DNA of 64,000 nucleotides from Prorocentrum cordatum (taxonomy: Eukaryota), in assembly GCA_963575745.1 (NCBI GenBank), contig CAUYUJ010000225.1, positions 744,001-808,000 of the forward strand, in the 5' to 3' direction. Of the stretch, positions 1-64,000 are shown piece by piece. Position 1 is the stretch's first letter. Every line of letters begins with the position of its first letter. The notes beneath the pieces were generated by a model. That model was given only the letters and a program-made list of their open reading frames with translations, was not told the origin of the DNA and ran no database searches. The position numbers were made by a program, and so were the translations under genes.

Positions 1-1900
1 TGGCCAGGGAGCCTCCTTAGCAAACCACTCGGGGATCTCGGGGAACTCCGTCAAGGCGCCAGCCTCCAGGAGCTCGCGGTCCGACCCCCAGGCCAGGAAG
101 GAGAACGGCACCTCCGCGTCCTCCAGCACGTCCTGCGGCTTAGTGCACTTGCGAAACTCACCGCGGAAACGGCGACGTTCACTGACGCGCCCGATCTCGC
201 CAACGCTGGTCGACTTGCACCGGCGCGCGGCGACGCCGAACCCGCGGAGCGAAGCGTCCGCCGAGGTCACCTCGGGACTCCAGGGGATGTCCAAGCGAGC
301 TGCGGCCGTGGGGAGGAGCGCCCATGCAGGCCAGCATTCGTGCCCAACCGAGCCCCAAACCCAGGCGGGCCGCCCCCGAAACCGAATGCCAGACGCATAG
401 GGCGCCGAGGAGAAGACAGGGAGCAGCTCCTGGCGGAGCTGGAACAGAGCGGAAACGTGGCCAACCAGACGAACCATCTGACGTCCAGTCCGACGAACCC
501 GACCCTGGAGAACCGCCTTCAAAGCCAGCGCGATCCTCCAGGGCAGCCCCAAGATTTTGGGGCCAGCGCGATCCTCCTCCTCGCGCTGGCCCCAACATCT
601 TGGGTTCAGGGTTGAGGGTTTAGGGTCTACAAGCTCTGCCGCAGCTGATCCCCTCCTGCCTAGGAGCCCACCTGCGGTGGCTGCCAGTCCCACCCGCAAG
701 CCACCCTACCATAAAGATCATCTCTCCCCTCGTCGTAAGTACAACTAGTGGAAGCGCTTGGGAGCGCCTGGGAGCGCCCCCAAGCGCCTGGAACGCTTGG
801 GAGCGCTTGGGAGCGTTGAGACCGCCTGAAATGGAAGTCGCATTGTAAAATGCATAATTCTGTGACAGCGGCGCACTTGGTAAGGAAACTCTCGCACGTG
901 TATGAAGGCATGATCAGAAAATGAAAGTGCTTGCAAGAAATAGCAATGGTCTACGTCCGCGGAGGTGCATTCGTAGAGTAAATCGCAATGAATTCTGCGC
1001 ACATGATCAGGAAATGATTTGTTTTTGTCAGGGAAAGCAAAGGTTTACGTCCGCGGAGGTGCATTTGTAGTGTAGATCGCCATGGATTCTGCACGCATGA
1101 TCCGGAAATAATGTTTTTCTTTTTTGCAAGGGATAGCAAGGGTTTAGATGCCGGTGCGCATGTACCCGTATGTTCCCGTATGTAGCCGGTTTCGCAGGAT
1201 TCAGGGTTCAATAATTGTAGGATTAAGAATTCAGGCTGGCCTGGAGGATCGCGCTGGCTCTCCAGCGCCTTCAAAGCCAGCGCGATCCTCCTCCTCCGCC
1301 TCACGTCCAGAGGGGGCCCTAGAGGGCCCCGAGGCGCCCCAGCGGGCTCTCCGCGTCGGCGTCGCGACCGGCCTTTGTTCACTGCGTGTGGGGTAGAAGC
1401 GCTCGACCAATTCCTTGAGCGCTCGGCCGAAAGCTCACCGCAGAGCGCCTGCAAAGCAAGCTATCACATACACCACAAGTTTGAGATCGTCAGTTGTTGC
1501 ATCGTGAGGCGCACAGCTGCAAGCGTAGATTGCACTGACGGCGCCTTCCTGGGTCAGGGGGCCCAGGGGCCTGCGCTGAGCCAAAAAAGGGGTCACTGGG
1601 CACGGCGGGGGCCAGGAGGCTCTTCCTTGCAGACTGGGCGAAGTACACCGCCCACGACCAGCCCATAGGTTCAACGCGGAGCCTGAACCTGACCAACCCA
1701 GAGGGATGGGGCGGGCCCAGGGCGTGCTTTATCCGGATGGGAAGGTCGGACCAACGCACAGGAGGAAGCCCGAACTAACTCCTCAAGCTAGCAGAAACTG
1801 ATAGAAGCAACAGGTGACGTCGCCATGAGCACAGTGCAAGCCAGCCATGGGAATCTCGATGGAGCTGAGCGCCTGAGCAGCAACAAGAGAGGTGCACAAA

Positions 1901-1934
<34 letters not shown>

Positions 1935-2512
1935 AACGAGGTATTGGCGCCCCGTCTATCGAAGATGAGACGCAGGGCGCCGTCTTTCTTTCTCGCAAAA
2001 AAAAGTGACCAGCTTCGCGGCCTCTCCGACCTCCAGCGCTTGACGAGACGGGAGATCGCTTCACAAAGATGCCCGCGTGCCTTCTTGCCGTTCGCGAGTC
2101 GGGGATCAACGGCGAGCCTCCCAGCGAAACTATTGTCGGCAGACGTGGAGCTGGTCAGAAGTCTGGTGGATTCCCCTACCAACGGAGAGCGGTCCTCGGC
2201 GGGAGGCACGTCCTCCAGACGCGTCGCGCCGGTGGCGACGCGAGGCAAAGAGACTCTGCCTCGTTGGCAAAGAAGGGCGTGGCTCCCACTGGTCAGGTCC
2301 TCACCGTGAGCAGGGTCGGTTCCCGGGGTGCTCTTGACAGCACCCTGGACAGTGACACCACTCGGCTGTTCGGGGATCGCGGCATGGCTATCAGCCAGAC
2401 GGGACAAGGCGTGGGCCTGCAGAACTGTCGTCGGCTGTGCCGGCACGGTAGTGCCCAGACCTCCAAACGAGCGAAGCGCTCGAATCCCTTCCTGCAGCCA
2501 CCGCGCAGACAA
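1..2512 (-). mobile_element. Decayed DIRS-like (tyrosine-recombinase class) retroelement: RT and RNase H remnants
   Basis: Frameshifted pieces in order: LFFARKKDGALRLIFDRRGAN (about 1940-2010), GDVTCCFY (about 1800), PMGWSWAVYFAQ (about 1630-1670), RIALALKAVLQ..GRQMVRLVGH (1291/540-455), PWSPEVTSADASLRGFG..GRVSERRRF (about 285-165). No recombinase seen in the window. Confidence 0.7.
540..1265. other. Insertion splitting the DIRS-like RT, flanked by a 26-bp direct duplication
   Basis: CGCCTTCAAAGCCAGCGCGATCCTCC at 514-539 and 1266-1291. Removing the insert and one copy restores RRIALALKAVLQGR on the minus strand. Confidence 0.75.
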
Positions 2513-5094
2513 GCCCGTGGAGCACAGGTCTGGCCTCGCGTGGAATGAGAGGGTAGAAATATTGCTCGTCGCAGTTCTCAGAGTGTAACATCGTGTTCAT
2601 TGCCAAACAATTCTACGAGTATGATCCCCAACCCTATTTGATCTCGTGAGCAATGTACGAATACGATAGCGAGTTTCAGCGAGCAGCGTGGAATTTTGCA
2701 CTGCGCGCCCCGCGCGGGACGACGTTCACAGTAGAACAGCGTGCGTGGCCTTCAAACCTGATGAGCAGAATTTGCAAACGCGGTGAGTGGGCAAGCGGTG
2801 TCCACGCCTATCGCGCCAGAACAACGCCACGGCGAAGTGCATCCAACAAATCGATTGCCCCCTCCCCCCAGGCCAAAAGTTGACAGCGGTGAACGCGAGG
2901 CGACGCGCGAAAAACTAAATGTGGACACTTCAACTTTGAGCTTCGGGGGGAGGGGATTGGGACACACGTTGTGCAAGATGTTATCCACCATCATGTGATA
3001 GGTTCTTCGCGCCATTGGCGTGGGCACTTGCTGTCCGGCCACCGTCCCAAGTAGATGCTTTCAGTGGTCTCGCGGGTACACAGATGCATGCGCGCACGCG
3101 CACTTGAACGCGTGTTTGTGCGCGCGCATGCGTTCACGAATCCAATACACGCAATCACTCGCCTATGTACGCGCATGTGGAAGCAGAAGAAACCCGCAGG
3201 AATCACCGCGGGACGACCCAGGGGACAATCCAAAGGACAACCGCGGAGCAACCCAGGGGACAGCCGGCGGGGCACCCGCGGGACACTCTACGAGACGGCA
3301 ACGGGGCAACCCGCACGACCACTACAGCCCGACCCCGCGAGCGCGAGCGCGAGCTTCAGACCAGGCCCCAGCCCGAGCCCGGGCTCGAGCTGGAGACCGA
3401 GCCCGATCCCGTGCGCGCGCGCGTGCACCGCAGCCCTTGGCTCGAAGACACCTGGGGCAGCCCCCTCTCGAGGGCTCCGTGCTCCAGGAGCAGGGCGCCC
3501 CGGGCGCGCGCTGGGGAGCCCCGTGGGCCGGCGGGAGGGGAGGGGCCCGCGGCCGACCCACCGGCACCGCCGCCTCCGAGCGGCCGCCACCGACCCGCGG
3601 CCTCACTCTGCAGCTGGCTGGCCAACCTCCACGCCATCCCAGGCCTCCTCGCGCCGTGCAGAAATCACGACGGGAGGCTTTCGCTGTTTTCGGCCAGCCC
3701 GCTGCCCCCGCTGGGGAGGGGGGGGGGGCGGCAGCCTCGGCCCGGCGCCACGGGCCCCGCCGCGTGCCTGCCCGGCGTCGGGGCTCGGCGCTCTGGCTCC
3801 CGCTCCCCCCGCCCGACCTCCTGCCGTCCCTCGCTGCCCCCCCTCCCGCGCCCCTGCCCGCCCCCCCTGCTCGCGCCTCGTCCCTCGCCGCTCCCCGTCC
3901 TCCCTCGCCCCTCCCCGCTCCCCCTCTGCCGCGTCGGGGACCGGGGGCCGAGGCCCCGCCCCAGAACGTGCCTGCAGCCTCGAGGCTCTGACCGCCGGGG
4001 CCCAGCGGACCGCTGCTCGGGCTCGGGAGGGGGGCGGCTCTCGTCAGCCAGTGGGCCCGCGTGACCGCGCCCAAGAGCTTCTCCCTCCCCCTCCCCTCTC
4101 CCGCGCCACCAGCGGCTCGGGCCCAACTTTGGCCAGGACATCGTGCCGCGGCGGAGACTTCCCGAAGGTCGAGACCCGGAGCTCCCCGCGCCTCACCTCG
4201 CTGGCCACTCCCGTGTTGCCCCCGCTTCTCCCGCCCCTGCCCCCGCACAGCGTCGCAGAGCGCAGCGCTCGGGTGCAGCAGACCGCTGCTACAACTAGGG
4301 AACTGAGCAGCTGTCGTCACCTCGTGGACACGCGTCAATCGCATCTCGGACCCAACCTTTACAAGAAGGCCGTGCCCTAGCAAGAGGATCTGGAGCCCAT
4401 CGAGGTCGCTGGCACGGCCAGTCCCTTCTGTCCACCGCCACCTGCCTCTGCTGACCCCGACACCTCTCGCGGAGCCTCCCCCGCTTCGGCTCTCTCGGCG
4501 GTGTCCACCCCGACCCTCCCTTCCACCGCCCCGGTGCCGGGATCCGAACCGCACGCAGGCTCCCTCCCCGCGCTCTTTGCGCCTGACCTCCTCGCCGCCC
4601 GATGGGAGGAAGCCCCGCTGCTCGACCACGCCTCCGGCCGCGACCCCGCTGCTGGGGGCCCGCCCCCCGCTGGCGCCGCCCCCTCCCCCTGGGCCCCGCC
4701 CGCGCTGGGCGGCGCCCCCCCCGCCCCCCCCGCGCCCGCCACGGCGGCTCCCTGGGGGCGAGCCCTCCCCCCGCGGCTCCTCTGGCGTCGGCCCGGAGGA
4801 GGCCCGCGGTGGAGCCGCCGCGGGGCTGCCCTGCAGCCCCAGCGGGGCCCGTCTCGTCACGGCCGCGGCTGCGCCCCCTCACGCGCGACGTGCGCGGCAG
4901 AGCGCACAGGCCACCAACTCCTGCGCACGACATCCGTGCACGCCATCCCTCGAGACCACCCCTCGCTGGTGGCGGGCCGGGTGCAACCGCTTCTGCACCA
5001 CGGGTGCAACCACTGCTGGTGGCGAAGGCCCGCGTCTCCACGGCGGTCCTCGACCTCGAGCCGCGGGGCAGAGCACGCACACATGCCGTCCCCC

Positions 5095-5690
<596 letters not shown>

Positions 5691-5716
5691 GCGCAGACGC
5701 ACAGAACTCCACGATC

Positions 5717-5829
5717 CTGGCAGGGCGCCCCGCTCCAGGTGCCACTGCAGGGTGCCCACGCCGGGCTGCGCGCCGATCACCTTCCCGTACTCCCGCTGGC
5801 ACGCGGGGCACCGGCGCCTGGAGGCGAAC
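5717..5829 (-). CDS. Exon of a Deltex-like RING E3 ligase: RING C-terminus and start of the DTC domain
   Basis: (W)FASRRRCPACQREYGKVIGAQPGVGTLQWHLERGALP(G) matches the Deltex CPxC..YG...G.QP.G...LPG signature. AG acceptor, GA donor. Further DTC exons were not found and probably lie beyond position 1. Confidence 0.85.
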
Positions 5830-6179
5830 CTCGCGGGTCGTCGCCGCCGCCGCCCCCGAAAGTCGATCCCGGAATCGCGGTCCTCGAGGTCGGGTGCTGC
5901 CAGAAGTGCCCCTGGCGGGAGGTCCCCCCAGGGTGTCCAAGCAGGCACCCCTGGCCTCCAGGGAGCAGCCCTCGCGAGGCCTGGGGGCCCCGGGGGCTCC
6001 AAAGTGCAGCGAAACGCTGGGGGGGCCTCGGGCCAGGAACACCCCAGCAATCCCCGACGAGGGCCGAGGCTGCAGGGCCCAGGCTTCTTGACTTGCTCGG
6101 GCCTCTCTGTGCCTCCCGGGCCGCCCTCGTCGCCACGGCCGGGTCGGCCCCAGAAGCTCTGGCCAGAACGCGCGGTCGG

Positions 6180-6659
6180 TTGGTCGCCGTCGGCGTCGTC
6201 GTCGCCGCCGCCGCCTCCGTTGTCGCCGTCGGAGTCGTCGTCGTCGACGTCGCCATCGTCATCGTCGTCGTCGGCGTCGTCGTCGCCGTCGTCGCCGTCG
6301 TGGTCGCCGTCGTCGTCGCCGTCGTCTCCGTCGACGTCGCCGTCGTCGTTGTCGTCGAAGTCTCCGTCGTCGTCGTCGCCGCCGCCACCTCCGACGCCGC
6401 CGCTGCCGCCGTCGTCGTCGTCGGCGTCGTCGTCGTCTTCGTCGTCATCGTCATCGTTGTCGCCGCTGCCGCCGCCGTTGCCGTCGTCGCTGGCGTCGTC
6501 GTCGTGGGCGTCGTCGTCTCCGCCGTCGTCGTCGTCGTCGTCGCCGTCGCAATCGCCGTCGTTGTCGTGGTCGTCGTCATCGTCGTCAGCGCCGTCGTTG
6601 TCGTCGTCGCAGTCGTCGTCGTCTCCGTTGTCGTCGTCGTCGTATCCGCCGTCGTCGTC

Positions 6660-6691
<32 letters not shown>

Positions 6692-6699
6692 CGTCGCCG

Positions 6700-6743
<44 letters not shown>

Positions 6744-6868
6744 ACCGCGGCCGCCGTCGTCGTCGTCGTCGCCGTCGACGTCGTCGTCGACGTCGTCGGC
6801 GTCGTCTCCGTCGTCGTCGTCTCAGCCGTCGTCGTCGGCGTCGTCGTCGTCGTCGTCATCGTCTCCAC

Positions 6869-6900
<32 letters not shown>

Positions 6901-7061
6901 ACGTCATTGTCGTCGTCTTCGTGGTCGTCGTCATCGTCGTCGTCGTCTCAACGGTCGTCGTCGTCGTCGGCGGCGTCGTCGTCGACGTCTTCGTCGTCGT
7001 CTCCGCCGTCGTCAGCGTCGTCGTCGCCGCCGCCGCCGCCGACGCCGCCGCAGTCAACGTT

Positions 7062-7100
<39 letters not shown>

Positions 7101-8115
7101 CCCGTCATCGCCGTCGTCGTCGTCGTCGTCGTCGTCAGCGCCGTCGTTGTCGTCTCCTTCTTCGTCGTCAGCCTCGTCAGCATCGTCGTCGTCGACGCCG
7201 CCGCCGCCGCCGGCGTCGTCGGCGTCGTCGGCGTCGTCGTCGTCGGCGTCGTCGGCGTCGTCGGCGTCGGCGTCGTCGGCGTCGTCGTCGTCGGCGTCGT
7301 CGTCGTCGGCGGCGTCGTCGTCGTCGGCGTCGTCGTCGTCGGCGTCATCAGCGTCGTCGTCGTCGTCGGCATCGGCGTCGTTGGCGTAGTCGTCTTCGTC
7401 GTCGGCGTCATCGTCTTCGTCGTCGTCGGCTTCGTCGGCATCGGCGTCGTCGTCGTAGGCGTCGCCGTCGTTGGCGACGTCGGAGGCGTCGTCGTCGTCA
7501 GCGCCGTCGTTGTCGTCGTTGTCGTCGTCGTCGTCGCAGTCGTCGTGGTCTCCGCCGTCGTCGTCGTCGTCGTCGGCGGCGTCTCCTCCGTCGTCGTCGC
7601 CGCGGCCGTCGTCGTCGTCGTCGTCGTCAGGGCGGCGTCGTGGTCGTCGACATCGTCGCCGTCAACATCGTCATCGTCGTCGGCGTCGTCGTTGTCGTCG
7701 GCGTCATCGTCGTCTGCGTCGTCGTCGTCGGAGTCGGCAACGTCGTCGTCTTCGCGTATTGGTCGTCGGCGTCGGCGTCGGCGGCGTCGGCGTCGTCGGC
7801 GTCGTCGTCGGCGTCGTCGTCTTCGTCGTCTCCGCCGTCATCGTTATCGTCGTCGACTTAGTCGACGTCGTCGTCGTCCTCGTCGTCGCCAGCATCGTCG
7901 TCGTCGTCGTTGTCGGCGTCGTCGTCGGCGTCGGCGTCGTCGGCGTCGTCGTCTTTGTCGTCGTCGGCGTCGGCGTCGTCGTCGGCGTCGTCGTCGTCGT
8001 AGGCGTCGCCGTCGTCGGCGTCGTCGGCGACGTCGGCGACGCTATCGGAGCCGCCGCCGTCGTGGTCGTCGTCGTCGTCATCGTCCCCGTCGTCTCCGTC
8101 GTCGTCGTCGTTTCC

Positions 8116-8148
<33 letters not shown>

Positions 8149-9231
8149 TGCGTCGTCGTCCTAGTCGTCGTCTTTGTCGCCGTCGTCGTCTCCGCCGTCG
8201 TCGTCGTCATCGTCTTCGTCGGCGTCGGCGTCGCTGCCGCCGGCGCCGTCGTCGTCGTCGTCGTTGCTGTCGTCGTCATCGTCGTCGTCTTCGTCGTCGT
8301 CGCCTTCCCTGTCGTCGTCGTCGTCGTCGTCGGCGTCGTCGTCGTCTTCGTCGTCGTGAGCGCCGCCACAGTCGTCGTCCTCCGTGTCGTCGTCGTCGTT
8401 CGCGTCACCGTCGTCGGCGTCGTCGTCGTCACCGTCGCTGGCGTCGGCGTCGTCGTCGTCTTCGTCGTTGTCGGCGTCGTCGCCAGCGTCGTTACCATCG
8501 TCGTCGGCGTCATCGTAGGCGCAGTCGTCGTCGGCGTCGGCGTTGTCGCCCACGTGGTCGCCGTCGTCGTCGGCGTCGTCGTCGTCGCCAGCATCGACGC
8601 CTGGGTCGTCGGCGTCGTCATCGGCGTCCTCCGCGTCGTCGTCGGCGTCGTCGTCGTCGGCGTCGCCGTCGTCGTCGTCGTCGGCGTCGTCGTCTTCGGC
8701 GTCGGCGTCGTCGTCGGCGTCGTCGTCGTCGTCGGCTGAGCCGTCGTCGTCGGCGTCGTCGTAGTCTTCGTCGTCGTCGGCGTCGTCGTCGGAGTCGTAG
8801 TCGTCGGCGTCGGCGTCGTCGGCGTCGGCGTCGTCGGCGTTGCCGTCGTCGTCGGCGTCGGCGTCGTCGTCGTTGTCGGCGTCGTCGTCGACTTTGTCGT
8901 CGTCGGCGTCGTGTCGTCGTTGTCTTTGTCGTCGTCGTCGTCGGAGTCGGCGTTGTCGTCGTAGGCGTCGTCGTCGTCTTCGTCGTCGTCGGCGTCGTCG
9001 TCAGCGTTGACGTCGTCGTCGTCGGCGTCGTCGTAGTCGTCGTCGTTGGCGTCGTCGTCGGCGCCACTGCCGCCACCGCCGCTGTCGTCGTCGTCACCGT
9101 CACCATCCTCGTCGTCGTCTTTGTCCACGTCGTCGTCGTCTCCACCGCCGCCGTGGTCGTCGTCCTCGTCGTCTTCGTCGTCTCTGCCGTCGTGGTCACC
9201 GTCGTCGTCGTCGCCGCCGCCACCGACGCCG

Positions 9232-9279
<48 letters not shown>

Positions 9280-10502
9280 GCGTCGTCGTCGTCTCCGTAG
9301 TCGTCGTCGTCGTTGTCGTCGTCATCGTGTTCGTCGTCGTCAACATACTCGACGTCGTCGTGGGCGTCGCCGTCGTCTTCGTCGACATCGTGGTTCGTCG
9401 TTGGCGTCGTCGCCGGCGTCGTCGTCGTCGTCGGCGTCGGCGTCGTCGTTGTCGTCGGCATCGTCGTCGTCGGCGTCGTTGTCGTCGGCGTCGGCGTTGT
9501 CGTCGTCGTCGGCGTCGTCGTCGTCGTCTTCGTCGTCGTCGACGTCGACGTCGGCGTCGGAGTCGTCGGCGTCGTCGTCGTCGGCATCGTCTTCGTCGAA
9601 AACATCGTCATCGTCTTCGTCGTCGTCCGCGGCGTCGGCGTCAGTTCGTCGTCGGCGTCGGCGTCGTCGTCGGCGTCGTCGGCGTCGGCGTCGTCGTCTG
9701 CGTCGTCGTCGTCGGCGTTGTCGTCTTCGTCGTCGTCGGCGTCGTCGTCGTCGGCGTCCGCGTCGGCGTCGTCGGCGTCGTCGTCATCGTCGGCGTCTTC
9801 GTCGTCGTCGGCGTCGTAGTCGTCAGCGTCGGCGTCGTTGGCGCCGTCGTCTTCGTCGTCGTTGGCGTCGTCGTCGTCGGCGTCGTCGTCGTCGGCATCA
9901 TCGTCGTCGGCGTCTTCGTCGTCGTCGGCGTCGTCGTCGTCGGCGTCCGCGTCGGCGTCGTCGGCGTCGTCGTCATCGTCGGCGTCTTCGTCGTCGTCGG
10001 CGTCGTAGTCGTCAGCGTCGGCGTCGTTGTCGTCGGCATCGTCGTCGTCGTCGGCGTCGGCGACGACGTCGTCCGCGGCGTCGTCGTCATCGTTGTCGTC
10101 GTCGGCATCGTCTTCGTCGTCGTCGGCGTCTTCGTCGCCGTTGGCGCCGTTGCAGTCGGCGACGTCGTCGTCGGCGTCGTCGTCGGCGTTGTCGTCGTCT
10201 TCCGAGTCGGCGTCGGCGGCGTCACCATCGTCGTCGTCGTCGTCGTCGTCTTCGCGTATTGGTCGTCGGCGTCGGCGTCGTCGGCGTCGCCGTCGTCGTC
10301 TTCGCGTATTGGTCGTCGGCGTCGGCGTCGGCGGCGTCGGCGTCGTCGGCGTCGTCGTCGGCGTCGTCGTCGTTGTCGGCGTCGGCGTCGGTGTCGGTCG
10401 TCGGTTTGCGTCGTCGTCGGCGTAGTCGTCGTCGGCGTCGGCGTCGGTGTCGGTCGTCGGTCGGCGTCGTCGTCGTCGGCGTCGTCGGCGTCGTCGTCGG
10501 CG

Positions 10503-10534
<32 letters not shown>

Positions 10535-10812
10535 TTCGTCGTCGGCGTCGCCACCGTCGGCGTCAATCTACTCGGCGTCGGCGTCGTCGTCGTTGTCGGC
10601 GTCTTTGTCGTCGGCGTCGTCGTCGGCGTCGTCGTCTTCGTCGTCCTCGGCCTCTTTGTCGTCGGCGTCGAAAATCGTCGGCGACGCTCTCGTCGGCGTC
10701 GTCGTCGTAGTCGTCGGCGTCGTCGTCGCCGGCGTCGTCGTCGGCGTCGTCGTCGGCGACGGCGTCGTCGTCGCCTTCGTCGTCGTCGCCGGCGTCGGCG
10801 TCGTCGTCGGCG

Positions 10813-10848
<36 letters not shown>

Positions 10849-11750
10849 GCGTCGGCGTCGTCGCCTTCGTCGTCGTCGGCGGCGTCGTCTTTTTCGTCGT
10901 CGGCGTAGTTGTCGTCGGCGTCGGCGTCGACGGCACCGTCGTCTTCGTCGTTGTCGTAGTCGTCGGCGTCGGCGTCGTAGTCGTCGGCATCGTCGTCGTC
11001 GTGATCGGTGTAGTCGTCGTCGTCGTCGTCTTCGTCGTCGTCGTCGCTGGCGTCGCCGTCTTCGCCAGCGTCGGCGTCAGCGTCATCGTCGTCTTCGGCG
11101 GCGTAGTCATCGTCATCGGCGTCGGCGTAGTCGTCAGCGTCGTCGTCGGCGTCGGCGTCGTCGTCGTCGTCGGCGTAGTCGTCGTCGGCGTTGGCATCTT
11201 CGTCGTCGTCGGCGTCGTAGTCGTCAGCGTCGGCGTCGTTGTCGTCGTCATCGTCGTCGGCGTCGTCGTAGTCGTCATCGTCATCGTCGTTGGCATTGTC
11301 GTCGTCGGCGTCGTTCGTCGGCGGCGTCGGCGTCGGCGTCGGCGTCGTCGGCGTCGGCGTCGTCTTCGTGGTCGTTGGCGTCGTCGTCGTCGTCGGCGTC
11401 GGCGTCGTCGTCGTCGCCCTCGGCGTCGTCATCGTCGTCGTCTTCGTCGTCGTCGGCGCCGTCGGCGTTGGCGTCGTAGTCGTCGGCGTCGGCGTTGTCG
11501 GCGTCGTCGTCGTCGTCGGCGTCGGCGTCGGGGTCGTCGTCGGCGTCGGCGGCGTCGTCGTCTTCGGCGTCGGCATCGTCGACGTCGGCGTCGGCGTCGG
11601 CATCGTCGTCGACGTCGGCGTCAGCGTCGGCATCGTCGTCGTCGTCGTCGTCGTCGTCGGCGTCGTCGTCGTCGGCGTCGTCGTCGTCGGCGTCGGTGTC
11701 GGCCTCGGCGTCGGTCGTCGTCGTCGCCGCGGACGTCGTCGCCGTCGTCC
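6180..11750. repeat. About 5.6-kb degenerate (GTC)n array with GCC/GGC variants
   Basis: Directly visible; source of the spurious poly-V/S/R ORFs. Confidence 0.95.
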
Positions 11751-12639
11751 CTCGGGACAAACAAGCGCCCAAGATTCGCCTCCTCGGGCTCAGCCCCTGG
11801 GAGCCCGCTTCGGGCCCCCGGGAGCCGCTGAGAACCTGCTGCGGGGCGTCGGCGTCGTCGGCGTCGTCGTCGTCTTCGTCGTCGTCGTCGGCGTCGGCGT
11901 CTGCGTCGTCGTCGTCGGCGTCGTCGTCGTCGGCGTCGTCGTCGGCGTCGTCGTCGTCGGCGTCGTCGTCGTCGCCGTCGTCGTCGTCGGCTTCGGGCCC
12001 CCGGGAGCCGCTGAGAACCTGCTGCGGGGCAACAGTTGCTGGCCAAGCTGGGCCTTGAGAGGCCTCTCTCGGCGGCGCGCCCGGGGGGCCAGTGAGAGGG
12101 CGAAGGCATTCTCGGAAGGCGGCGGGGCTGCTCCGAACCCCCCGGGCCGTATCCTGAGAAGCTTTCGGTGTCTTCGGGGGAGGCCCCCTCGGACTTCCCC
12201 CCTGGGCTCGCCGCCGAGTCCAGAGACCGACGGTGACCAGGATTCGGGGCCATGGGTCGCCGTCCTCGTCGTCGTTTTCCCGTCGTCGCCAGTCGGTTGA
12301 GGATCGACCGAGAATGGGCACACCGATGCTCTTCCACAACTTCGGCCTCTGGGGGCCGTCATCGGGGCCCCAGGCCATCGGAAATGGATCCGGGACGTCG
12401 TCTCCAACGTCGCAGTCGTCGTCCACGTGGAGAGAAGGATCGAACCTCCAGAAGCGATTTGGACACCTGCAGAAGAACCTCCAAGGGGGTGTCTGGGGAG
12501 CTCCGGAAGCCGCTGGAGACCTCAGGGGATTTCGAAGACCTCTGCTGAATACGGAGGCCTCAAGGGACCTCAGGAGGCCTCGAGGCCTCCAGAGGGGTCA
12601 TCGTCATCGCCGCCACCGCCGACGCAATCGCCGCTGCCA

Positions 12640-12673
<34 letters not shown>

Positions 12674-12745
12674 AATCGTAGTCGTAATCGAAAAGCGCCG
12701 CCGCTGCCGCCGCCGCCGACGACGATGACGACACGCCGCCGACGA

Positions 12746-12796
<51 letters not shown>

Positions 12797-14494
12797 CGAC
12801 GGCGATGGCGACGGCAACGGCGACGGCGACGGCGACGGCAACGGCGGCGGCGACAGCGACAGCGACGACACCAATCCTCTCTTGGAGCGCGTTTCGACCA
12901 GAATCCGACTAGCCCCCGTAAGGCGGTGGTGATTTAGGGTGTTTTGTTCCAACGCACCCGTTCCTTCGGGGATGGGCTTTTCAGCGCTCCTTGTCAACAC
13001 TCTGCCGTGATAGGAGACCGCCCAAATGTTTGACAGGCTGGCGCAGAGAGCATCGGAGGTGCCCAGGCAGGTGCGCGGAGCCTGTGCAGGAGCTGTGTCG
13101 GCGGAGAGCGGCCAAGCTCGGGCATGCACTTCCAATTAGATTATGCTGCGGCCCAGCGGGATGGCGGTTCGAAAACGGCGAACCGCGTGGAGCTTCATCG
13201 CAGCAACGGTTCGCGCCAGATTCGAAGGTCGGTTCGAACGAATAGAAATCGGCTCGAAAGAATAGACACGTGAGCGTTTCGTGCGGGATTTTCTCGACAA
13301 GCAGGCTCGAACGAGGTTCGCACTTGGTTCGAAACAAAAGACAAATTAGTGTTTCGTGTGGGACTTCATCAAACAATGACTCGGAAACCGATTCGAAGAC
13401 AGTTCGAAAAGGTCGAAAAGTGAGCGTTTCGTGTGGGAGTCCTTCGAACAGATGACTCGGAGCCCGGTTCACCACAAGTTCGAGTCAAACGAATTGCGTG
13501 GGACGTCCTCTCAAAAATTGTGTTTGCGCCTGGTTCGAAACCACAAGACAATGAGCATTTCGCGTAGGACTTCCTCCGACATCTGATGTGGAATATGTCT
13601 ACAAGCAGGTTCGAAGAAAGACATGATGGCTTCGAATGATACATCCCCCTCGCACGTGAAGCTTTGAGGGCGGGAACGTATTCGTTGCACTGGCGCGCAG
13701 TGGCTGACATCCTGGCGCTTCGCGCGGGACGGTGCGAGTCGATCGTGCCGAACCCTTGGGCGAAGTGATGTGGAGGGCCGCGCCCTCGCCACTCCCCCCT
13801 TCAGACCCGAGGCATTTTACTGCCACGTTGGGGCCCCTCGGAGGGCATCTTCGAGCGTGCGGCTGTGCTGATCATCTTGCGACCTGCGCCCTTTGTGCTC
13901 TGGTTGCCAATACTGGGTGCTCGCCGGCGAGGTGGCGCCCACGGGCGCCCGGGTGCTCGCAGTCACGGCTGTGCGCGGGCGCCGCTGGGTACGAACCGTG
14001 ATGATTGATGGTATCGACCCTGCGCAGCTTGCGTTGACCGGGGAGGCGTTGCAGCATGCGGCGAAGTGCAGCCGAGGACTGAACCGCATCTGTTTTCACG
14101 GATCCGCCCAAGGAGGCGGAGGGGGGGAAGAGAAGGAGGAGGTGGTGGGTGGTCACTGCATAAGGGAAACATAATCCCGAGCAGAGCAACACGCACCAAG
14201 ACCGCGACGACGCCGACGACGACGACGACGGAGACGAGGCGCGCTTACGATCCGCACCGAAGCACGAATTTGGGAAAGGGCCCACCCTGCAGGTTCGGCT
14301 AAACAGCACATCGTTGAGAGGAGGAGGAGGAGGAAGAGGTGCAGGATGAGAAGGAGGAGGAGGAGGAGGGCGCCTTGAACGAAGATGGGGATGCACGGAA
14401 AGATGGGGGGATGGAGGGACGAACGGACGGAGGAAGGAGGGATGTGCAGGGAGGGAACAGGAGGCTCGCAAAAAGGCACCCGAGAGGCCCCACA

Positions 14495-14794
14495 ATCATC
14501 ATCATCGTCATCATCACCATCAGCAGCAGCATCAGCATCGTCAGCATCATTATCAGCATCAACACCACCAGCACCACCATCAGCAGCAGCAGCATCACCA
14601 CCACCACCATCATCACCACCACCATCACCACCACCACCATCATCATCACTATCATCATCACCATCAACATCATCATCAGCAGCATCGACACCGTCACCGT
14701 CATCGTCATCGTCATCGTCATTGTCATCGTCGTCATTGTCACCACCACCACCATCATCATCATCACCACCATTATCATCGTCACCATCACCATT

Positions 14795-14861
<67 letters not shown>

Positions 14862-14870
14862 CCAGCATCA
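14495..14870. repeat. (CAT)n degenerate microsatellite
   Basis: Directly visible. Confidence 0.9.
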
Positions 14871-15353
14871 TTTGCCCCTTCCTCTTGCCCCTCCCCTTCC
14901 TCCTAAGATGGCTCCAAACATCTGTTCTGGATGGGCTGCTAAGAATATTTACGCGAAACGTCTATCATTTCGAGGCGGATCCAGCCGTGGCCACGAAGGC
15001 GCCTCAGGAAGCAACAACAAGTCTACAAACCTGAATGTTCGATCCTCGGTCCTCGATCCCTCAGATCGACGACGAAGACGACGATGAGGACGACGACGAC
15101 GCCGACGGCGGCGGCGGCGACGGCAGCGGCGGCTCGGCTGCGCACGCGCCACGGGAATGACCCTGGGCACGAGTGGCCTTCGGTGCGCGGCCTGCCGGCG
15201 GCACCGTGGGATGCGACGGGACGCGGCCAGCGTGCTCGGTTCTGGCCCCCCCGCGCCCCCGCGGGGACACCGCGCACCAGAGGCCCCTCTGGCGGAGGAC
15301 CACCTCCTGCGTGCAGCCGAGCGGCGGCGGCGGCCCCAGGCGGCGAGGTGAGC

Positions 15354-15448
15354 CACTGCTGCAGACAGTCCGTGTGGTAGACGTGCCCGCAGCTCAGCTC
15401 GAAGCTGGCGGCGGGCGCGGCGGATGGCGCCGCGCCGCCGCCGATGGC
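15354..15448 (-). CDS. Exon of Deltex-like gene: RING-H2 core
   Basis: AIGGGAAPSAAPAASFELSCGHVYHTDCLQQ(W). CAG acceptor, GC donor. Its terminal TG joins the G of the 5829 exon to form Trp. Confidence 0.85.
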
Positions 15449-15572
15449 CTGTGGGCGGGCGGGCCGCCGGTCCTCCGCCGCGTGCTCCCCCAGAGGACTC
15501 GGCCGCACGCAGGAGCGACCCTTGGCAGCAACAAGTGTGGTGCGCGGTTCAGGGGGCCCTGCACGGGTAGGC

Positions 15573-15880
15573 GACCACATGTGGGCCCTACCCAGAAACC
15601 CCACGATTTCTGAGGGAAGGTGGGGGGCGGGTCACTTCGCTCGGGAGCTCCCGAACGAAGTGAACCCCCATCTTAGAAATCGTGGGGGGTGGGGGTAGGG
15701 TTAGGTCGGGCATGTCCCCCTACAGGCGCATTTTGGACGACAAATAGAAAATAGTCAAAACATACACCCCAAATGCTCAAACATGGTCAAAAAGTCGTCC
15801 CAGATCATTGTTCTACTAATTCTGAATACTCCCCCTGTAGAGGGACAGGCCCGACGTAAGGGTAGGGCCCACATGTGGTC
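15573..15880. mobile_element. Composite inverted-repeat element (foldback C plus TIR family D)
   Basis: 21-bp inverted repeats at 15573-15593 and 15860-15880. The inner GGTCGGGCATGTCCCCCTACAGG...CCTGTAGAGGGACAGGCCCGAC unit recurs at about 45869-46012 and 63305-63660. Confidence 0.7.
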
Positions 15881-16025
15881 CCTGAGTGGGGCCCAGCCCA
15901 CGCGTGCAGGCCAAGGCTTGGGGGGCCCCCAGCGGGCCCGCACCAAGGAGCCACTCCGGCGGAAGGCCACCCTTGCGTGCGGCCGAAGGACGTTCCATCG
16001 GGGCGCTTCTCTCCTCCTTCCATCT

Positions 16026-16218
16026 GGGAACAACAAGTGACGTAAACATAAAAACTCGGAGGTCCGCGCGGATTTCTCGGATCGGCGGTGGACCCCCCTC
16101 CCTGGCGCGCGGAGCGCGCCAGGGGCGGCGCCGGAGGCGCCGCCGGGGGGCCCCAGCGCGGATCCGAGAAATCCGCGCGGACCTCCGAGTTTTTATGTTT
16201 ATGTCACTTGTTGTTCCC
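16026..16218. mobile_element. MITE-like element A, about 58-bp terminal inverted repeats
   Basis: GGGAACAACAAGTGACGTAAACATAAAAACTCGGAGGTCCGCGCGGATTTCTCGGATC and its near-perfect reverse complement. Second copy at 59302-59493. Confidence 0.85.
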
Positions 16219-19200
16219 TTATTCCAAGGTTTTGAAACGACACTACGTCGGGTTTCTTAGGCGGCGCGCCCAGCGGGGAAGTGAGAAGGAGAAGGCGTTC
16301 TCAGAAGGCTCGGACGTTCCCGGGACCTCTGAGAAGTTTTCCAGGCCTTCCCCGAGGGCAGAATAAAACTTCTCAGAAGGCCGGAGGCCTTCTGAGAAGT
16401 CCCGCCGCCTTCTGAGAAGGCCTTCTCCTGCTCATTTCCCCCCTGGAGTTCCAGGGACTTCTGAGAAGTTTTCCAAGCCATCCCCGAGGGCAGAACAAAA
16501 TTTCTCAGAAGGCCGGAGGCCTTCTGAGAAGTCCCGCCGCCTTCTGAGAAGGCCTTCTCCTGCTCATTTCCCCCCCCCCGCCCGCCTCCGATTTCTGGGA
16601 TCGCGTCTTCTCTCGATTTCGGCATCTGGGGGCCACGCTCGGGCCACAGGGCAGTGAAGACGTGATCAGGGGAGGGAAGCGATCCTGGGGGAGCGGGCCG
16701 AGGCCGCTGGGGCTCGCGGATTGGGGAACGTACCCTGGCGTTGTGGATGCCATCGCAATGGACACCCCAACTGTCCTATCATTGAACTTACAATGTGCTT
16801 AAGATGTAAGATCGCCCTCCACAACCCTAGCGACGCACCCATCCCATCTGTCACGAGTGGCCAGGACAGCGGGCCAAACTGCTGCGGGCGAGGACGCGAC
16901 AAGAAACGCAATGTGCTGTGAAATCTTCAAAGAAAGCTCGCGCGGTGCACGACTCACGTGACAGGCTCGAATAGGGCAAGAGCCTGTCTGTTTCTTATTC
17001 GCGAAAAACGGGCGGGGCGTGATCGGGAGGGGAGCTCCTCCCTCCCGATCACATCACGGCGGGGCCGCCGTGAGCACCGAAGTGCCCCTGCGTGCACCGC
17101 CACTGCCTAAGGCAGTGACGGTGCACGCAGGGCAGCCTTCGAGCTCGTGCAGCAGTCGTGCTCGAAGGCAGCCTTGGAGCACGACAGCTCGCCAGAGAGC
17201 ACCACATTGACCACAAGACCTTGGTTCGCCTTAAATCTGCCCAGGGCGTTCTTTTAGCGTTTTCAGCTCGGCGTCTTGGAAATCATGTTTGGGCGTTTTC
17301 GGGTCTCCATTAAAAAACTAAAAACGCTTATACAATGATGCGTTGTCTTTGCGTTTCCAGACCGGTGTTTTAGCATTGTCAGCTTGAAAACGCCCCGAAA
17401 ACGCAAAACAAAACGCCAATAAAACAACCCTGAAAAAGCTAAAAAACCTAGCACTTTTTGTTAGCGTCTTCAGCCTGTCAAGAGCACGAAGTAGAAAACG
17501 CGAGCAAAAACGTCCAGGGTGCTTTCAAGGCGAACCAAGCACAAGACGGCGCACAAATGAGAGCAGCGCGACATGCTTGCGAAGTGAACGGGGGCCGACT
17601 GATCAACCGGAGACTCGTCACCGCTGGCCTCGGGGGGCCTCTAGAAACCTCCGGAGGCTTCCAGGAGCCCTACAGCTCCCCCGAATGCCCCAAAGCCGCC
17701 GACGACGAAATGTGTAAAAAATATGCACACTCCTCCTCCTCCTCGTCCTCCTCCTCCTCCTCCTCCTCCTCTTTTCTCCTCCCTTCTCCTCCTCGCTCCT
17801 CCCTCGTCTCCTTTGCTGTCTCCCCCCCGCTCCTCCCCCCAGAGATCGGGGTCCTTCCTCCGGAGGCACCCCCTTGTTTTCGACCTCCCGGGCGCGGACG
17901 ACAGCGACGACGACGAATTCCTGGGAACCCTTTAGGATCCTTCAAAGATCCTCGACTAAATCCTTCTGGCAGTTGGGACCCCGCGCGGGTGCACTGCCCA
18001 GCGGCTCGTCCTCCGACGCCGCCATCTGGACCAGCAGGGGCACTTGTGGGACACCCGAGAACACAGACAGACAACGATGACCAAGAGAAAACGGAAACGC
18101 AACAATGTAGGAACTTGTGGGAGATACGTGGATGGGGTTGCTTGCTCAGATGCTCAGAAGGTGAAAAATAATCGGGGAAGAGAAAGGGGGCAAGCGTACG
18201 GAGACGAAATTAACGCGCCGCCCTGGCTGCTCGAGCGCCCAACTCTATTCAGTGCCGGAAGCGGGTGAGGCCTAGCTCTATTGCCAGTCTCGCTGCTCAT
18301 TTCTGGCAACTTTCGGCACCAGGGTGAAACTTCCACGGGCGCGCCGCCCATTGGCGGTCCCTGGGGAAGGAAGTCTAGGCCCGGGTCGCGCACCATCATC
18401 AGATTAACGACCCTCGTGGCTCTGGAGGGTATCGCGCAAAGTTGCAGCCACAGCCCGTCCAGCTCGCCCGCGTCCATGCACATGGGCCCACGAAAACGGC
18501 GACATTGTCACATGCCGCAGCCCCGCAAAGACGTCGAGGCCCCGCTCGATCAGCCTCGGCCGTCATCCACGAAAGCGGCGACGGTTTCACTGCGCTGGCC
18601 CCTCCCAGGAGCTCACGAAAAAGGCGACGGTTTCTTCCCAGCTCGCAGGCTGCCCGCGAAACACGCGAGGCCTCGCTTGACCCGCAGGACATCACTGCGA
18701 TGGCCCTTCCAGGAGCTCACGAAAGGTGTCATTTTCACAGTTCGCAGCCCCGCAGGGACAGCGAGGTCCCGCTTGATCTGCGTAGGACGTAACTGCGCTG
18801 GCCCTGGTCCTATTGGAGCTCACGAAAATGGCGAACTGTCGACATTTTCACAGATCGCAGCACTGCAGGGAAGGCGAGGTCAGGCGTGGTCCGCGTAGGA
18901 CGTCACTGCGCTGGACATGCCAGAAGCTCGCGAGAGTGGCGAACACTTCGCAGCCCCGCGGGGACAGCGAGGTCCCGCTTCGAGGCGTTGCATTTCTGTA
19001 CACGCCCAAATTCGGGTCCACAGACACGCTCAGATCGGTCCCACCCGAAAAGTGCCGCAGAAAGATGGGCTCAATGGGCTCCAGTCGAGACTCGCATGAT
19101 GTTGCAAATGTTCGTGCTGGTGATTGTCCCGCTCTTCCCTCCCCCCTCCTGCCTCACCAGAGCAACTCCTGCACGAATGCAGGAGGGACTGATAAGCCGT

Positions 19201-21596
19201 GGGTATGCAAGAACAAGTAGCGTCGCAAATTACCTGAACAAATTCAACACCCACGGGTAGTTGCGCTGCGTCCTCGTCGGACGATCTCCCGTACCAGGAC
19301 CAAGCCGGCGCTGTCCAGAGGCGATTGTGAATGAAACCACTGAGCAGAAGCCATGAGCTCTGGGACTTTCTAATGGGCAACATGTAAGCGGAGACTTCGA
19401 GACGGATTATCATCTGTCGGTTTCGGTTCGTAATCGCCCCCCCATGATTTTAAGATTTCCCACAAATCCGTGCAGGGGTTGACTGGGAAGGTGTGGGACT
19501 CCTGCGCAGGGACGACCACAGGAACAAACAAAACAAGCATCACAACAAAACAAACAAACCTGGGGAACTTGCTGAAGATGGGGGGAATTCCCCAGCAAGT
19601 TCCCCTGGATTATTGTTTTACTGCTTTTTGTTGTTTCCGATTATTTTCCTTGATTCTTCCCCCAAAGGAGATTCTGACTGTGAGGAGGTATAAGAAGAGG
19701 AAGAGACGGAGGAGGAGGACGAGGGGGAGGGGGGGAAGTCGCCCAGCAAGTTCCCCAGGATCGCTTTTCGTTAATATTGGTGATACCTGTCCTATGGTTT
19801 TACTGGATTCTGCCCCGAACAGAGATTCTGACTTGGAGGGGGAGTAGCAGGAGGAGGAGGAGGAAGAAGAAGAAGAGGAGGAAGAACAGGAAGAGCAAGA
19901 GGGGGAGGATGAGCGCCCGTACCTCTTGAGTCCAAGGGTCTCCGGGCACTCAGCACCTCGCGGGTTTCAGCCAGGGGTAAGGCCTGGCCGATCCAGGCGG
20001 AGGCGGGAGAATCGAGTAGTTGTGCGGCACTTCGGCACGTGCCGCTTTGAGGGTATGCAGCTGCTGGGACGGACTCTAAGGGGGCGCCCGTCTCGATGCG
20101 AGACCATTCCCTTAGCAACGCTGCATGCATAGGAACTGAAAGCCATTACTGAAATACTATTTTCCTGGGTGAGGTCAAGCACGATGTATTGCACAGGGGG
20201 CCCAGGCCCCAGATGGAGAAGGGGACACGGCGGGACGACAGCGCGTGGACGACAAGCGAAGTACGTGAAGCGGGGGCACATTGACTAGTGCTCCATGCAA
20301 TCGGGGCGAGGGCACCCCAACATTGAAGGGGCCCCAGGACACACAAATAAATACACACAAATAAACAGATGCACCATATTTTCCTATATTTTCTAGGTTT
20401 TTGTCTTCCCCACCACTTCCCATATTTTCCAAGAAATCGAAGATTACTCGTCTGAAACATGCAGCTCCACGGCGTGTCCGTGACGGGCATGCGGCTCGTG
20501 GTTCTCCACCCTCCCGCAGTCGTACCCATGCACCGCCCGCGCACACCGGGCGGCGCCCGGCTCGAAGTGTCCCGCGCCAGGTCCCATCGCCCCCCGAGCC
20601 GAGTGGGCGTGTCGGACGGGAGAGCCGCGTGCGCAGGCGCCGGCCAGTGAGCAACGGCAGCTGGCCAGGGCAGGCAGAGCTTGCCGAGGAGCGCGGAAGC
20701 GCTCCTCGGCGTCCGCGGGCGAGGATGGAATGCGAGTGCAGCGCGCACGGCGCCGCGTGCCCGCTGTTGGGCAATGCGGAGCTGCGAAGAGCCAAGCGCT
20801 GGCAAGCGATCCCCAAGTCGTGTCTGGCGCCATTGGCGCATCTCCACGCGCAAGCCATGGCATTCGTGAGGATAGAGGTTAGGGCCGAAGAGGGTGACCA
20901 ATTGGCCAGGGAGAGGAACTCGGAGCGACAGAACGAGTTCCAGGGGAGGTGGGGGGCTTGGTATTCGCGGTGTTGGAATGCCAGGAGTAATGACTTGGCG
21001 CAGTTTAGACTGTCAGGACGCAACAATCACGGGTGATTCGCGGCGCTGAAGTCCCAGGAATTGTGTTCTGGCACGACTACAGATTCTCTAACGGGTGTCT
21101 TCCAATGGGGCACCTCCCGCAATAAACATCAATGCTTGTGGGGACTTATGAAGAGGGAGCTGGGAGGGAAGGTTCATCGCAGCACCGTTGGTGCGTCTTG
21201 GGTTCGCACTGGTCCTCCTCTTCCTCCAGCGGGCGTCGCGTGCGTGCAGGAACTGCGCCTTGCCGTCTCATTCGCCCAGAGAGCTGTGGAGTTGTTCGTT
21301 CATGTTGTTTCTATCAGCTGAGAGGCGATTGGTCACCACACGCCCCTTCATCGTTCGGGACCTCGGTCGGTCGGTCGGTCATCGGGCAGTGCCGTCACCG
21401 TCGCCGAGACACAGGCAGCAGGAAAAGAGAGAAAGGAAAAACGATGGCGACAGCAGCGGCGGCACGGCGGCGCGGGACTCCTGCCTACGCCAGCAGACGC
21501 AGGTCAAAGGCTGCCGAGAGGCAGCCTGGAGAGGCAGCTCGGGACCTCCTCCTCCTCCTCCTCCTCCTCCTCCTCCTCGCCTTCCTCCCCGATAGC

Positions 21597-21653
21597 CTCC
21601 AGGCAGATAGAGCACTTGTCGCAGTCGGGCCCCCGCAAGGCCAGGGCGGCGGC
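21597..21653 (-). CDS. Exon of Deltex-like gene: first CxxC of the RING
   Basis: AAALALRGPDCDKCSICLE, phase 0/0, AG acceptor, GC donor. Completes C-x2-C...C-x-H-x2-H-x2-C...C-x2-C. Confidence 0.8.
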
Positions 21654-22097
21654 CTCGGAGGGGCGGCCCATGAAAGATCCACGGGTCAGTGGTCGTCGTA
21701 GTCATATCAGGGAGGCGACTCTACTCCCAAAGACTCTTCAGAAAATCAGCAAGCAAACTGAACGAATACTCGGACCCCTCAAGAAGGGTCCGGAAAAAGC
21801 AAGCAAGCAAACCAAACATCGAATGTAAACCTCTTCAAACTAGCAAGCAAGCAAATCCGCCGGCCCCCTTGTGGGGCCACCAGGCTGCGAGGCGCGGGAT
21901 TCGCAGTTTCCTGTACCAGTTGTAGCTTGTAGTTTCCAGTGTTACAGTTCTGCTTCTTGCTGGAAACTGTAACTAGTTGACTTATTGCTGGTTACTGTAA
22001 CTAGTTGATTGACCGCTCGAGGGGGGGGAGGCCCAAACAGGACTTTTTAGCACCCCCTGGGCGCGTTGTCTGAATTGCTGGGGGGGCTCGAAATCGA

Positions 22098-22697
22098 CAC
22101 CCCTCACGCAGATCCGCGGGGTCAGGGTCCAAAAACACCAGGGATTTGCCACATTTCTGAAATTTGGTGCCACCCCTCACGCAGATCCGCGGGGTCAGGG
22201 TCCAAAAACACATGGGATTTGCTACATTTCTGCAATTCCGTGCCACCCCTCACGCAGATCCGCGGGGTCAGGGTCCAAAAACACATTTGGAGATTTCAGG
22301 GTTTTTGCTGCAATTCGTGCTACCCCTCACGCAGATCCGCGGGGTCAGGGTCCAAAAACACACGGGATTTGCCACATTTCTGAAATTCGGTGCCACCCCT
22401 CACGCAGATCCGCGGGGTCAGGGTCCAAAAACACATGGGATTTGCCACATTTCTGAAATTCGGTGCCACCCCTCACGCAGATCCGCGGGGTCAGGGTCCA
22501 AAAACACAGGGATTTGCCACATTTCTGAAATTCGGTGCCACCCCTCACGCAGATCCGCGGGGTCAGGGTCCAAAAACACAAGGGATTTGCCACATTTCTG
22601 AAATTCGGTGCCACCCCTCACGCAGATCCGCGGGGTCAGGGTCCAAAAACACAGGGGATTTGCCACATTTCTGAAATTCGGTGCCACCCCTCACGCA
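22098..22697. repeat. Tandem minisatellite, about 73-bp unit, 8 copies plus a partial
   Basis: Unit CACCCCTCACGCAGATCCGCGGGGTCAGGGTCCAAAAACAC..GGGATTTGCCACATTTCTGAAATTCGGTGC, near-identical copies. Confidence 0.95.
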
Positions 22698-23992
22698 CAT
22701 CCATCGCAAGGCGTGGTAACCCAAACTGCGAGTACTCCCTCGGCCCTTTAATCCCAAGGTGTGGTAACCAAGCTCGTAAACCATACACGTCTTACCAATC
22801 GCCCTGTGTGGTAACCCCTCTTGTGATCAGTTGGTTTTGCCGATTGCGAATCGGCCTCGCATGAAGTTCCGATACTGCTGCACGACAGCGCCAAAGCCTC
22901 ATGACTTAGCTCTTCCATGGCCCATTCTCCGAGAGAGGGGGCCGGCGGCAGGGGGCGAAGCCCTTACGGATAATCTCTGATCCCCTAACCTCCTTGAACG
23001 AAACAGCAGATTAACCCAACAACTTTCTGAAACACGCATGCAAGCATCGACTGACTTCGTTCACACATCTTTTTTCGGATACCCGCTTCGGAAATTACGA
23101 AGGGGTGCCTCAAAGCCCCAAGATGGCCCGAAGGGGGCCTCAAGAGCCCCAAGATGCCTCCGAGTAGCCCCGAAATTGTCCAACCAGAGTTGTCCCAGTG
23201 TTACCACAAGATGGCTTCAGGATAGCGAATTCGTACGTACAGCCCACGCGTCCGAGCTCCCCCATGGCTCCATGGAGCCGTCCAATCCGCGAGGGCTTCC
23301 CAGGGCCTCTCAGAAACTCGCAGGGGTTCCCCAAAGCTCCGCTGGCCGCTCAATGCCTCCGGAAGCTATGCACAACTCGCCGAGGCCTGCCCAGACTCCG
23401 CAATGCCTCCAGCCCCGTTGGAGCCTCGGGGGAGCCTCGGGCGCCCCTCACGGTGACCCCAGAAGACCCGCAGATGCAGCAAAGCCAAGGCCGCCAAAAA
23501 CAGCAAGCAAGCAAAGGGCACCGACACCCTTACCCCCTTCCAGAAAAAAACAGCAAGCAAGCAGACGCAGGGCCAGACCCTTGCACCTGAAAGCATGAGT
23601 CGCCTCCCTGATGTAGTCATCGTCGGCAGCGTCGTCGTCGTCGTCGCCGCCGTCGTCGCCGTCGCCGTCGCCGTCCGATGCTGTTGCCGTCGTCGGCCCC
23701 TGGGGGTCTCGGAAACTCTCCCGGGGCTCCACGAGTGCCCGGAGACCCCCGGAGGCCTAAGTGGGGCTCCAAGCGACACAAGCCTCGGTGCTCGTCGTCG
23801 CTGCCGGCTCTGTCACCGCAGCAGAAGCCGCCGTCGCCATCGCCCCGGTCGCCGCCATCGCCGCCACCGCCGTCGCCGCCGCCGCGGTCTTGGTGATCGT
23901 CGCGGCGGTCGTCGAAGTCATCGCCTTTACCGCCGCCGCCGACGCCGCCGCCGCCGTCGTCATCGTAATTTTCGTCGAGGTCGTCGTCGTCG

Positions 23993-24050
<58 letters not shown>

Positions 24051-24072
24051 GGTCGTCATCGTCGTCAGCCGC

Positions 24073-24151
24073 CTCGCTGGCGCTCAGGTGGCGACCGTGC
24101 CTCGACAGGTCGAGGGCCTCGTCGAGGTCCAGCTCGTCGGGCAGCACGACC
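24073..24151 (-). CDS. Probable exon of Deltex-like gene
   Basis: (R)VVLPDELDLDEALDLSRHGRHLSASE. A high-GC3 island between microsatellites, AG/GC boundaries, phase compatible with both neighbours. Confidence 0.65.
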
Positions 24152-25961
24152 CTCGCAGGGCCCTCGTCGTCGTCCTCCTCCTCCTCCTCCTCCTCCTCCT
24201 CCTCCTCCTCCTCCTCCTCCTCTTCCTTCTCCTCCTCCTCCTCCTCCTCCTCGAGCTCCTCCCCCTCCCCTCCTCCCAACTCTTCCCCCTCCTTCACGGG
24301 GGGGCTGAGAGCCACCGTGCTGCAGGAGGGTAACCAATGCCAATGCTTGGCGCCTGGTCCCCACACGCGGCGTTGGCATCCACAAGCCGGTCGACTTCTC
24401 ACAAGCTCCTCACCCTCCTCCCCCCCCTCCCCTCGCTGGCCATCCCGCCATCCCCCTCCTTCCTCTCCTCATTCTCATCCTCATCGTGATCCCGCTCGCC
24501 TTCCATCATCATCCGTCCGCCTATATTTCTACTGCAGCTGGCGCGGCTGGCAACGCCACGTGCGCGCGGGCCGCGAAGATCCTCGACGCCGGCGCTGCTC
24601 GGAGGGGCGAGCGCGGGAAGCACGATGCTTCGGGGCCCCTCCGAGGCGGACCTGGCCGACAGCGGCGCTCCCGAAGCGCCGACCACGGCGTCCCCGCCTC
24701 GGTTCAAGCCGACTGGGAGTTCCGCCAACGCTCGGACGGGTTCGGGGATGGACAGAAACCCCTTCAGCAAAACGTAGTTCAATGAAAACGACCTCGGGCC
24801 CAAGCCTGGCGGGCGCAAGCCTCGCGGCGCCCTCTCGAGAACCGCAAACGGACAACTCACTAATCGACGTATCAGGGTGGGGGGTTCTGCCCACCACCGA
24901 CGGGTGGTAGTGGGGGGTGACCCACATGGGGGGTGAAGACATGGGCCCCAACATGGCACTTTAGGACCTCTTTGGGGCCCCCGTTAGCTCCAAAAGGGGC
25001 CCTGGAGTGTCCCTTTACGGTCATCTTCTTCAACCCCCCCGTATCGGGGGACCGCAAACATGGATTAGCGATCCATGGAGGTGGCGCGCGGTCGCCAACT
25101 CCATGGATCGGGGGAGGTTCCCTACCCAAAATGCGGCCGGTGCCGCCTCGTTCGGCGGCGGAAATCCGCGGCTTCCCATGGAAGCGGGACCCGTCGCGAA
25201 TCCACGCCCCCTTGATCCACGGTTGCGACCGCCTGAATTTAGGCCACCCCCCATCACCACCAGCCCGAAACGCCCACGACGTGTATTGTGCAGGGGCCGA
25301 CCGTCCCGGTATTCCTATAGGCCTACCGCGAAACGTTCTCAGAACCCAAGAATGTTCTTATAGCAAAAACACGATGCTCTTAGAACAGAATTCCGATGTG
25401 TTACAGCAAGACAGTCCCAGCCAGAACTGTTCTAAGAACACTTTGTGGAGACCACAAAAGGTTCTTAGCCATTCTTTGGTGGCCCTATAGGCGAGCCAGG
25501 ACGCTTCGCCACTGCTTGTGTAACTCTGGCCTGCCTGGCCGGTGCCTCTCGGCCACACGCAAGAGCGACCCTCGGTAAGAGTGCCCTTTGGTGCGCGGTT
25601 TTTTGGGGGCCGCGGGGGGGCCAAACGCAAGCGCACAAAACGCTACTACCGCATCACGTTCGGCGGTCGGGGGACCCCCATGGGCCCGCACCAAAGGTCA
25701 CTCCGGTTTTTTTGTCGCGGCCGCAGGCGAGAGCGCAAGCGGCGACTCGTAAGTCCGGGGCACGGGCCTACTAATTGACAACAGGAGCAAACTACAGCCG
25801 CGCACCTAAACTGCCTAAGCTGCCTAAGCGGCGCCTCAAGTGAGCTGCAAGCTGCACTAAGTGTGGATGCCCGGGCCCGCACCAAAGGTCACTCCGGCGG
25901 AGGGTCACTGCTACGTCTGGTCGCCTCGGGCCCTCTCCGCGGCGGGCCAGGGCGCCCGCGC

Positions 25962-26084
25962 CTGCCCGGCGCCAGGCGCGGCAGGTCGACCAGCAGCTCC
26001 ACGCGCGAGCCGCCGCGCAGCACCCAGGCGCCGCCAGCCTCGAGCTGCAGGAAGTCCTCTACGACCTCGGAGGTCGCAGGCCTC
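25962..26084 (-). CDS. Probable exon of Deltex-like gene (5' boundary uncertain)
   Basis: RPATSEVVEDFLQLEAGGAWVLRGGSRVELLVDLPRLAPG(R). High GC3; ends AG|GC in phase 2, matching the next exon. Confidence 0.6.
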
Positions 26085-26659
26085 CTCTCGAAAAATCGCG
26101 GCCCCGGAGGTTTCGGGGCATCGTCGGCCGCCCTCTCTGCACCCCGGGAGCGTCACGGCGCAGCCTGGGATGAGCAGCTGGCCACGAGGAAGTGGTCCAG
26201 ACCTCCAGGGGACCGCCGTGCGAAGAAGTCACGACGTCGGGGGTCACCCCAAGGTGTCCCCGCGGCCTCCAGAGCACCCCCCTCGGGCCCAGAGGGGCCC
26301 CAGGGGGGCCAGAACGGCGAGAAGCGCCAGGGACGTCTTGGGCCAGGAACACCTTTGACAACCCCCAGACGCAGGGTGGCGAGAAATCCTCGCACGACCG
26401 ATACGTCGCCGCGCCAGTTTCTCTCGACGCGCCCACATGGGCGACGCCGACACCACGGCAATCCGCGGCAAACCCTGCGCCCCGTGCTCGAGAGAGACGA
26501 CGCTGGCCCCGCGGCGCCCTCTGAAAGACAGAAGGCCGCGCGTGGGAACAAACGGCGCGCCGACATACCTATACGACCGCCCTGCGGGCGATAAGGAGGT
26601 TGGGGGGGATTGAGATCAAATGCCCACCCTGACGCACCTCCAGCCTGTCACAAAAATGA

Positions 26660-27245
26660 ACTGATGGATTTGGTTCGGTGGATTGGATTGGATGGGATAA
26701 GATGGATTGGATAAGATAAGATGGGTTGGAATGGAAGAGATGGGTTGGGTAAGGTAATATTGATTGGTTTGGCCCGCCGCAGGCGCAAAAACAAATGCAT
26801 TGATGGATTGGGTTGGATGGAATGGATTGGGTGGGATAAGATAAAATGGGCCAATATGGGTTTGATAAAATAAGATGTATTGGATTGGACAAGATGGATT
26901 GGATAAGATAAGCTGGATTGGATAAGAAAGCCCGCCGCAGGCGCCGACAAGAATGAACTGATGGATTGGGTTGGGTGGATTGGATTGTATGGGATAAGAC
27001 GGATAGGATAATATATTATGGGTTGGATAGAAAGAACTGGATAGGATAAGATAAGATGTATTGGATTGGCCCGCCGCAGGCGCAGAAAAAACAATTGATG
27101 GATTGGGTTGGTTGGATTGGATTGGGTGGGAAAATATAAGATGGGACAAGATGGGTTGGATAAGATAAGACGGATTGGATTGGACAAGATGGATTGGATA
27201 ATATAAGCTGGATTGGATAAGAAAGCCCACCGCAGGCCCCGACAA
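26660..27245. repeat. (GGATT/GGATA/AGATA)n pentamer satellite with about 150-bp higher-order unit
   Basis: GCCCGCCGCAGGCGC-like spacer recurs near 26772, 26930, 27069 and 27225. Confidence 0.85.
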
Positions 27246-28269
27246 AAATGAATTATGAAATCAGCGACATGCTTAGCGCCAGGACGCCCGGGACACCCGG
27301 GACACCGCTCGGCCCAACTGGGACACCTCTCGGCCACCGGCGGACGGGAAACGGACTTTCGCTCCTAGACACCCGGGACACCGCCCGGCCCAACTGGGAC
27401 ACCTCCCAGCCACCGGCGGACGGGAACGGACGTTCGCTCCTACTTCGGCCTAGCTACAGGAGAATCACGCGCAGCTTCGCCTCGCCCGCACGCACGACAC
27501 GATCACGAAGCCGAAACCGACTTCCCGGTGGGGGGTCTCTGTCTCACTGCGATCTCACCCCCCCAACCTCCGATACATGTCCCAACCCTCGCGGTCTGGA
27601 CAACGAAGCGCGGTCCAGCGGGTAACCGATCCCATGGATACGTTCCGCGTGGGCATCTGCACGGCACCGCCCAAGATCCATCGCGGATCGTGGCCGAGGA
27701 GTCCGCGCCGCGAGGTGGCGGGCGCTTCCCGTAAGCGACGATATTTCTGACACGCTTTTGGAGCGATGGATGGCCCCGAGAACCCAAAAGTTGCCAAAAA
27801 ACTAGCTCCTCCTCCTCCTCTTCCTCCTCCTCCTCCTCCTCCTCTTCCTCCTCCTCCTCCTCCCGTTCCTCCTCCTCCTCCTCCTCCTCCTCCTCCTTCC
27901 TCCTCCTCCTCCTCCTCCTTCCTCCTCCTCCTCCTCCTGCTCCTCCTCCTCCTCCTATCCTTCCTCCTCCTCCTCCTCGTCCGCGTCTTCCTCCCTCTCC
28001 TCCCCCTCCCCCTCCCCATCCCCCTCCTCCCTTTCCTCCGCCGCCGCCGCCGCCGTCCTCCTCCTCCTCCTCCTCCTCCTCCTCCTCTTCCTCCTCTTCC
28101 TCCTCCTCCTGCTCCTGCTCCTCCTCCTCCTCCTCCATTCCTTTTCGTGTCCTCCCTGTCGCACCCTGGAACAAATCGGAAGGGCGGGCTGGGCGTTTCG
28201 CCTGAGACTTCCTTACCATTTGTGATCCTGAAGCATAACAACTGACAACAAATTCACACATGGAGTGCG

Positions 28270-28991
28270 GCCGGTTTTCAAAATGTGGCTCTCTCATCAG
28301 CGCCGCGCATATTCGTCTTAAAACTTCACGAGAGCTTCACGGCTTGAGGGCGGGTCGTTTTCACAATGTGGCCCTCGCCTTAGCGCCGCACAAATTCGTT
28401 TCAACCATGTGCAAGAACTTCGCGGATTGAGGGCGACTCGTGTTCAATATGTGGCTCTCGCCTTAGCGCCGTACATTAAACATCTGCAACAGCTTTACTG
28501 ATTGAGGGCGGGTGGTTCTCCAACTGTGGCTCTCGCCTTGAAGGCGCGCGCATTCGTTGCTAAAAATTGCAAGAACGTCATGAATGGAGGGCGGCTCCTT
28601 TTCAAAATGTGGCTCTCGCCTTAGCGCCGCGCACATTAGTCTTCAAAAATGGCAGGAGTTTCACGGAGTCGATTGGTTAACGTACCAGAACCGGTGTTCT
28701 GCACATATTATCAGGATTGTCAAGCCTTAACAGCTACGTTGATTCGTGGTGTTGGAATCCCAAGACTGTGTTCTGGCACGATTCGGGATCGTCAAGACGC
28801 AGAAACTCAAGTTGCTTCGTGGCGTTGAAGTTCCAAGAATGGTGCTTTGGCGCGCTTCAGGATCTTCGAACGGTTGTCTCCCAACGGGGCACTTCCCCCA
28901 ATGGCAACGAACCCGTGTAGGGCCCACGACGAGGGAGCTAGGAGGGTTGGTTGATTCAAACATCGTTGATGAGTCTTGGGTCTGCACTGGT
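28270..28991 (+). mobile_element. Dispersed SINE-like family G ending CACTGGT plus (CCT)n
   Basis: Internal about 83-bp subrepeats (GTGGCTCTCGCCTTAGCGCC). Homologous copies at about 20960-21213 (+) and 60610-61240 (-) share the same 3' end. Confidence 0.6.
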
Positions 28992-29420
28992 CCTCCTCCT
29001 CCTCCTCCTCCCGCTCCTCCCTTACCTTCCCCTCCCCCTCCCCTTCCTCCACCTCCTGCTCCTCCTCCTCCTCCTCCTCGTCCTCCTCCTCCTCCTCTTC
29101 CTTCTCCTCTCCCTCCTCCTCCTCCTCCTCCTCCTCTTCCTCCTCCTCCTCCTCCTCCTCCTCCTCCTCCTTGCCCTCCTCCCCCTCCTCCTCCTCGGTT
29201 CCCTCCTCCCTTTCCTCCTCCGCCTCCTCCTCCTCCTCCTCCTCCTCCTCCTCCTCTTCCTTCTCTCCTCCTCCGCCTCCTTCTCCTCCTCCTCCTCTCC
29301 TCCTCCTCCTCATCTCTCCTCATCCTCTCCTCCCTCCCTCCTCTCCTCCTCCTCCTCCCTCCTCCTCCTCCTCCTCCTCCTCCTCCTCCTCCTCCTCCTC
29401 CTCCTCCTCTTCCTCCTCCT
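28992..29420. repeat. (CCT)n microsatellite; related tracts at 27805-28135, 39845-40092, 58840-59115
   Basis: Directly visible. Confidence 0.9.
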
Positions 29421-29431
29421 CTGGCGACAGG
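29415..29431 (+). repeat. Left target-site duplication of the LINE (17 bp)
   Basis: Identical to 37351-37367; lies at the end of a (CCT)n tract. Confidence 0.93.
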
Positions 29432-29453
29432 TCCGTAGCCATTTTGGCTCAAG
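29432..29453 (+). other. Complete dinoflagellate spliced leader (DinoSL) sequence TCCGTAGCCATTTTGGCTCAAG
   Basis: 22/22 match to the DinoSL consensus DCCGTAGCCATTTTGGCTCAAG, directly abutting the left TSD. Confidence 0.97.
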
Positions 29454-29651
29454 GCTCATGCTTTTGCGGGCTGAGCCCGTATTGGCTTTCACGGATACCG
29501 CTAGTCCGCGGCAGTGCCAGAGCCCTTGCGCTCGACAGCTTTCCGCCTACACCGAGGGGTTGGGCTCCCTCGTCAGTTTTGACGCCACGGCCAGGCTGCC
29601 TGGCTACGGAACGGCCATCGCTGCTTTTGTCTCTCGTTCTTTGCGGTCATC

Positions 29652-30827
29652 ATGGCGCCGCCGAAGGGTGCAGCGGCAAGAGACAGGGCAGCACGGGCCA
29701 AGCGATGGGTGTGCAGGCACTGCGCACACGGGAAAACTGGCGAGCCTTGGCACAATCATGCAGATGCTGCTTCTTGCTTCTTGTGTGGTGGGGCCAAAGG
29801 ACGCGTCTACAAGTGTGACCTACCTATTCCTACGCCCAGTGTTCGTGCGCCTCCTTCTGCTGGGGGCAATGCGCGTGCGGCACTGGATGCGAAGGACAAG
29901 GAGTTGGCGGCCCTTCGGAAGCAGGTGCAGCAGCTGCCTCGGGTCAAGCCGACTGAGAATGTGCAGCATGCGCCTCCGCAGCCTGATGCCGCTACCACTA
30001 AGGACGACGCCCAGGGCAAGCAGCAGGAGCTGGATGCGCTGGAGCAGGTTGTTGCGTCCCTCGAGCTGGCGGCCAAGGTTAAGGGCGTTGCCCCGCAGAC
30101 TGTCATCGGCTACGAGGAAGCTCAAACATCTCTTCGAAAGTTGCGGCAGGAGATCCATGATGCTAAGTCTTTGAGTGCGCAGGTGCATGGCATTGGCAAT
30201 AAGATTCAGAAGGCAGATCAGCAGATTGCGAAGCTCAAGACCACTATCGAGTCGGAGGAGCAGGCCATTGCTGAGAAGCAAGACTTGGTGGTTGATCTCA
30301 AGCAGCAATTGGAGACCAAAGAAAAGGCTCGGGTGCAGTTACAGAGGGAGCAGATGGAGTTGTTGCGTGCTCGTACGCCTGAGCAGGTCACTCATGCTCC
30401 TGAAGGCAGCGACCAGGCGGTGTTCGACACTTTCACGGCCAGTCTGGAGCAGCTGCAGAGCCTGGTTCAGTCCCTTGGTGGCGGTGCGCAGTTGGCTGCC
30501 AGCTGCGCCCAGTTCGTGGAGCCCTGGCTTGAGCAGGTTCGGAAGCAGCGAACCGAACAGCAGGAGCAGCTTCGCGCGCAACAGCAGCAGCCACAGCAGC
30601 AGCAGCGCCCCCCTGAGCCGCCACAGCAGCAAGCTGAGCAGCCTGTTCGGCCCGAGCATGTTGACATGCCTGTACCTGAAGATATGGACCTGGAAGATCT
30701 TCGGACCTTTGTGGCTGAAGCTGGGTTGGAAGCCAGCGCTGATGAGACGGAGCTGCGTGCCCAGGCCAAGCGCCAGCTGGACTCTTGCCAGAAGCTGCTG
30801 GCCAAGAAGCTCAAGGTCGATGCTTAG
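29652..30827 (+). CDS. LINE ORF1 protein, 391 aa: N-terminal RanBP2-like zinc finger and long coiled coil
   Basis: Intact ATG-TAG ORF about 200 nt after the SL. Motif WVCRHC...N...SCFLCG, heptad-rich Q/E/K/L middle region, position upstream of pol. Confidence 0.85.
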   Translation: MAPPKGAAARDRAARAKRWVCRHCAHGKTGEPWHNHADAASCFLCGGAKGRVYKCDLPIPTPSVRAPPSAGGNARAALDAKDKELAALRKQVQQLPRVKPTENVQHAPPQPDAATTKDDAQGKQQELDALEQVVASLELAAKVKGVAPQTVIGYEEAQTSLRKLRQEIHDAKSLSAQVHGIGNKIQKADQQIAKLKTTIESEEQAIAEKQDLVVDLKQQLETKEKARVQLQREQMELLRARTPEQVTHAPEGSDQAVFDTFTASLEQLQSLVQSLGGGAQLAASCAQFVEPWLEQVRKQRTEQQEQLRAQQQQPQQQQRPPEPPQQQAEQPVRPEHVDMPVPEDMDLEDLRTFVAEAGLEASADETELRAQAKRQLDSCQKLLAKKLKVDA

Positions 30828-32284
30828 GCTCGTGCTCCTGATTGCCATCACTATCGGCACCATGGCGGCAGATTCCCATACCTTCGATTTCGGCGACGAC
30901 TTTGAGCAGTTGTGTGCCGACCCTGGCTTCGACCAGGGCGACTTCTTCGGGCTCTCCGAGCAGGACACTAGAGCATTTGGAGGACCTGCTGATGCAGGTG
31001 GTGGCAGCGAACGCCTACGTGCGGATCCTGGGGCGCTGCCAGATGCTTTTGTTCCTGCCCATGCTGATGATGGAGGGCATCAGGCGTTAGATCGCAAATC
31101 CTGGGTTGCCAGTGGTAGCTCAGGTTCGCAGTCGCGCCTGCGTCCACCACCCTCCAGGGCACCCCTTCCACAGGAGGCGGGGGGAACAGCGAGTGGGGGT
31201 GGGGGGCGCAGGGTTTTGCTGGACTTCTCTCTCTCATGGCGATGTCGCGGGCAGTGGCACGACGTGGGGCAGCAGTCCAGGACGCCTCCATGAGCCAGCT
31301 CGGATGCCTGCACCACCTGACCCAGTGCAGGACTACCAGGACATGCGCCAGGACTTACGCGACTGGGCGGCGCTCTGGTTTGACAGCCACGCACAGATTC
31401 CACGGGATGGACGGCCTTGGGTCGAGTGGTGCACTGCCTTTCTGTCCACCTTGATCGGCCGTGATGCCAATCTTCCTTTACGCCAGTTGCTCTTGTCTTG
31501 GTTTCCTGGAAGGAGCCTTCAAGATATATTTGGTGAATTATGTTCTTCGGCATGGCGGCAAACTGAGGGACGACGAGAGGCCTGGTTCATGCGCCTCGCT
31601 GGTCGTGAGCCTGGCGCCGCTCAAAGGCTTGAGCACAGGCATTGGAGAGCTCTCGCCGAGGTTCGAGCGACGTTCCGCCGAGTGCTGGGCGACCAGGCCC
31701 CAGACGTCAGGAACCCACCACCTGCTCGACAACCTCATTCAGATGATGACCAAGCGGGCGAGCCTTTGGACTCGGTCATCGCGCAGTTGGTGGCGCTGTC
31801 TTTCAGGCCGACAGCTTCTACTTCAGCTACACCTACGCCTGCATCCACCAGTTCTTGGGGTGGGTCAGCGGCCATGCAGGAGGATGTCACGACGGCTCCG
31901 ACGGGTGCGACCAGCACTGGAATCTCTAACATAGGATCCAGGCCACATGCCTTGCTGGAATCCAGCCCGAGTCGCCACGAACTCCGTCAGAACGCGTCTG
32001 GGCAGGTTTTCCCTGGGGTTCTGGGCCCCTGCTTGCCTCAGGCTGACGCCGAGCGGCGGGAGGTTTCTTGGGGGGGCCTTTCGGCCTCATCGGCTCACGC
32101 CACCGCTGGCCCCCTTGTGCCTGTCGAGGGTTTGCAGAGGCCTGACGGGTCCCAGGGCTCACTTCCTACCTTAAGTGGCATAGGGTTGAGCCACGCGGAC
32201 CCCAATCTGCCATCGGCTCCGACTGGGAAGGCCCGACGCCAAGCCGGCGACAGAGCTAAGCGCAGCCTGCTCTCGCTCAAGGGT

Positions 32285-32960
32285 CAGGTCGCGGCGGTCA
32301 ACGTCAGCTCGCATGGCTCCCTCTTCGAGTACATGCCAGGCATTGGCGACGACGTGAAGGTGCTGCTAGTTCAAGAGCACCACTTGCTGCCCGAGCGCCT
32401 CCAGCAGGCGCAGTCTCAGGCTCGTGATATTGGCTGGCATGGGATATGGGCTGCTGCGACGCCGAGTACGGCCTCGACGGGCTCGACAGCAGGGGTCGCG
32501 ATTCTGGTTCGCACGGACGTGATGATCACCGCCCCTATTTTGGCCGAGAAGGAGGTCGTCGCTGGAAGATGTTTGTTTGCGCATATTCACTGGGGTGTGC
32601 CTGGCGGCTTCACAGCTGGCAGCATTTACCTCGACACGAAGGATGGCATGGGCCCAGTCAACACGGCCTACCTGTGGGAGACGGTCAAGGCACTCTCGAG
32701 GCTCAACAGCCAGGGGGTGGACTGGCTCATCGGTGGGGACTGGAATAACCAGCCAGCTGAGCTTTTCTCGTACAGCTGGGCTACGGCAGCCTCGGCCATT
32801 CCCTTCTGCCCAAAGTTGCCGACGTGCAGGCAGGCCCAACCTGGGACTATACTTGACTACTTTTTGGTTTCTGCAAACTTGGCAGCACGAGTAGACTCCC
32901 ATGTTCGGGTGGATGAAGGGGCGACCTTATACCCTCATTGTCCAGTACATCTGCAAGTGC
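32285..32960 (+). other. Apurinic/apyrimidinic-like (EEP) endonuclease domain of LINE ORF2
   Basis: Motifs AVNV, LLVQEHH, GVAIL, GSIY, IGGDWN, LDYFLVS, PHCPV. Confidence 0.9.
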
Positions 32961-33859
32961 TTGGACAGGACTACCCGCTATGGAGGCTCGTGCCGAATTT
33001 GCCCAAGGAGCTACCACTACAGGCCCCTACTGGATGCTCGAGGTTCCCTTACCATTGGGATGCTACCAGCTTCGAGGTGGCCGACGATGCTGAAGGGCTT
33101 GCAGCTTGTATGGACGACTTGATGATTGGTGTCGAAAAGGAGCTCACCAACCGCTACGACCATGTGGGGCCTGCTGCGCTGCGCTATTCAGGCCGAGCGG
33201 GGGCGACCTCCTTCACGTGGCGGAAGGTTGCCTGACAGCCACCCCTCAAGCGCACCTACAAGCGCCCTCAGACCTTGGCCTGGAAAGTGGTACTTCGATG
33301 GTTTATGCACATTCAGAAGGAGCGTGACAGACTTCGTACGCTGGTCACCAGGCTTCAGATGGCCCACGTGCTTTGCGATATTGACCCGCCCCAGTGCGCA
33401 GTCCTACTGCAGGCTCTCAGTGAAGTTGGTGGGTTTCTTCGTAACATTATGCGCAGCCATGTGGTGCTCCACCAGATGCCTGAGAACGTGCAGGCCTTCT
33501 TGAACTCTGGGCTGCAGGTTTTGGTCGCACCTGGCTTCGAGGACCTTCTGCGCTCGGTCGGGAACGAGGCCACTCGGCTGCGCAAGGAGGACCAGCGTGA
33601 ATCCTACCGAGCCTGGATGCAGTTCCAGCGCAAGGCCTTTCAGTCAGGGGCCCCCATTGCTCACCGCGCCACCAAGGTGCGGCCGCTGGAGCAGGTTGTC
33701 GCATATCAACGGCGGCCTGCAGATGCTCAGCCACAGGCTCTAGCGAATCGGGACATGAGGACTTGGGTTGATGTCTGGACCCATCATGGCTGCCTACCAG
33801 TCCAGCCTCCTCTTGAGGCCGCAGAGTGGCCAGCTCTGCCGAAGCTCGACGCCGCCACC

Positions 33860-34760
33860 TTGAGGAAGGTGATATTGACATTCCCTAGAAAGACCTCGAC
33901 TGGGCCCTGTGCATTACACCCACGCTTGCTGTGGCACCTGTCAGATGAGTCGCTCGAGATGCTGGGCAGTTTCTTTGCAAGGTGCGAGCAGTTACTCGCA
34001 TGGCCTGCAGATCGGCTCTGGTCGATGATGCGTCGTATTCCCAAGGCTGATGAGGGACATCGCCTGATTGCGGTGGTCCACACGTTCCAACGCATTTGGG
34101 GCAGGGCTCGACGTGGCATCTCTCGGCAGTGGGAGCAGCAGCATCGCACGGACAACGTGTGGGGCAACAGGTCCCGCTACACCTCGTCGGACAGCGCTTT
34201 CAGCCACAACTTGGATTCGGAGGTGGCGGTGCTGAGGGGCCAGTTCAGTGCGACGGTCCTACTGGATCTCACGAAGGCCTTCGACATGGTGCGGCCGTCG
34301 CAGCTGTTTCGCGAGGGCTGCTTGCTTGGCTACCCACCGAGGATGCTGTGCATGTTGCTCAAGATGTACGCCCAGCCGAGGAGCCTCAAGGGGTACGGCA
34401 CTTTCTCCGACATGGTGCAGGTGGACCAAGGCATTCTAGCTGGATGCGCGCATGCCGTCTGTATGCTTGAGTGCCTCACGTTACGTGCCATCCTACGCTT
34501 GCGCGACACCTACGCTGGAGTTGTGCCACGGGCTCTTGTTGATGATGTGTCGGTTCAGTACGCTGGGCCTGATCCAAAGGGCCTACTTGCACTTGATTTG
34601 GCTGTGCGAATATTTCAGGAGGACTCGAGAGTGCTTGGTTCTTGCTTTAATGACAAGAAGTCGGGGCTGGTTGCTGCGACGGCCGCTTCTCGTCAGATCT
34701 TGCGAGGCTCTAGTTTGCACGTCGGCGGTGGATGCGTAACCTTGGCCACGAGACCTTCGG
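33860..34760 (+). other. Reverse transcriptase domain of LINE ORF2
   Basis: IPK..GHRLIAV, LLDLTKAFDMV, QGILAGC, LVDD (34535-34546), then RNLG in the shifted frame. Confidence 0.92.
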
Positions 34761-35809
34761 CAGTCGCCCTATTCGGTTGCAAGAGAAGGCCCGCCTTCGT
34801 GATCTTCAGAAGCGACGGCAACGGCTTCATCTTTTTCGCCAAGTTGCTGGTCGTAAGAACTCAGTGATCTGGCGGGCGGGAGCACAACCTGCTGTGGCCC
34901 ATGGTGCGGGTGTTTCGGGCATGACCGACTCAGCTCTTGTCACGGCCAGGTCAGTTGCTGCTACCATGGTGGGGGCACCGCCGAGAGCGCACAAGACGGC
35001 CTACTTGTACTGCCAGTGGCAGGTGCGATACGACCCGATCTTTGATGCGACGACGGCGCTGCTGTGTATGCTGCATTGCTTTATCTGGGATGCTCGTGTG
35101 CCTCTCAGTGCGCTTCGACATGCATGGTTGAGTTTGGCAGATCGTGTTAACGACAAAGGGCTCACCTGGGCGGCGGTTCGCGGCCCACTGAGTGCGGCCT
35201 GGCTCACACTTAACAGAATTGGCTGGACATTTCTTGGACCTCATCACTGGCGTAGCGACCAAGGTGAGGACTTTGATCTTCTGCGAGTGGCACCAGCCGA
35301 CATGAAGGTATTTCTTGAAGAATCGATCAAGCGGTGGCAGGTGCAGCGGCTGGCTTATCACTTGCCTGTGCAGGAGGCTTCTCACGATGTCTGGGAACGA
35401 GCTCTTCGACTTGGGCTACGTGACTTGAGGCAGGCGCCGCTTGGAGCGCTGAGGGCACTGTGGGCTGATCGGTACCCCACTGCTGCCCGCCTTGCTGCCT
35501 GGGGAAAAGATGTGAAGGTGCACTGTGCAGCTTGTCAGTCAGATGATGGATCTTTCGGGCATGTTTGGCTTGGATGTCCCAGCTTGTTGCAGCCCGATGA
35601 GAGCGAGGAGGCTTCTGGTGTTGAGGTTTTGTGTGAGCGGCACGCGTCTCATCGGGATGCTCTGCGAGCTCTTGGACACCGCTCCCCGCTCGATCCTGAG
35701 TTTGACCGTCTCTATTTTAGTTATGGTTTTCCGAGGCTCTCGATCCAGCTTCCATCCCCGCCTGAATCGTCGGTGGCCTGGGAGTGGGGTGACGTTGGGG
35801 GTGAGTGGG

Positions 35810-36265
35810 GGCCTGTTACTTTCGGGGATGGAAGCGCACAGCACCCCGCCGTGCCTGAAGTTAGGCGCGCGGGGTGGGCCATTGTTCAGCTCAACGACGC
35901 GCTCCTCCCTGTCCGTGCGGTATTTGGATCCCTGGAGGGTGCTGTCCAGACCGTGGGCAGAGCGGAGAGAACTGCGCTTCTGCACGCCATGAGGCGTAAT
36001 CCCAGCTTGGAGGTTTTCGTTTCAGATTTGCTTTCTCTGGTTCAGGAAGGTTTGTCTTGGGACCCCGAATTGGCGTGCGGAATGAATAGGTACGCTGCAA
36101 TTTGGAGGAGTGTCTTTGAGTTGGCGCAGCGTCGGCCTGCCCAGGACCCTCCCCCTCACTTCGTCTGGACCCCCGCTCACCTCTCTCTTGAGGAAGTCCT
36201 GGAGCGAAAGCTGGACCCGATAACCTGGATCGGGAATGCTTGGGCCGACCTGTTTGCCAAGCTTG
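35810..36265 (+). other. RNase H domain of LINE ORF2
   Basis: FGDGS...AGWA...QTVGRAE...FVSD...WTPAH...GNAWADLFAK gives the D-E-D-D catalytic set. Preceded by CAAC-x8-HVWLGC at about 35524-35577. Confidence 0.9.
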
Positions 36266-37350
36266 CGTCGACACGGGTCATGATGGCTAGGACGACGGCA
36301 GAGGCTGTCGCAGGCGAGCTCAAGTTTCATCGTGCTACCATCGATTATATTTCCTGGGCTGCTGCCAGGCTCGCTCGACTCCGACGGTGGACCAGTCTGC
36401 CCCCGCCGTCGAGTGTCTTTCGACCCCAGCCTGGGCCGCAGCTCAGCTTGCATGGTCATTCTTTCTTCCTCGACCATGATTCAGGGGAGGTGAGATGTCT
36501 CTCGTGTTTTGTCGGGGCCTGGACCTGCAGCACCTTGGCGCATCTGTGTAACGGCCCCTCCAAGTTTTGCCGACCCTCGGCCCTTTCAGCCCTTAAAGGG
36601 CAAGAGTGGTTGCGTGTTCGAAATCGAGCGCGGCCTGTGAAGGCCGCGGCGGTGGCCGAAGCGGACCAGGCCCTTGAGGCTGTGGGTTTGCTGCCACCTC
36701 CTCTCCCTCCTGGAAACCCCTCGGGAAACGAGAGTGAGGCGGCCATCCGTGATTTTGAGTCGAGAGGTCACACGATTGAGAAGTATGATCGTGTGATGAT
36801 TTGCTCTATCTGTGCAGGCTTTGTTGTGCTCCCGCATGGTGTCCCTCGTGCTCTGATGGCTACTTGTCAGGGTGCCTCCAGGGTCCCTTCGACCAGGGAC
36901 AAGCAGCTGCGGAAGCTTTCCAAGGCCTCGAGAGGCCTGCACCCTTCGACGGGCGAGGTCCTCTCCCGTGCCCAGGGCCCCTCTCCCTCCTCGCCTATGT
37001 CCTCCCCTCAGCAGTCTTCCTCCACGGTATCCATGGTGGCCAGAGCCCTCCGACTTGAGGAGGCTGCCACTTCCGATGGTGGGGGGGCGGGGCGGGTGGA
37101 GCGGGCGGGCGGGATTTCGGACGACTCTGATTAACCTGTTTTGTTTTTCTTGGCCTCGGCGTCGTCGTCGGTCGTCCGTCGGCCGTCGTCGCCGCCGTCG
37201 CCGCCGTGCTGCTGCCGCTGGCGGCCGCACCCTGCACGTGAAGAGCGGCGAGAGCGTGCCAGGCGCGCCCTGCTGCTTTCCGCGTTCTCTCCTTTGCCTA
37301 GCCTGATGGCGTTCGTTGCCCTGCGGACGCTCTCCAGTCGGCGCCCACCA

Positions 37351-37367
37351 CCTCCTCTGGCGACAGG
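37351..37367 (+). repeat. Right target-site duplication of the LINE (17 bp)
   Basis: Identical to 29415-29431. Confidence 0.93.
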
Positions 37368-38034
37368 ATCTTGCAGCAGGTTCCTCGCGTGCCTCCGCCG
37401 CCCCACAAAGAAACGTGGCCCTGCGCCCGTCGGGGGGGCCAGAACATGCCGCTCAGGAGGCCCTTGGTGGAGCCCCCGGGTGGAGCGGCAACATCCTGGA
37501 GCCCCTGGTGGGGCCCCCGGTGGAGCCCCCAGTGGAGCCCCCGGGTGGAGGATGTTCGCGCTGGCAGTGTCCAAATTCGGACGCCCGAACTATCCTTGAT
37601 AACTCTGGCCCATGGCAACTCCGGTTTGGGCCAAGAGTGACCTTCGGTGCGGACCGCGAAGGGGGCCAGATCCAAGCGCGCAGGCCAATGCTGGGGGGCA
37701 CCCGTGGGCCCGCACCAAAGGTCACTCCGTGTGACCCTGTCTGGCCGCCACTTCAACACCCCGAGGTCCTCGGCGACATGCAAGAGTGACCCTAGGCAAG
37801 AGTGACCTTTGATGCGCGGCCCAAGGGAGGGCCCTTTGGGGACACCACCAGGCCCGCAAGCCGGTGCTATCGCATCGCATGAGGCGATCGGGGGGCCCGT
37901 TGGGCTCGCACCAAAGGTCACCCCAGCGAAAGGTCACTCTCACGTATAGCCGAGATCCGACGTCGTCACGACTGGAGCCCTGGACCGCATCTTGCTGCGG
38001 CAGCTCTCGCGCCAGATCGATCTATGAAAGAATA

Positions 38035-39184
38035 TTTTGCCAATCGTATCCAAATTAATGCGACATACAAGGCATTCTTTGTACACCCGCCTCAGGCTCG
38101 CCTGGCAACGGCTATGCCGCGCCAGGGTCGCCGAAAAGCAGTTGACTGCGCAATTTCCTTTGGTCTCCTTTCTGGTCTAGGACTGAGTACGCACACTCTT
38201 TCGGCACCCCTGGTCCACTCCGACTCCAGCGTTTCGGCGTGTGGTTGGCTATCCTCTTCAAGACCTGCCACAACTAACCGCGCGGGGCAGGCCGACGCTG
38301 TCACGAACGGCACCTCTGTTTCCGACTGTGCGAAAGCACCACGCGTACCTCTTGAATGCAAAGGTACACTGTGTCTGGTTGTATTCTGGGACTCCTTCGT
38401 ACACACCAAAATTGCCAGAAGATGCCAAGCCAGGCTCTGAGAACCTGCTGTTTTGGCCTTCAAAAAAGGGAGGAAACAACTGCCCCATCTTTCGTGACAC
38501 CGCCGGCAACCGCAGCTAAGCCGGGCGATTGCCCCATTTTCCTTGAGCGGACACAAACCACGACCCAGGGGTGTGAGCCACCCGGCCCCTGCGTTAGGCG
38601 CTCGTGGATGATCAGAGCGCACCTGCGAAGCCCCCTTTCTGGTAAAGCCACAACTGCTACCTCTCTGACTGTTGGGAAAAAAGGCCGCACCACCGAAGAC
38701 GAGCTCCTGGAGAGACTTTCGGCTGATAGCCCATCTTTTGCCAAGCATATCCATATTAGTGCGACATACATGGCATTATTTGTACACCCGCCTCAGGCTC
38801 ACCTGGCAACGGCTATGCCGCGCAAGGGTCGCCGAGAAGCAGTTGACTGCGCAACTTCCTTTGGTCTCCTTTCTGGTCAAGGACTGAATCTGCACACTCT
38901 TTCGGGCACCCCTGGTCCAGTCCGTCTCCAGCGTTTCGGCGTGTGGTTGGCGATCCTCTTCAGGACCTGCCACAACCAACCACGCGGGGCAGGCCGACGC
39001 TGTCACGAACGGCACCTCTGTTTCCGACTGTGCGAAAGCACCACGCGTACCTCTTGAATGCAAAGGTACACTGTGTCTGGTTGTATTCTGGGACTCCTTC
39101 GTACACACCAAAATTGCCAGAAGATGCCAAGCCAGGCTCTGAGAACCTGCTGTTTTGGCCTTCAAAAAAGGGAGGAAACAACTG
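38035..39184. repeat. About 450-bp direct duplication (38035-38482 and 38736-39184)
   Basis: Aligned by eye; 3' about 200 bp appear identical, 5' part diverged. Confidence 0.9.
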
Positions 39185-39331
39185 AAGGTCCTGGGGGCCC
39201 GATGCAAGGCAAAGCCGCCCAACTTATCACAGAAATGCGACGCCAGGGCTTCGTCCTGGATACGCTTCTGGTGGTCCCTAGGCCCGATGGGGCCCCGAGG
39301 CCCGAGACCGATGAGAAATCATTGCTGATTG

Positions 39332-39511
39332 CTTAGCTGCCCCATTTCGCAACTCGCAGCCTGTAGCGTGTTGGCATGGAGACGTAAGTTTGGCGCGATA
39401 CTTTTGCCAAGACGTCGGCCATCACGCTGAGCCAACACGCAACGTGTTAACACGGACGTTCTGAACACGGTACGCGTTGCGTTTCAGAACGGGCGTATCA
39501 GGGCAGCTAAG
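39332..39511. mobile_element. MITE-like element B copy
   Basis: CTTAGCTGCCC...GGGCAGCTAAG, with shared internal GCCAACACGCAACGT..GGACGTT.TGAACACGG. Confidence 0.75.
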
Positions 39512-40052
39512 ATTGGTCGAACAACAGGTTGAAACAATTCCGGTGGCAACTTATGGAAGCCTCCCATACCATCTCGTTGACTCTTGCGAAACGACGCGAA
39601 GCCAACACTAGCCGACGCCACATCGGCGCTTTCTCATTGATTGACAGACGCTGGCGCACGCTGGCGCACTCTAAAGGCTGAGCAGCAAGGACACGCAAGG
39701 CTCCCACGATCTGCTTCCGAAGGATGGGAGCCCACCGGGCCGAAATCGAGGAGAAGGAAGCACTGGTTGGAAGAATCACTTCGCCAGAGATCCGGGCCCC
39801 GTTCGAGCGCCGGCGGCGGCCACCAGATCGAGGCCGGCGCCGCCCGAGGAGGAGGAGGCAGAGGAGGAGGAGGAGGAGGAGGAGGAGGAGGAGGGCGAAG
39901 GAGGAGGAGGAGGAGGAGGAGGGCGAAGGAGGAAGAGGACGAGGAGGGCGAAGGAGGAGGAGGACGAGGGCGAAGGAGGAGGAGGACGAGGGCGAAAGAG
40001 GGAGAGGAGGAGGGCGAAGGATGAGGAGGAGGAAGAGGAGGAGGAGGAGCAG

Positions 40053-40084
<32 letters not shown>

Positions 40085-40120
40085 GGAGGAGGCCAACGCC
40101 CGCGGGTGCTGCCCGAGCCC

Positions 40121-40164
40121 CTGGCGTCCCCGCTCGGGAGCGTCACCCGCTGCGGGCGGGGCTC
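40121..40164 (-). CDS. Tentative upstream exon
   Basis: EPRPQRVTLPSGDA(R) has phases that would bridge the 47741 and 26084 exons, but it needs an atypical GG donor. Confidence 0.25.
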
Positions 40165-43100
40165 CTGCTGGTGGGGCCCGGCCGGGCGGCGGTGGGCAGC
40201 GGCTTCGGTCGCAACGCACGGGGTCCTCCCATGCCATCTGGCTGGCTGTCGACTGACGCTAGTCGACGCATGTCGGCGCTGAAGCGACGCTCGTCGACGC
40301 CAAATCTGCGTCTTCTCATAGATGGCCAGACGCCACGGTGGATGGAACAGATGTAGCGACAATAGTTCGTAACGTTGGAATTTCGCCATTCTTAGGACGC
40401 GAGTTCTCGGTTGGGCAGGATCGGCGGCTGCACCTGAACATGTCAACCAACAAAATAAGCACGAACATCGGACACGTGTTTTCCACCTACGATCGTTGCT
40501 GCTTGGGCCGTGGTTCCATCTCTCCTTGACTGGAGGAACTCCAATGTTGGGAATTTGGTTTCGCGGTGCTTTTTCATCCACGGAAGCGCACTCTAGTGCA
40601 CCCACCATCTGCTACCGAAGGCAGCCCCAGCGGCGGCGGCGACGGCCCCTCTGACCTGGGCGAGAGAGCGACAAGCCGAGCATTCGGAAGGGCGCGCGGG
40701 CAGCAGAGCGCGCTTGGCAACTCTTCGTGAACAAAAACAAAGACGGCAGTGCAAAGTGATTGCGCGTGTGTAAGGGCTCGGGCTGCGAAGCAGAACGCCG
40801 CAGCGAATCGCGACTGCGAAACACAAAACGAAGAGCCCGTCAAATCCGGGCGACTCAGAAAACACGACGGCCGATTTCATTGTCGCCCTGGGACCCTGGA
40901 GCCTGTTCCAAAGCCTTGGGGCCGTCAAAGACGATTCAGGGATGAGAATCTGGCCCCAGTGGAGTGGTCGATATCCCTAATTAAGAGGTGGACGGCACGA
41001 TGAGCCTTCCATCGGCAGCGCCAGCGCTCGCGGGCGCGGGGGACGAGTCCGCCGGAGCGCGCCGAGCGCGAAGCGCGCGGGGCGGGTGGGGCGCTGCGGA
41101 CGGCGTGCGGCGAGCGTGGGAGCAGCGGGCAGACGCCACGCAGAACCCGCAGCGTCGGGGGGGGGGCGGGCAGGCGGCAGGCGCCAGCGGGCGACGGGCG
41201 GTGGGCGGCGGCGACGGGCAGCAGGCGACCGGCGGCGTGCGGAGGCGGCCCCGGCGGCGGCGACCACTGCCCTATGCGGCGACAGTGGCGATGACGGCGG
41301 CGGCGGCGGCAACGGCGGCGGCGAGGGCGGCGTGCCGTCTCGCTTCGCACCGGACAGAAGCCCCCCCTTCCCCCCTCTCCCCTCCGCCTCTCGACCTCCC
41401 TGGCCACCCCGCCCCACTCCTTGCCCTTCCTCGCCTCCCCGATTCCAGCCTCCCTCCTCCCATCCCCGCCCTTCGCGCCCCCCGTCGTCCCTCGGTTTAG
41501 GGCTTAGGGTTCAGGTTCCCTTCCTCGCCTCCCCGATTCCAGCCTCCTCCCCCCTCCGACGCCCGGGGCGTTCTCAACACCATGGGGGCCCAGAGCTCTC
41601 GCCCGCGTCCCCTTCGGGCGGTCGGGCTCGCCCGGGGCGGCTCCTGCGCGAGGGCCCTCGGGGGCCCGGGCCTCCAGAGGCCCGAGCAAGAGAAACTGAA
41701 GGGGCCCTGGGACACACCGATCAATACACGCAAATAGCAGGATCCCCAATATTTTCCTTTTTTTGTTTTTTTGATTTTCGTCTTCCCCCCACTGCCCGTA
41801 GTTTCCATAATTTCCCAGGAGTCGACGAGCAATTGTGTCTGTGTGTTTCTCCCCTCTTGGAAAACCACAGCGCCCGAGGCCTGGGACCCCCTCCCGCACA
41901 TCATCTCGACGAGAGGCAGAGAAGCGAGTGGAGAAGTGAGCAGCAATGCGATGATCCTCTTCTTATGTTGTTCCGATCCTACTTAAGGGCCGCATCCCAG
42001 AAATAATTTCGAGCACCCGGAAAAGTGTCAAAATAATGTCGACACAGTGTCGAAACAGTGTCAGTCTCCCAGGGCCCGACACGTGAAAACCCTTGAGTTT
42101 CGGTACTTCTTCGGGCGCTCGAAATTCTTCCTGGTGGTCAAAGTAAGTTGGAGCATCATAATCCTCTTCGCGTGAACTATAATCCTGCCGTTCTTCGAGA
42201 ATTTGTTCATCACCGCACACGAGAGGCGGCGAAAAGAGACGGATCTCAGGCAAGAGGACATGGCGGCCTTACGCCGCGGCTTCGCGGGCCGCCGGCCAGG
42301 GGAAGGGAAGGAGGAGGGAAGGGACAACGGGGAGGGAGAAGGATGGAGCGGCACAGAGATTTACAGGAGGGAGGTTATGAGCACGAAAACAGGCGGCAGA
42401 ACCAGACGGGCACATCGGGCGGGCGGACCCTCATGGGCGGGTCGGGCGGGCGGGCCCACACGGCCGGGTCGAGCGAGCGCGTCGCTGAAGCGTCCGTCCT
42501 GGAGGAACCGCGAGACTTGGAGAGCTGGCCTTCGGCGCGATCAGGAGCCCCAGTCCCGAGCAGAAGAGGAAGAAGTATCGAGCGGGAGCGCTGTTGTTGT
42601 TGGTGGTGGTGGTGTTGTCGTGTGTTGTTGCTGCTGCTGCTGCTGTTGTTGTTGATGTTGTTGCTGTTGTCCTCGTTGCTGTTGTTGTTGGTGGTGGTGC
42701 TGCTGCTGTTGGTGGTGGTCATGGTGTTGGTGTTGGTTTTGTTGTTGTTGGTGTTGGTGGGGGGCCGGTTTCGGCGCACCCCCGAAACGCCTGAGCCTGA
42801 ACCTACTTTTCAAAGGAACTGCAGCTGGCGCCGAGGCGAAAGCGCCAGGGCGGGTCCAGGGGGTCCAACAACAATCGTTGGTAAGCAATTGAGATTTAAC
42901 AGCAATCATGTTAAGACTGTTTGCTCCTTTTTCCTCGCGTACCATTCAACACGTAATATCCCAAACCCTCTGTACCAGCCCTCTTCGTCTTCGATTGTTT
43001 CCCCTCGGGGGTATATCTTCCTTACCTGCGACGCGTGTTTAGCGCAGCCCCTTAAACGGGAGAAAAGAGGATTGATGGAAGGGGGAGGGAGAAGGAGGGA

Positions 43101-44789
43101 GCACGGGAGAGATTAGCAGAAGGGGGGCTAGGAGAAAAAAAACGTGCAGAACCAGACGGGCAGATCGGTCGAGTAGACCCTAACGGGCGGGTCGGGAAGG
43201 CGGGCCCAGGCGGTCAGGTCGAGCAGGCGGGCTGCTGAAGCGTGAGTCCAGCATGAATGCGAGGTCTCAAGCGATAGCGCGATTCCCAAGTAATTCTTGA
43301 AAAAAGCCAAAACGAGAGCATGATTCCTAAGTGTCGAGGGCGCGGCGTCATAATAATGTGTGAGGGAATTCCACGCGAGAGTGCGATTCCTGTATACATT
43401 GTGGGGAAGTCCCGCGCGAGATCGCGATTTCATAATAATAAGTTGTGCAGAAGTTTCAGGCCGGAGCCGTTGCTGTTGGCACTCGGGAGCCAGGGGCCTA
43501 GTTTGGTGACGCCCAGCTTTCCCTTGTACAAACAGTGTGCGAGCCCCGGGAGGAGAACTTTACTTGAAACATGGAATGGTCACTGGAGGGGGGATCAACA
43601 ATACTTAGTCTGTAGAAAAGAAAACTCAACAGCACAACAACAGCAACAACCAACAACATCAATCATTCCAATACTGTTCGCTCTTATCTGCTCACGTATC
43701 ACTCAACATGTATATCCCAAACCATCGATGTTCCACTCTCTTCGTTTTCGATCGTGCCCCCTTTGGAAGGTTATATTCATTGTGTAGTTGGTGCAGTCCG
43801 GGCTCTTGAGGGTTCTTGGGGACCTCTTGAGCCTCCTAGGCGCCTCTTGGGGCGGAAGGCTCGAATTTTCCGTTCGTGTTCTCCCGCTTGGGCTCCTCTT
43901 GAAGCCGTCTTGTGGCCCTCTTGGATGCCTCTGGGGCCGTGGTGTGGCGGTCTCGGGGCCTCTGTGGACGTCTTGGAGCGTCGGAAGCTAAAAAAATGGA
44001 GAACACCCAAAATACCGAAAGAACAAACAATGTAATATCAAGATGGCCTCTCGGGACCCTCTTGGGAAGGCTATTGGGTCTCCCTTGGGGTGTCTCGAAA
44101 GCTTCAGGGCCGTCTTAAAGCCATTTTGGACGTCTTGCAGCGATCGTTCGGCGACTCTGGTCCCCCTTGGGCCGTCTTGGGGGCATCTCGGTCCATCTTG
44201 AGGCCCTCTTGAACCCCAAAAACTAATGCGGGAAGACGCGACGGGGCCCAGGGGAACCACGCCAGGTCCAAGAAGATTCGAGAGTTTACGGTCTGGGCCT
44301 CTAAGAAATTCCTCAGGATTGAAGACTGAGGCTCAGGGGATTGGGCAAAGGACCTGCGGACACGACACTCCGCGCCCAACGGCACGCTGGCGGATACGGA
44401 AGTCCTTGACGAAAGCGTGACTCCTGAGTGTCGAGGGCGCGGCGCCTGAAGAAAGTTGCACATCGGGGGCCAGGGGCCCAGTTTGAGTCTCACTTTCTCG
44501 AAAATAGGGTGCGAGCTCCCGGGGAGGCACTTCAATGAAATGCTTGATAAATTAAGATTTGACAACAAGACCGTCCCTGGCTCCTTTTTTGTAATAGCCA
44601 ATGACTGCTTGGAGCGCGTTTCTTTATTTTTGGCGAGAATGGCCATCATAGGGGGGGTATAATGTAACGCCCCTCCCCGCCGTGTGGCTCCAGCACCACA
44701 GCCGCACCCTCGCGCACGCCGACGATGAGCGACGAGGGACGACGACGACGACGACGACGCGAACAGCATGTAGGTGGCGACCCTTCCCC

Positions 44790-45095
44790 ACAGCGCCTGT
44801 GTACACCACCATGCTCGCGTGCACCACAGCGCGCGTGTACACCACAGCGTCTGCGTACACCGCAACAGCCGTGTGCGACGCAACGCCTGTGTACACCACA
44901 GTGCTTGCGTGCACTACAGCGCCAGTGTACATCACAGCGAATGTGTAACACCGCAGCAAACATGTGCAACACAGCGCCTGTGTACACCACAATGCTTGCG
45001 TGCAGCGCAGCGCCTGTGCACACCACAGCGCCTGTCTACACCACAGCATCCGCGGGCACGCAGCGCTGGTGTACACCACAGTGCCTGCGTGCACA
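44790..45095. repeat. Minisatellite, 18-bp unit GTACACCACAGCGCCTGT
   Basis: Directly visible, degenerate. Confidence 0.85.
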
Positions 45096-45369
45096 GGACA
45101 GGTAGAACGAGCATGTAGGTGAGGATCTGCTGCGGGCAACTAACCGCCACGCCATGGAAGTACCGATAATAGAATGCGACGCTCTTCTCTCCGCCCTGCT
45201 TGGCCACCTCCACCTCCTCATCCTCCTCCTCCGAAGAGGAGGAGGAGAAGGAGAAGGAAGAGGAGGAGGAGGAGGAGGAGGAGGAGGAGGAGGAAAAGGA
45301 GGAAACGGAGGAGGAGAAGAGGAGCAGAAGGAAGATGACGAGTTTTAACCAGGAACACAGGACCACAAT

Positions 45370-45682
45370 GTCGGATCCCTATGCGGATCCCTTTGCGGGC
45401 CCCTATGCGAATTCCTATGTGCAAAGGCGGATCCCTATGCGGATCCATGCGCGGATCCCAATGCGGATGCTTGTGCGGATCCCGATGCGGATCCCGATGC
45501 GGACGCCTATGCGGATGCCCATGCGCAGTGCCATGCGAATCCCTATGCGAATCTCTATTCGGCTCCTTACGCGGCGTGCGGATCCCTGTGCAGATGGGCA
45601 TGCGCATGCCTATGCGGATCCCCATGAGATGTCCAACGCGGACCAGGCTCCTATGCGGACGCCGATGCGGATCCCGATGCGC
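45370..45682. repeat. Minisatellite, 12-bp unit ATGCGGATCCCT
   Basis: Directly visible, degenerate. Confidence 0.85.
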
Positions 45683-46179
45683 ACGGCGACAGTGCCCGGA
45701 GCGCACTGGGGGGGGAGGGGCGTTACGTTATGGGGGGGCGGGGAGGCCAGCCAGCCCGGGCGCCACCTCCGCCCTCAACAGCACCCGCCTGCCTGGGCGG
45801 CTTTCCGTGCGTGGTCACCCAGACGGCCCCGTACGGCATCCTCGACCTTTCTCTGCCCATTATGCTTGGGTCGGGCCTGTCCCCCTGCGGGGGGATTTTG
45901 GGCGAAGAATCAAAGAATGCCCCGCGAATGGGCAAAAATTGTCAAAAAATCGTCCCCTGACTATTTTGTTGACTATTTTTGAATTTTCCTCCTGTAGAGG
46001 GACGGGCCCGACTTAACAGTAGGCCCAAAGCGATGAAGAAACACAGGAATGCGGGAGGCACGGGTCGCGAGACACAGGACACGAGGGCACCCTTGAGCTG
46101 GCAGGGTCGACCTGCTATTCCAGGCCGACCGTATGGCATCCTCAACCTTTCTCTGCCCACTGAGCATTTTTAGGGGCTT

Positions 46180-46317
46180 ACATGCGAACCCTACCCCTAC
46201 CCCCCACGATTTCTGAGGGGGAGGGTGGGATTCACTTCGTTAGGGAGCTCACGAGCGAAGTGAACCCCACCCTCCCCCTCAGAAATCGTGGGGGGGGTAG
46301 GGGTAGGGTTCGCATGT
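46180..46317. repeat. Near-perfect 138-bp palindrome (foldback element C)
   Basis: ACATGCGAACCCTACCCCTAC...GTAGGGGTAGGGTTCGCATGT centred on GAGCTC. Related copy at about 15586-15702. Confidence 0.85.
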
Positions 46318-47060
46318 GGCCCCATAATTTTCCCAGGGTGGAGGACTCAGGGTGAAATCCACCTGGGCTCTAGCCCCTCGAACACCAGTCCGCCTTGCGA
46401 CGCACCTTTTGCAGATTCGGGCCCCGAAAATCCATCGAAACGGCATTTCAGATTTCACCCTTCGCCCTCTACCCAAAGAAAATGCTCGGATTAGTTACCA
46501 GCCTCGAACGTATCCCTATCCCTAAGGTTGACACGCCAAAAGGCGATGACAACCTTAGGGATCCGCCCTCAAAAAATAAGGGAATCCGTAAGATTGGCAT
46601 CGTGATGAGGAGGTGCCCAGCATAGGGGTAGGGATATGTTCCAGGCTGGTAAATTATGCCCAGATCGATGAAGAACACACACACTCCAGCCTGGACGCCA
46701 GAAGCCACGAGCACATGGAGGCAGAGGCCGCGTCGGCCAGGCGCCGAACCCCACCGGGACCCCAGGGGCACGCGCAAACAAATACACACAGATGACGGGA
46801 TTCCCCATCTTGTCCTACATTTCCTGGCTCTTGTCTTCCCCCCCACCCCCCATATTTTCTAATACTTTCTTCCTGGAGATCGACGATTCATTGTGTCTGT
46901 GTGTTTCTTTCCCTCCGGATTCTTGCGACATGCCAGCGCAAGCAGACCCGAGGCAGCGAGGGTATCGCTGGCTTCCGTCGCCGACGGAGAAGCACCCCTC
47001 AGAATGCTCCCTGGGCTGCAGCGGAGCGGGCGAGGCCGGAGCACCTCGGCAAGGTGCTCT

Positions 47061-47234
47061 TGAAGGGGCCCCAGGACACACAAATAAACACACACACACA
47101 CAAATGAAAATGCTCCCCATATTTTGCAATATTTTCTGGGCTTCTGTCTTCCCCCCCACTGCCCATAGTTTCCCATATTTTCCAGGGGGTCGACGATGAA
47201 CTGTGTCTGTGAGTTTTTGCCCCTCCTGAGTGTG
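47061..47234 (+). mobile_element. Short dispersed repeat family F (about 170 bp)
   Basis: TGAAGGGGCCCCAGGACACACAAATAAACACAC...GTCGACGA..TGTGTCTGTG. Copies near 20324, 41697, 46760 and 49929. Confidence 0.75.
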
Positions 47235-47740
47235 GCGGAGTGGGCGAGGCCGGAGCACCTCGGCAAGGTGCTCTCGCACCCGCCGGGTGCGCCGGAGCCT
47301 GCGGGTCTTCACGTGAACCCGTGCGCTGTGTTGCCCAAGCCAGGAGTCGGCGGTGGACAGACCTCCCTCTGGTAAACCTCGCCTTAGCGAAAACGGCCTG
47401 GGACCGAAATCCGCAGGCCTGGGCCCGCAAAAATGACGGCCGCGCCGCCCTCTCGCGAACCGAAAACGGCCCATTCCTGAATCGACGTGTCAGAACAAGA
47501 GGTCGATCGACCTCCGAAAGAGAAGGCCCAAGACCCCCGACGTCGTGAGAAACTCACGACGTTGGCCCCCCGAAATCTGGAGACCTTCCCTGGGGCCGGC
47601 TTTTCCTCCCGAGCCCTTTTCTGACGCTCCCGAGGCCCGGCGAGGGCCTCCAGAGGCCGAAACTTGTCAAAAAAACCTTTCGGCGTGAGTTTCTCGCGAC
47701 GTCGGGGGTCTCCGCTGGAGAGCCGGCTGTCGCCGCCGTC

Positions 47741-47833
47741 CTGGCGCCAGCTGCCGAGCAGCATCTCGACGGCGCCCGGGGCCAGGCCCTGCCCGCTGCC
47801 CAGGCGGAAGCCGGCGCTCCCCAGGCCGAAGGC
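47741..47833 (-). CDS. Tentative upstream exon
   Basis: AFGLGSAGFRLGSGQGLAPGAVEMLLGSWRQ, near-all G/C third positions, AG acceptor and GA donor. No domain recognised. Confidence 0.45.
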
Positions 47834-48029
47834 CTCGGCCCGCCCGGCCAGCCCGGGCGGGGGGCCTCCTCCCCCCCCCCCCCCACTGGCCATCGCTCGG
47901 ACGTCCATTCCCTGTGTTTGTTTCGGTTTCGTGCGTGGCTTTTTCGCCAAATGATCAAGGGTGCTCCTCGATGGTCCTCGCCGAAGGAAAAATACACACG
48001 TCCGAGCGATGCCAGGCCCACGGACTTCG

Positions 48030-48790
48030 AGGAGCAAGGATCGAGGATTCAGGATCGAGGACCAAGGATCAAGAATCGAGCGAGGGTCGAGGATCGATGA
48101 GCAAGGATCAGGCGTCGAGGATCCAGCATCGAGGGTGAAGGATGAAGAGGAAAGCATCGAGGATCTAGCATTAGGGATCTAGTTTAAAGGAACTAGCATC
48201 ACGGATGAGGGATCGAGGGTCACGGATCGAGGATCAAGGACCAAGGATCGAGGATAAAGGATCGAGGATCGGATCAAGGATCGATGATCAAGAATCAAGA
48301 ATCAAGGATCGATGATTGAAGATCGAGGATCGAAGGTCATCATCATCATCATCACCAGCATCATCATCACTATCATCACAATCATAATCATCATCAGCAG
48401 CAGCAGCGCTCATCATCATCACCAACAGCATCAGCATCATCATCGCCACTACCACCACCATCATCATCATCATCATCATCATCAGCATCAGCATCATCAT
48501 CATCATCGTCATTATCATCATCAGCAGCATCATCATCATCATCATCACCACCACCATCACCATCACCATCATCATCGCCACTACCATCATCATAATCAGC
48601 ATCATCATCAACATCAACAACATCAACATCATCACTGTCCATCCTCAGCATCATCATCAGCATCATCATCATCAACATCATCGTCATCACTATGACCATC
48701 ATCATCACTATGACCATCACCACAATCACCAGCACCATCACTACCACCAACACAACAACCATCACCATCACGTTTCCAAGCATCATCATA
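48030..48790. repeat. (GGATCGA/GGATCAA)n tract followed by (CAT)n microsatellite
   Basis: Heptamer repeats to about 48335, then CAT repeats. Confidence 0.9.
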
Positions 48791-49552
48791 TTATCAGTAG
48801 TCACGGCTGTCCCTGCCTTGCTGCTGCCGAGTGTCTCTGGCGCTAGCATAAGCGATCCACTCATCTCTGCGGTTGCCTCCCTAGGCCATGCTCTGGAAAT
48901 TCGGTGCCACAATAGTCGCCCGAGATTATGCAACCGACTGGCCAAAGCGCCTCCATCACGGATGAATCTGAAACCATTCGGGCGACGTTGTCCCTCCATG
49001 GCCGTTCCAGGTATGGAGGTTCGTGCAGGTACTCAAGGTCGTGGAGCGCTGCAACCAGGTCGTCAACTCGCACAGGTGGCGTAGCGGCAGGGAGGAAGGG
49101 GGGGAAGTCTAGCGCTACCTCGACCCTATTCGGGGCTCTTGTCTCCAGAGCGGGGCGGGCTCACGCGCGCCTCACCCCTCTCAGCGGCCCTGTCACCCAA
49201 ACCGCGTTTGCTGGACCCTTCTACCGTGGAGTCTGCCTGCCCTCCGATAGACACCTGTCGAAAGCTGCCAGAGAGAAAGGGCCGGGCCGCGCGGCGCCTG
49301 GAGGCGGCGACGAGAAGGGCCACAGAGGGTAAAAGAAAAACAAGGAGAACGAGGAGTTGAGCTGAGTTGGGCGCTCCCCAAAGCGGTTCCTTACTACCCC
49401 CCGATGGTACTCTGAAAGCCAGTGCTCCGGCACCCTGCTCTTGCCGCCTGAGAGCGAGGAGAGACAATTAATGGAGAGGGCACTACGGACTTTGCTATCG
49501 CGCGAGCCCGATGGGTCGCAACGACGGGAACATCCGCTGTCCCACCGGATCA

Positions 49553-49755
49553 ATTAGTTGCACCGATACGTAACACGCAACATGTTAGTAGCGAATTGAT
49601 ACGGAGCTCACCACGTAGGCTGAAAACGTAGGTCTGACGCGCTACATTCGCCAAAACATGGTCCCATACGTGGAGCCAACACGCAGCGTATTGGCACGGA
49701 CGTCTTGAACACAGGACATGTTGCGTTTCAAAACGGGCGTATCGAGGCAGCTAAG
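49553..49755. mobile_element. MITE-like element B copy (left TIR decayed)
   Basis: Colinear with 63453-63643 and ends ATCGAGGCAGCTAAG. Confidence 0.75.
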
Positions 49756-50940
49756 CACTTTGCCCCTCCCCGACCTCGGGTGCCTCAGTGTGCTGAGCTG
49801 CGCCGGACGGGGGCGAGGGCGACTGCGGCGGCCCCCGGCCCAAGAGAGGGCTGCGCTCGACAGCCCACCGCACGCACGCGCACGCTCTCGTCCTCCGGAC
49901 GCTCTTCTCGATCCCATCCCGCCTACGTTGAAGGGGCCCCGGGACACACAAATAAACACACACAAATAACAGGATTCCCCACATTTCCCATATTTTCTGG
50001 GTTTCTGGCTTCCCCCCACTTCCCATATTTTGCCACATTTTCGTGGGAGTCGACGGTGACGTGTGTCTGTGTGTTTTTCCCCCTCCTGATACGTGCACTC
50101 CCACGGGAACGAAAAGGAGGAGGTGGGCGACTCCGCGCCTCCCCTCCGCGCCCACCTGGCGACACCCTGCAGACGGATCGGGCCGTGAGTCCGACAGACG
50201 CCCCCGAGAGCCGAAGTGGCGGAAACCTGATAGCCCTGACCTTGCCAGGACGCCGGCTGGGCAATACCAAAGGGAGGTCACGAAGAGGGGTGTCACCGCC
50301 TCTTCTCGAGAACAGACCCCTCAGGACTCCCAGAACACCCCAGAAACTCAAAGCACGAAGTCGTCGGGAAACCCCTTCCATCATCGAACTTCGACCCTCA
50401 GGAGGAGTTGGCGACACCCCCCTCCAGGGAGGAGCTGGCGACGCCCCACCACCCAAGAAGCTGGCAACGCGCACGGCTGGATTCGCAAGAGGATCGTCTG
50501 GGGGGCCCACCACCGGACACACACCTGGTGTCTGACCATAGGTGGGTGGCAAAGAATCCACCCTCAGAATAATCACCCCGACACGCGAAGCCACCCAGAG
50601 AAGGAATCTAACAGGGCGGGGCTGTTTAGTAAGTGCCCAGGGCCGTTGAGCAAACGCCAACTACCGGGTCTGGGTAAGGGCCGAGCGCTGGAGACGCATG
50701 CGGTCCAGCTCTTGGCCGGGCTGCCCACGCCATGTGTACCCAGCTTCCTGGTCGTGCCGACTCCCCATGGCCCTGCGGCGGCGGCGGCGACCCCATGGCA
50801 CCGCCTGCGTTGGAGGCACGGGCCATGTCGCCTAACCCCTTGCGCCGACTGGGGCCCAATCCCGCGACTGGCCCCTGCGACGAGAAGGCCCATCGGCCGC
50901 CGTTGCGCAGCCCCGACGACCAACGACGACGACGACTGAC

Positions 50941-51002
<62 letters not shown>

Positions 51003-51023
51003 ACCGACGACTCCGACGAAGAC

Positions 51024-51056
<33 letters not shown>

Positions 51057-51121
51057 TCCGACGACGACCCCGCGCCGGCCGCGCCGACCGAGCGGCTGAG
51101 CCGCGCGGCCCCCGGAAACGC

Positions 51122-51331
51122 TCTCGGCGGCGGCCCGCGTCCGGCCGCAGGCGACCCCGGCGCGGGGGCGGCCCGCGGCGGCGGCGCGAACGCCGCCACC
51201 GCGCCGGCCGCCGCGCCGGCGGCCGCGTGGGGCGCGGGCGCCGCCGCCGCGGCCGCCGCCGCCACCGCGCCAGCCGCCGCCGCGGCGGGCAGCGGCACCG
51301 CCCGGACGCGGCGGGCTTTCTGCGTCCGGGC
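51122..51331 (-). CDS. Tentative Ala/Pro-rich upstream exon
   Basis: ARTQKARRVRAVPLPAAAAAGAV...PPPR, an open GC island between GTC arrays. Boundaries are guessed. Confidence 0.25.
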
Positions 51332-51349
51332 CTCGGGCGGCCGCCGCCG

Positions 51350-52409
51350 CCACCACCGTCGTCCTCGTCGTCGTCGTGATCGTCGTCGTCGAGGTCGTCT
51401 TGGTCATGGTCGTCGTCGTCGTCGTCGTCGTCGACGTTGTGGTCGTCGTCGCCGCCGCAACCGCCACCGCCAGCGCCACCGGCGTCGTCGCCGCCGGAGC
51501 GGCCGGCGCCGCCGTCGTAGCCCACCGCCGCCGCCACCGCCGTCGTTCGTCGTCGTCGCCAGCGCCGCCACCTACGCGGCCGTCGTCGTCGTCGTCCTTG
51601 TTGTCGTGGTCGTCGTCGCCGTCTTCGTAGCCGTCGTGGTCGTCGTGGTCGTCGTGGTCGTCGTGGTCGTGGTCGACGTCGTGATTGTCGTCGTCGACGT
51701 CGTGGTCGTCGTCGTCGTCGTCGTCGTTGCCGTCGTCGTGGTCGTCGTCGTCGTCGTGGTCGTCGTGTTGTCGCCGTCGTCGTCGTGGTCGCCGTCGACG
51801 TCGTTGTCGCCGCCTCCACAGCCGACCGCCGTCATTCGTCGTCGTCGATATCGTCGTCGCAATCGTCCTCGCCGTCGTCATCGACGTCGTCGTCGTGGTC
51901 ATCGTCGTCGTCGTCGTTGTCGTAGCCGTCGTCATCGTCCTCGCCGTCCGCCACCATCACCCCACCATTCGTCGTCGTTGTCGCTGACGTCGTCGTCTCA
52001 AATGTATTCGTCGTCGTCGTCGTCGCTGTCGCCGCCGCCAACCGCCTCATCGCCGTGATCGTCGTCGTTGTCGACGCCGTCGCCGCAGCCGCCGCCATCG
52101 TCGTCGCCGTCGTCGTCGTGGTCGTCGTCGTCGTCGCCACCGTCGTCGTCGCCGCCGTCATCGTCGTCGTGGTCGTCGCCGCCGTCGCGGTCGTCGTCGT
52201 CGTCGCCACCGCCACCGCCGCTGTCGACCGTCGTTCGTCGTCATCATCGTCGTCGATGTCGTCGTCGCCGTCGTCGTCGTCGTCGTCAACGTCGTCGTCG
52301 TGGTCGTCGTCGTCGTCATCGTCCTCGTGGTCGTCGTCGTCGCCGTCCGCCGCCGACGCCATCGTTTGTTACGATCGTCGTCGTTGTCGTCGTCGAGGTC
52401 GCAGTCGTG

Positions 52410-52448
<39 letters not shown>

Positions 52449-54479
52449 ATCGCAGTCGTCGTCATAGTCGTCGTCTCGGGGTGGTCGTGGCCGTGATCGT
52501 CATCTTCATCTTCATCGTCGTCGTCGAGATCGTCGACCACCGCCCTCGTCGTCGTGGTCGTGGTCGTGGTCGTCTTCGTCGTCGCCGCAGCCGACGTTCG
52601 TCGTGGTCGCCGTTGTCGTTGTTGTCGTTGTTGCCGTCGCCACCACCACCGTCGTCATCGCTGTCGTCGTCGTCGCCGTCGTCGTCGTTGTCGCCGTCGT
52701 CGTCGCAGCCACCGCCGTCGCCATCGCCTTCGTCGTCGTGGTCGTGGTCGTCGTCTTCGTCGCCGCCGCCACCAACGTCATCATCGTCGTCGTCGTCACA
52801 GCCGTCGCCCTCGTCGTCGTCGTCGCAGCCGCCACCGCCATCGTTTTTCGTCGTCATCGTCGTCGGCGTCATCGTGGCCGTCCTCGTCGTCGTCGTCGTC
52901 GTGGTGGTCGTCGTCCTCGTGACCGACGTCGTCGTTGCCGTCGCAGTCGTCGTCGCCGCCGGCGCCATCGTTCGTCGTCGTCGGCGTTCGTCGCCGTCGT
53001 CGTCGTCACCGTCGTCGTCATCGCCGCCGGCTTCGTTCGTCTTGGCCGTTCGTCGTCGCCGAGGTTGTGGTCGTCATCGTCGTGGCCGTGGTCGTGGTCG
53101 AGGCCGTGGTCGTGGTCGTGGTCGACGTCGTGGTCTTGGTCGTCGTCGTCGGCGTCGTCGTTGTCGTGTCCGTCTTCGTCGACGTCGCCGCCGCCACCGC
53201 CGTCGTCGTCGTCGCCATGGTCGTCGTGATGGTCGTCGACGTCGTGGTCGTCGCCGTCGCCGCCGGCGCCGTCATCGTCACAACCGACACCACCACCGCT
53301 GCCGTCGTCGTCGTCGTGGTCGTCGTCGTCGTCAGCATCGCCGTCGTGATCGTTGTGGTCGTCGTGGTCGTCGTCGTTCTCATCGTCGTGGTCGTCGTCG
53401 TCGTCGCAACCGCCACCGTCGCACGCCGCCGCCACCACCGCCGTCGTCGTCGTCGTCGTCGTCGTCGTGGTCGTCGCCGTCGTCGTCGTCGTGATCGTCG
53501 TCGTGGTCGTTCTCGTCGTTGCCGTCGCCCGCCACCGATGCCATCGCCGTCGTCGTCATCGTCGCCGTCGTGATCGTCGTCGTCGTTGTCGTCGAGTTCA
53601 TCGCCGCCGCCGTCGTGGTCGTCGTCGTCGTATTCGCCGCTCGCTCGCCCGCTCGCTCACTCGCTCGCGCGCTCGTGTGTTCGTCGTAATCACCGTCGAC
53701 GTCGTCGTCGTGGCCGTCGCCGTCGTGGTCGTCGCCATCATCGTCATAGCCGTCGTAGTCGTCGTGGTCGTACTGGTCGTCGTCATTGTCGTCGTCGTCG
53801 TCGCAACCAGAGTCCGTTCGTCGTCGTCGTCGGAATCGTCGTCGTCGTAGTCGTAATCGTCGTCGTCGTCATCGTCGCCGTAGTCGTCGTCGTGGTCGCC
53901 GCCGTCCACCACCGTCGCCGTCGTTCTTCGTCGTCGCCGCCGTCGCCGTCGGAATCGTCGACGTCGTGGTCGTCGTCGTCATCGTCGTCGTCTTGATCGT
54001 CGTCGTTGTCGTCGCCGTCATCGTCGTCGCCGTCCGCCGCCGCCGTCGTTCACCGTGGTCGTCGTCGACGTCGTCGTCGTCGACGTCGTCGCGGTCGTCG
54101 CCACAGCCACCACCGCCGCCAAGGCCTTTGTCGTCGTGGTCGTCGTCGTGGTGGTCGTCGTCGTCACCGCGGCCGCCGACGTTCGTCGACACTCCTTTCG
54201 TCGCCGCGGCCGCGGTCGTCGGCCACGTCGTCGTCGCCGTCGTCGTCTTCGTCATCGTCGTGGTCGTCGTCGTCGTGGCCATCGTCGTCCTCGCAGCCGC
54301 GGCCGCCGCGCGTCGCCGTCGCCGTCGTGGTCGTCATCATCGTGGTCGTCGTCGTCGTTGCCGTCGTCATCGTCGACGTTGTCGTTCGTCGTGGTCGTGA
54401 TCATGGTCGTCGTCTGCTTCATCGGTGTCGTCGTCGTTGTGGTCGTGGTCGCCGGCCGCCGTCGTCGTCGCCGCCGGCG

Positions 54480-54519
<40 letters not shown>

Positions 54520-55191
54520 GGTCGTGGTCGTCGCCGCCGTCGTCGTCGTCGACGTCGTTGTTGCCGTCGTTGTCGTCGTCACCGCCGCCGTCGTTCGTCG
54601 TCACCATCGCCGCCGTCGTTCAGTCGTGGTCGCGGTCGTTGTCGAGTCGCGATCGTGGTCGAGGTCGTGCTCGTGGTCGTGCATCGTCGTCGTCGAAGTC
54701 CATGTCGACGTTTCGCCGCATTGCGCGGTCGGCATCGTCGTCGTCGTCCCTGTCGCGGTCGTGGTCGAGGTCGTGCTCGCGGTCGACGCCGTCGTCGTGA
54801 CAGTCGTGGTGGTGATCGTCGTCGCCGCCGTCGCCGTCGTCGTCGACGTTGCCGTCGTCTTCGCAACTGCCGCCGTCGCTCGTCGTCGTCGTCGTCCTCG
54901 CCGTCGTGGTCGTCGTCGTCGTCGTCGTGGTCGTGGTCGTCGTCGTGGTCGTCGTCGTCGCTTTTCCGTTACCGTCGCCGCCGTTGTTCGTCGTGGTCGT
55001 TCGTCCTGGTCGTAGTCATGGTCGTTCGTCCTGGTCGTCGTTACTGACGTTGTCGTCGTAATCGCCGTCGTCGTCGTCGCCGACGTCGTCGCAGCCGCCG
55101 CCGTCGCCGCCGCGGTCGTCGTCGCCACCGCCGCCGCCGTTCGTTGTGATCGTTCGTCCTGGTCGTGGCCATGGTCGTGGTCGTGGTCGGA

Positions 55192-55223
<32 letters not shown>

Positions 55224-55301
55224 GGTCGTCGCCGCCGCCGTCGCCGTCGCCGTCGTCGTTGCTGCCTCCGCCGCCGCCGCCGCCACAGCCGTCGCTCGTC
55301 C

Positions 55302-55345
<44 letters not shown>

Positions 55346-55665
55346 ACGGTCACGGTCGTGGTCGTCGTCGTCCTCGTCGCCGTCGTCGTTGTGGTCGTCG
55401 TTGCCGTGATCGTCGTCGTTGTCGTCGTTGTGGTCGTCGCCGCCGTCGCCGTCGTCGTCGTCGCCGACTTCGTTCGTCGTGGTCATTCGTCGTCATCGTG
55501 GTTGTGGTCGTCGTCGTCGTCGCCGCCCGCCGTCGTCGTTGTGGTCGTTGTCGCCGCCGCCGCCGCCGTCGTCCTCGTCCTCGTCGTCGTCGTCGTCGTC
55601 GTGGTCGTCATCGTTGTCGTCGTCGTGGCCGTCGTCGTCGTCGACGACGTCGACGTCGTCGTCCG
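51350..55665. repeat. About 4.3-kb degenerate (GTC)n array with GTG/GCC variants
   Basis: Directly visible. Confidence 0.95.
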
Positions 55666-56030
55666 TCGAGGCGTGAGGGCCTGGCGGTGTGGTGGGGGCT
55701 GCAGGCTCCTCCGGCGTTTCTCTCGGGCCACCCACGGAAGGCGAGGACTTGGAGCTCCTCCTCCTCCTTTTCCTCCCCTTCCTCCGTCTCCTCCTCCTCC
55801 TCCTCCTCGTCCTCCTCCTCCCTCCTCGAGGCGCGAGCCGCAGCCGCAGCCGCAGCCGTGTCGCCCTTCCGAGCACGAGCTGTCCTTTCCAGCATCGGCC
55901 CAGCGCGCCGCTCGCCGCAGAGCGACCGCGCCGTGCAGGCGTTGGGAGGCTGTTGTCTGCCTCCGCCTCCGCCGCTGTCGCAAACCACGGCGCCGCCGCC
56001 TCCCCCGGCTCTTCTCGGCTACACGCGAGA

Positions 56031-56152
56031 AGTGACCTTTGGTGCGCGGCTTTCTGGGGGCCAAGGGGGGGCCAAACCTAGGCGCGCAAGCCGCTGCTCC
56101 TGCCTCGTTTTCAGCGATCTGGGGGCCCATCTGTGCCCGCACCAAAGGTCAC
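56031..56152. mobile_element. MITE-like family E, TIR AGTGACCTTTGGTGCG
   Basis: Inverted ends; related copies at about 25580-25703, 37635-37727 and 37800-37921. Confidence 0.7.
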
Positions 56153-59128
56153 TCCAGCGAAAGGTTACTCTTACGTCTAGTCGATCTTCCTCCAGATCCT
56201 CCGCGCTGTCCGCCGCCGCCTTCCCCGCCCAGACGTCACGCCGTGGCTGTTCGTGCGCCGCTCGAAGAGGGTGCTCACTGTCCTGGCATCCTCGTGCCTC
56301 CCCCGCTTTCGCTCGAGCAAGTACGGGTGATTACCGGTCTCTCCTTCGGTGAGGACCAGTGGAGCAGTGGAGGTTCTGGGAGCAGGTCCAGCAACTGCGC
56401 AGCACTCGTCTCGACCAGTGCCGCCTCCGCCTGGGGACTTTTGGTTTGGTCAACGCTGTGGGATGCACTGTCAAGGCCATCAGTGCTCCGTCTCCAAGTG
56501 TTGCGGACGTCCATGTCGCGCATCGCCGTCTCGACAGGTGGCAGCGCCTGTCCTCCTCTCGGACCGCCAGTGATGCACTCGAAAGCCAAAGTGCTGCGAA
56601 AGGAACTGGTCCCTCGCCTGTCCACGTGAGTCGGCCCCCAGTCGCCTCCACCGATGCACCATCGCCCTCCCAATGAGAGTGATGCCAGGCGCCATGCTCT
56701 CGTAGCTTATGCTGACAGTTTTGTCGTCATGCAAGCTGGCGCTTCCTCTCCGCAGGCTAGTCGCACCGCTGACACACGGCTTCGTCGGTTCATTCGGCCC
56801 CAACCCTCCCCTGTACCTGCTATTGTCGGTCGCCCCCGGTCGCGCTCCAGATCCACAAGTTTGCAGAGCGAGGCCGACAAGGACCACCGCTCCAAAGCAA
56901 CATATCAGGAGTTGCCTCCTCCTCCTCGCGAGCACTGGTTGCTGGAGAGCCATTGCGCCAATGCTAGGGCGCATCGGAAGTTCACAGAAGGCGGCATGAA
57001 CGCCTACCTTCGGGCAAGGAGGGCGGGCCTCACTTACGAAATCGCCGTTCACTACGGCGCTCTGCCAGAGCAAGAGCGTCCCCCCCTTCCCTCTCGGGAG
57101 GCTCTTGACGCGTCTAGGGACGACCAGCCGCCCCAACGGGATGCGGGAACGCCAGGCGAGCGTGCCTCAGACCCAGTTCAGCCTACCAGCTGCCAGTCGT
57201 GTGCTGGTAGGTCTTGGCCTGTTTCGCGAGCTAACACTGGCTGGTTCCATTGACTCAGGTGCATTCCCAACCAGCCTCCTGCGTGCCACCACAGTGGGCA
57301 TATCTCGTACGATGGCCGCTGGCGCAGTGCCGAGATGTGGAAAGCAGGCAAGTGGTTTCAGCGCCAGCCTTGCTGTATCGAATTCGCTCTCCTGCACGAG
57401 AAGGATGCTCATGTTGCTTGGTTCGATCGCAGATCTCCAGCGTATCCTGGCGTTTTTCTGATGCCAGACAGCAAGGCCAGCTAACTATTGTCCTGCACTA
57501 CTCAGTGCCTGTTCATTCGTTTCAGGCCTCTTCTTCAGCTGCGTTTTATGTGTTGCCTGTTGGGCCCGGCTTGCTGTAGGTCTGCCAAGGTTCTCTGCTT
57601 GTGGGTCGCCCCTGTGGCTTGCGCCTTCTGCGTTGCACAGTTATCCTCGGTCTGTGCTGACAGGGCCTTGCTTTCCATCAGGCAGTGCGTATTCGAGCTT
57701 GTCTGTCATTGCATTGGTCTCTATGTTGCTTCAAGCTTCTGTTGCTCGATTCCGCATATGATGAATGTGCCGCCGCAGCATGCCCAAACCTGCCTTCCAG
57801 TCAGGGGCTTTCGGTCTGCCCGCTCTCCCGTCTGGGTCTCCCCCTTTGCCCCTCGGTGCTTCTGATCTCGTGTCGCTCAGGCTCGCTGCTTTGTTGGACA
57901 TTACATGATCGAGGCCTTTTCTTTGCTTCGGCGTTGCCCCGCTCAGGTGCACGTTTCCACTTTGTGTGACTTAGAGTCGGATGTTCATCTCTGCATTGCA
58001 GGATGTGTTGCTGTACTGCCGCCCATGCATTGGCAGCATTCGAGCTGGCCGCCTGCTACTTCTTGATTGGTCTATGGCCTCTTCGCCAAGTTGCAATTGC
58101 AGTGCTTGTCTATGTTCCCTTCCTTTTCCCCTCCCCTCCAGGCTGGATTGGCGCACGCCCTCTCGGGCCTTCGAGCCTCCCACGCCTCCTCGCCATGGCT
58201 GCCTGGTTCTGTCCTTTCTGTGCTGAAGCGTGCAGCTTTTCTTCGCGGCAGTGGCCGTCCGCCTGTCCCAGGTGCGATGTCTCACCTTTCTGCTTCTCAC
58301 CTGCCTGGGTCAGGGTCGCTCGCCCGCAGGTTTTTTGATAATCGAGCACGCTGACCTCAACCACACCTCCGGTCGATCGATCGAACCTCCCTCCCCCCTC
58401 CGTCCTCCCTCCTCCACCTCCCTCTTACTCAGGGGGGCTGGCGAGGGAGAGGGGGGGGGACCAGGGATCTGTCGCGGGAGGAGGGCGGGAGAGGGGGCAG
58501 GAGGGGTGAGGAGGAGGGGGGAAGGGAGAGGAGAGGAGGAGGGGAAGAGAGAGATGGAGAGACAGAAGAGGAGGAGGAGGAGGAGGAGGAGGAGGAGGAG
58601 GCGAAGGAGGCGGAGGAGGAGGAGGAGGAGGATCTGTTGGATCTGTCGGACCACCGTCCGAACAAAGAAAAACAACTATCTGGCGGGGCGCCCATCAAGC
58701 CCTCGCTTTGCACACGGTCGGGGCGGCGATGTCCCTGCCCGCAGCCCGCGGCGGGGCGCCCCACCGGCGCTGCTGACGATGCCGCCGCCGCCGCCGGCAT
58801 GTCTGGAGGCGGCGCCAGGGCGGCGGGACCATGCGAGCTGGAGGAGGAGGAGGAGGAGGAGGAGGAGGAGGAGGAGGAGGAGGAGGAGGAGGAGGAGGAG
58901 GAGGAGGGAGGAGGGAAGGAGGAGGAGGAGGAGGGAGGAGGAGGATGAGGAGGAGGAGGGAGGAGGAGGAGGAGAGGAGGAGGAGGAGGAGGAGGAGGAG
59001 GAGGAGGAGGAGGAGGAGGAGGAGGAGGAGGAAGGAGGAGGAGGAGGAGGAGGAGAGGAGGAGGAGGAGGAGGAGGAGGAGGAGGAGGAGGCGGAGGAGG
59101 AGGAGGAGGAGGAGGCTGCTGCCAGCTC

Positions 59129-59173
59129 CTGCTCGCAGAGGCGGCCCGCTCGGTCGCCGAAGCGCGCAGAGGC
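59129..59173 (-). CDS. Tentative upstream exon
   Basis: ASARFGDRAGRLCEQ between CAG and GA, phase 0/0. Confidence 0.25.
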
Positions 59174-59301
59174 CTGCACGGGCGGGCCTCGAGGGCCCGC
59201 AACGGCGAGACGGGCGGAGGGGTCCTCGGCGGGAGCCTCGAGAGACTGTCCGAGCCTTGCGGCGGCGGCTCTCTCGGGCATTCCATCGGCCAGCTTGAGA
59301 T

Positions 59302-59493
59302 GAACAAAAAGTGACATAAACATAAAAACTCGGAGGTCCGCGCGGATTTCTCCGATCGGCGCTGGGGCCCCCCGGCGGCGCCTCCGGCGCCGCCCCTGGC
59401 GCGCTCCGCGCGCCAGGGAGGGGGGTCCAGCGCCGATTCGAGAAATCCGCGCGGACCTCCGAGTTTTCATGTTTATGTCATTGTTCGTTTCCC
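59302..59493. mobile_element. MITE-like element A, second copy in opposite orientation
   Basis: Same TIRs with inverted core relative to 16026-16218. Confidence 0.85.
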
Positions 59494-60179
59494 AACGTAT
59501 AGCCACAATGGGACGCACGGAGGCATGGGCGGACGTGCAGTGCGACCGCTGGTGATCCACTGGGCACGTCGCTGGAAGACAGGGGCGACTCTCCTGAGAG
59601 ACCTCTGGCAAGGTCGAGCGGCTCGCAAGAGCGGGGCCGCCGCCTCCGGCACGGAAGCACGGTCAAACAACTGGTTACTACTCGAGAGTATCCATTTATC
59701 CGCGCACACGTCGTTCATTTCTAATCGCGCTCGTTTCTTATTGTGCTCGTTTCTAATTGTTCCTGGCCCCCTAGTGGCCGGGAAGAGTCCCAGGACAGAA
59801 CAATTAGAAATGACAGGATCTTTGGCCCCCCCAATGTTCAAAGAACTTCTGAAGAATAAGCGATGAACAGTGTGCACCTCTGGAGCCCGTGTTGGAGCTG
59901 CGGGATGGCCCGGTGGAGCCTCGAGGAAGGAGGCGGGGGAGGACAGGACAGTTGAGGCCAGACACCCCGAGGCTCGGAAGCAGGGCCGGTGGCCTTGAGA
60001 GTCGCCCTGTCCCTCTGTTGGGCGAGAGCGGCCGTGGCGTCGCAGACGTCAGTGGCTGGGATAGGCTGGGCTGTACGGCGCGTTGGAAGGCACGGTCCGC
60101 ATCGGTCCGCCGCGGACTTAGCCCAGGCGTCTGCGATCGCCTGTGGCCAGGAAAATATCACGACCGCGGTCCTCCTCCT

Positions 60180-60215
<36 letters not shown>

Positions 60216-61559
60216 CCTCCTCCTCCTCCTCCTCCTCGTCACCCTGGGGGGAGGGCACCCATGTGACCGTCAAGGTGCCTGAGCCCCTGCTCCGACACGC
60301 ATGGCGCGCGCGCGCGAAGCCAGAAATCCTCACTGCGGTTCTTGCCCTTCCTTGCTGGCCCGCCGCTCCCACCAGCGTAAGATGGCTTTGTGGCGCACGT
60401 GGACGCTTGGAGTGCGAGGCGAACAACGAGAAGCTCACCTCTAGGAACTATCGCGGAAGCCTCCGTGGTGCGTCCACCAGGCGAGTGTCAGATAGAACAC
60501 GATCGAAGCGACGGAGAGTAAGAGGGGGAGGACACGAGGACGAGGCAGAAAAGGATATATGGGACGAGGATGAGGATAGAGCAGGAGGAGGAAGAGGAGG
60601 AAGAGGAGGACCAGTGTAAACACAAGACGCATCAACGATGTTGCAATAAACCTGTTTGGTTACCTCCGCATAGGTCCCTACAAAATTGCGCTCATTGCGG
60701 GAAGACCGTCTGAAAATCTTGAACGGTGCCCAAACATCATTCCTGCACGCCGTGAATCAACGTTACTGTTGCGTCCTGGCAACCCTAAATCGTGCCAGAA
60801 CACCATTGCTGGGATTTCAACACCGCGAATCAACGTGACTGCTGCGTCCTGACAATCAAAAAATCGTGCTAGGACACTGTTCATGGGACTTCAGCCATGC
60901 AGCCCCTTGAAACTGGTGCAAACTTTCAAAATGAATGTGCGCGGCGCTACAGCGAGAACCACATGTTCAAGAACATGCTTGAAACATGTTCAACTGTTAA
61001 GACGTGCACGGTGCTGAAGCGAGAGCCGCATTTGTAAAGCGCCCCGCCCTCGATCCTTGATTCTGCTGCACGGTTGTAAGACCGATGCGCGCGGCGGCTG
61101 AAGCGAAAACGACATGTTCAAAACGGCCCGCCCTCTATCCGTGAAATGGTTGCATGCATTTAAGACGGATGCGCGCGGCGGCTGAAGCGAGAACCACATT
61201 TTGTAAACGACCCGCCCTCCAGCCGTGAATCTGCTGCAAATTCAAGTCTCAAGATCATACATGGTGGAGAAGTCTACAGCGAAACGCCTGGCCTGCCCTA
61301 CCGACACGTCTGGTTGGCGCGACAGTGAGGAATCATTTGTAAGGAAAACGGGTGGAAGGGAAAGAGAAACAGGAAGAGGAACTTAAAGAAAAGGATATGG
61401 AGAAGTAGGAAGAGGACGACGACGCGAGGGCGGGGGGGAAGGCTACGGGCAACGACGAAAGGAATCCTTGGTGAAAGGGAAGCTGGGCTGGAATAGGATG
61501 AGGAAGAGGAAGAGGATGGGCAGGAGGAGGCCGCCCCTTCTCCTCCTCCTTCTCCTCCC

Positions 61560-61598
61560 CATCATCCTGCTCATCACCATCGTGATCATCATGGTCAT

Positions 61599-61636
<38 letters not shown>

Positions 61637-61637
61637 G

Positions 61638-61672
<35 letters not shown>

Positions 61673-61674
61673 AC

Positions 61675-61706
<32 letters not shown>

Positions 61707-61742
61707 CATCATCACCACCATCATCATCATCATCACCACCAC

Positions 61743-61789
<47 letters not shown>

Positions 61790-62104
61790 ATATCAGCATC
61801 ATCACCATCGCCGTTCGCATCATCACATCAGTGTCCTCGTCCTGCCCAGTGCCATCATCGGTGTCACCAGCATCATCATCATCATCATCATCATCACCAT
61901 CATCATCGTCGTCATCATCCTCATCATCATCGTCATCATCATCATCATCAGTCGTATCATCATCATCGCCGTCGCCATCGTCATCGTCAACATCATCATC
62001 ACCATCAACGTCAGCATCATCATTATGATCACCATTATTACCATCATCACCATCATCATAATCATCATCAGCATCATCATTATCACCATCGTCATCACCA
62101 TCAC

Positions 62105-62141
<37 letters not shown>

Positions 62142-62390
62142 GCCATCATCCTTATCCTCACCATCATAAGTATCACCATCATCATCATCATCACCATCAC
62201 CATCACCATCATCATCACCACCACCATCAGCATCATCGGCATCATCGCCATCAACAACATCATCATCATCAGCAGCATCAGCATTAGCATCATAATTATA
62301 ACTACCACCATCATCAGCATCACAAATATCCACATCTTCTCCTCGCCTTGCTACTCCCCCCTATCCTGGTCACCACCGCCACCACCATAA
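61560..62390. repeat. (CAT)n degenerate microsatellite
   Basis: Directly visible. Confidence 0.9.
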
Positions 62391-63452
62391 ATCACCGCTA
62401 CCGCCGACATCACCGGCATCCCCATCCATTCTCCCTTCCCAGAACTCTGAAGTCGTGATTTTTGCACAGCGTGGGCCCCCAGGGGTCTGGAACCCTCCCC
62501 CGGGGACCCGCTGTTCGTCCTGCAGCCCTCGACAAAAGTAACATCAAAAGTGGTTGACGCGCCACTTCAATGTCAACCCCTTTCGCCCCTTCAGTGTCGC
62601 CCCCTTCAATGTCGAAGCAGTTCGGAACGTGGCCTGGGCGGGCGCGATTCGGGAGTTTCACGATGACCGACATTGGAGATGGATGCGCCAACAAGCGTAC
62701 CTTGTGCGCAATGTCGCCCAAGCCCGCGACATCACATCGACGAGGAAACTGCGTGACACATTTTTGATAGTAATCCTGTCGAGGGTAGTAGGTTGTTTTT
62801 GACGGCCCCAGAGCCAGGCAAGAGCCCCCAAAAGCAGAAAACTGTCAAAAACCTCCTTTCGTGATTTTTTCGCGACGAGAGGAGTTGGGGTCCATCCCTC
62901 CCTCCCTCCCTCCTACCTGCCACACCACGCCAACCCAACCCGAAGTCCCAAACCTCGGGTTGTGGGGCGTACGGGCTACACCTGTATCTTTCAATGTTCT
63001 GGGATGTCCCATCCCCAGCGGGAATGGAGGTCGAGTTGGGGCCTTCGCGTTGGGTTGGGGTGATTTGGTGGGTCGCTACGGGGCAACGATAAAGGGGGGA
63101 ATGGCTCAGAGGGGAACGTCGACCCAGAATCGGCGATACTCCGCCGATAGGTCGGCGATAAGCCCTCGGTTGCACATCCGCACGTCCCTGGGCGGGATGG
63201 GACTGTCAGGCCCCTACCGGCGATCAGTGGGCGATTGGGGGTTGATGCATCATCCCCCCCCCCTGAGCCCAATACTTCCCTGAGTCTGCCCCTGGGTAGC
63301 ATTAGGTCGGGCATGTCCTCCTACAGGCGGATTTTGGACGAATCATGACAAAGAGCCAAACAGTATGCAACCACATGCAAAAATTGAAGGGGAATCGTTC
63401 CCGACTGTTTTTTGACTATTTCTGGATACTCCTCCTGTAGAGCTCGAGGGGT

Positions 63453-63643
63453 CTTAGCTGCCCCGATACGCAACACGCAACTATTGATACGGATCTCAAC
63501 ACGTAGACTGAACACGTAGGTCTGAAGCGGTACGTTCGCCAAAACGTGGGCCAATACGTGAAGCCAACACGCAACGTATTGACAAGGACGTTTTGAACAC
63601 GGCACGTGTTGCGTATCAAGACGGGCGCATCGAGGCAGCTAAG
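63453..63643. mobile_element. MITE-like element B, TIR CTTAGCTGCCYCGAT
   Basis: 14/15 TIR match. Homologous copies at 39332-39511 and 49553-49755. Confidence 0.8.
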
Positions 63644-63744
63644 CGAGGGCTATGCCCGACTCGAGGGTAGCAATGTCCTGCTCCCCGAGCGCGGGCCGGC
63701 CGGGGCACTCTTCCGGGGCGCGAGGCCGAGGCCCCCGCGTTGAC

Positions 63745-63780
63745 CTGCTGCGCGCTGGGGCTGGCGCTGAGCAGGCTGTC
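63745..63780 (-). CDS. Tentative upstream exon
   Basis: DSLLSASPSAQQ between CAG and GT, high GC3. Confidence 0.25.
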
Positions 63781-64000
63781 CTGGGGCGCGGGCGCCGCCG
63801 CGCAGCCACGCCGTGGCCGAGGCAGCAGCAGGAGGAGACGGAGGAGGAGGAAGAGGAGGAGGAGGAGAAGGAGGAGGAGGAGGAGGAGGAGGAGGAGGAG
63901 GCGTACGCTACAGGCTGGTGCCTTGCAGCTTGCCCAAGAAAAAAAAGAAGGAGGAGACGGAGGAGGAAACGGAGGAGGAGGAGGAGGAAAAGGAGGAGGA

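What the first reader, a model, noticed from the sequence alone, without database searches (positions are those of the whole stretch)
29415..37367. Full-length LINE whose first 22 nt are the complete spliced leader, inside the TSD: a candidate trans-splicing-dependent retrotransposon
Seen: a perfect DinoSL starts at the first base after the left 17-bp TSD, then come about 200 nt of UTR, ORF1, APE-RT-RNase H ORF2 and the right TSD. The SL was therefore part of the reverse-transcribed RNA, not of the target. Known: DinoSL is added to mRNA by trans-splicing, SL relics mark dinoflagellate retrogenes, and trypanosome SLACS/CRE elements instead insert into SL genes. Inference: the element may need no internal promoter. 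Read-through transcripts could be trans-spliced at the SL's terminal AG, regenerating an identical capped 5' end each cycle. An RT that copies SL-capped RNA to the first base is also a candidate engine for dinoflagellate mRNA recycling. I cannot verify novelty without a literature search.
Basis: partly seen in the sequence, partly recalled or inferred. Interest (0 to 1): 0.92.

Follow-up and report, generated by a model that had tools for sequence, protein, structure and literature searches.

The report
Dinoflagellate LINE headed by spliced leader
A 7.9-kb jumping gene in a dinoflagellate genome carries, as its very first 22 bases inside the insertion scar, the short leader that the cell normally splices onto its messenger RNAs, which ties this class of element directly to the cell's unusual habit of copying its own mRNAs back into DNA.

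Summary
A perfect 22-nt DinoSL (29432-29453) starts at the first base after a 17-bp direct repeat (29415-29431 = 37351-37367). It is followed by a 198-nt UTR, ORF1 and an APE-RT-zinc finger-RNase H ORF2. The copy is full-length but dead: it has an in-frame TGA at 33233 and a 1-nt deletion at about 34711, and relatives lack both.

The family is multicopy in public runs. A diverged 5' variant that keeps the SL-UTR junction appears in three studies. I also found an independent case: contig L013 holds an intact, roughly 8.9-kb LINE inside a (GA)n tract. It has SL, a 93-nt UTR, an ORF1 with a RanBP2-type finger and a 2536-aa APE-RT-RNase H ORF2. Its RT is only 27% identical to the window's.

Most likely, element mRNA is SL trans-spliced like host mRNA and is then reverse-transcribed to its 5' end. 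The further ideas were not tested: no internal promoter, and re-splicing at the relic's terminal AG. No RNA data were available, and no other genomic copies with their flanks.

Seven literature searches found no report of SL-headed dinoflagellate LINEs. Hydra and Schistosoma offer partial precedents.

The parts
28990..29414 (.). Left flank: about 425 nt of (CCT)n-rich polypyrimidine tract. The insertion lies at its 3' edge.
   Evidence: family D1.
29415..29431 (+). Left target-site duplication, 17 bp (20 bp from 29412 with one mismatch).
   Evidence: exactly 2 matches in the window, 0 of 100 shuffles with 2. family D4.
29432..29453 (+). Complete 22-nt dinoflagellate spliced leader (first base T). 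It is the first base of the insert.
   Evidence: Consensus printed in PMC8045281 and PMC5585692.
29454..29651 (+). 5' UTR, 198 nt. The stretch 29454 to about 29600 is a head module present at 5-10 times the depth of the element body in run X1. An ATG at 29458 opens a 239-codon frame overlapping ORF1, probably non-coding.
   Evidence: depth 540-746 at 29457-29524 against 24-135 in the body bins; no Rfam family; fold z = -0.63..
29652..30827 (+). ORF1, 391 aa. It has an N-terminal CxxC...CxxC finger-like motif and a long coiled-coil, Q-rich region. No Pfam family reaches its cut-off.
   Evidence: The ORF1-like N-terminus of gene model P0002. The finger motif aligns with the RanBP2 finger of L013 ORF1 at E=0.27, which is not significant.
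30862..31293 (+). Possible true start of ORF2: an ATG 35 nt after the ORF1 stop, in frame 1. If so, this copy needs a frame change into frame 2 near 31091-31293.
   Evidence: one X1 contig lacks 1 nt at 31201, while the X2 and X5 contigs do not. Inference.
31091..33235 (+). ORF2 part A in frame 2, with the apurinic/apyrimidinic-type endonuclease at about 32360-32905. It ends at the in-frame TGA at 33233-33235.
   Evidence: Exo_endo_phos E=3e-7, 30.8 bits; many homologues align over 32222-33283. Trp at the TGA column in P0001, Arg in P0002.
33236..34867 (+). ORF2 part B, same frame. The reverse transcriptase lies at about 34037-34672 with LVDD at the catalytic motif. A 1-nt deletion behind 34711 ends the frame.
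   Evidence: A put in behind 34711 in all 5 covering contigs of 4 runs..
34714..37134 (+). ORF2 part C in frame 1: the rest of the RT thumb region, a zf-RVT zinc finger at about 35455-35583, an RNase H-like domain at about 35809-36243, and a C-terminal extension.
   Evidence: zf-RVT E=1.4e-5; alignment to the finger plus RNase H of L013, E=0.001 to 0.01..
37135..37350 (+). 3' UTR without poly(A). It holds a GCC/GTC-rich simple repeat at about 37150-37226, where copies in the runs diverge.
   Evidence: loose ends at 37190 and 37206, and depth falls in the last bin.
37351..37367 (+). Right target-site duplication, followed by unique flank.

Best explanation
This is a full-length, now inactive copy of a multicopy non-LTR (LINE) retrotransposon. 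Its layout is ORF1, then an ORF2 with APE endonuclease, reverse transcriptase, zinc finger and RNase H, with no poly(A) tail. The best protein matches are Prorocentrum cordatum gene models, so the host is a dinoflagellate.

Shown: a complete spliced leader is the first 22 nt of the insert and lies inside a 17-bp target-site duplication.

Inferred mechanism: the element's mRNA received the leader by ordinary SL trans-splicing, as host nuclear mRNAs do. The element's own machinery then copied that RNA by target-primed reverse transcription through to the cap-proximal base, at a nick beside a (CCT)n tract.

Shown: the SL head is not a one-off. The SL-UTR junction occurs in diverged family members in other samples. 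An unrelated LINE with intact ORFs from another high-GC dinoflagellate-like contig (L013) has the same head.

More speculative: because daughter copies carry one clean leader and no stacked relics, transcripts running into a copy may be re-spliced at or near the old SL/UTR junction. The element could then ride on host read-through transcription without a promoter of its own.

Inferred: LINEs of this kind are the best current candidates for the enzyme that makes SL-tagged retrogenes.
For: 1. The SL, the TSD and their exact abutment are seen. There are no other terminal repeats.

2. Domain content: APE is above the Pfam cut-off. The RT piece has 2341 homologues at E<=1e-3 and 793 at E<=1e-10. 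Of 25 long homologues scanned, 8 reach the RVT_1 cut-off, 5 carry Exo_endo_phos, 2 carry RNase_H and 11 carry nothing.

3. Host: the 3 best of 4 hits are named Prorocentrum cordatum, at 92, 66 and 58% identity.

4. Multicopy family: 616 contig pieces were laid in run X1 (98 at >=99%, 203 at 95-99%, 261 at 90-95%, 54 below 90%). There were 60, 23 and 60 pieces in three metagenome runs.

5. The junction recurs: a variant with a 1-nt gap at 29457, only 4 nt behind the SL, occurs in one contig each of X1, X2 and X5, which come from three studies. The same variant carries its own changes at 29490 and 29492. Depth at 29457 is 616 in X1. No insertion at the SL/UTR junction appears among the 12 indel rows shown; 6 more rows were not shown.

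6. The UTR-ORF1 joint is also present in a diverged X1 contig covering 29563-29779 with 17 differences.

7. Independent case L013: (GA)n flank, SL 21-mer at 117-137, 93-nt UTR, ORF1 with a RanBP2 zinc ribbon (31.1 bits, cut-off 27), then an uninterrupted 2536-aa ORF2. The ORF2 has Exo_endo_phos at 36.7 bits, RVT_1 at 43 bits and RNase_H at 25.9 bits, all at or above cut-off. After it come about 35 nt, A6 and (GA)n again. Its RT is 27% identical to the window's (E=4e-11).

8. It is not an SL gene. In 7 SL-RNA-gene-like sites from MAG contigs the SL is followed by GTAC. Here it is followed by GCTC and a UTR.
Against: No RNA evidence was obtained, so an SL-capped element transcript was not shown (no RNA holder listed).

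No second genomic copy of this family with its upstream flank could be read. 'SL directly after unrelated TSDs in other copies' therefore remains untested for this family.

The laid data are short contigs. No loose end showing alternative flanks before 29432 was among the 22 rows shown (80 not shown). The flank 29395-29426 was skipped as a repeat.

The 5' head is 5-10 times deeper than the body and continues differently in some contigs, at 29514, 29537-29540 and 29600. It may therefore be a module shared with other elements, or captured from one, rather than an ancestral LINE UTR.

In L013 the base before the 21-mer is C, not A, G or T, so that copy may lack the first SL base.

Two further candidates are weak. 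L016 has Exo_endo_phos_2 at 20.1 bits, below the 27.4 cut-off. L008 has RVT_1 at 25.6 bits, below 29.6, and its SL is flanked by its own 19-nt repeat.

Retrogene transcripts usually keep a truncated relic (PMC12014239 passages). Splicing exactly at the relic's last AG is therefore not the documented norm.
Confidence: 0.72

Rival explanations
1. Encoded-leader mimicry. The SL was captured once and is now simply part of the element's DNA. It is transcribed from a promoter that sets the start at the first SL base, so no trans-splicing is needed in later cycles.
For: The SL-UTR junction is inherited across diverged copies without stacked relics. A conserved, over-represented 5' head could be an internal promoter, like Pr77 of trypanosomatid L1Tc/ingi (abstracts listed). 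Giant-virus bins in IMG/VR carry the exact SL 21-mer at 134 unique sites, directly behind conserved AT-rich motifs and ahead of genes. This shows that DNA-encoded SL heads exist in other parasites of these hosts.
Against: An internal promoter normally fixes the start relative to itself. A leader added upstream of the old +1 would then be lost in the next cycle unless it were re-added. The 5' UTR shows no special fold (z = -0.63) and no Rfam family. Two LINEs with unrelated UTRs (the window and L013) both carry the SL, which is easier to explain by a host process acting on any mRNA.
Confidence: 0.13
2. Template switching. During reverse transcription the enzyme reached the 5' end of an uncapped or unspliced LINE RNA. 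It then jumped onto a free SL exon or SL RNA, or onto an SL-headed host mRNA that supplied SL plus the roughly 170-nt head. The result is a chimeric insertion, like U6/L1 chimeras.
For: The head 29454 to about 29600 is much more abundant than the body and continues differently in some contigs. A solo SL flanked by identical 19-mers exists in L008, so bare SL sequences can be inserted. LINE-1 chimeras with other RNAs are known (abstract of 10.1101/2025.02.02.635956, listed).
Against: The SL-UTR junction lies at the same nucleotide in a diverged variant from three studies. The head-to-ORF1 joint also occurs in a diverged contig. If there was a chimera, it was ancestral and is now the family's own 5' end. 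L013 shows the same architecture with an unrelated UTR. SL RNA would bring its intron part, which is absent here.
Confidence: 0.1
3. SL-gene-targeting LINE of the SLACS/CRE/NeSL kind, chance resemblance, or an assembly chimera with cDNA.
For: SL-associated LINEs exist in trypanosomatids and nematodes (recalled, not checked here).
Against: The flanks are a (CCT)n tract and unique DNA, not an SL RNA gene. The SL is whole, lies inside the TSD and is followed by a UTR, not by the GTAC intron start seen in 7 SL-gene-like sites. The endonuclease is APE-type. The 21-mer and the 17-bp repeat are far beyond chance. The perfect TSD argues against a mis-join.
Confidence: 0.02

Closest known systems
DinoSL-relict retrogenes of dinoflagellates (Slamovits and Keeling 2008, recalled; Song et al. 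2017, PMC5585692; PMC12014239; passages read)
   Same: A DNA copy of an SL-capped RNA with the leader at its 5' end. Presumably the same reverse-transcription and integration route.
   Different: The copied RNA here encodes the machinery itself. The leader is complete and single rather than a truncated or stacked relic, and clear TSDs are visible. Song et al. noted enrichment of 'RNA-dependent DNA replication' among relict-bearing genes but did not describe SL-headed LINEs. [quoted passage not shown]
SymbioLINE-type dinoflagellate LINEs (de Mendoza et al. 2018, PMC5890265; passages read, supplements not seen)
   Same: TSDs, conserved 5' and 3' UTRs, no poly(A) tail, Exo_endo_phos-RVT_1-RNase_H ORF2, and CpG depletion (element 0.77 against window 1.15).
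   Different: There is no DNA methyltransferase in ORF1. That paper's main text contains no occurrence of 'spliced leader', so the SL head is not described there.
SL-containing retrotransposons of Schistosoma mansoni (PMC5832876) and SL-bearing TE transcripts of Hydra (PMC12220107); passages read
   Same: The idea that transposon transcripts use host SL trans-splicing. [quoted passage not shown]
   Different: In Schistosoma this covered six gene models and the authors allowed for an assembly artefact. Hydra offers transcript data only. Here the SL sits exactly at the 5' end inside a TSD, and a second intact element shows the same.
Trypanosomatid L1Tc/ingi with the Pr77 hallmark (abstracts in search listings)
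   Same: LINEs in a host with pervasive SL trans-splicing. A short conserved 5' head is shared by several retroposon types.
   Different: Pr77 is an internal promoter plus ribozyme that yields unspliced transcripts. That is the opposite solution to carrying the host's leader.
SLACS / CRE / CZAR / NeSL-1 (recalled)
   Same: LINEs physically associated with SL sequences.
   Different: Those elements insert into SL RNA genes with a restriction-like endonuclease. This one has an APE endonuclease, inserts elsewhere and carries the SL as part of its own cDNA.

Membership tests
Non-LTR (LINE) retrotransposon with APE endonuclease | Reverse transcriptase domain with a catalytic xxDD motif | tested here: met
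   RVT_1 scores only E=0.011 on this copy. LVDD aligns with the homologues' motif. There are 2341 homologues, and 8 of 25 scanned reach the RVT_1 cut-off. 27% identity to the Pfam-positive RT of L013, E=4e-11.
Non-LTR (LINE) retrotransposon with APE endonuclease | APE-type endonuclease N-terminal to the RT | tested here: met
   Exo_endo_phos at 30.8 bits against a cut-off of 24.5. Many homologues align over 32222-33283.
Non-LTR (LINE) retrotransposon with APE endonuclease | Target-site duplication and no terminal repeats | tested here: met
   17-bp TSD. No LTR or TIR was found by the repeat finder.
Non-LTR (LINE) retrotransposon with APE endonuclease | Dispersed multicopy family | tested here: met
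   616 contig pieces in X1 at 88-100% identity, plus pieces in 3 metagenome runs. No second copy in the window.
DinoSL-relict retrocopy | DinoSL sequence encoded in DNA at the 5' end of the copied unit | tested here: met
   Complete 22-mer at 29432-29453, inside the TSD.
DinoSL-relict retrocopy | Transcripts carry a new SL followed by a truncated relic | not testable with these tools
   No RNA run held the stretch.
SL-gene-targeting LINEs (SLACS/CRE/NeSL) | Site-specific insertion within an SL RNA gene | tested here: not met
   The flanks are (CCT)n and unique DNA. The SL is followed by a UTR, not a GT intron.
SymbioLINE-Dnmt | Cytosine methyltransferase encoded in ORF1 | tested here: not met
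   No DNMT family was found in ORF1 even at E<=10.
SymbioLINE-Dnmt | TSD, no poly(A), APE-RT-RNase H | tested here: met
   The features are as listed in a PMC5890265 figure legend.
Pr77-type promoter-bearing retroposons | Conserved 5' head acting as an internal promoter, with unspliced transcripts | tested here: inconclusive
   An over-represented 5' head exists. Promoter activity and the transcript 5' ends could not be tested.

The most novel reading that the evidence does not exclude
Dinoflagellate LINEs form a class of promoter-less retrotransposons whose life cycle depends on the host's SL trans-splicing. Each new copy carries the leader. The leader's own 3' AG, or the junction behind it, serves as the acceptor when host read-through transcripts cross the copy, so an identical capped 5' end is regenerated in every cycle. 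A short SL-plus-head module is shared among several element families and non-autonomous derivatives. The same enzymes, nicking preferentially at simple-repeat tracts, generate the SL-tagged retrogenes that have inflated dinoflagellate genomes.
Probability: 0.3. Interest if true: 0.85.

Novelty: new variant of a known kind. Interest (0 to 1): 0.6.

Why it matters
Dinoflagellate genomes hold many retrogenes marked by spliced-leader relics. The papers I read only guess at the enzyme responsible: 'presumably LINEs' or Ty1/copia in PMC5585692 and PMC3942190. [quoted passage not shown]

A LINE that is itself SL-headed inside its TSD, plus a second intact example, shows two things. LINE mRNAs enter the SL pathway, and this kind of element gets copied right to the capped end. 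That names concrete candidate enzymes, for example the intact L013 ORF2. It also turns the question into a feasible census and assay.

The finding also suggests a way for a LINE to do without its own promoter in a genome with little conventional transcriptional control. It is not a surprise in principle, which limits the score.

Tried and rejected
- Whole genome: none is held for this window, so the proposed census of copies could not be run.
- Second copy in the window: none found. Only low-complexity matches to the 3' UTR repeat.
- RNA evidence: no RNA holder was listed.
- Other copies from collections: UTR-only patterns gave 0 hits in viral contigs and 0 in metagenome contigs. The smaller A3 gave 598 pattern matches in metagenome contigs and 46 in viral contigs, and tblastn confirmed none.
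- Rfam on 29300-29800: two sub-threshold chance hits only.
- 5' UTR fold: not unusual, z = -0.63.
- Bacterial promoter/terminator scan: irrelevant to a eukaryote, disregarded.
- PDB sequence search with the RT piece: 0 hits. With the L016 ORF: nothing relevant. One call failed on a wrong frame.
- ORF1 homologue search: none at near lengths.
- One comparison used the wrong L013 frame (and ORF1). It was redone.
- Flank ORFs: 54 scanned, and no family reached its cut-off. The element's position in a gene array is therefore unknown.
- L016 against the window APE: not significant.
- IMG/VR SL sites: 134 unique sites, with no RT homologue downstream of any.
The stored homologue P0003 gave only weak RT-like structural neighbours.
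- Earlier scan notes: nothing relevant.
- Joint 29453->30059 in one X5 contig (SL side 21 nt, letters between not known): too ambiguous to read as an internal trans-splice site. The skipped part ends in TC, not AG.

Full report
**What is in the window**

The stretch reads as follows:
- about 425 nt of (CCT)n-rich tract;
- the 17-mer CCTCCTCTGGCGACAGG at 29415-29431;
- TCCGTAGCCATTTTGGCTCAAG at 29432-29453;
- a 198-nt UTR;
- ORF1 at 29652-30827;
- a long ORF2 region ending at 37134;
- a 216-nt 3' UTR without poly(A);
- the same 17-mer at 37351-37367, followed by unique DNA.

The 21-mer core of the leader is the only match in 64 kb, even at three mismatches. None of 100 shuffles gave a match. 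The 17-mer occurs exactly twice, and none of 100 shuffles gave two matches. The repeat extends to 20 nt with one mismatch. No other terminal repeats exist.

The 22-mer fits the published consensus DCCGUAGCCAUUUUGGCUCAAG, as printed in the Methods of PMC8045281 and the Introduction of PMC5585692.

**Coding content**

ORF2 lies in three pieces.

- 31091-33235 carries an APE-type endonuclease: Exo_endo_phos at 30.8 bits against a cut-off of 24.5.
- 33236-34867 carries the reverse transcriptase. On its own it scores only E=0.011 for RVT_1 and has no PDB sequence match.
  - An exhaustive search found 2341 homologues at E<=1e-3, 793 at <=1e-10 and 38 at <=1e-30.
  - Of 25 long homologues scanned, 8 reach the RVT_1 cut-off, 5 carry Exo_endo_phos, 2 carry RNase_H, one carries only an unrelated domain and 11 carry nothing.
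- 34714-37134 has a zf-RVT finger at 26.1 bits, just under the 27.5 cut-off. A further region aligns with the finger plus RNase H of the L013 element at E=0.001 to 0.01.

ORF1 has a CxxC...CxxC motif and a coiled-coil, Q-rich body, with no family above cut-off.

The best named relatives are three 'unnamed protein product [Prorocentrum cordatum]' models at 92, 66 and 58% identity. This points to the host. One of them fuses ORF1-like and ORF2-like parts.

**The copy is dead**

- The TGA at 33233-33235 aligns with Trp in the 96%-identical P0001 and with Arg in P0002.
- Behind 34711, all five covering contigs from four runs carry an extra A. That extra A joins the RT frame to the '...MRNLGHE...' continuation seen in P0004, P0005 and P0015.
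- ORF2 may really start at the ATG at 30862, 35 nt after the ORF1 stop and in another frame. That would need one more frame change near 31201. One X1 contig has it, while the X2 and X5 contigs do not. I leave this open.

**Is the leader a family trait?**

No genome is held, and the window has no second copy. I therefore laid the Logan contigs of four runs from three studies on 29395-37450.

The family is multicopy and diverse. Run X1 gave 616 pieces: 98 at >=99%, 203 at 95-99%, 261 at 90-95% and 54 below 90%. The three metagenome runs gave 60, 23 and 60 pieces.

Three results bear on the 5' end.

1. A variant with a 1-nt gap at 29457, only four bases behind the leader, occurs in one contig each of X1, X2 and X5. 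The same variant has further changes at 29490 and 29492. To place that gap, the alignment must run into the leader. A diverged lineage therefore keeps the same SL-UTR junction.
2. Depth just behind the leader is 540-746 in X1. No insertion at the junction is among the 12 indel rows shown (6 not shown). Stacked relics are at least not common.
3. A diverged X1 contig spans 29563-29779, so the UTR-ORF1 joint is also shared.

What I could not see is the flank in front of the leader in other copies. The (CCT)n part was skipped as a repeat, and only 22 of 102 loose-end rows were shown. The decisive test, SL directly after unrelated TSDs in many copies, is therefore still open for this family.

**An independent case**

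A scan of prokaryote-labelled genome contigs for the 21-mer gave 20 stretches in 19 loci, holding 21 sites. These are evidently dinoflagellate DNA binned into MAGs.

- Seven sites look like SL RNA genes, with the SL followed by GTAC.
- One is a leader with two tandem relics (L011).
- One has only 11 nt downstream (L017).
- The remaining twelve are a leader followed by other sequence.

All 137 tblastn hits of the RT family set fell on one locus, L013. That 9096-nt contig reads:
- (GA)n flank;
- leader at 117-137;
- 93-nt UTR;
- ORF1 at 231-1343 with a RanBP2-type zinc ribbon (31.1 bits, cut-off 27);
- an uninterrupted 2536-aa ORF2 with Exo_endo_phos (36.7 bits), RVT_1 (43 bits) and RNase_H (25.9 bits), all at or above cut-off;
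- about 35 nt, then A6, then (GA)n again.

The contig is 70% G+C against about 60% for the window element. Its RT is 27% identical to the window's (E=4e-11). The ORF1s share only the finger motif (E=0.27).

Two distantly related LINEs therefore carry the leader at their 5' end, and one of them has no stop in either reading frame.

Two further candidates are weak:
- L016 has a leader, a 266-aa ORF and then an ORF with Exo_endo_phos_2 at 20.1 bits, below cut-off. It was not confirmed.
- L008 has an RT-like ORF 4 kb downstream, but its leader has its own 19-nt flanking repeat.

**Mechanism**

The TSD logic shows that the leader was on the inserted cDNA. The simplest source is ordinary SL trans-splicing of the element's mRNA, followed by target-primed reverse transcription to the last base. 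I put this at about 0.7.

Rivals:
- An encoded leader transcribed from the element's own promoter, about 0.13. The giant-virus sites described below show that encoded leaders exist.
- Template switching onto an SL exon or an SL-headed RNA, about 0.1. The over-abundant head and the solo leader in L008 keep this alive. The constant junction in diverged copies means any such event was ancestral.
- SL-gene targeting or artefact, about 0.02. The anatomy excludes this.

It fits the single clean leaders. Set against it, retrogene transcripts usually retain a 15-nt relic (PMC12014239 passages). Transcripts spliced at the last AG would, however, be invisible to that kind of survey.

**Literature**

Seven full-text searches were run (one search concerned the virus side-finding). 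I read passages, not whole texts, of 13 papers.

None states that dinoflagellate LINE copies begin with DinoSL inside their TSDs. The nearest items are:
- Song 2017 found 'RNA-dependent DNA replication' enriched among relict-bearing genes and guessed that retrotransposons drive retroposition.
- The 2019 preprint 10.1101/783902 inferred that the two processes are independent.
- de Mendoza 2018 described SymbioLINEs with TSDs, conserved UTRs and no poly(A). Its main text contains no occurrence of 'spliced leader'. Its supplements, which I did not see, might show 5' ends.
- Boroni 2018 suggested that six SL-containing (retro)transposon models in Schistosoma might be trans-spliced, retro-transcribed elements, or an assembly artefact.
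- In Hydra, about 30% of TE Iso-Seq reads carry SL.
- Trypanosomatid L1Tc solves the same problem the opposite way, with the Pr77 promoter and unspliced transcripts (abstracts).

SLACS/CRE/NeSL and Slamovits and Keeling 2008 are cited from memory.

**Verdict**

The finding is real and generalisable. It is a new variant of known kinds (dinoflagellate LINE plus SL-relict retrocopy). It is useful because it links the two and names candidate enzymes. In outline, though, it is what pervasive trans-splicing predicts. Interest 0.6.

Noticed in passing
L020-L137 (IMG/VR contigs, mostly giant-virus MAG bins): The exact DinoSL 21-mer occurs at 119 stretches, or 134 unique sites, in AT-rich giant-virus bins. 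It sits directly behind a few conserved AT-rich roughly 30-nt motifs and ahead of short UTRs and ATGs. Only 1 site is followed by GT(A/G). This looks like virus-encoded host leader behind a viral promoter-like motif (leader mimicry), or mass capture of host cDNAs. A search for 'giant virus' plus 'spliced leader' plus 'dinoflagellate' listed no paper on this by title or abstract.
   Followed up: partly
L008:8983-9040 (- strand): A bare 21-nt spliced leader is flanked on both sides by the identical 19-mer. This looks like an insertion of the leader alone with its own target-site duplication.
   Followed up: no
window 28990-29414; L013:1-116 and 9005-9073; L001:1-38; L004:1-31; L015:1-34: Leader-headed insertions sit at simple repeats. 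The window has (CCT)n ending 12 nt before the SL. L013 has (GA)n on both sides. The retrocopy-like L001, L004 and L015 have (GT)n-like, (TCA)n and (GACA)n tracts abutting the SL directly. This may be a target preference of the integration machinery, partly confounded by contigs breaking at repeats.
   Followed up: partly
window 29454-29600: The first roughly 150 nt behind the leader are 5-10 times deeper than the element body in X1, and deeper in X2 and X5 too. This is the reverse of the usual 5' truncation of LINEs. Contigs of two studies leave the element at 29600 with the same continuation, and others leave at 29514 and 29537-29540. The head may be shared with other elements or short derivatives.
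   Followed up: no
window 29432-37350: The element is CpG-depleted: observed/expected 0.77 against 1.15 for the whole window. Among differences to X1 contigs, C/T changes on the sense strand (113 + 129 places) are about twice as frequent as G/A changes (59 + 56). This suggests methylation-linked or strand-specific decay.
   Followed up: no
window 29458-30174: An ATG four bases behind the leader opens a 239-codon frame overlapping the ORF1 start in another frame. It is R/S/L-rich and probably non-coding, but it would be the first AUG of an SL-capped mRNA.
   Followed up: no
L006/L019, L007, L012, L018, L011: Contigs filed under bacterial MAGs carry dinoflagellate SL RNA genes (SL followed by GTAC, about 35 nt, then a T-run; two sites 9.5 kb apart on one contig) and a leader with two tandem relics. 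This is eukaryotic contamination of MAG bins.
   Followed up: no
window about 4300-12600 and 50600-56000: There are kilobases of low-complexity GC-rich repeats with very long, low-entropy open frames, for example 4587-11828. They share short similarity with the element's 3' UTR repeat. No recognisable host gene was found anywhere in the flanks.
   Followed up: no
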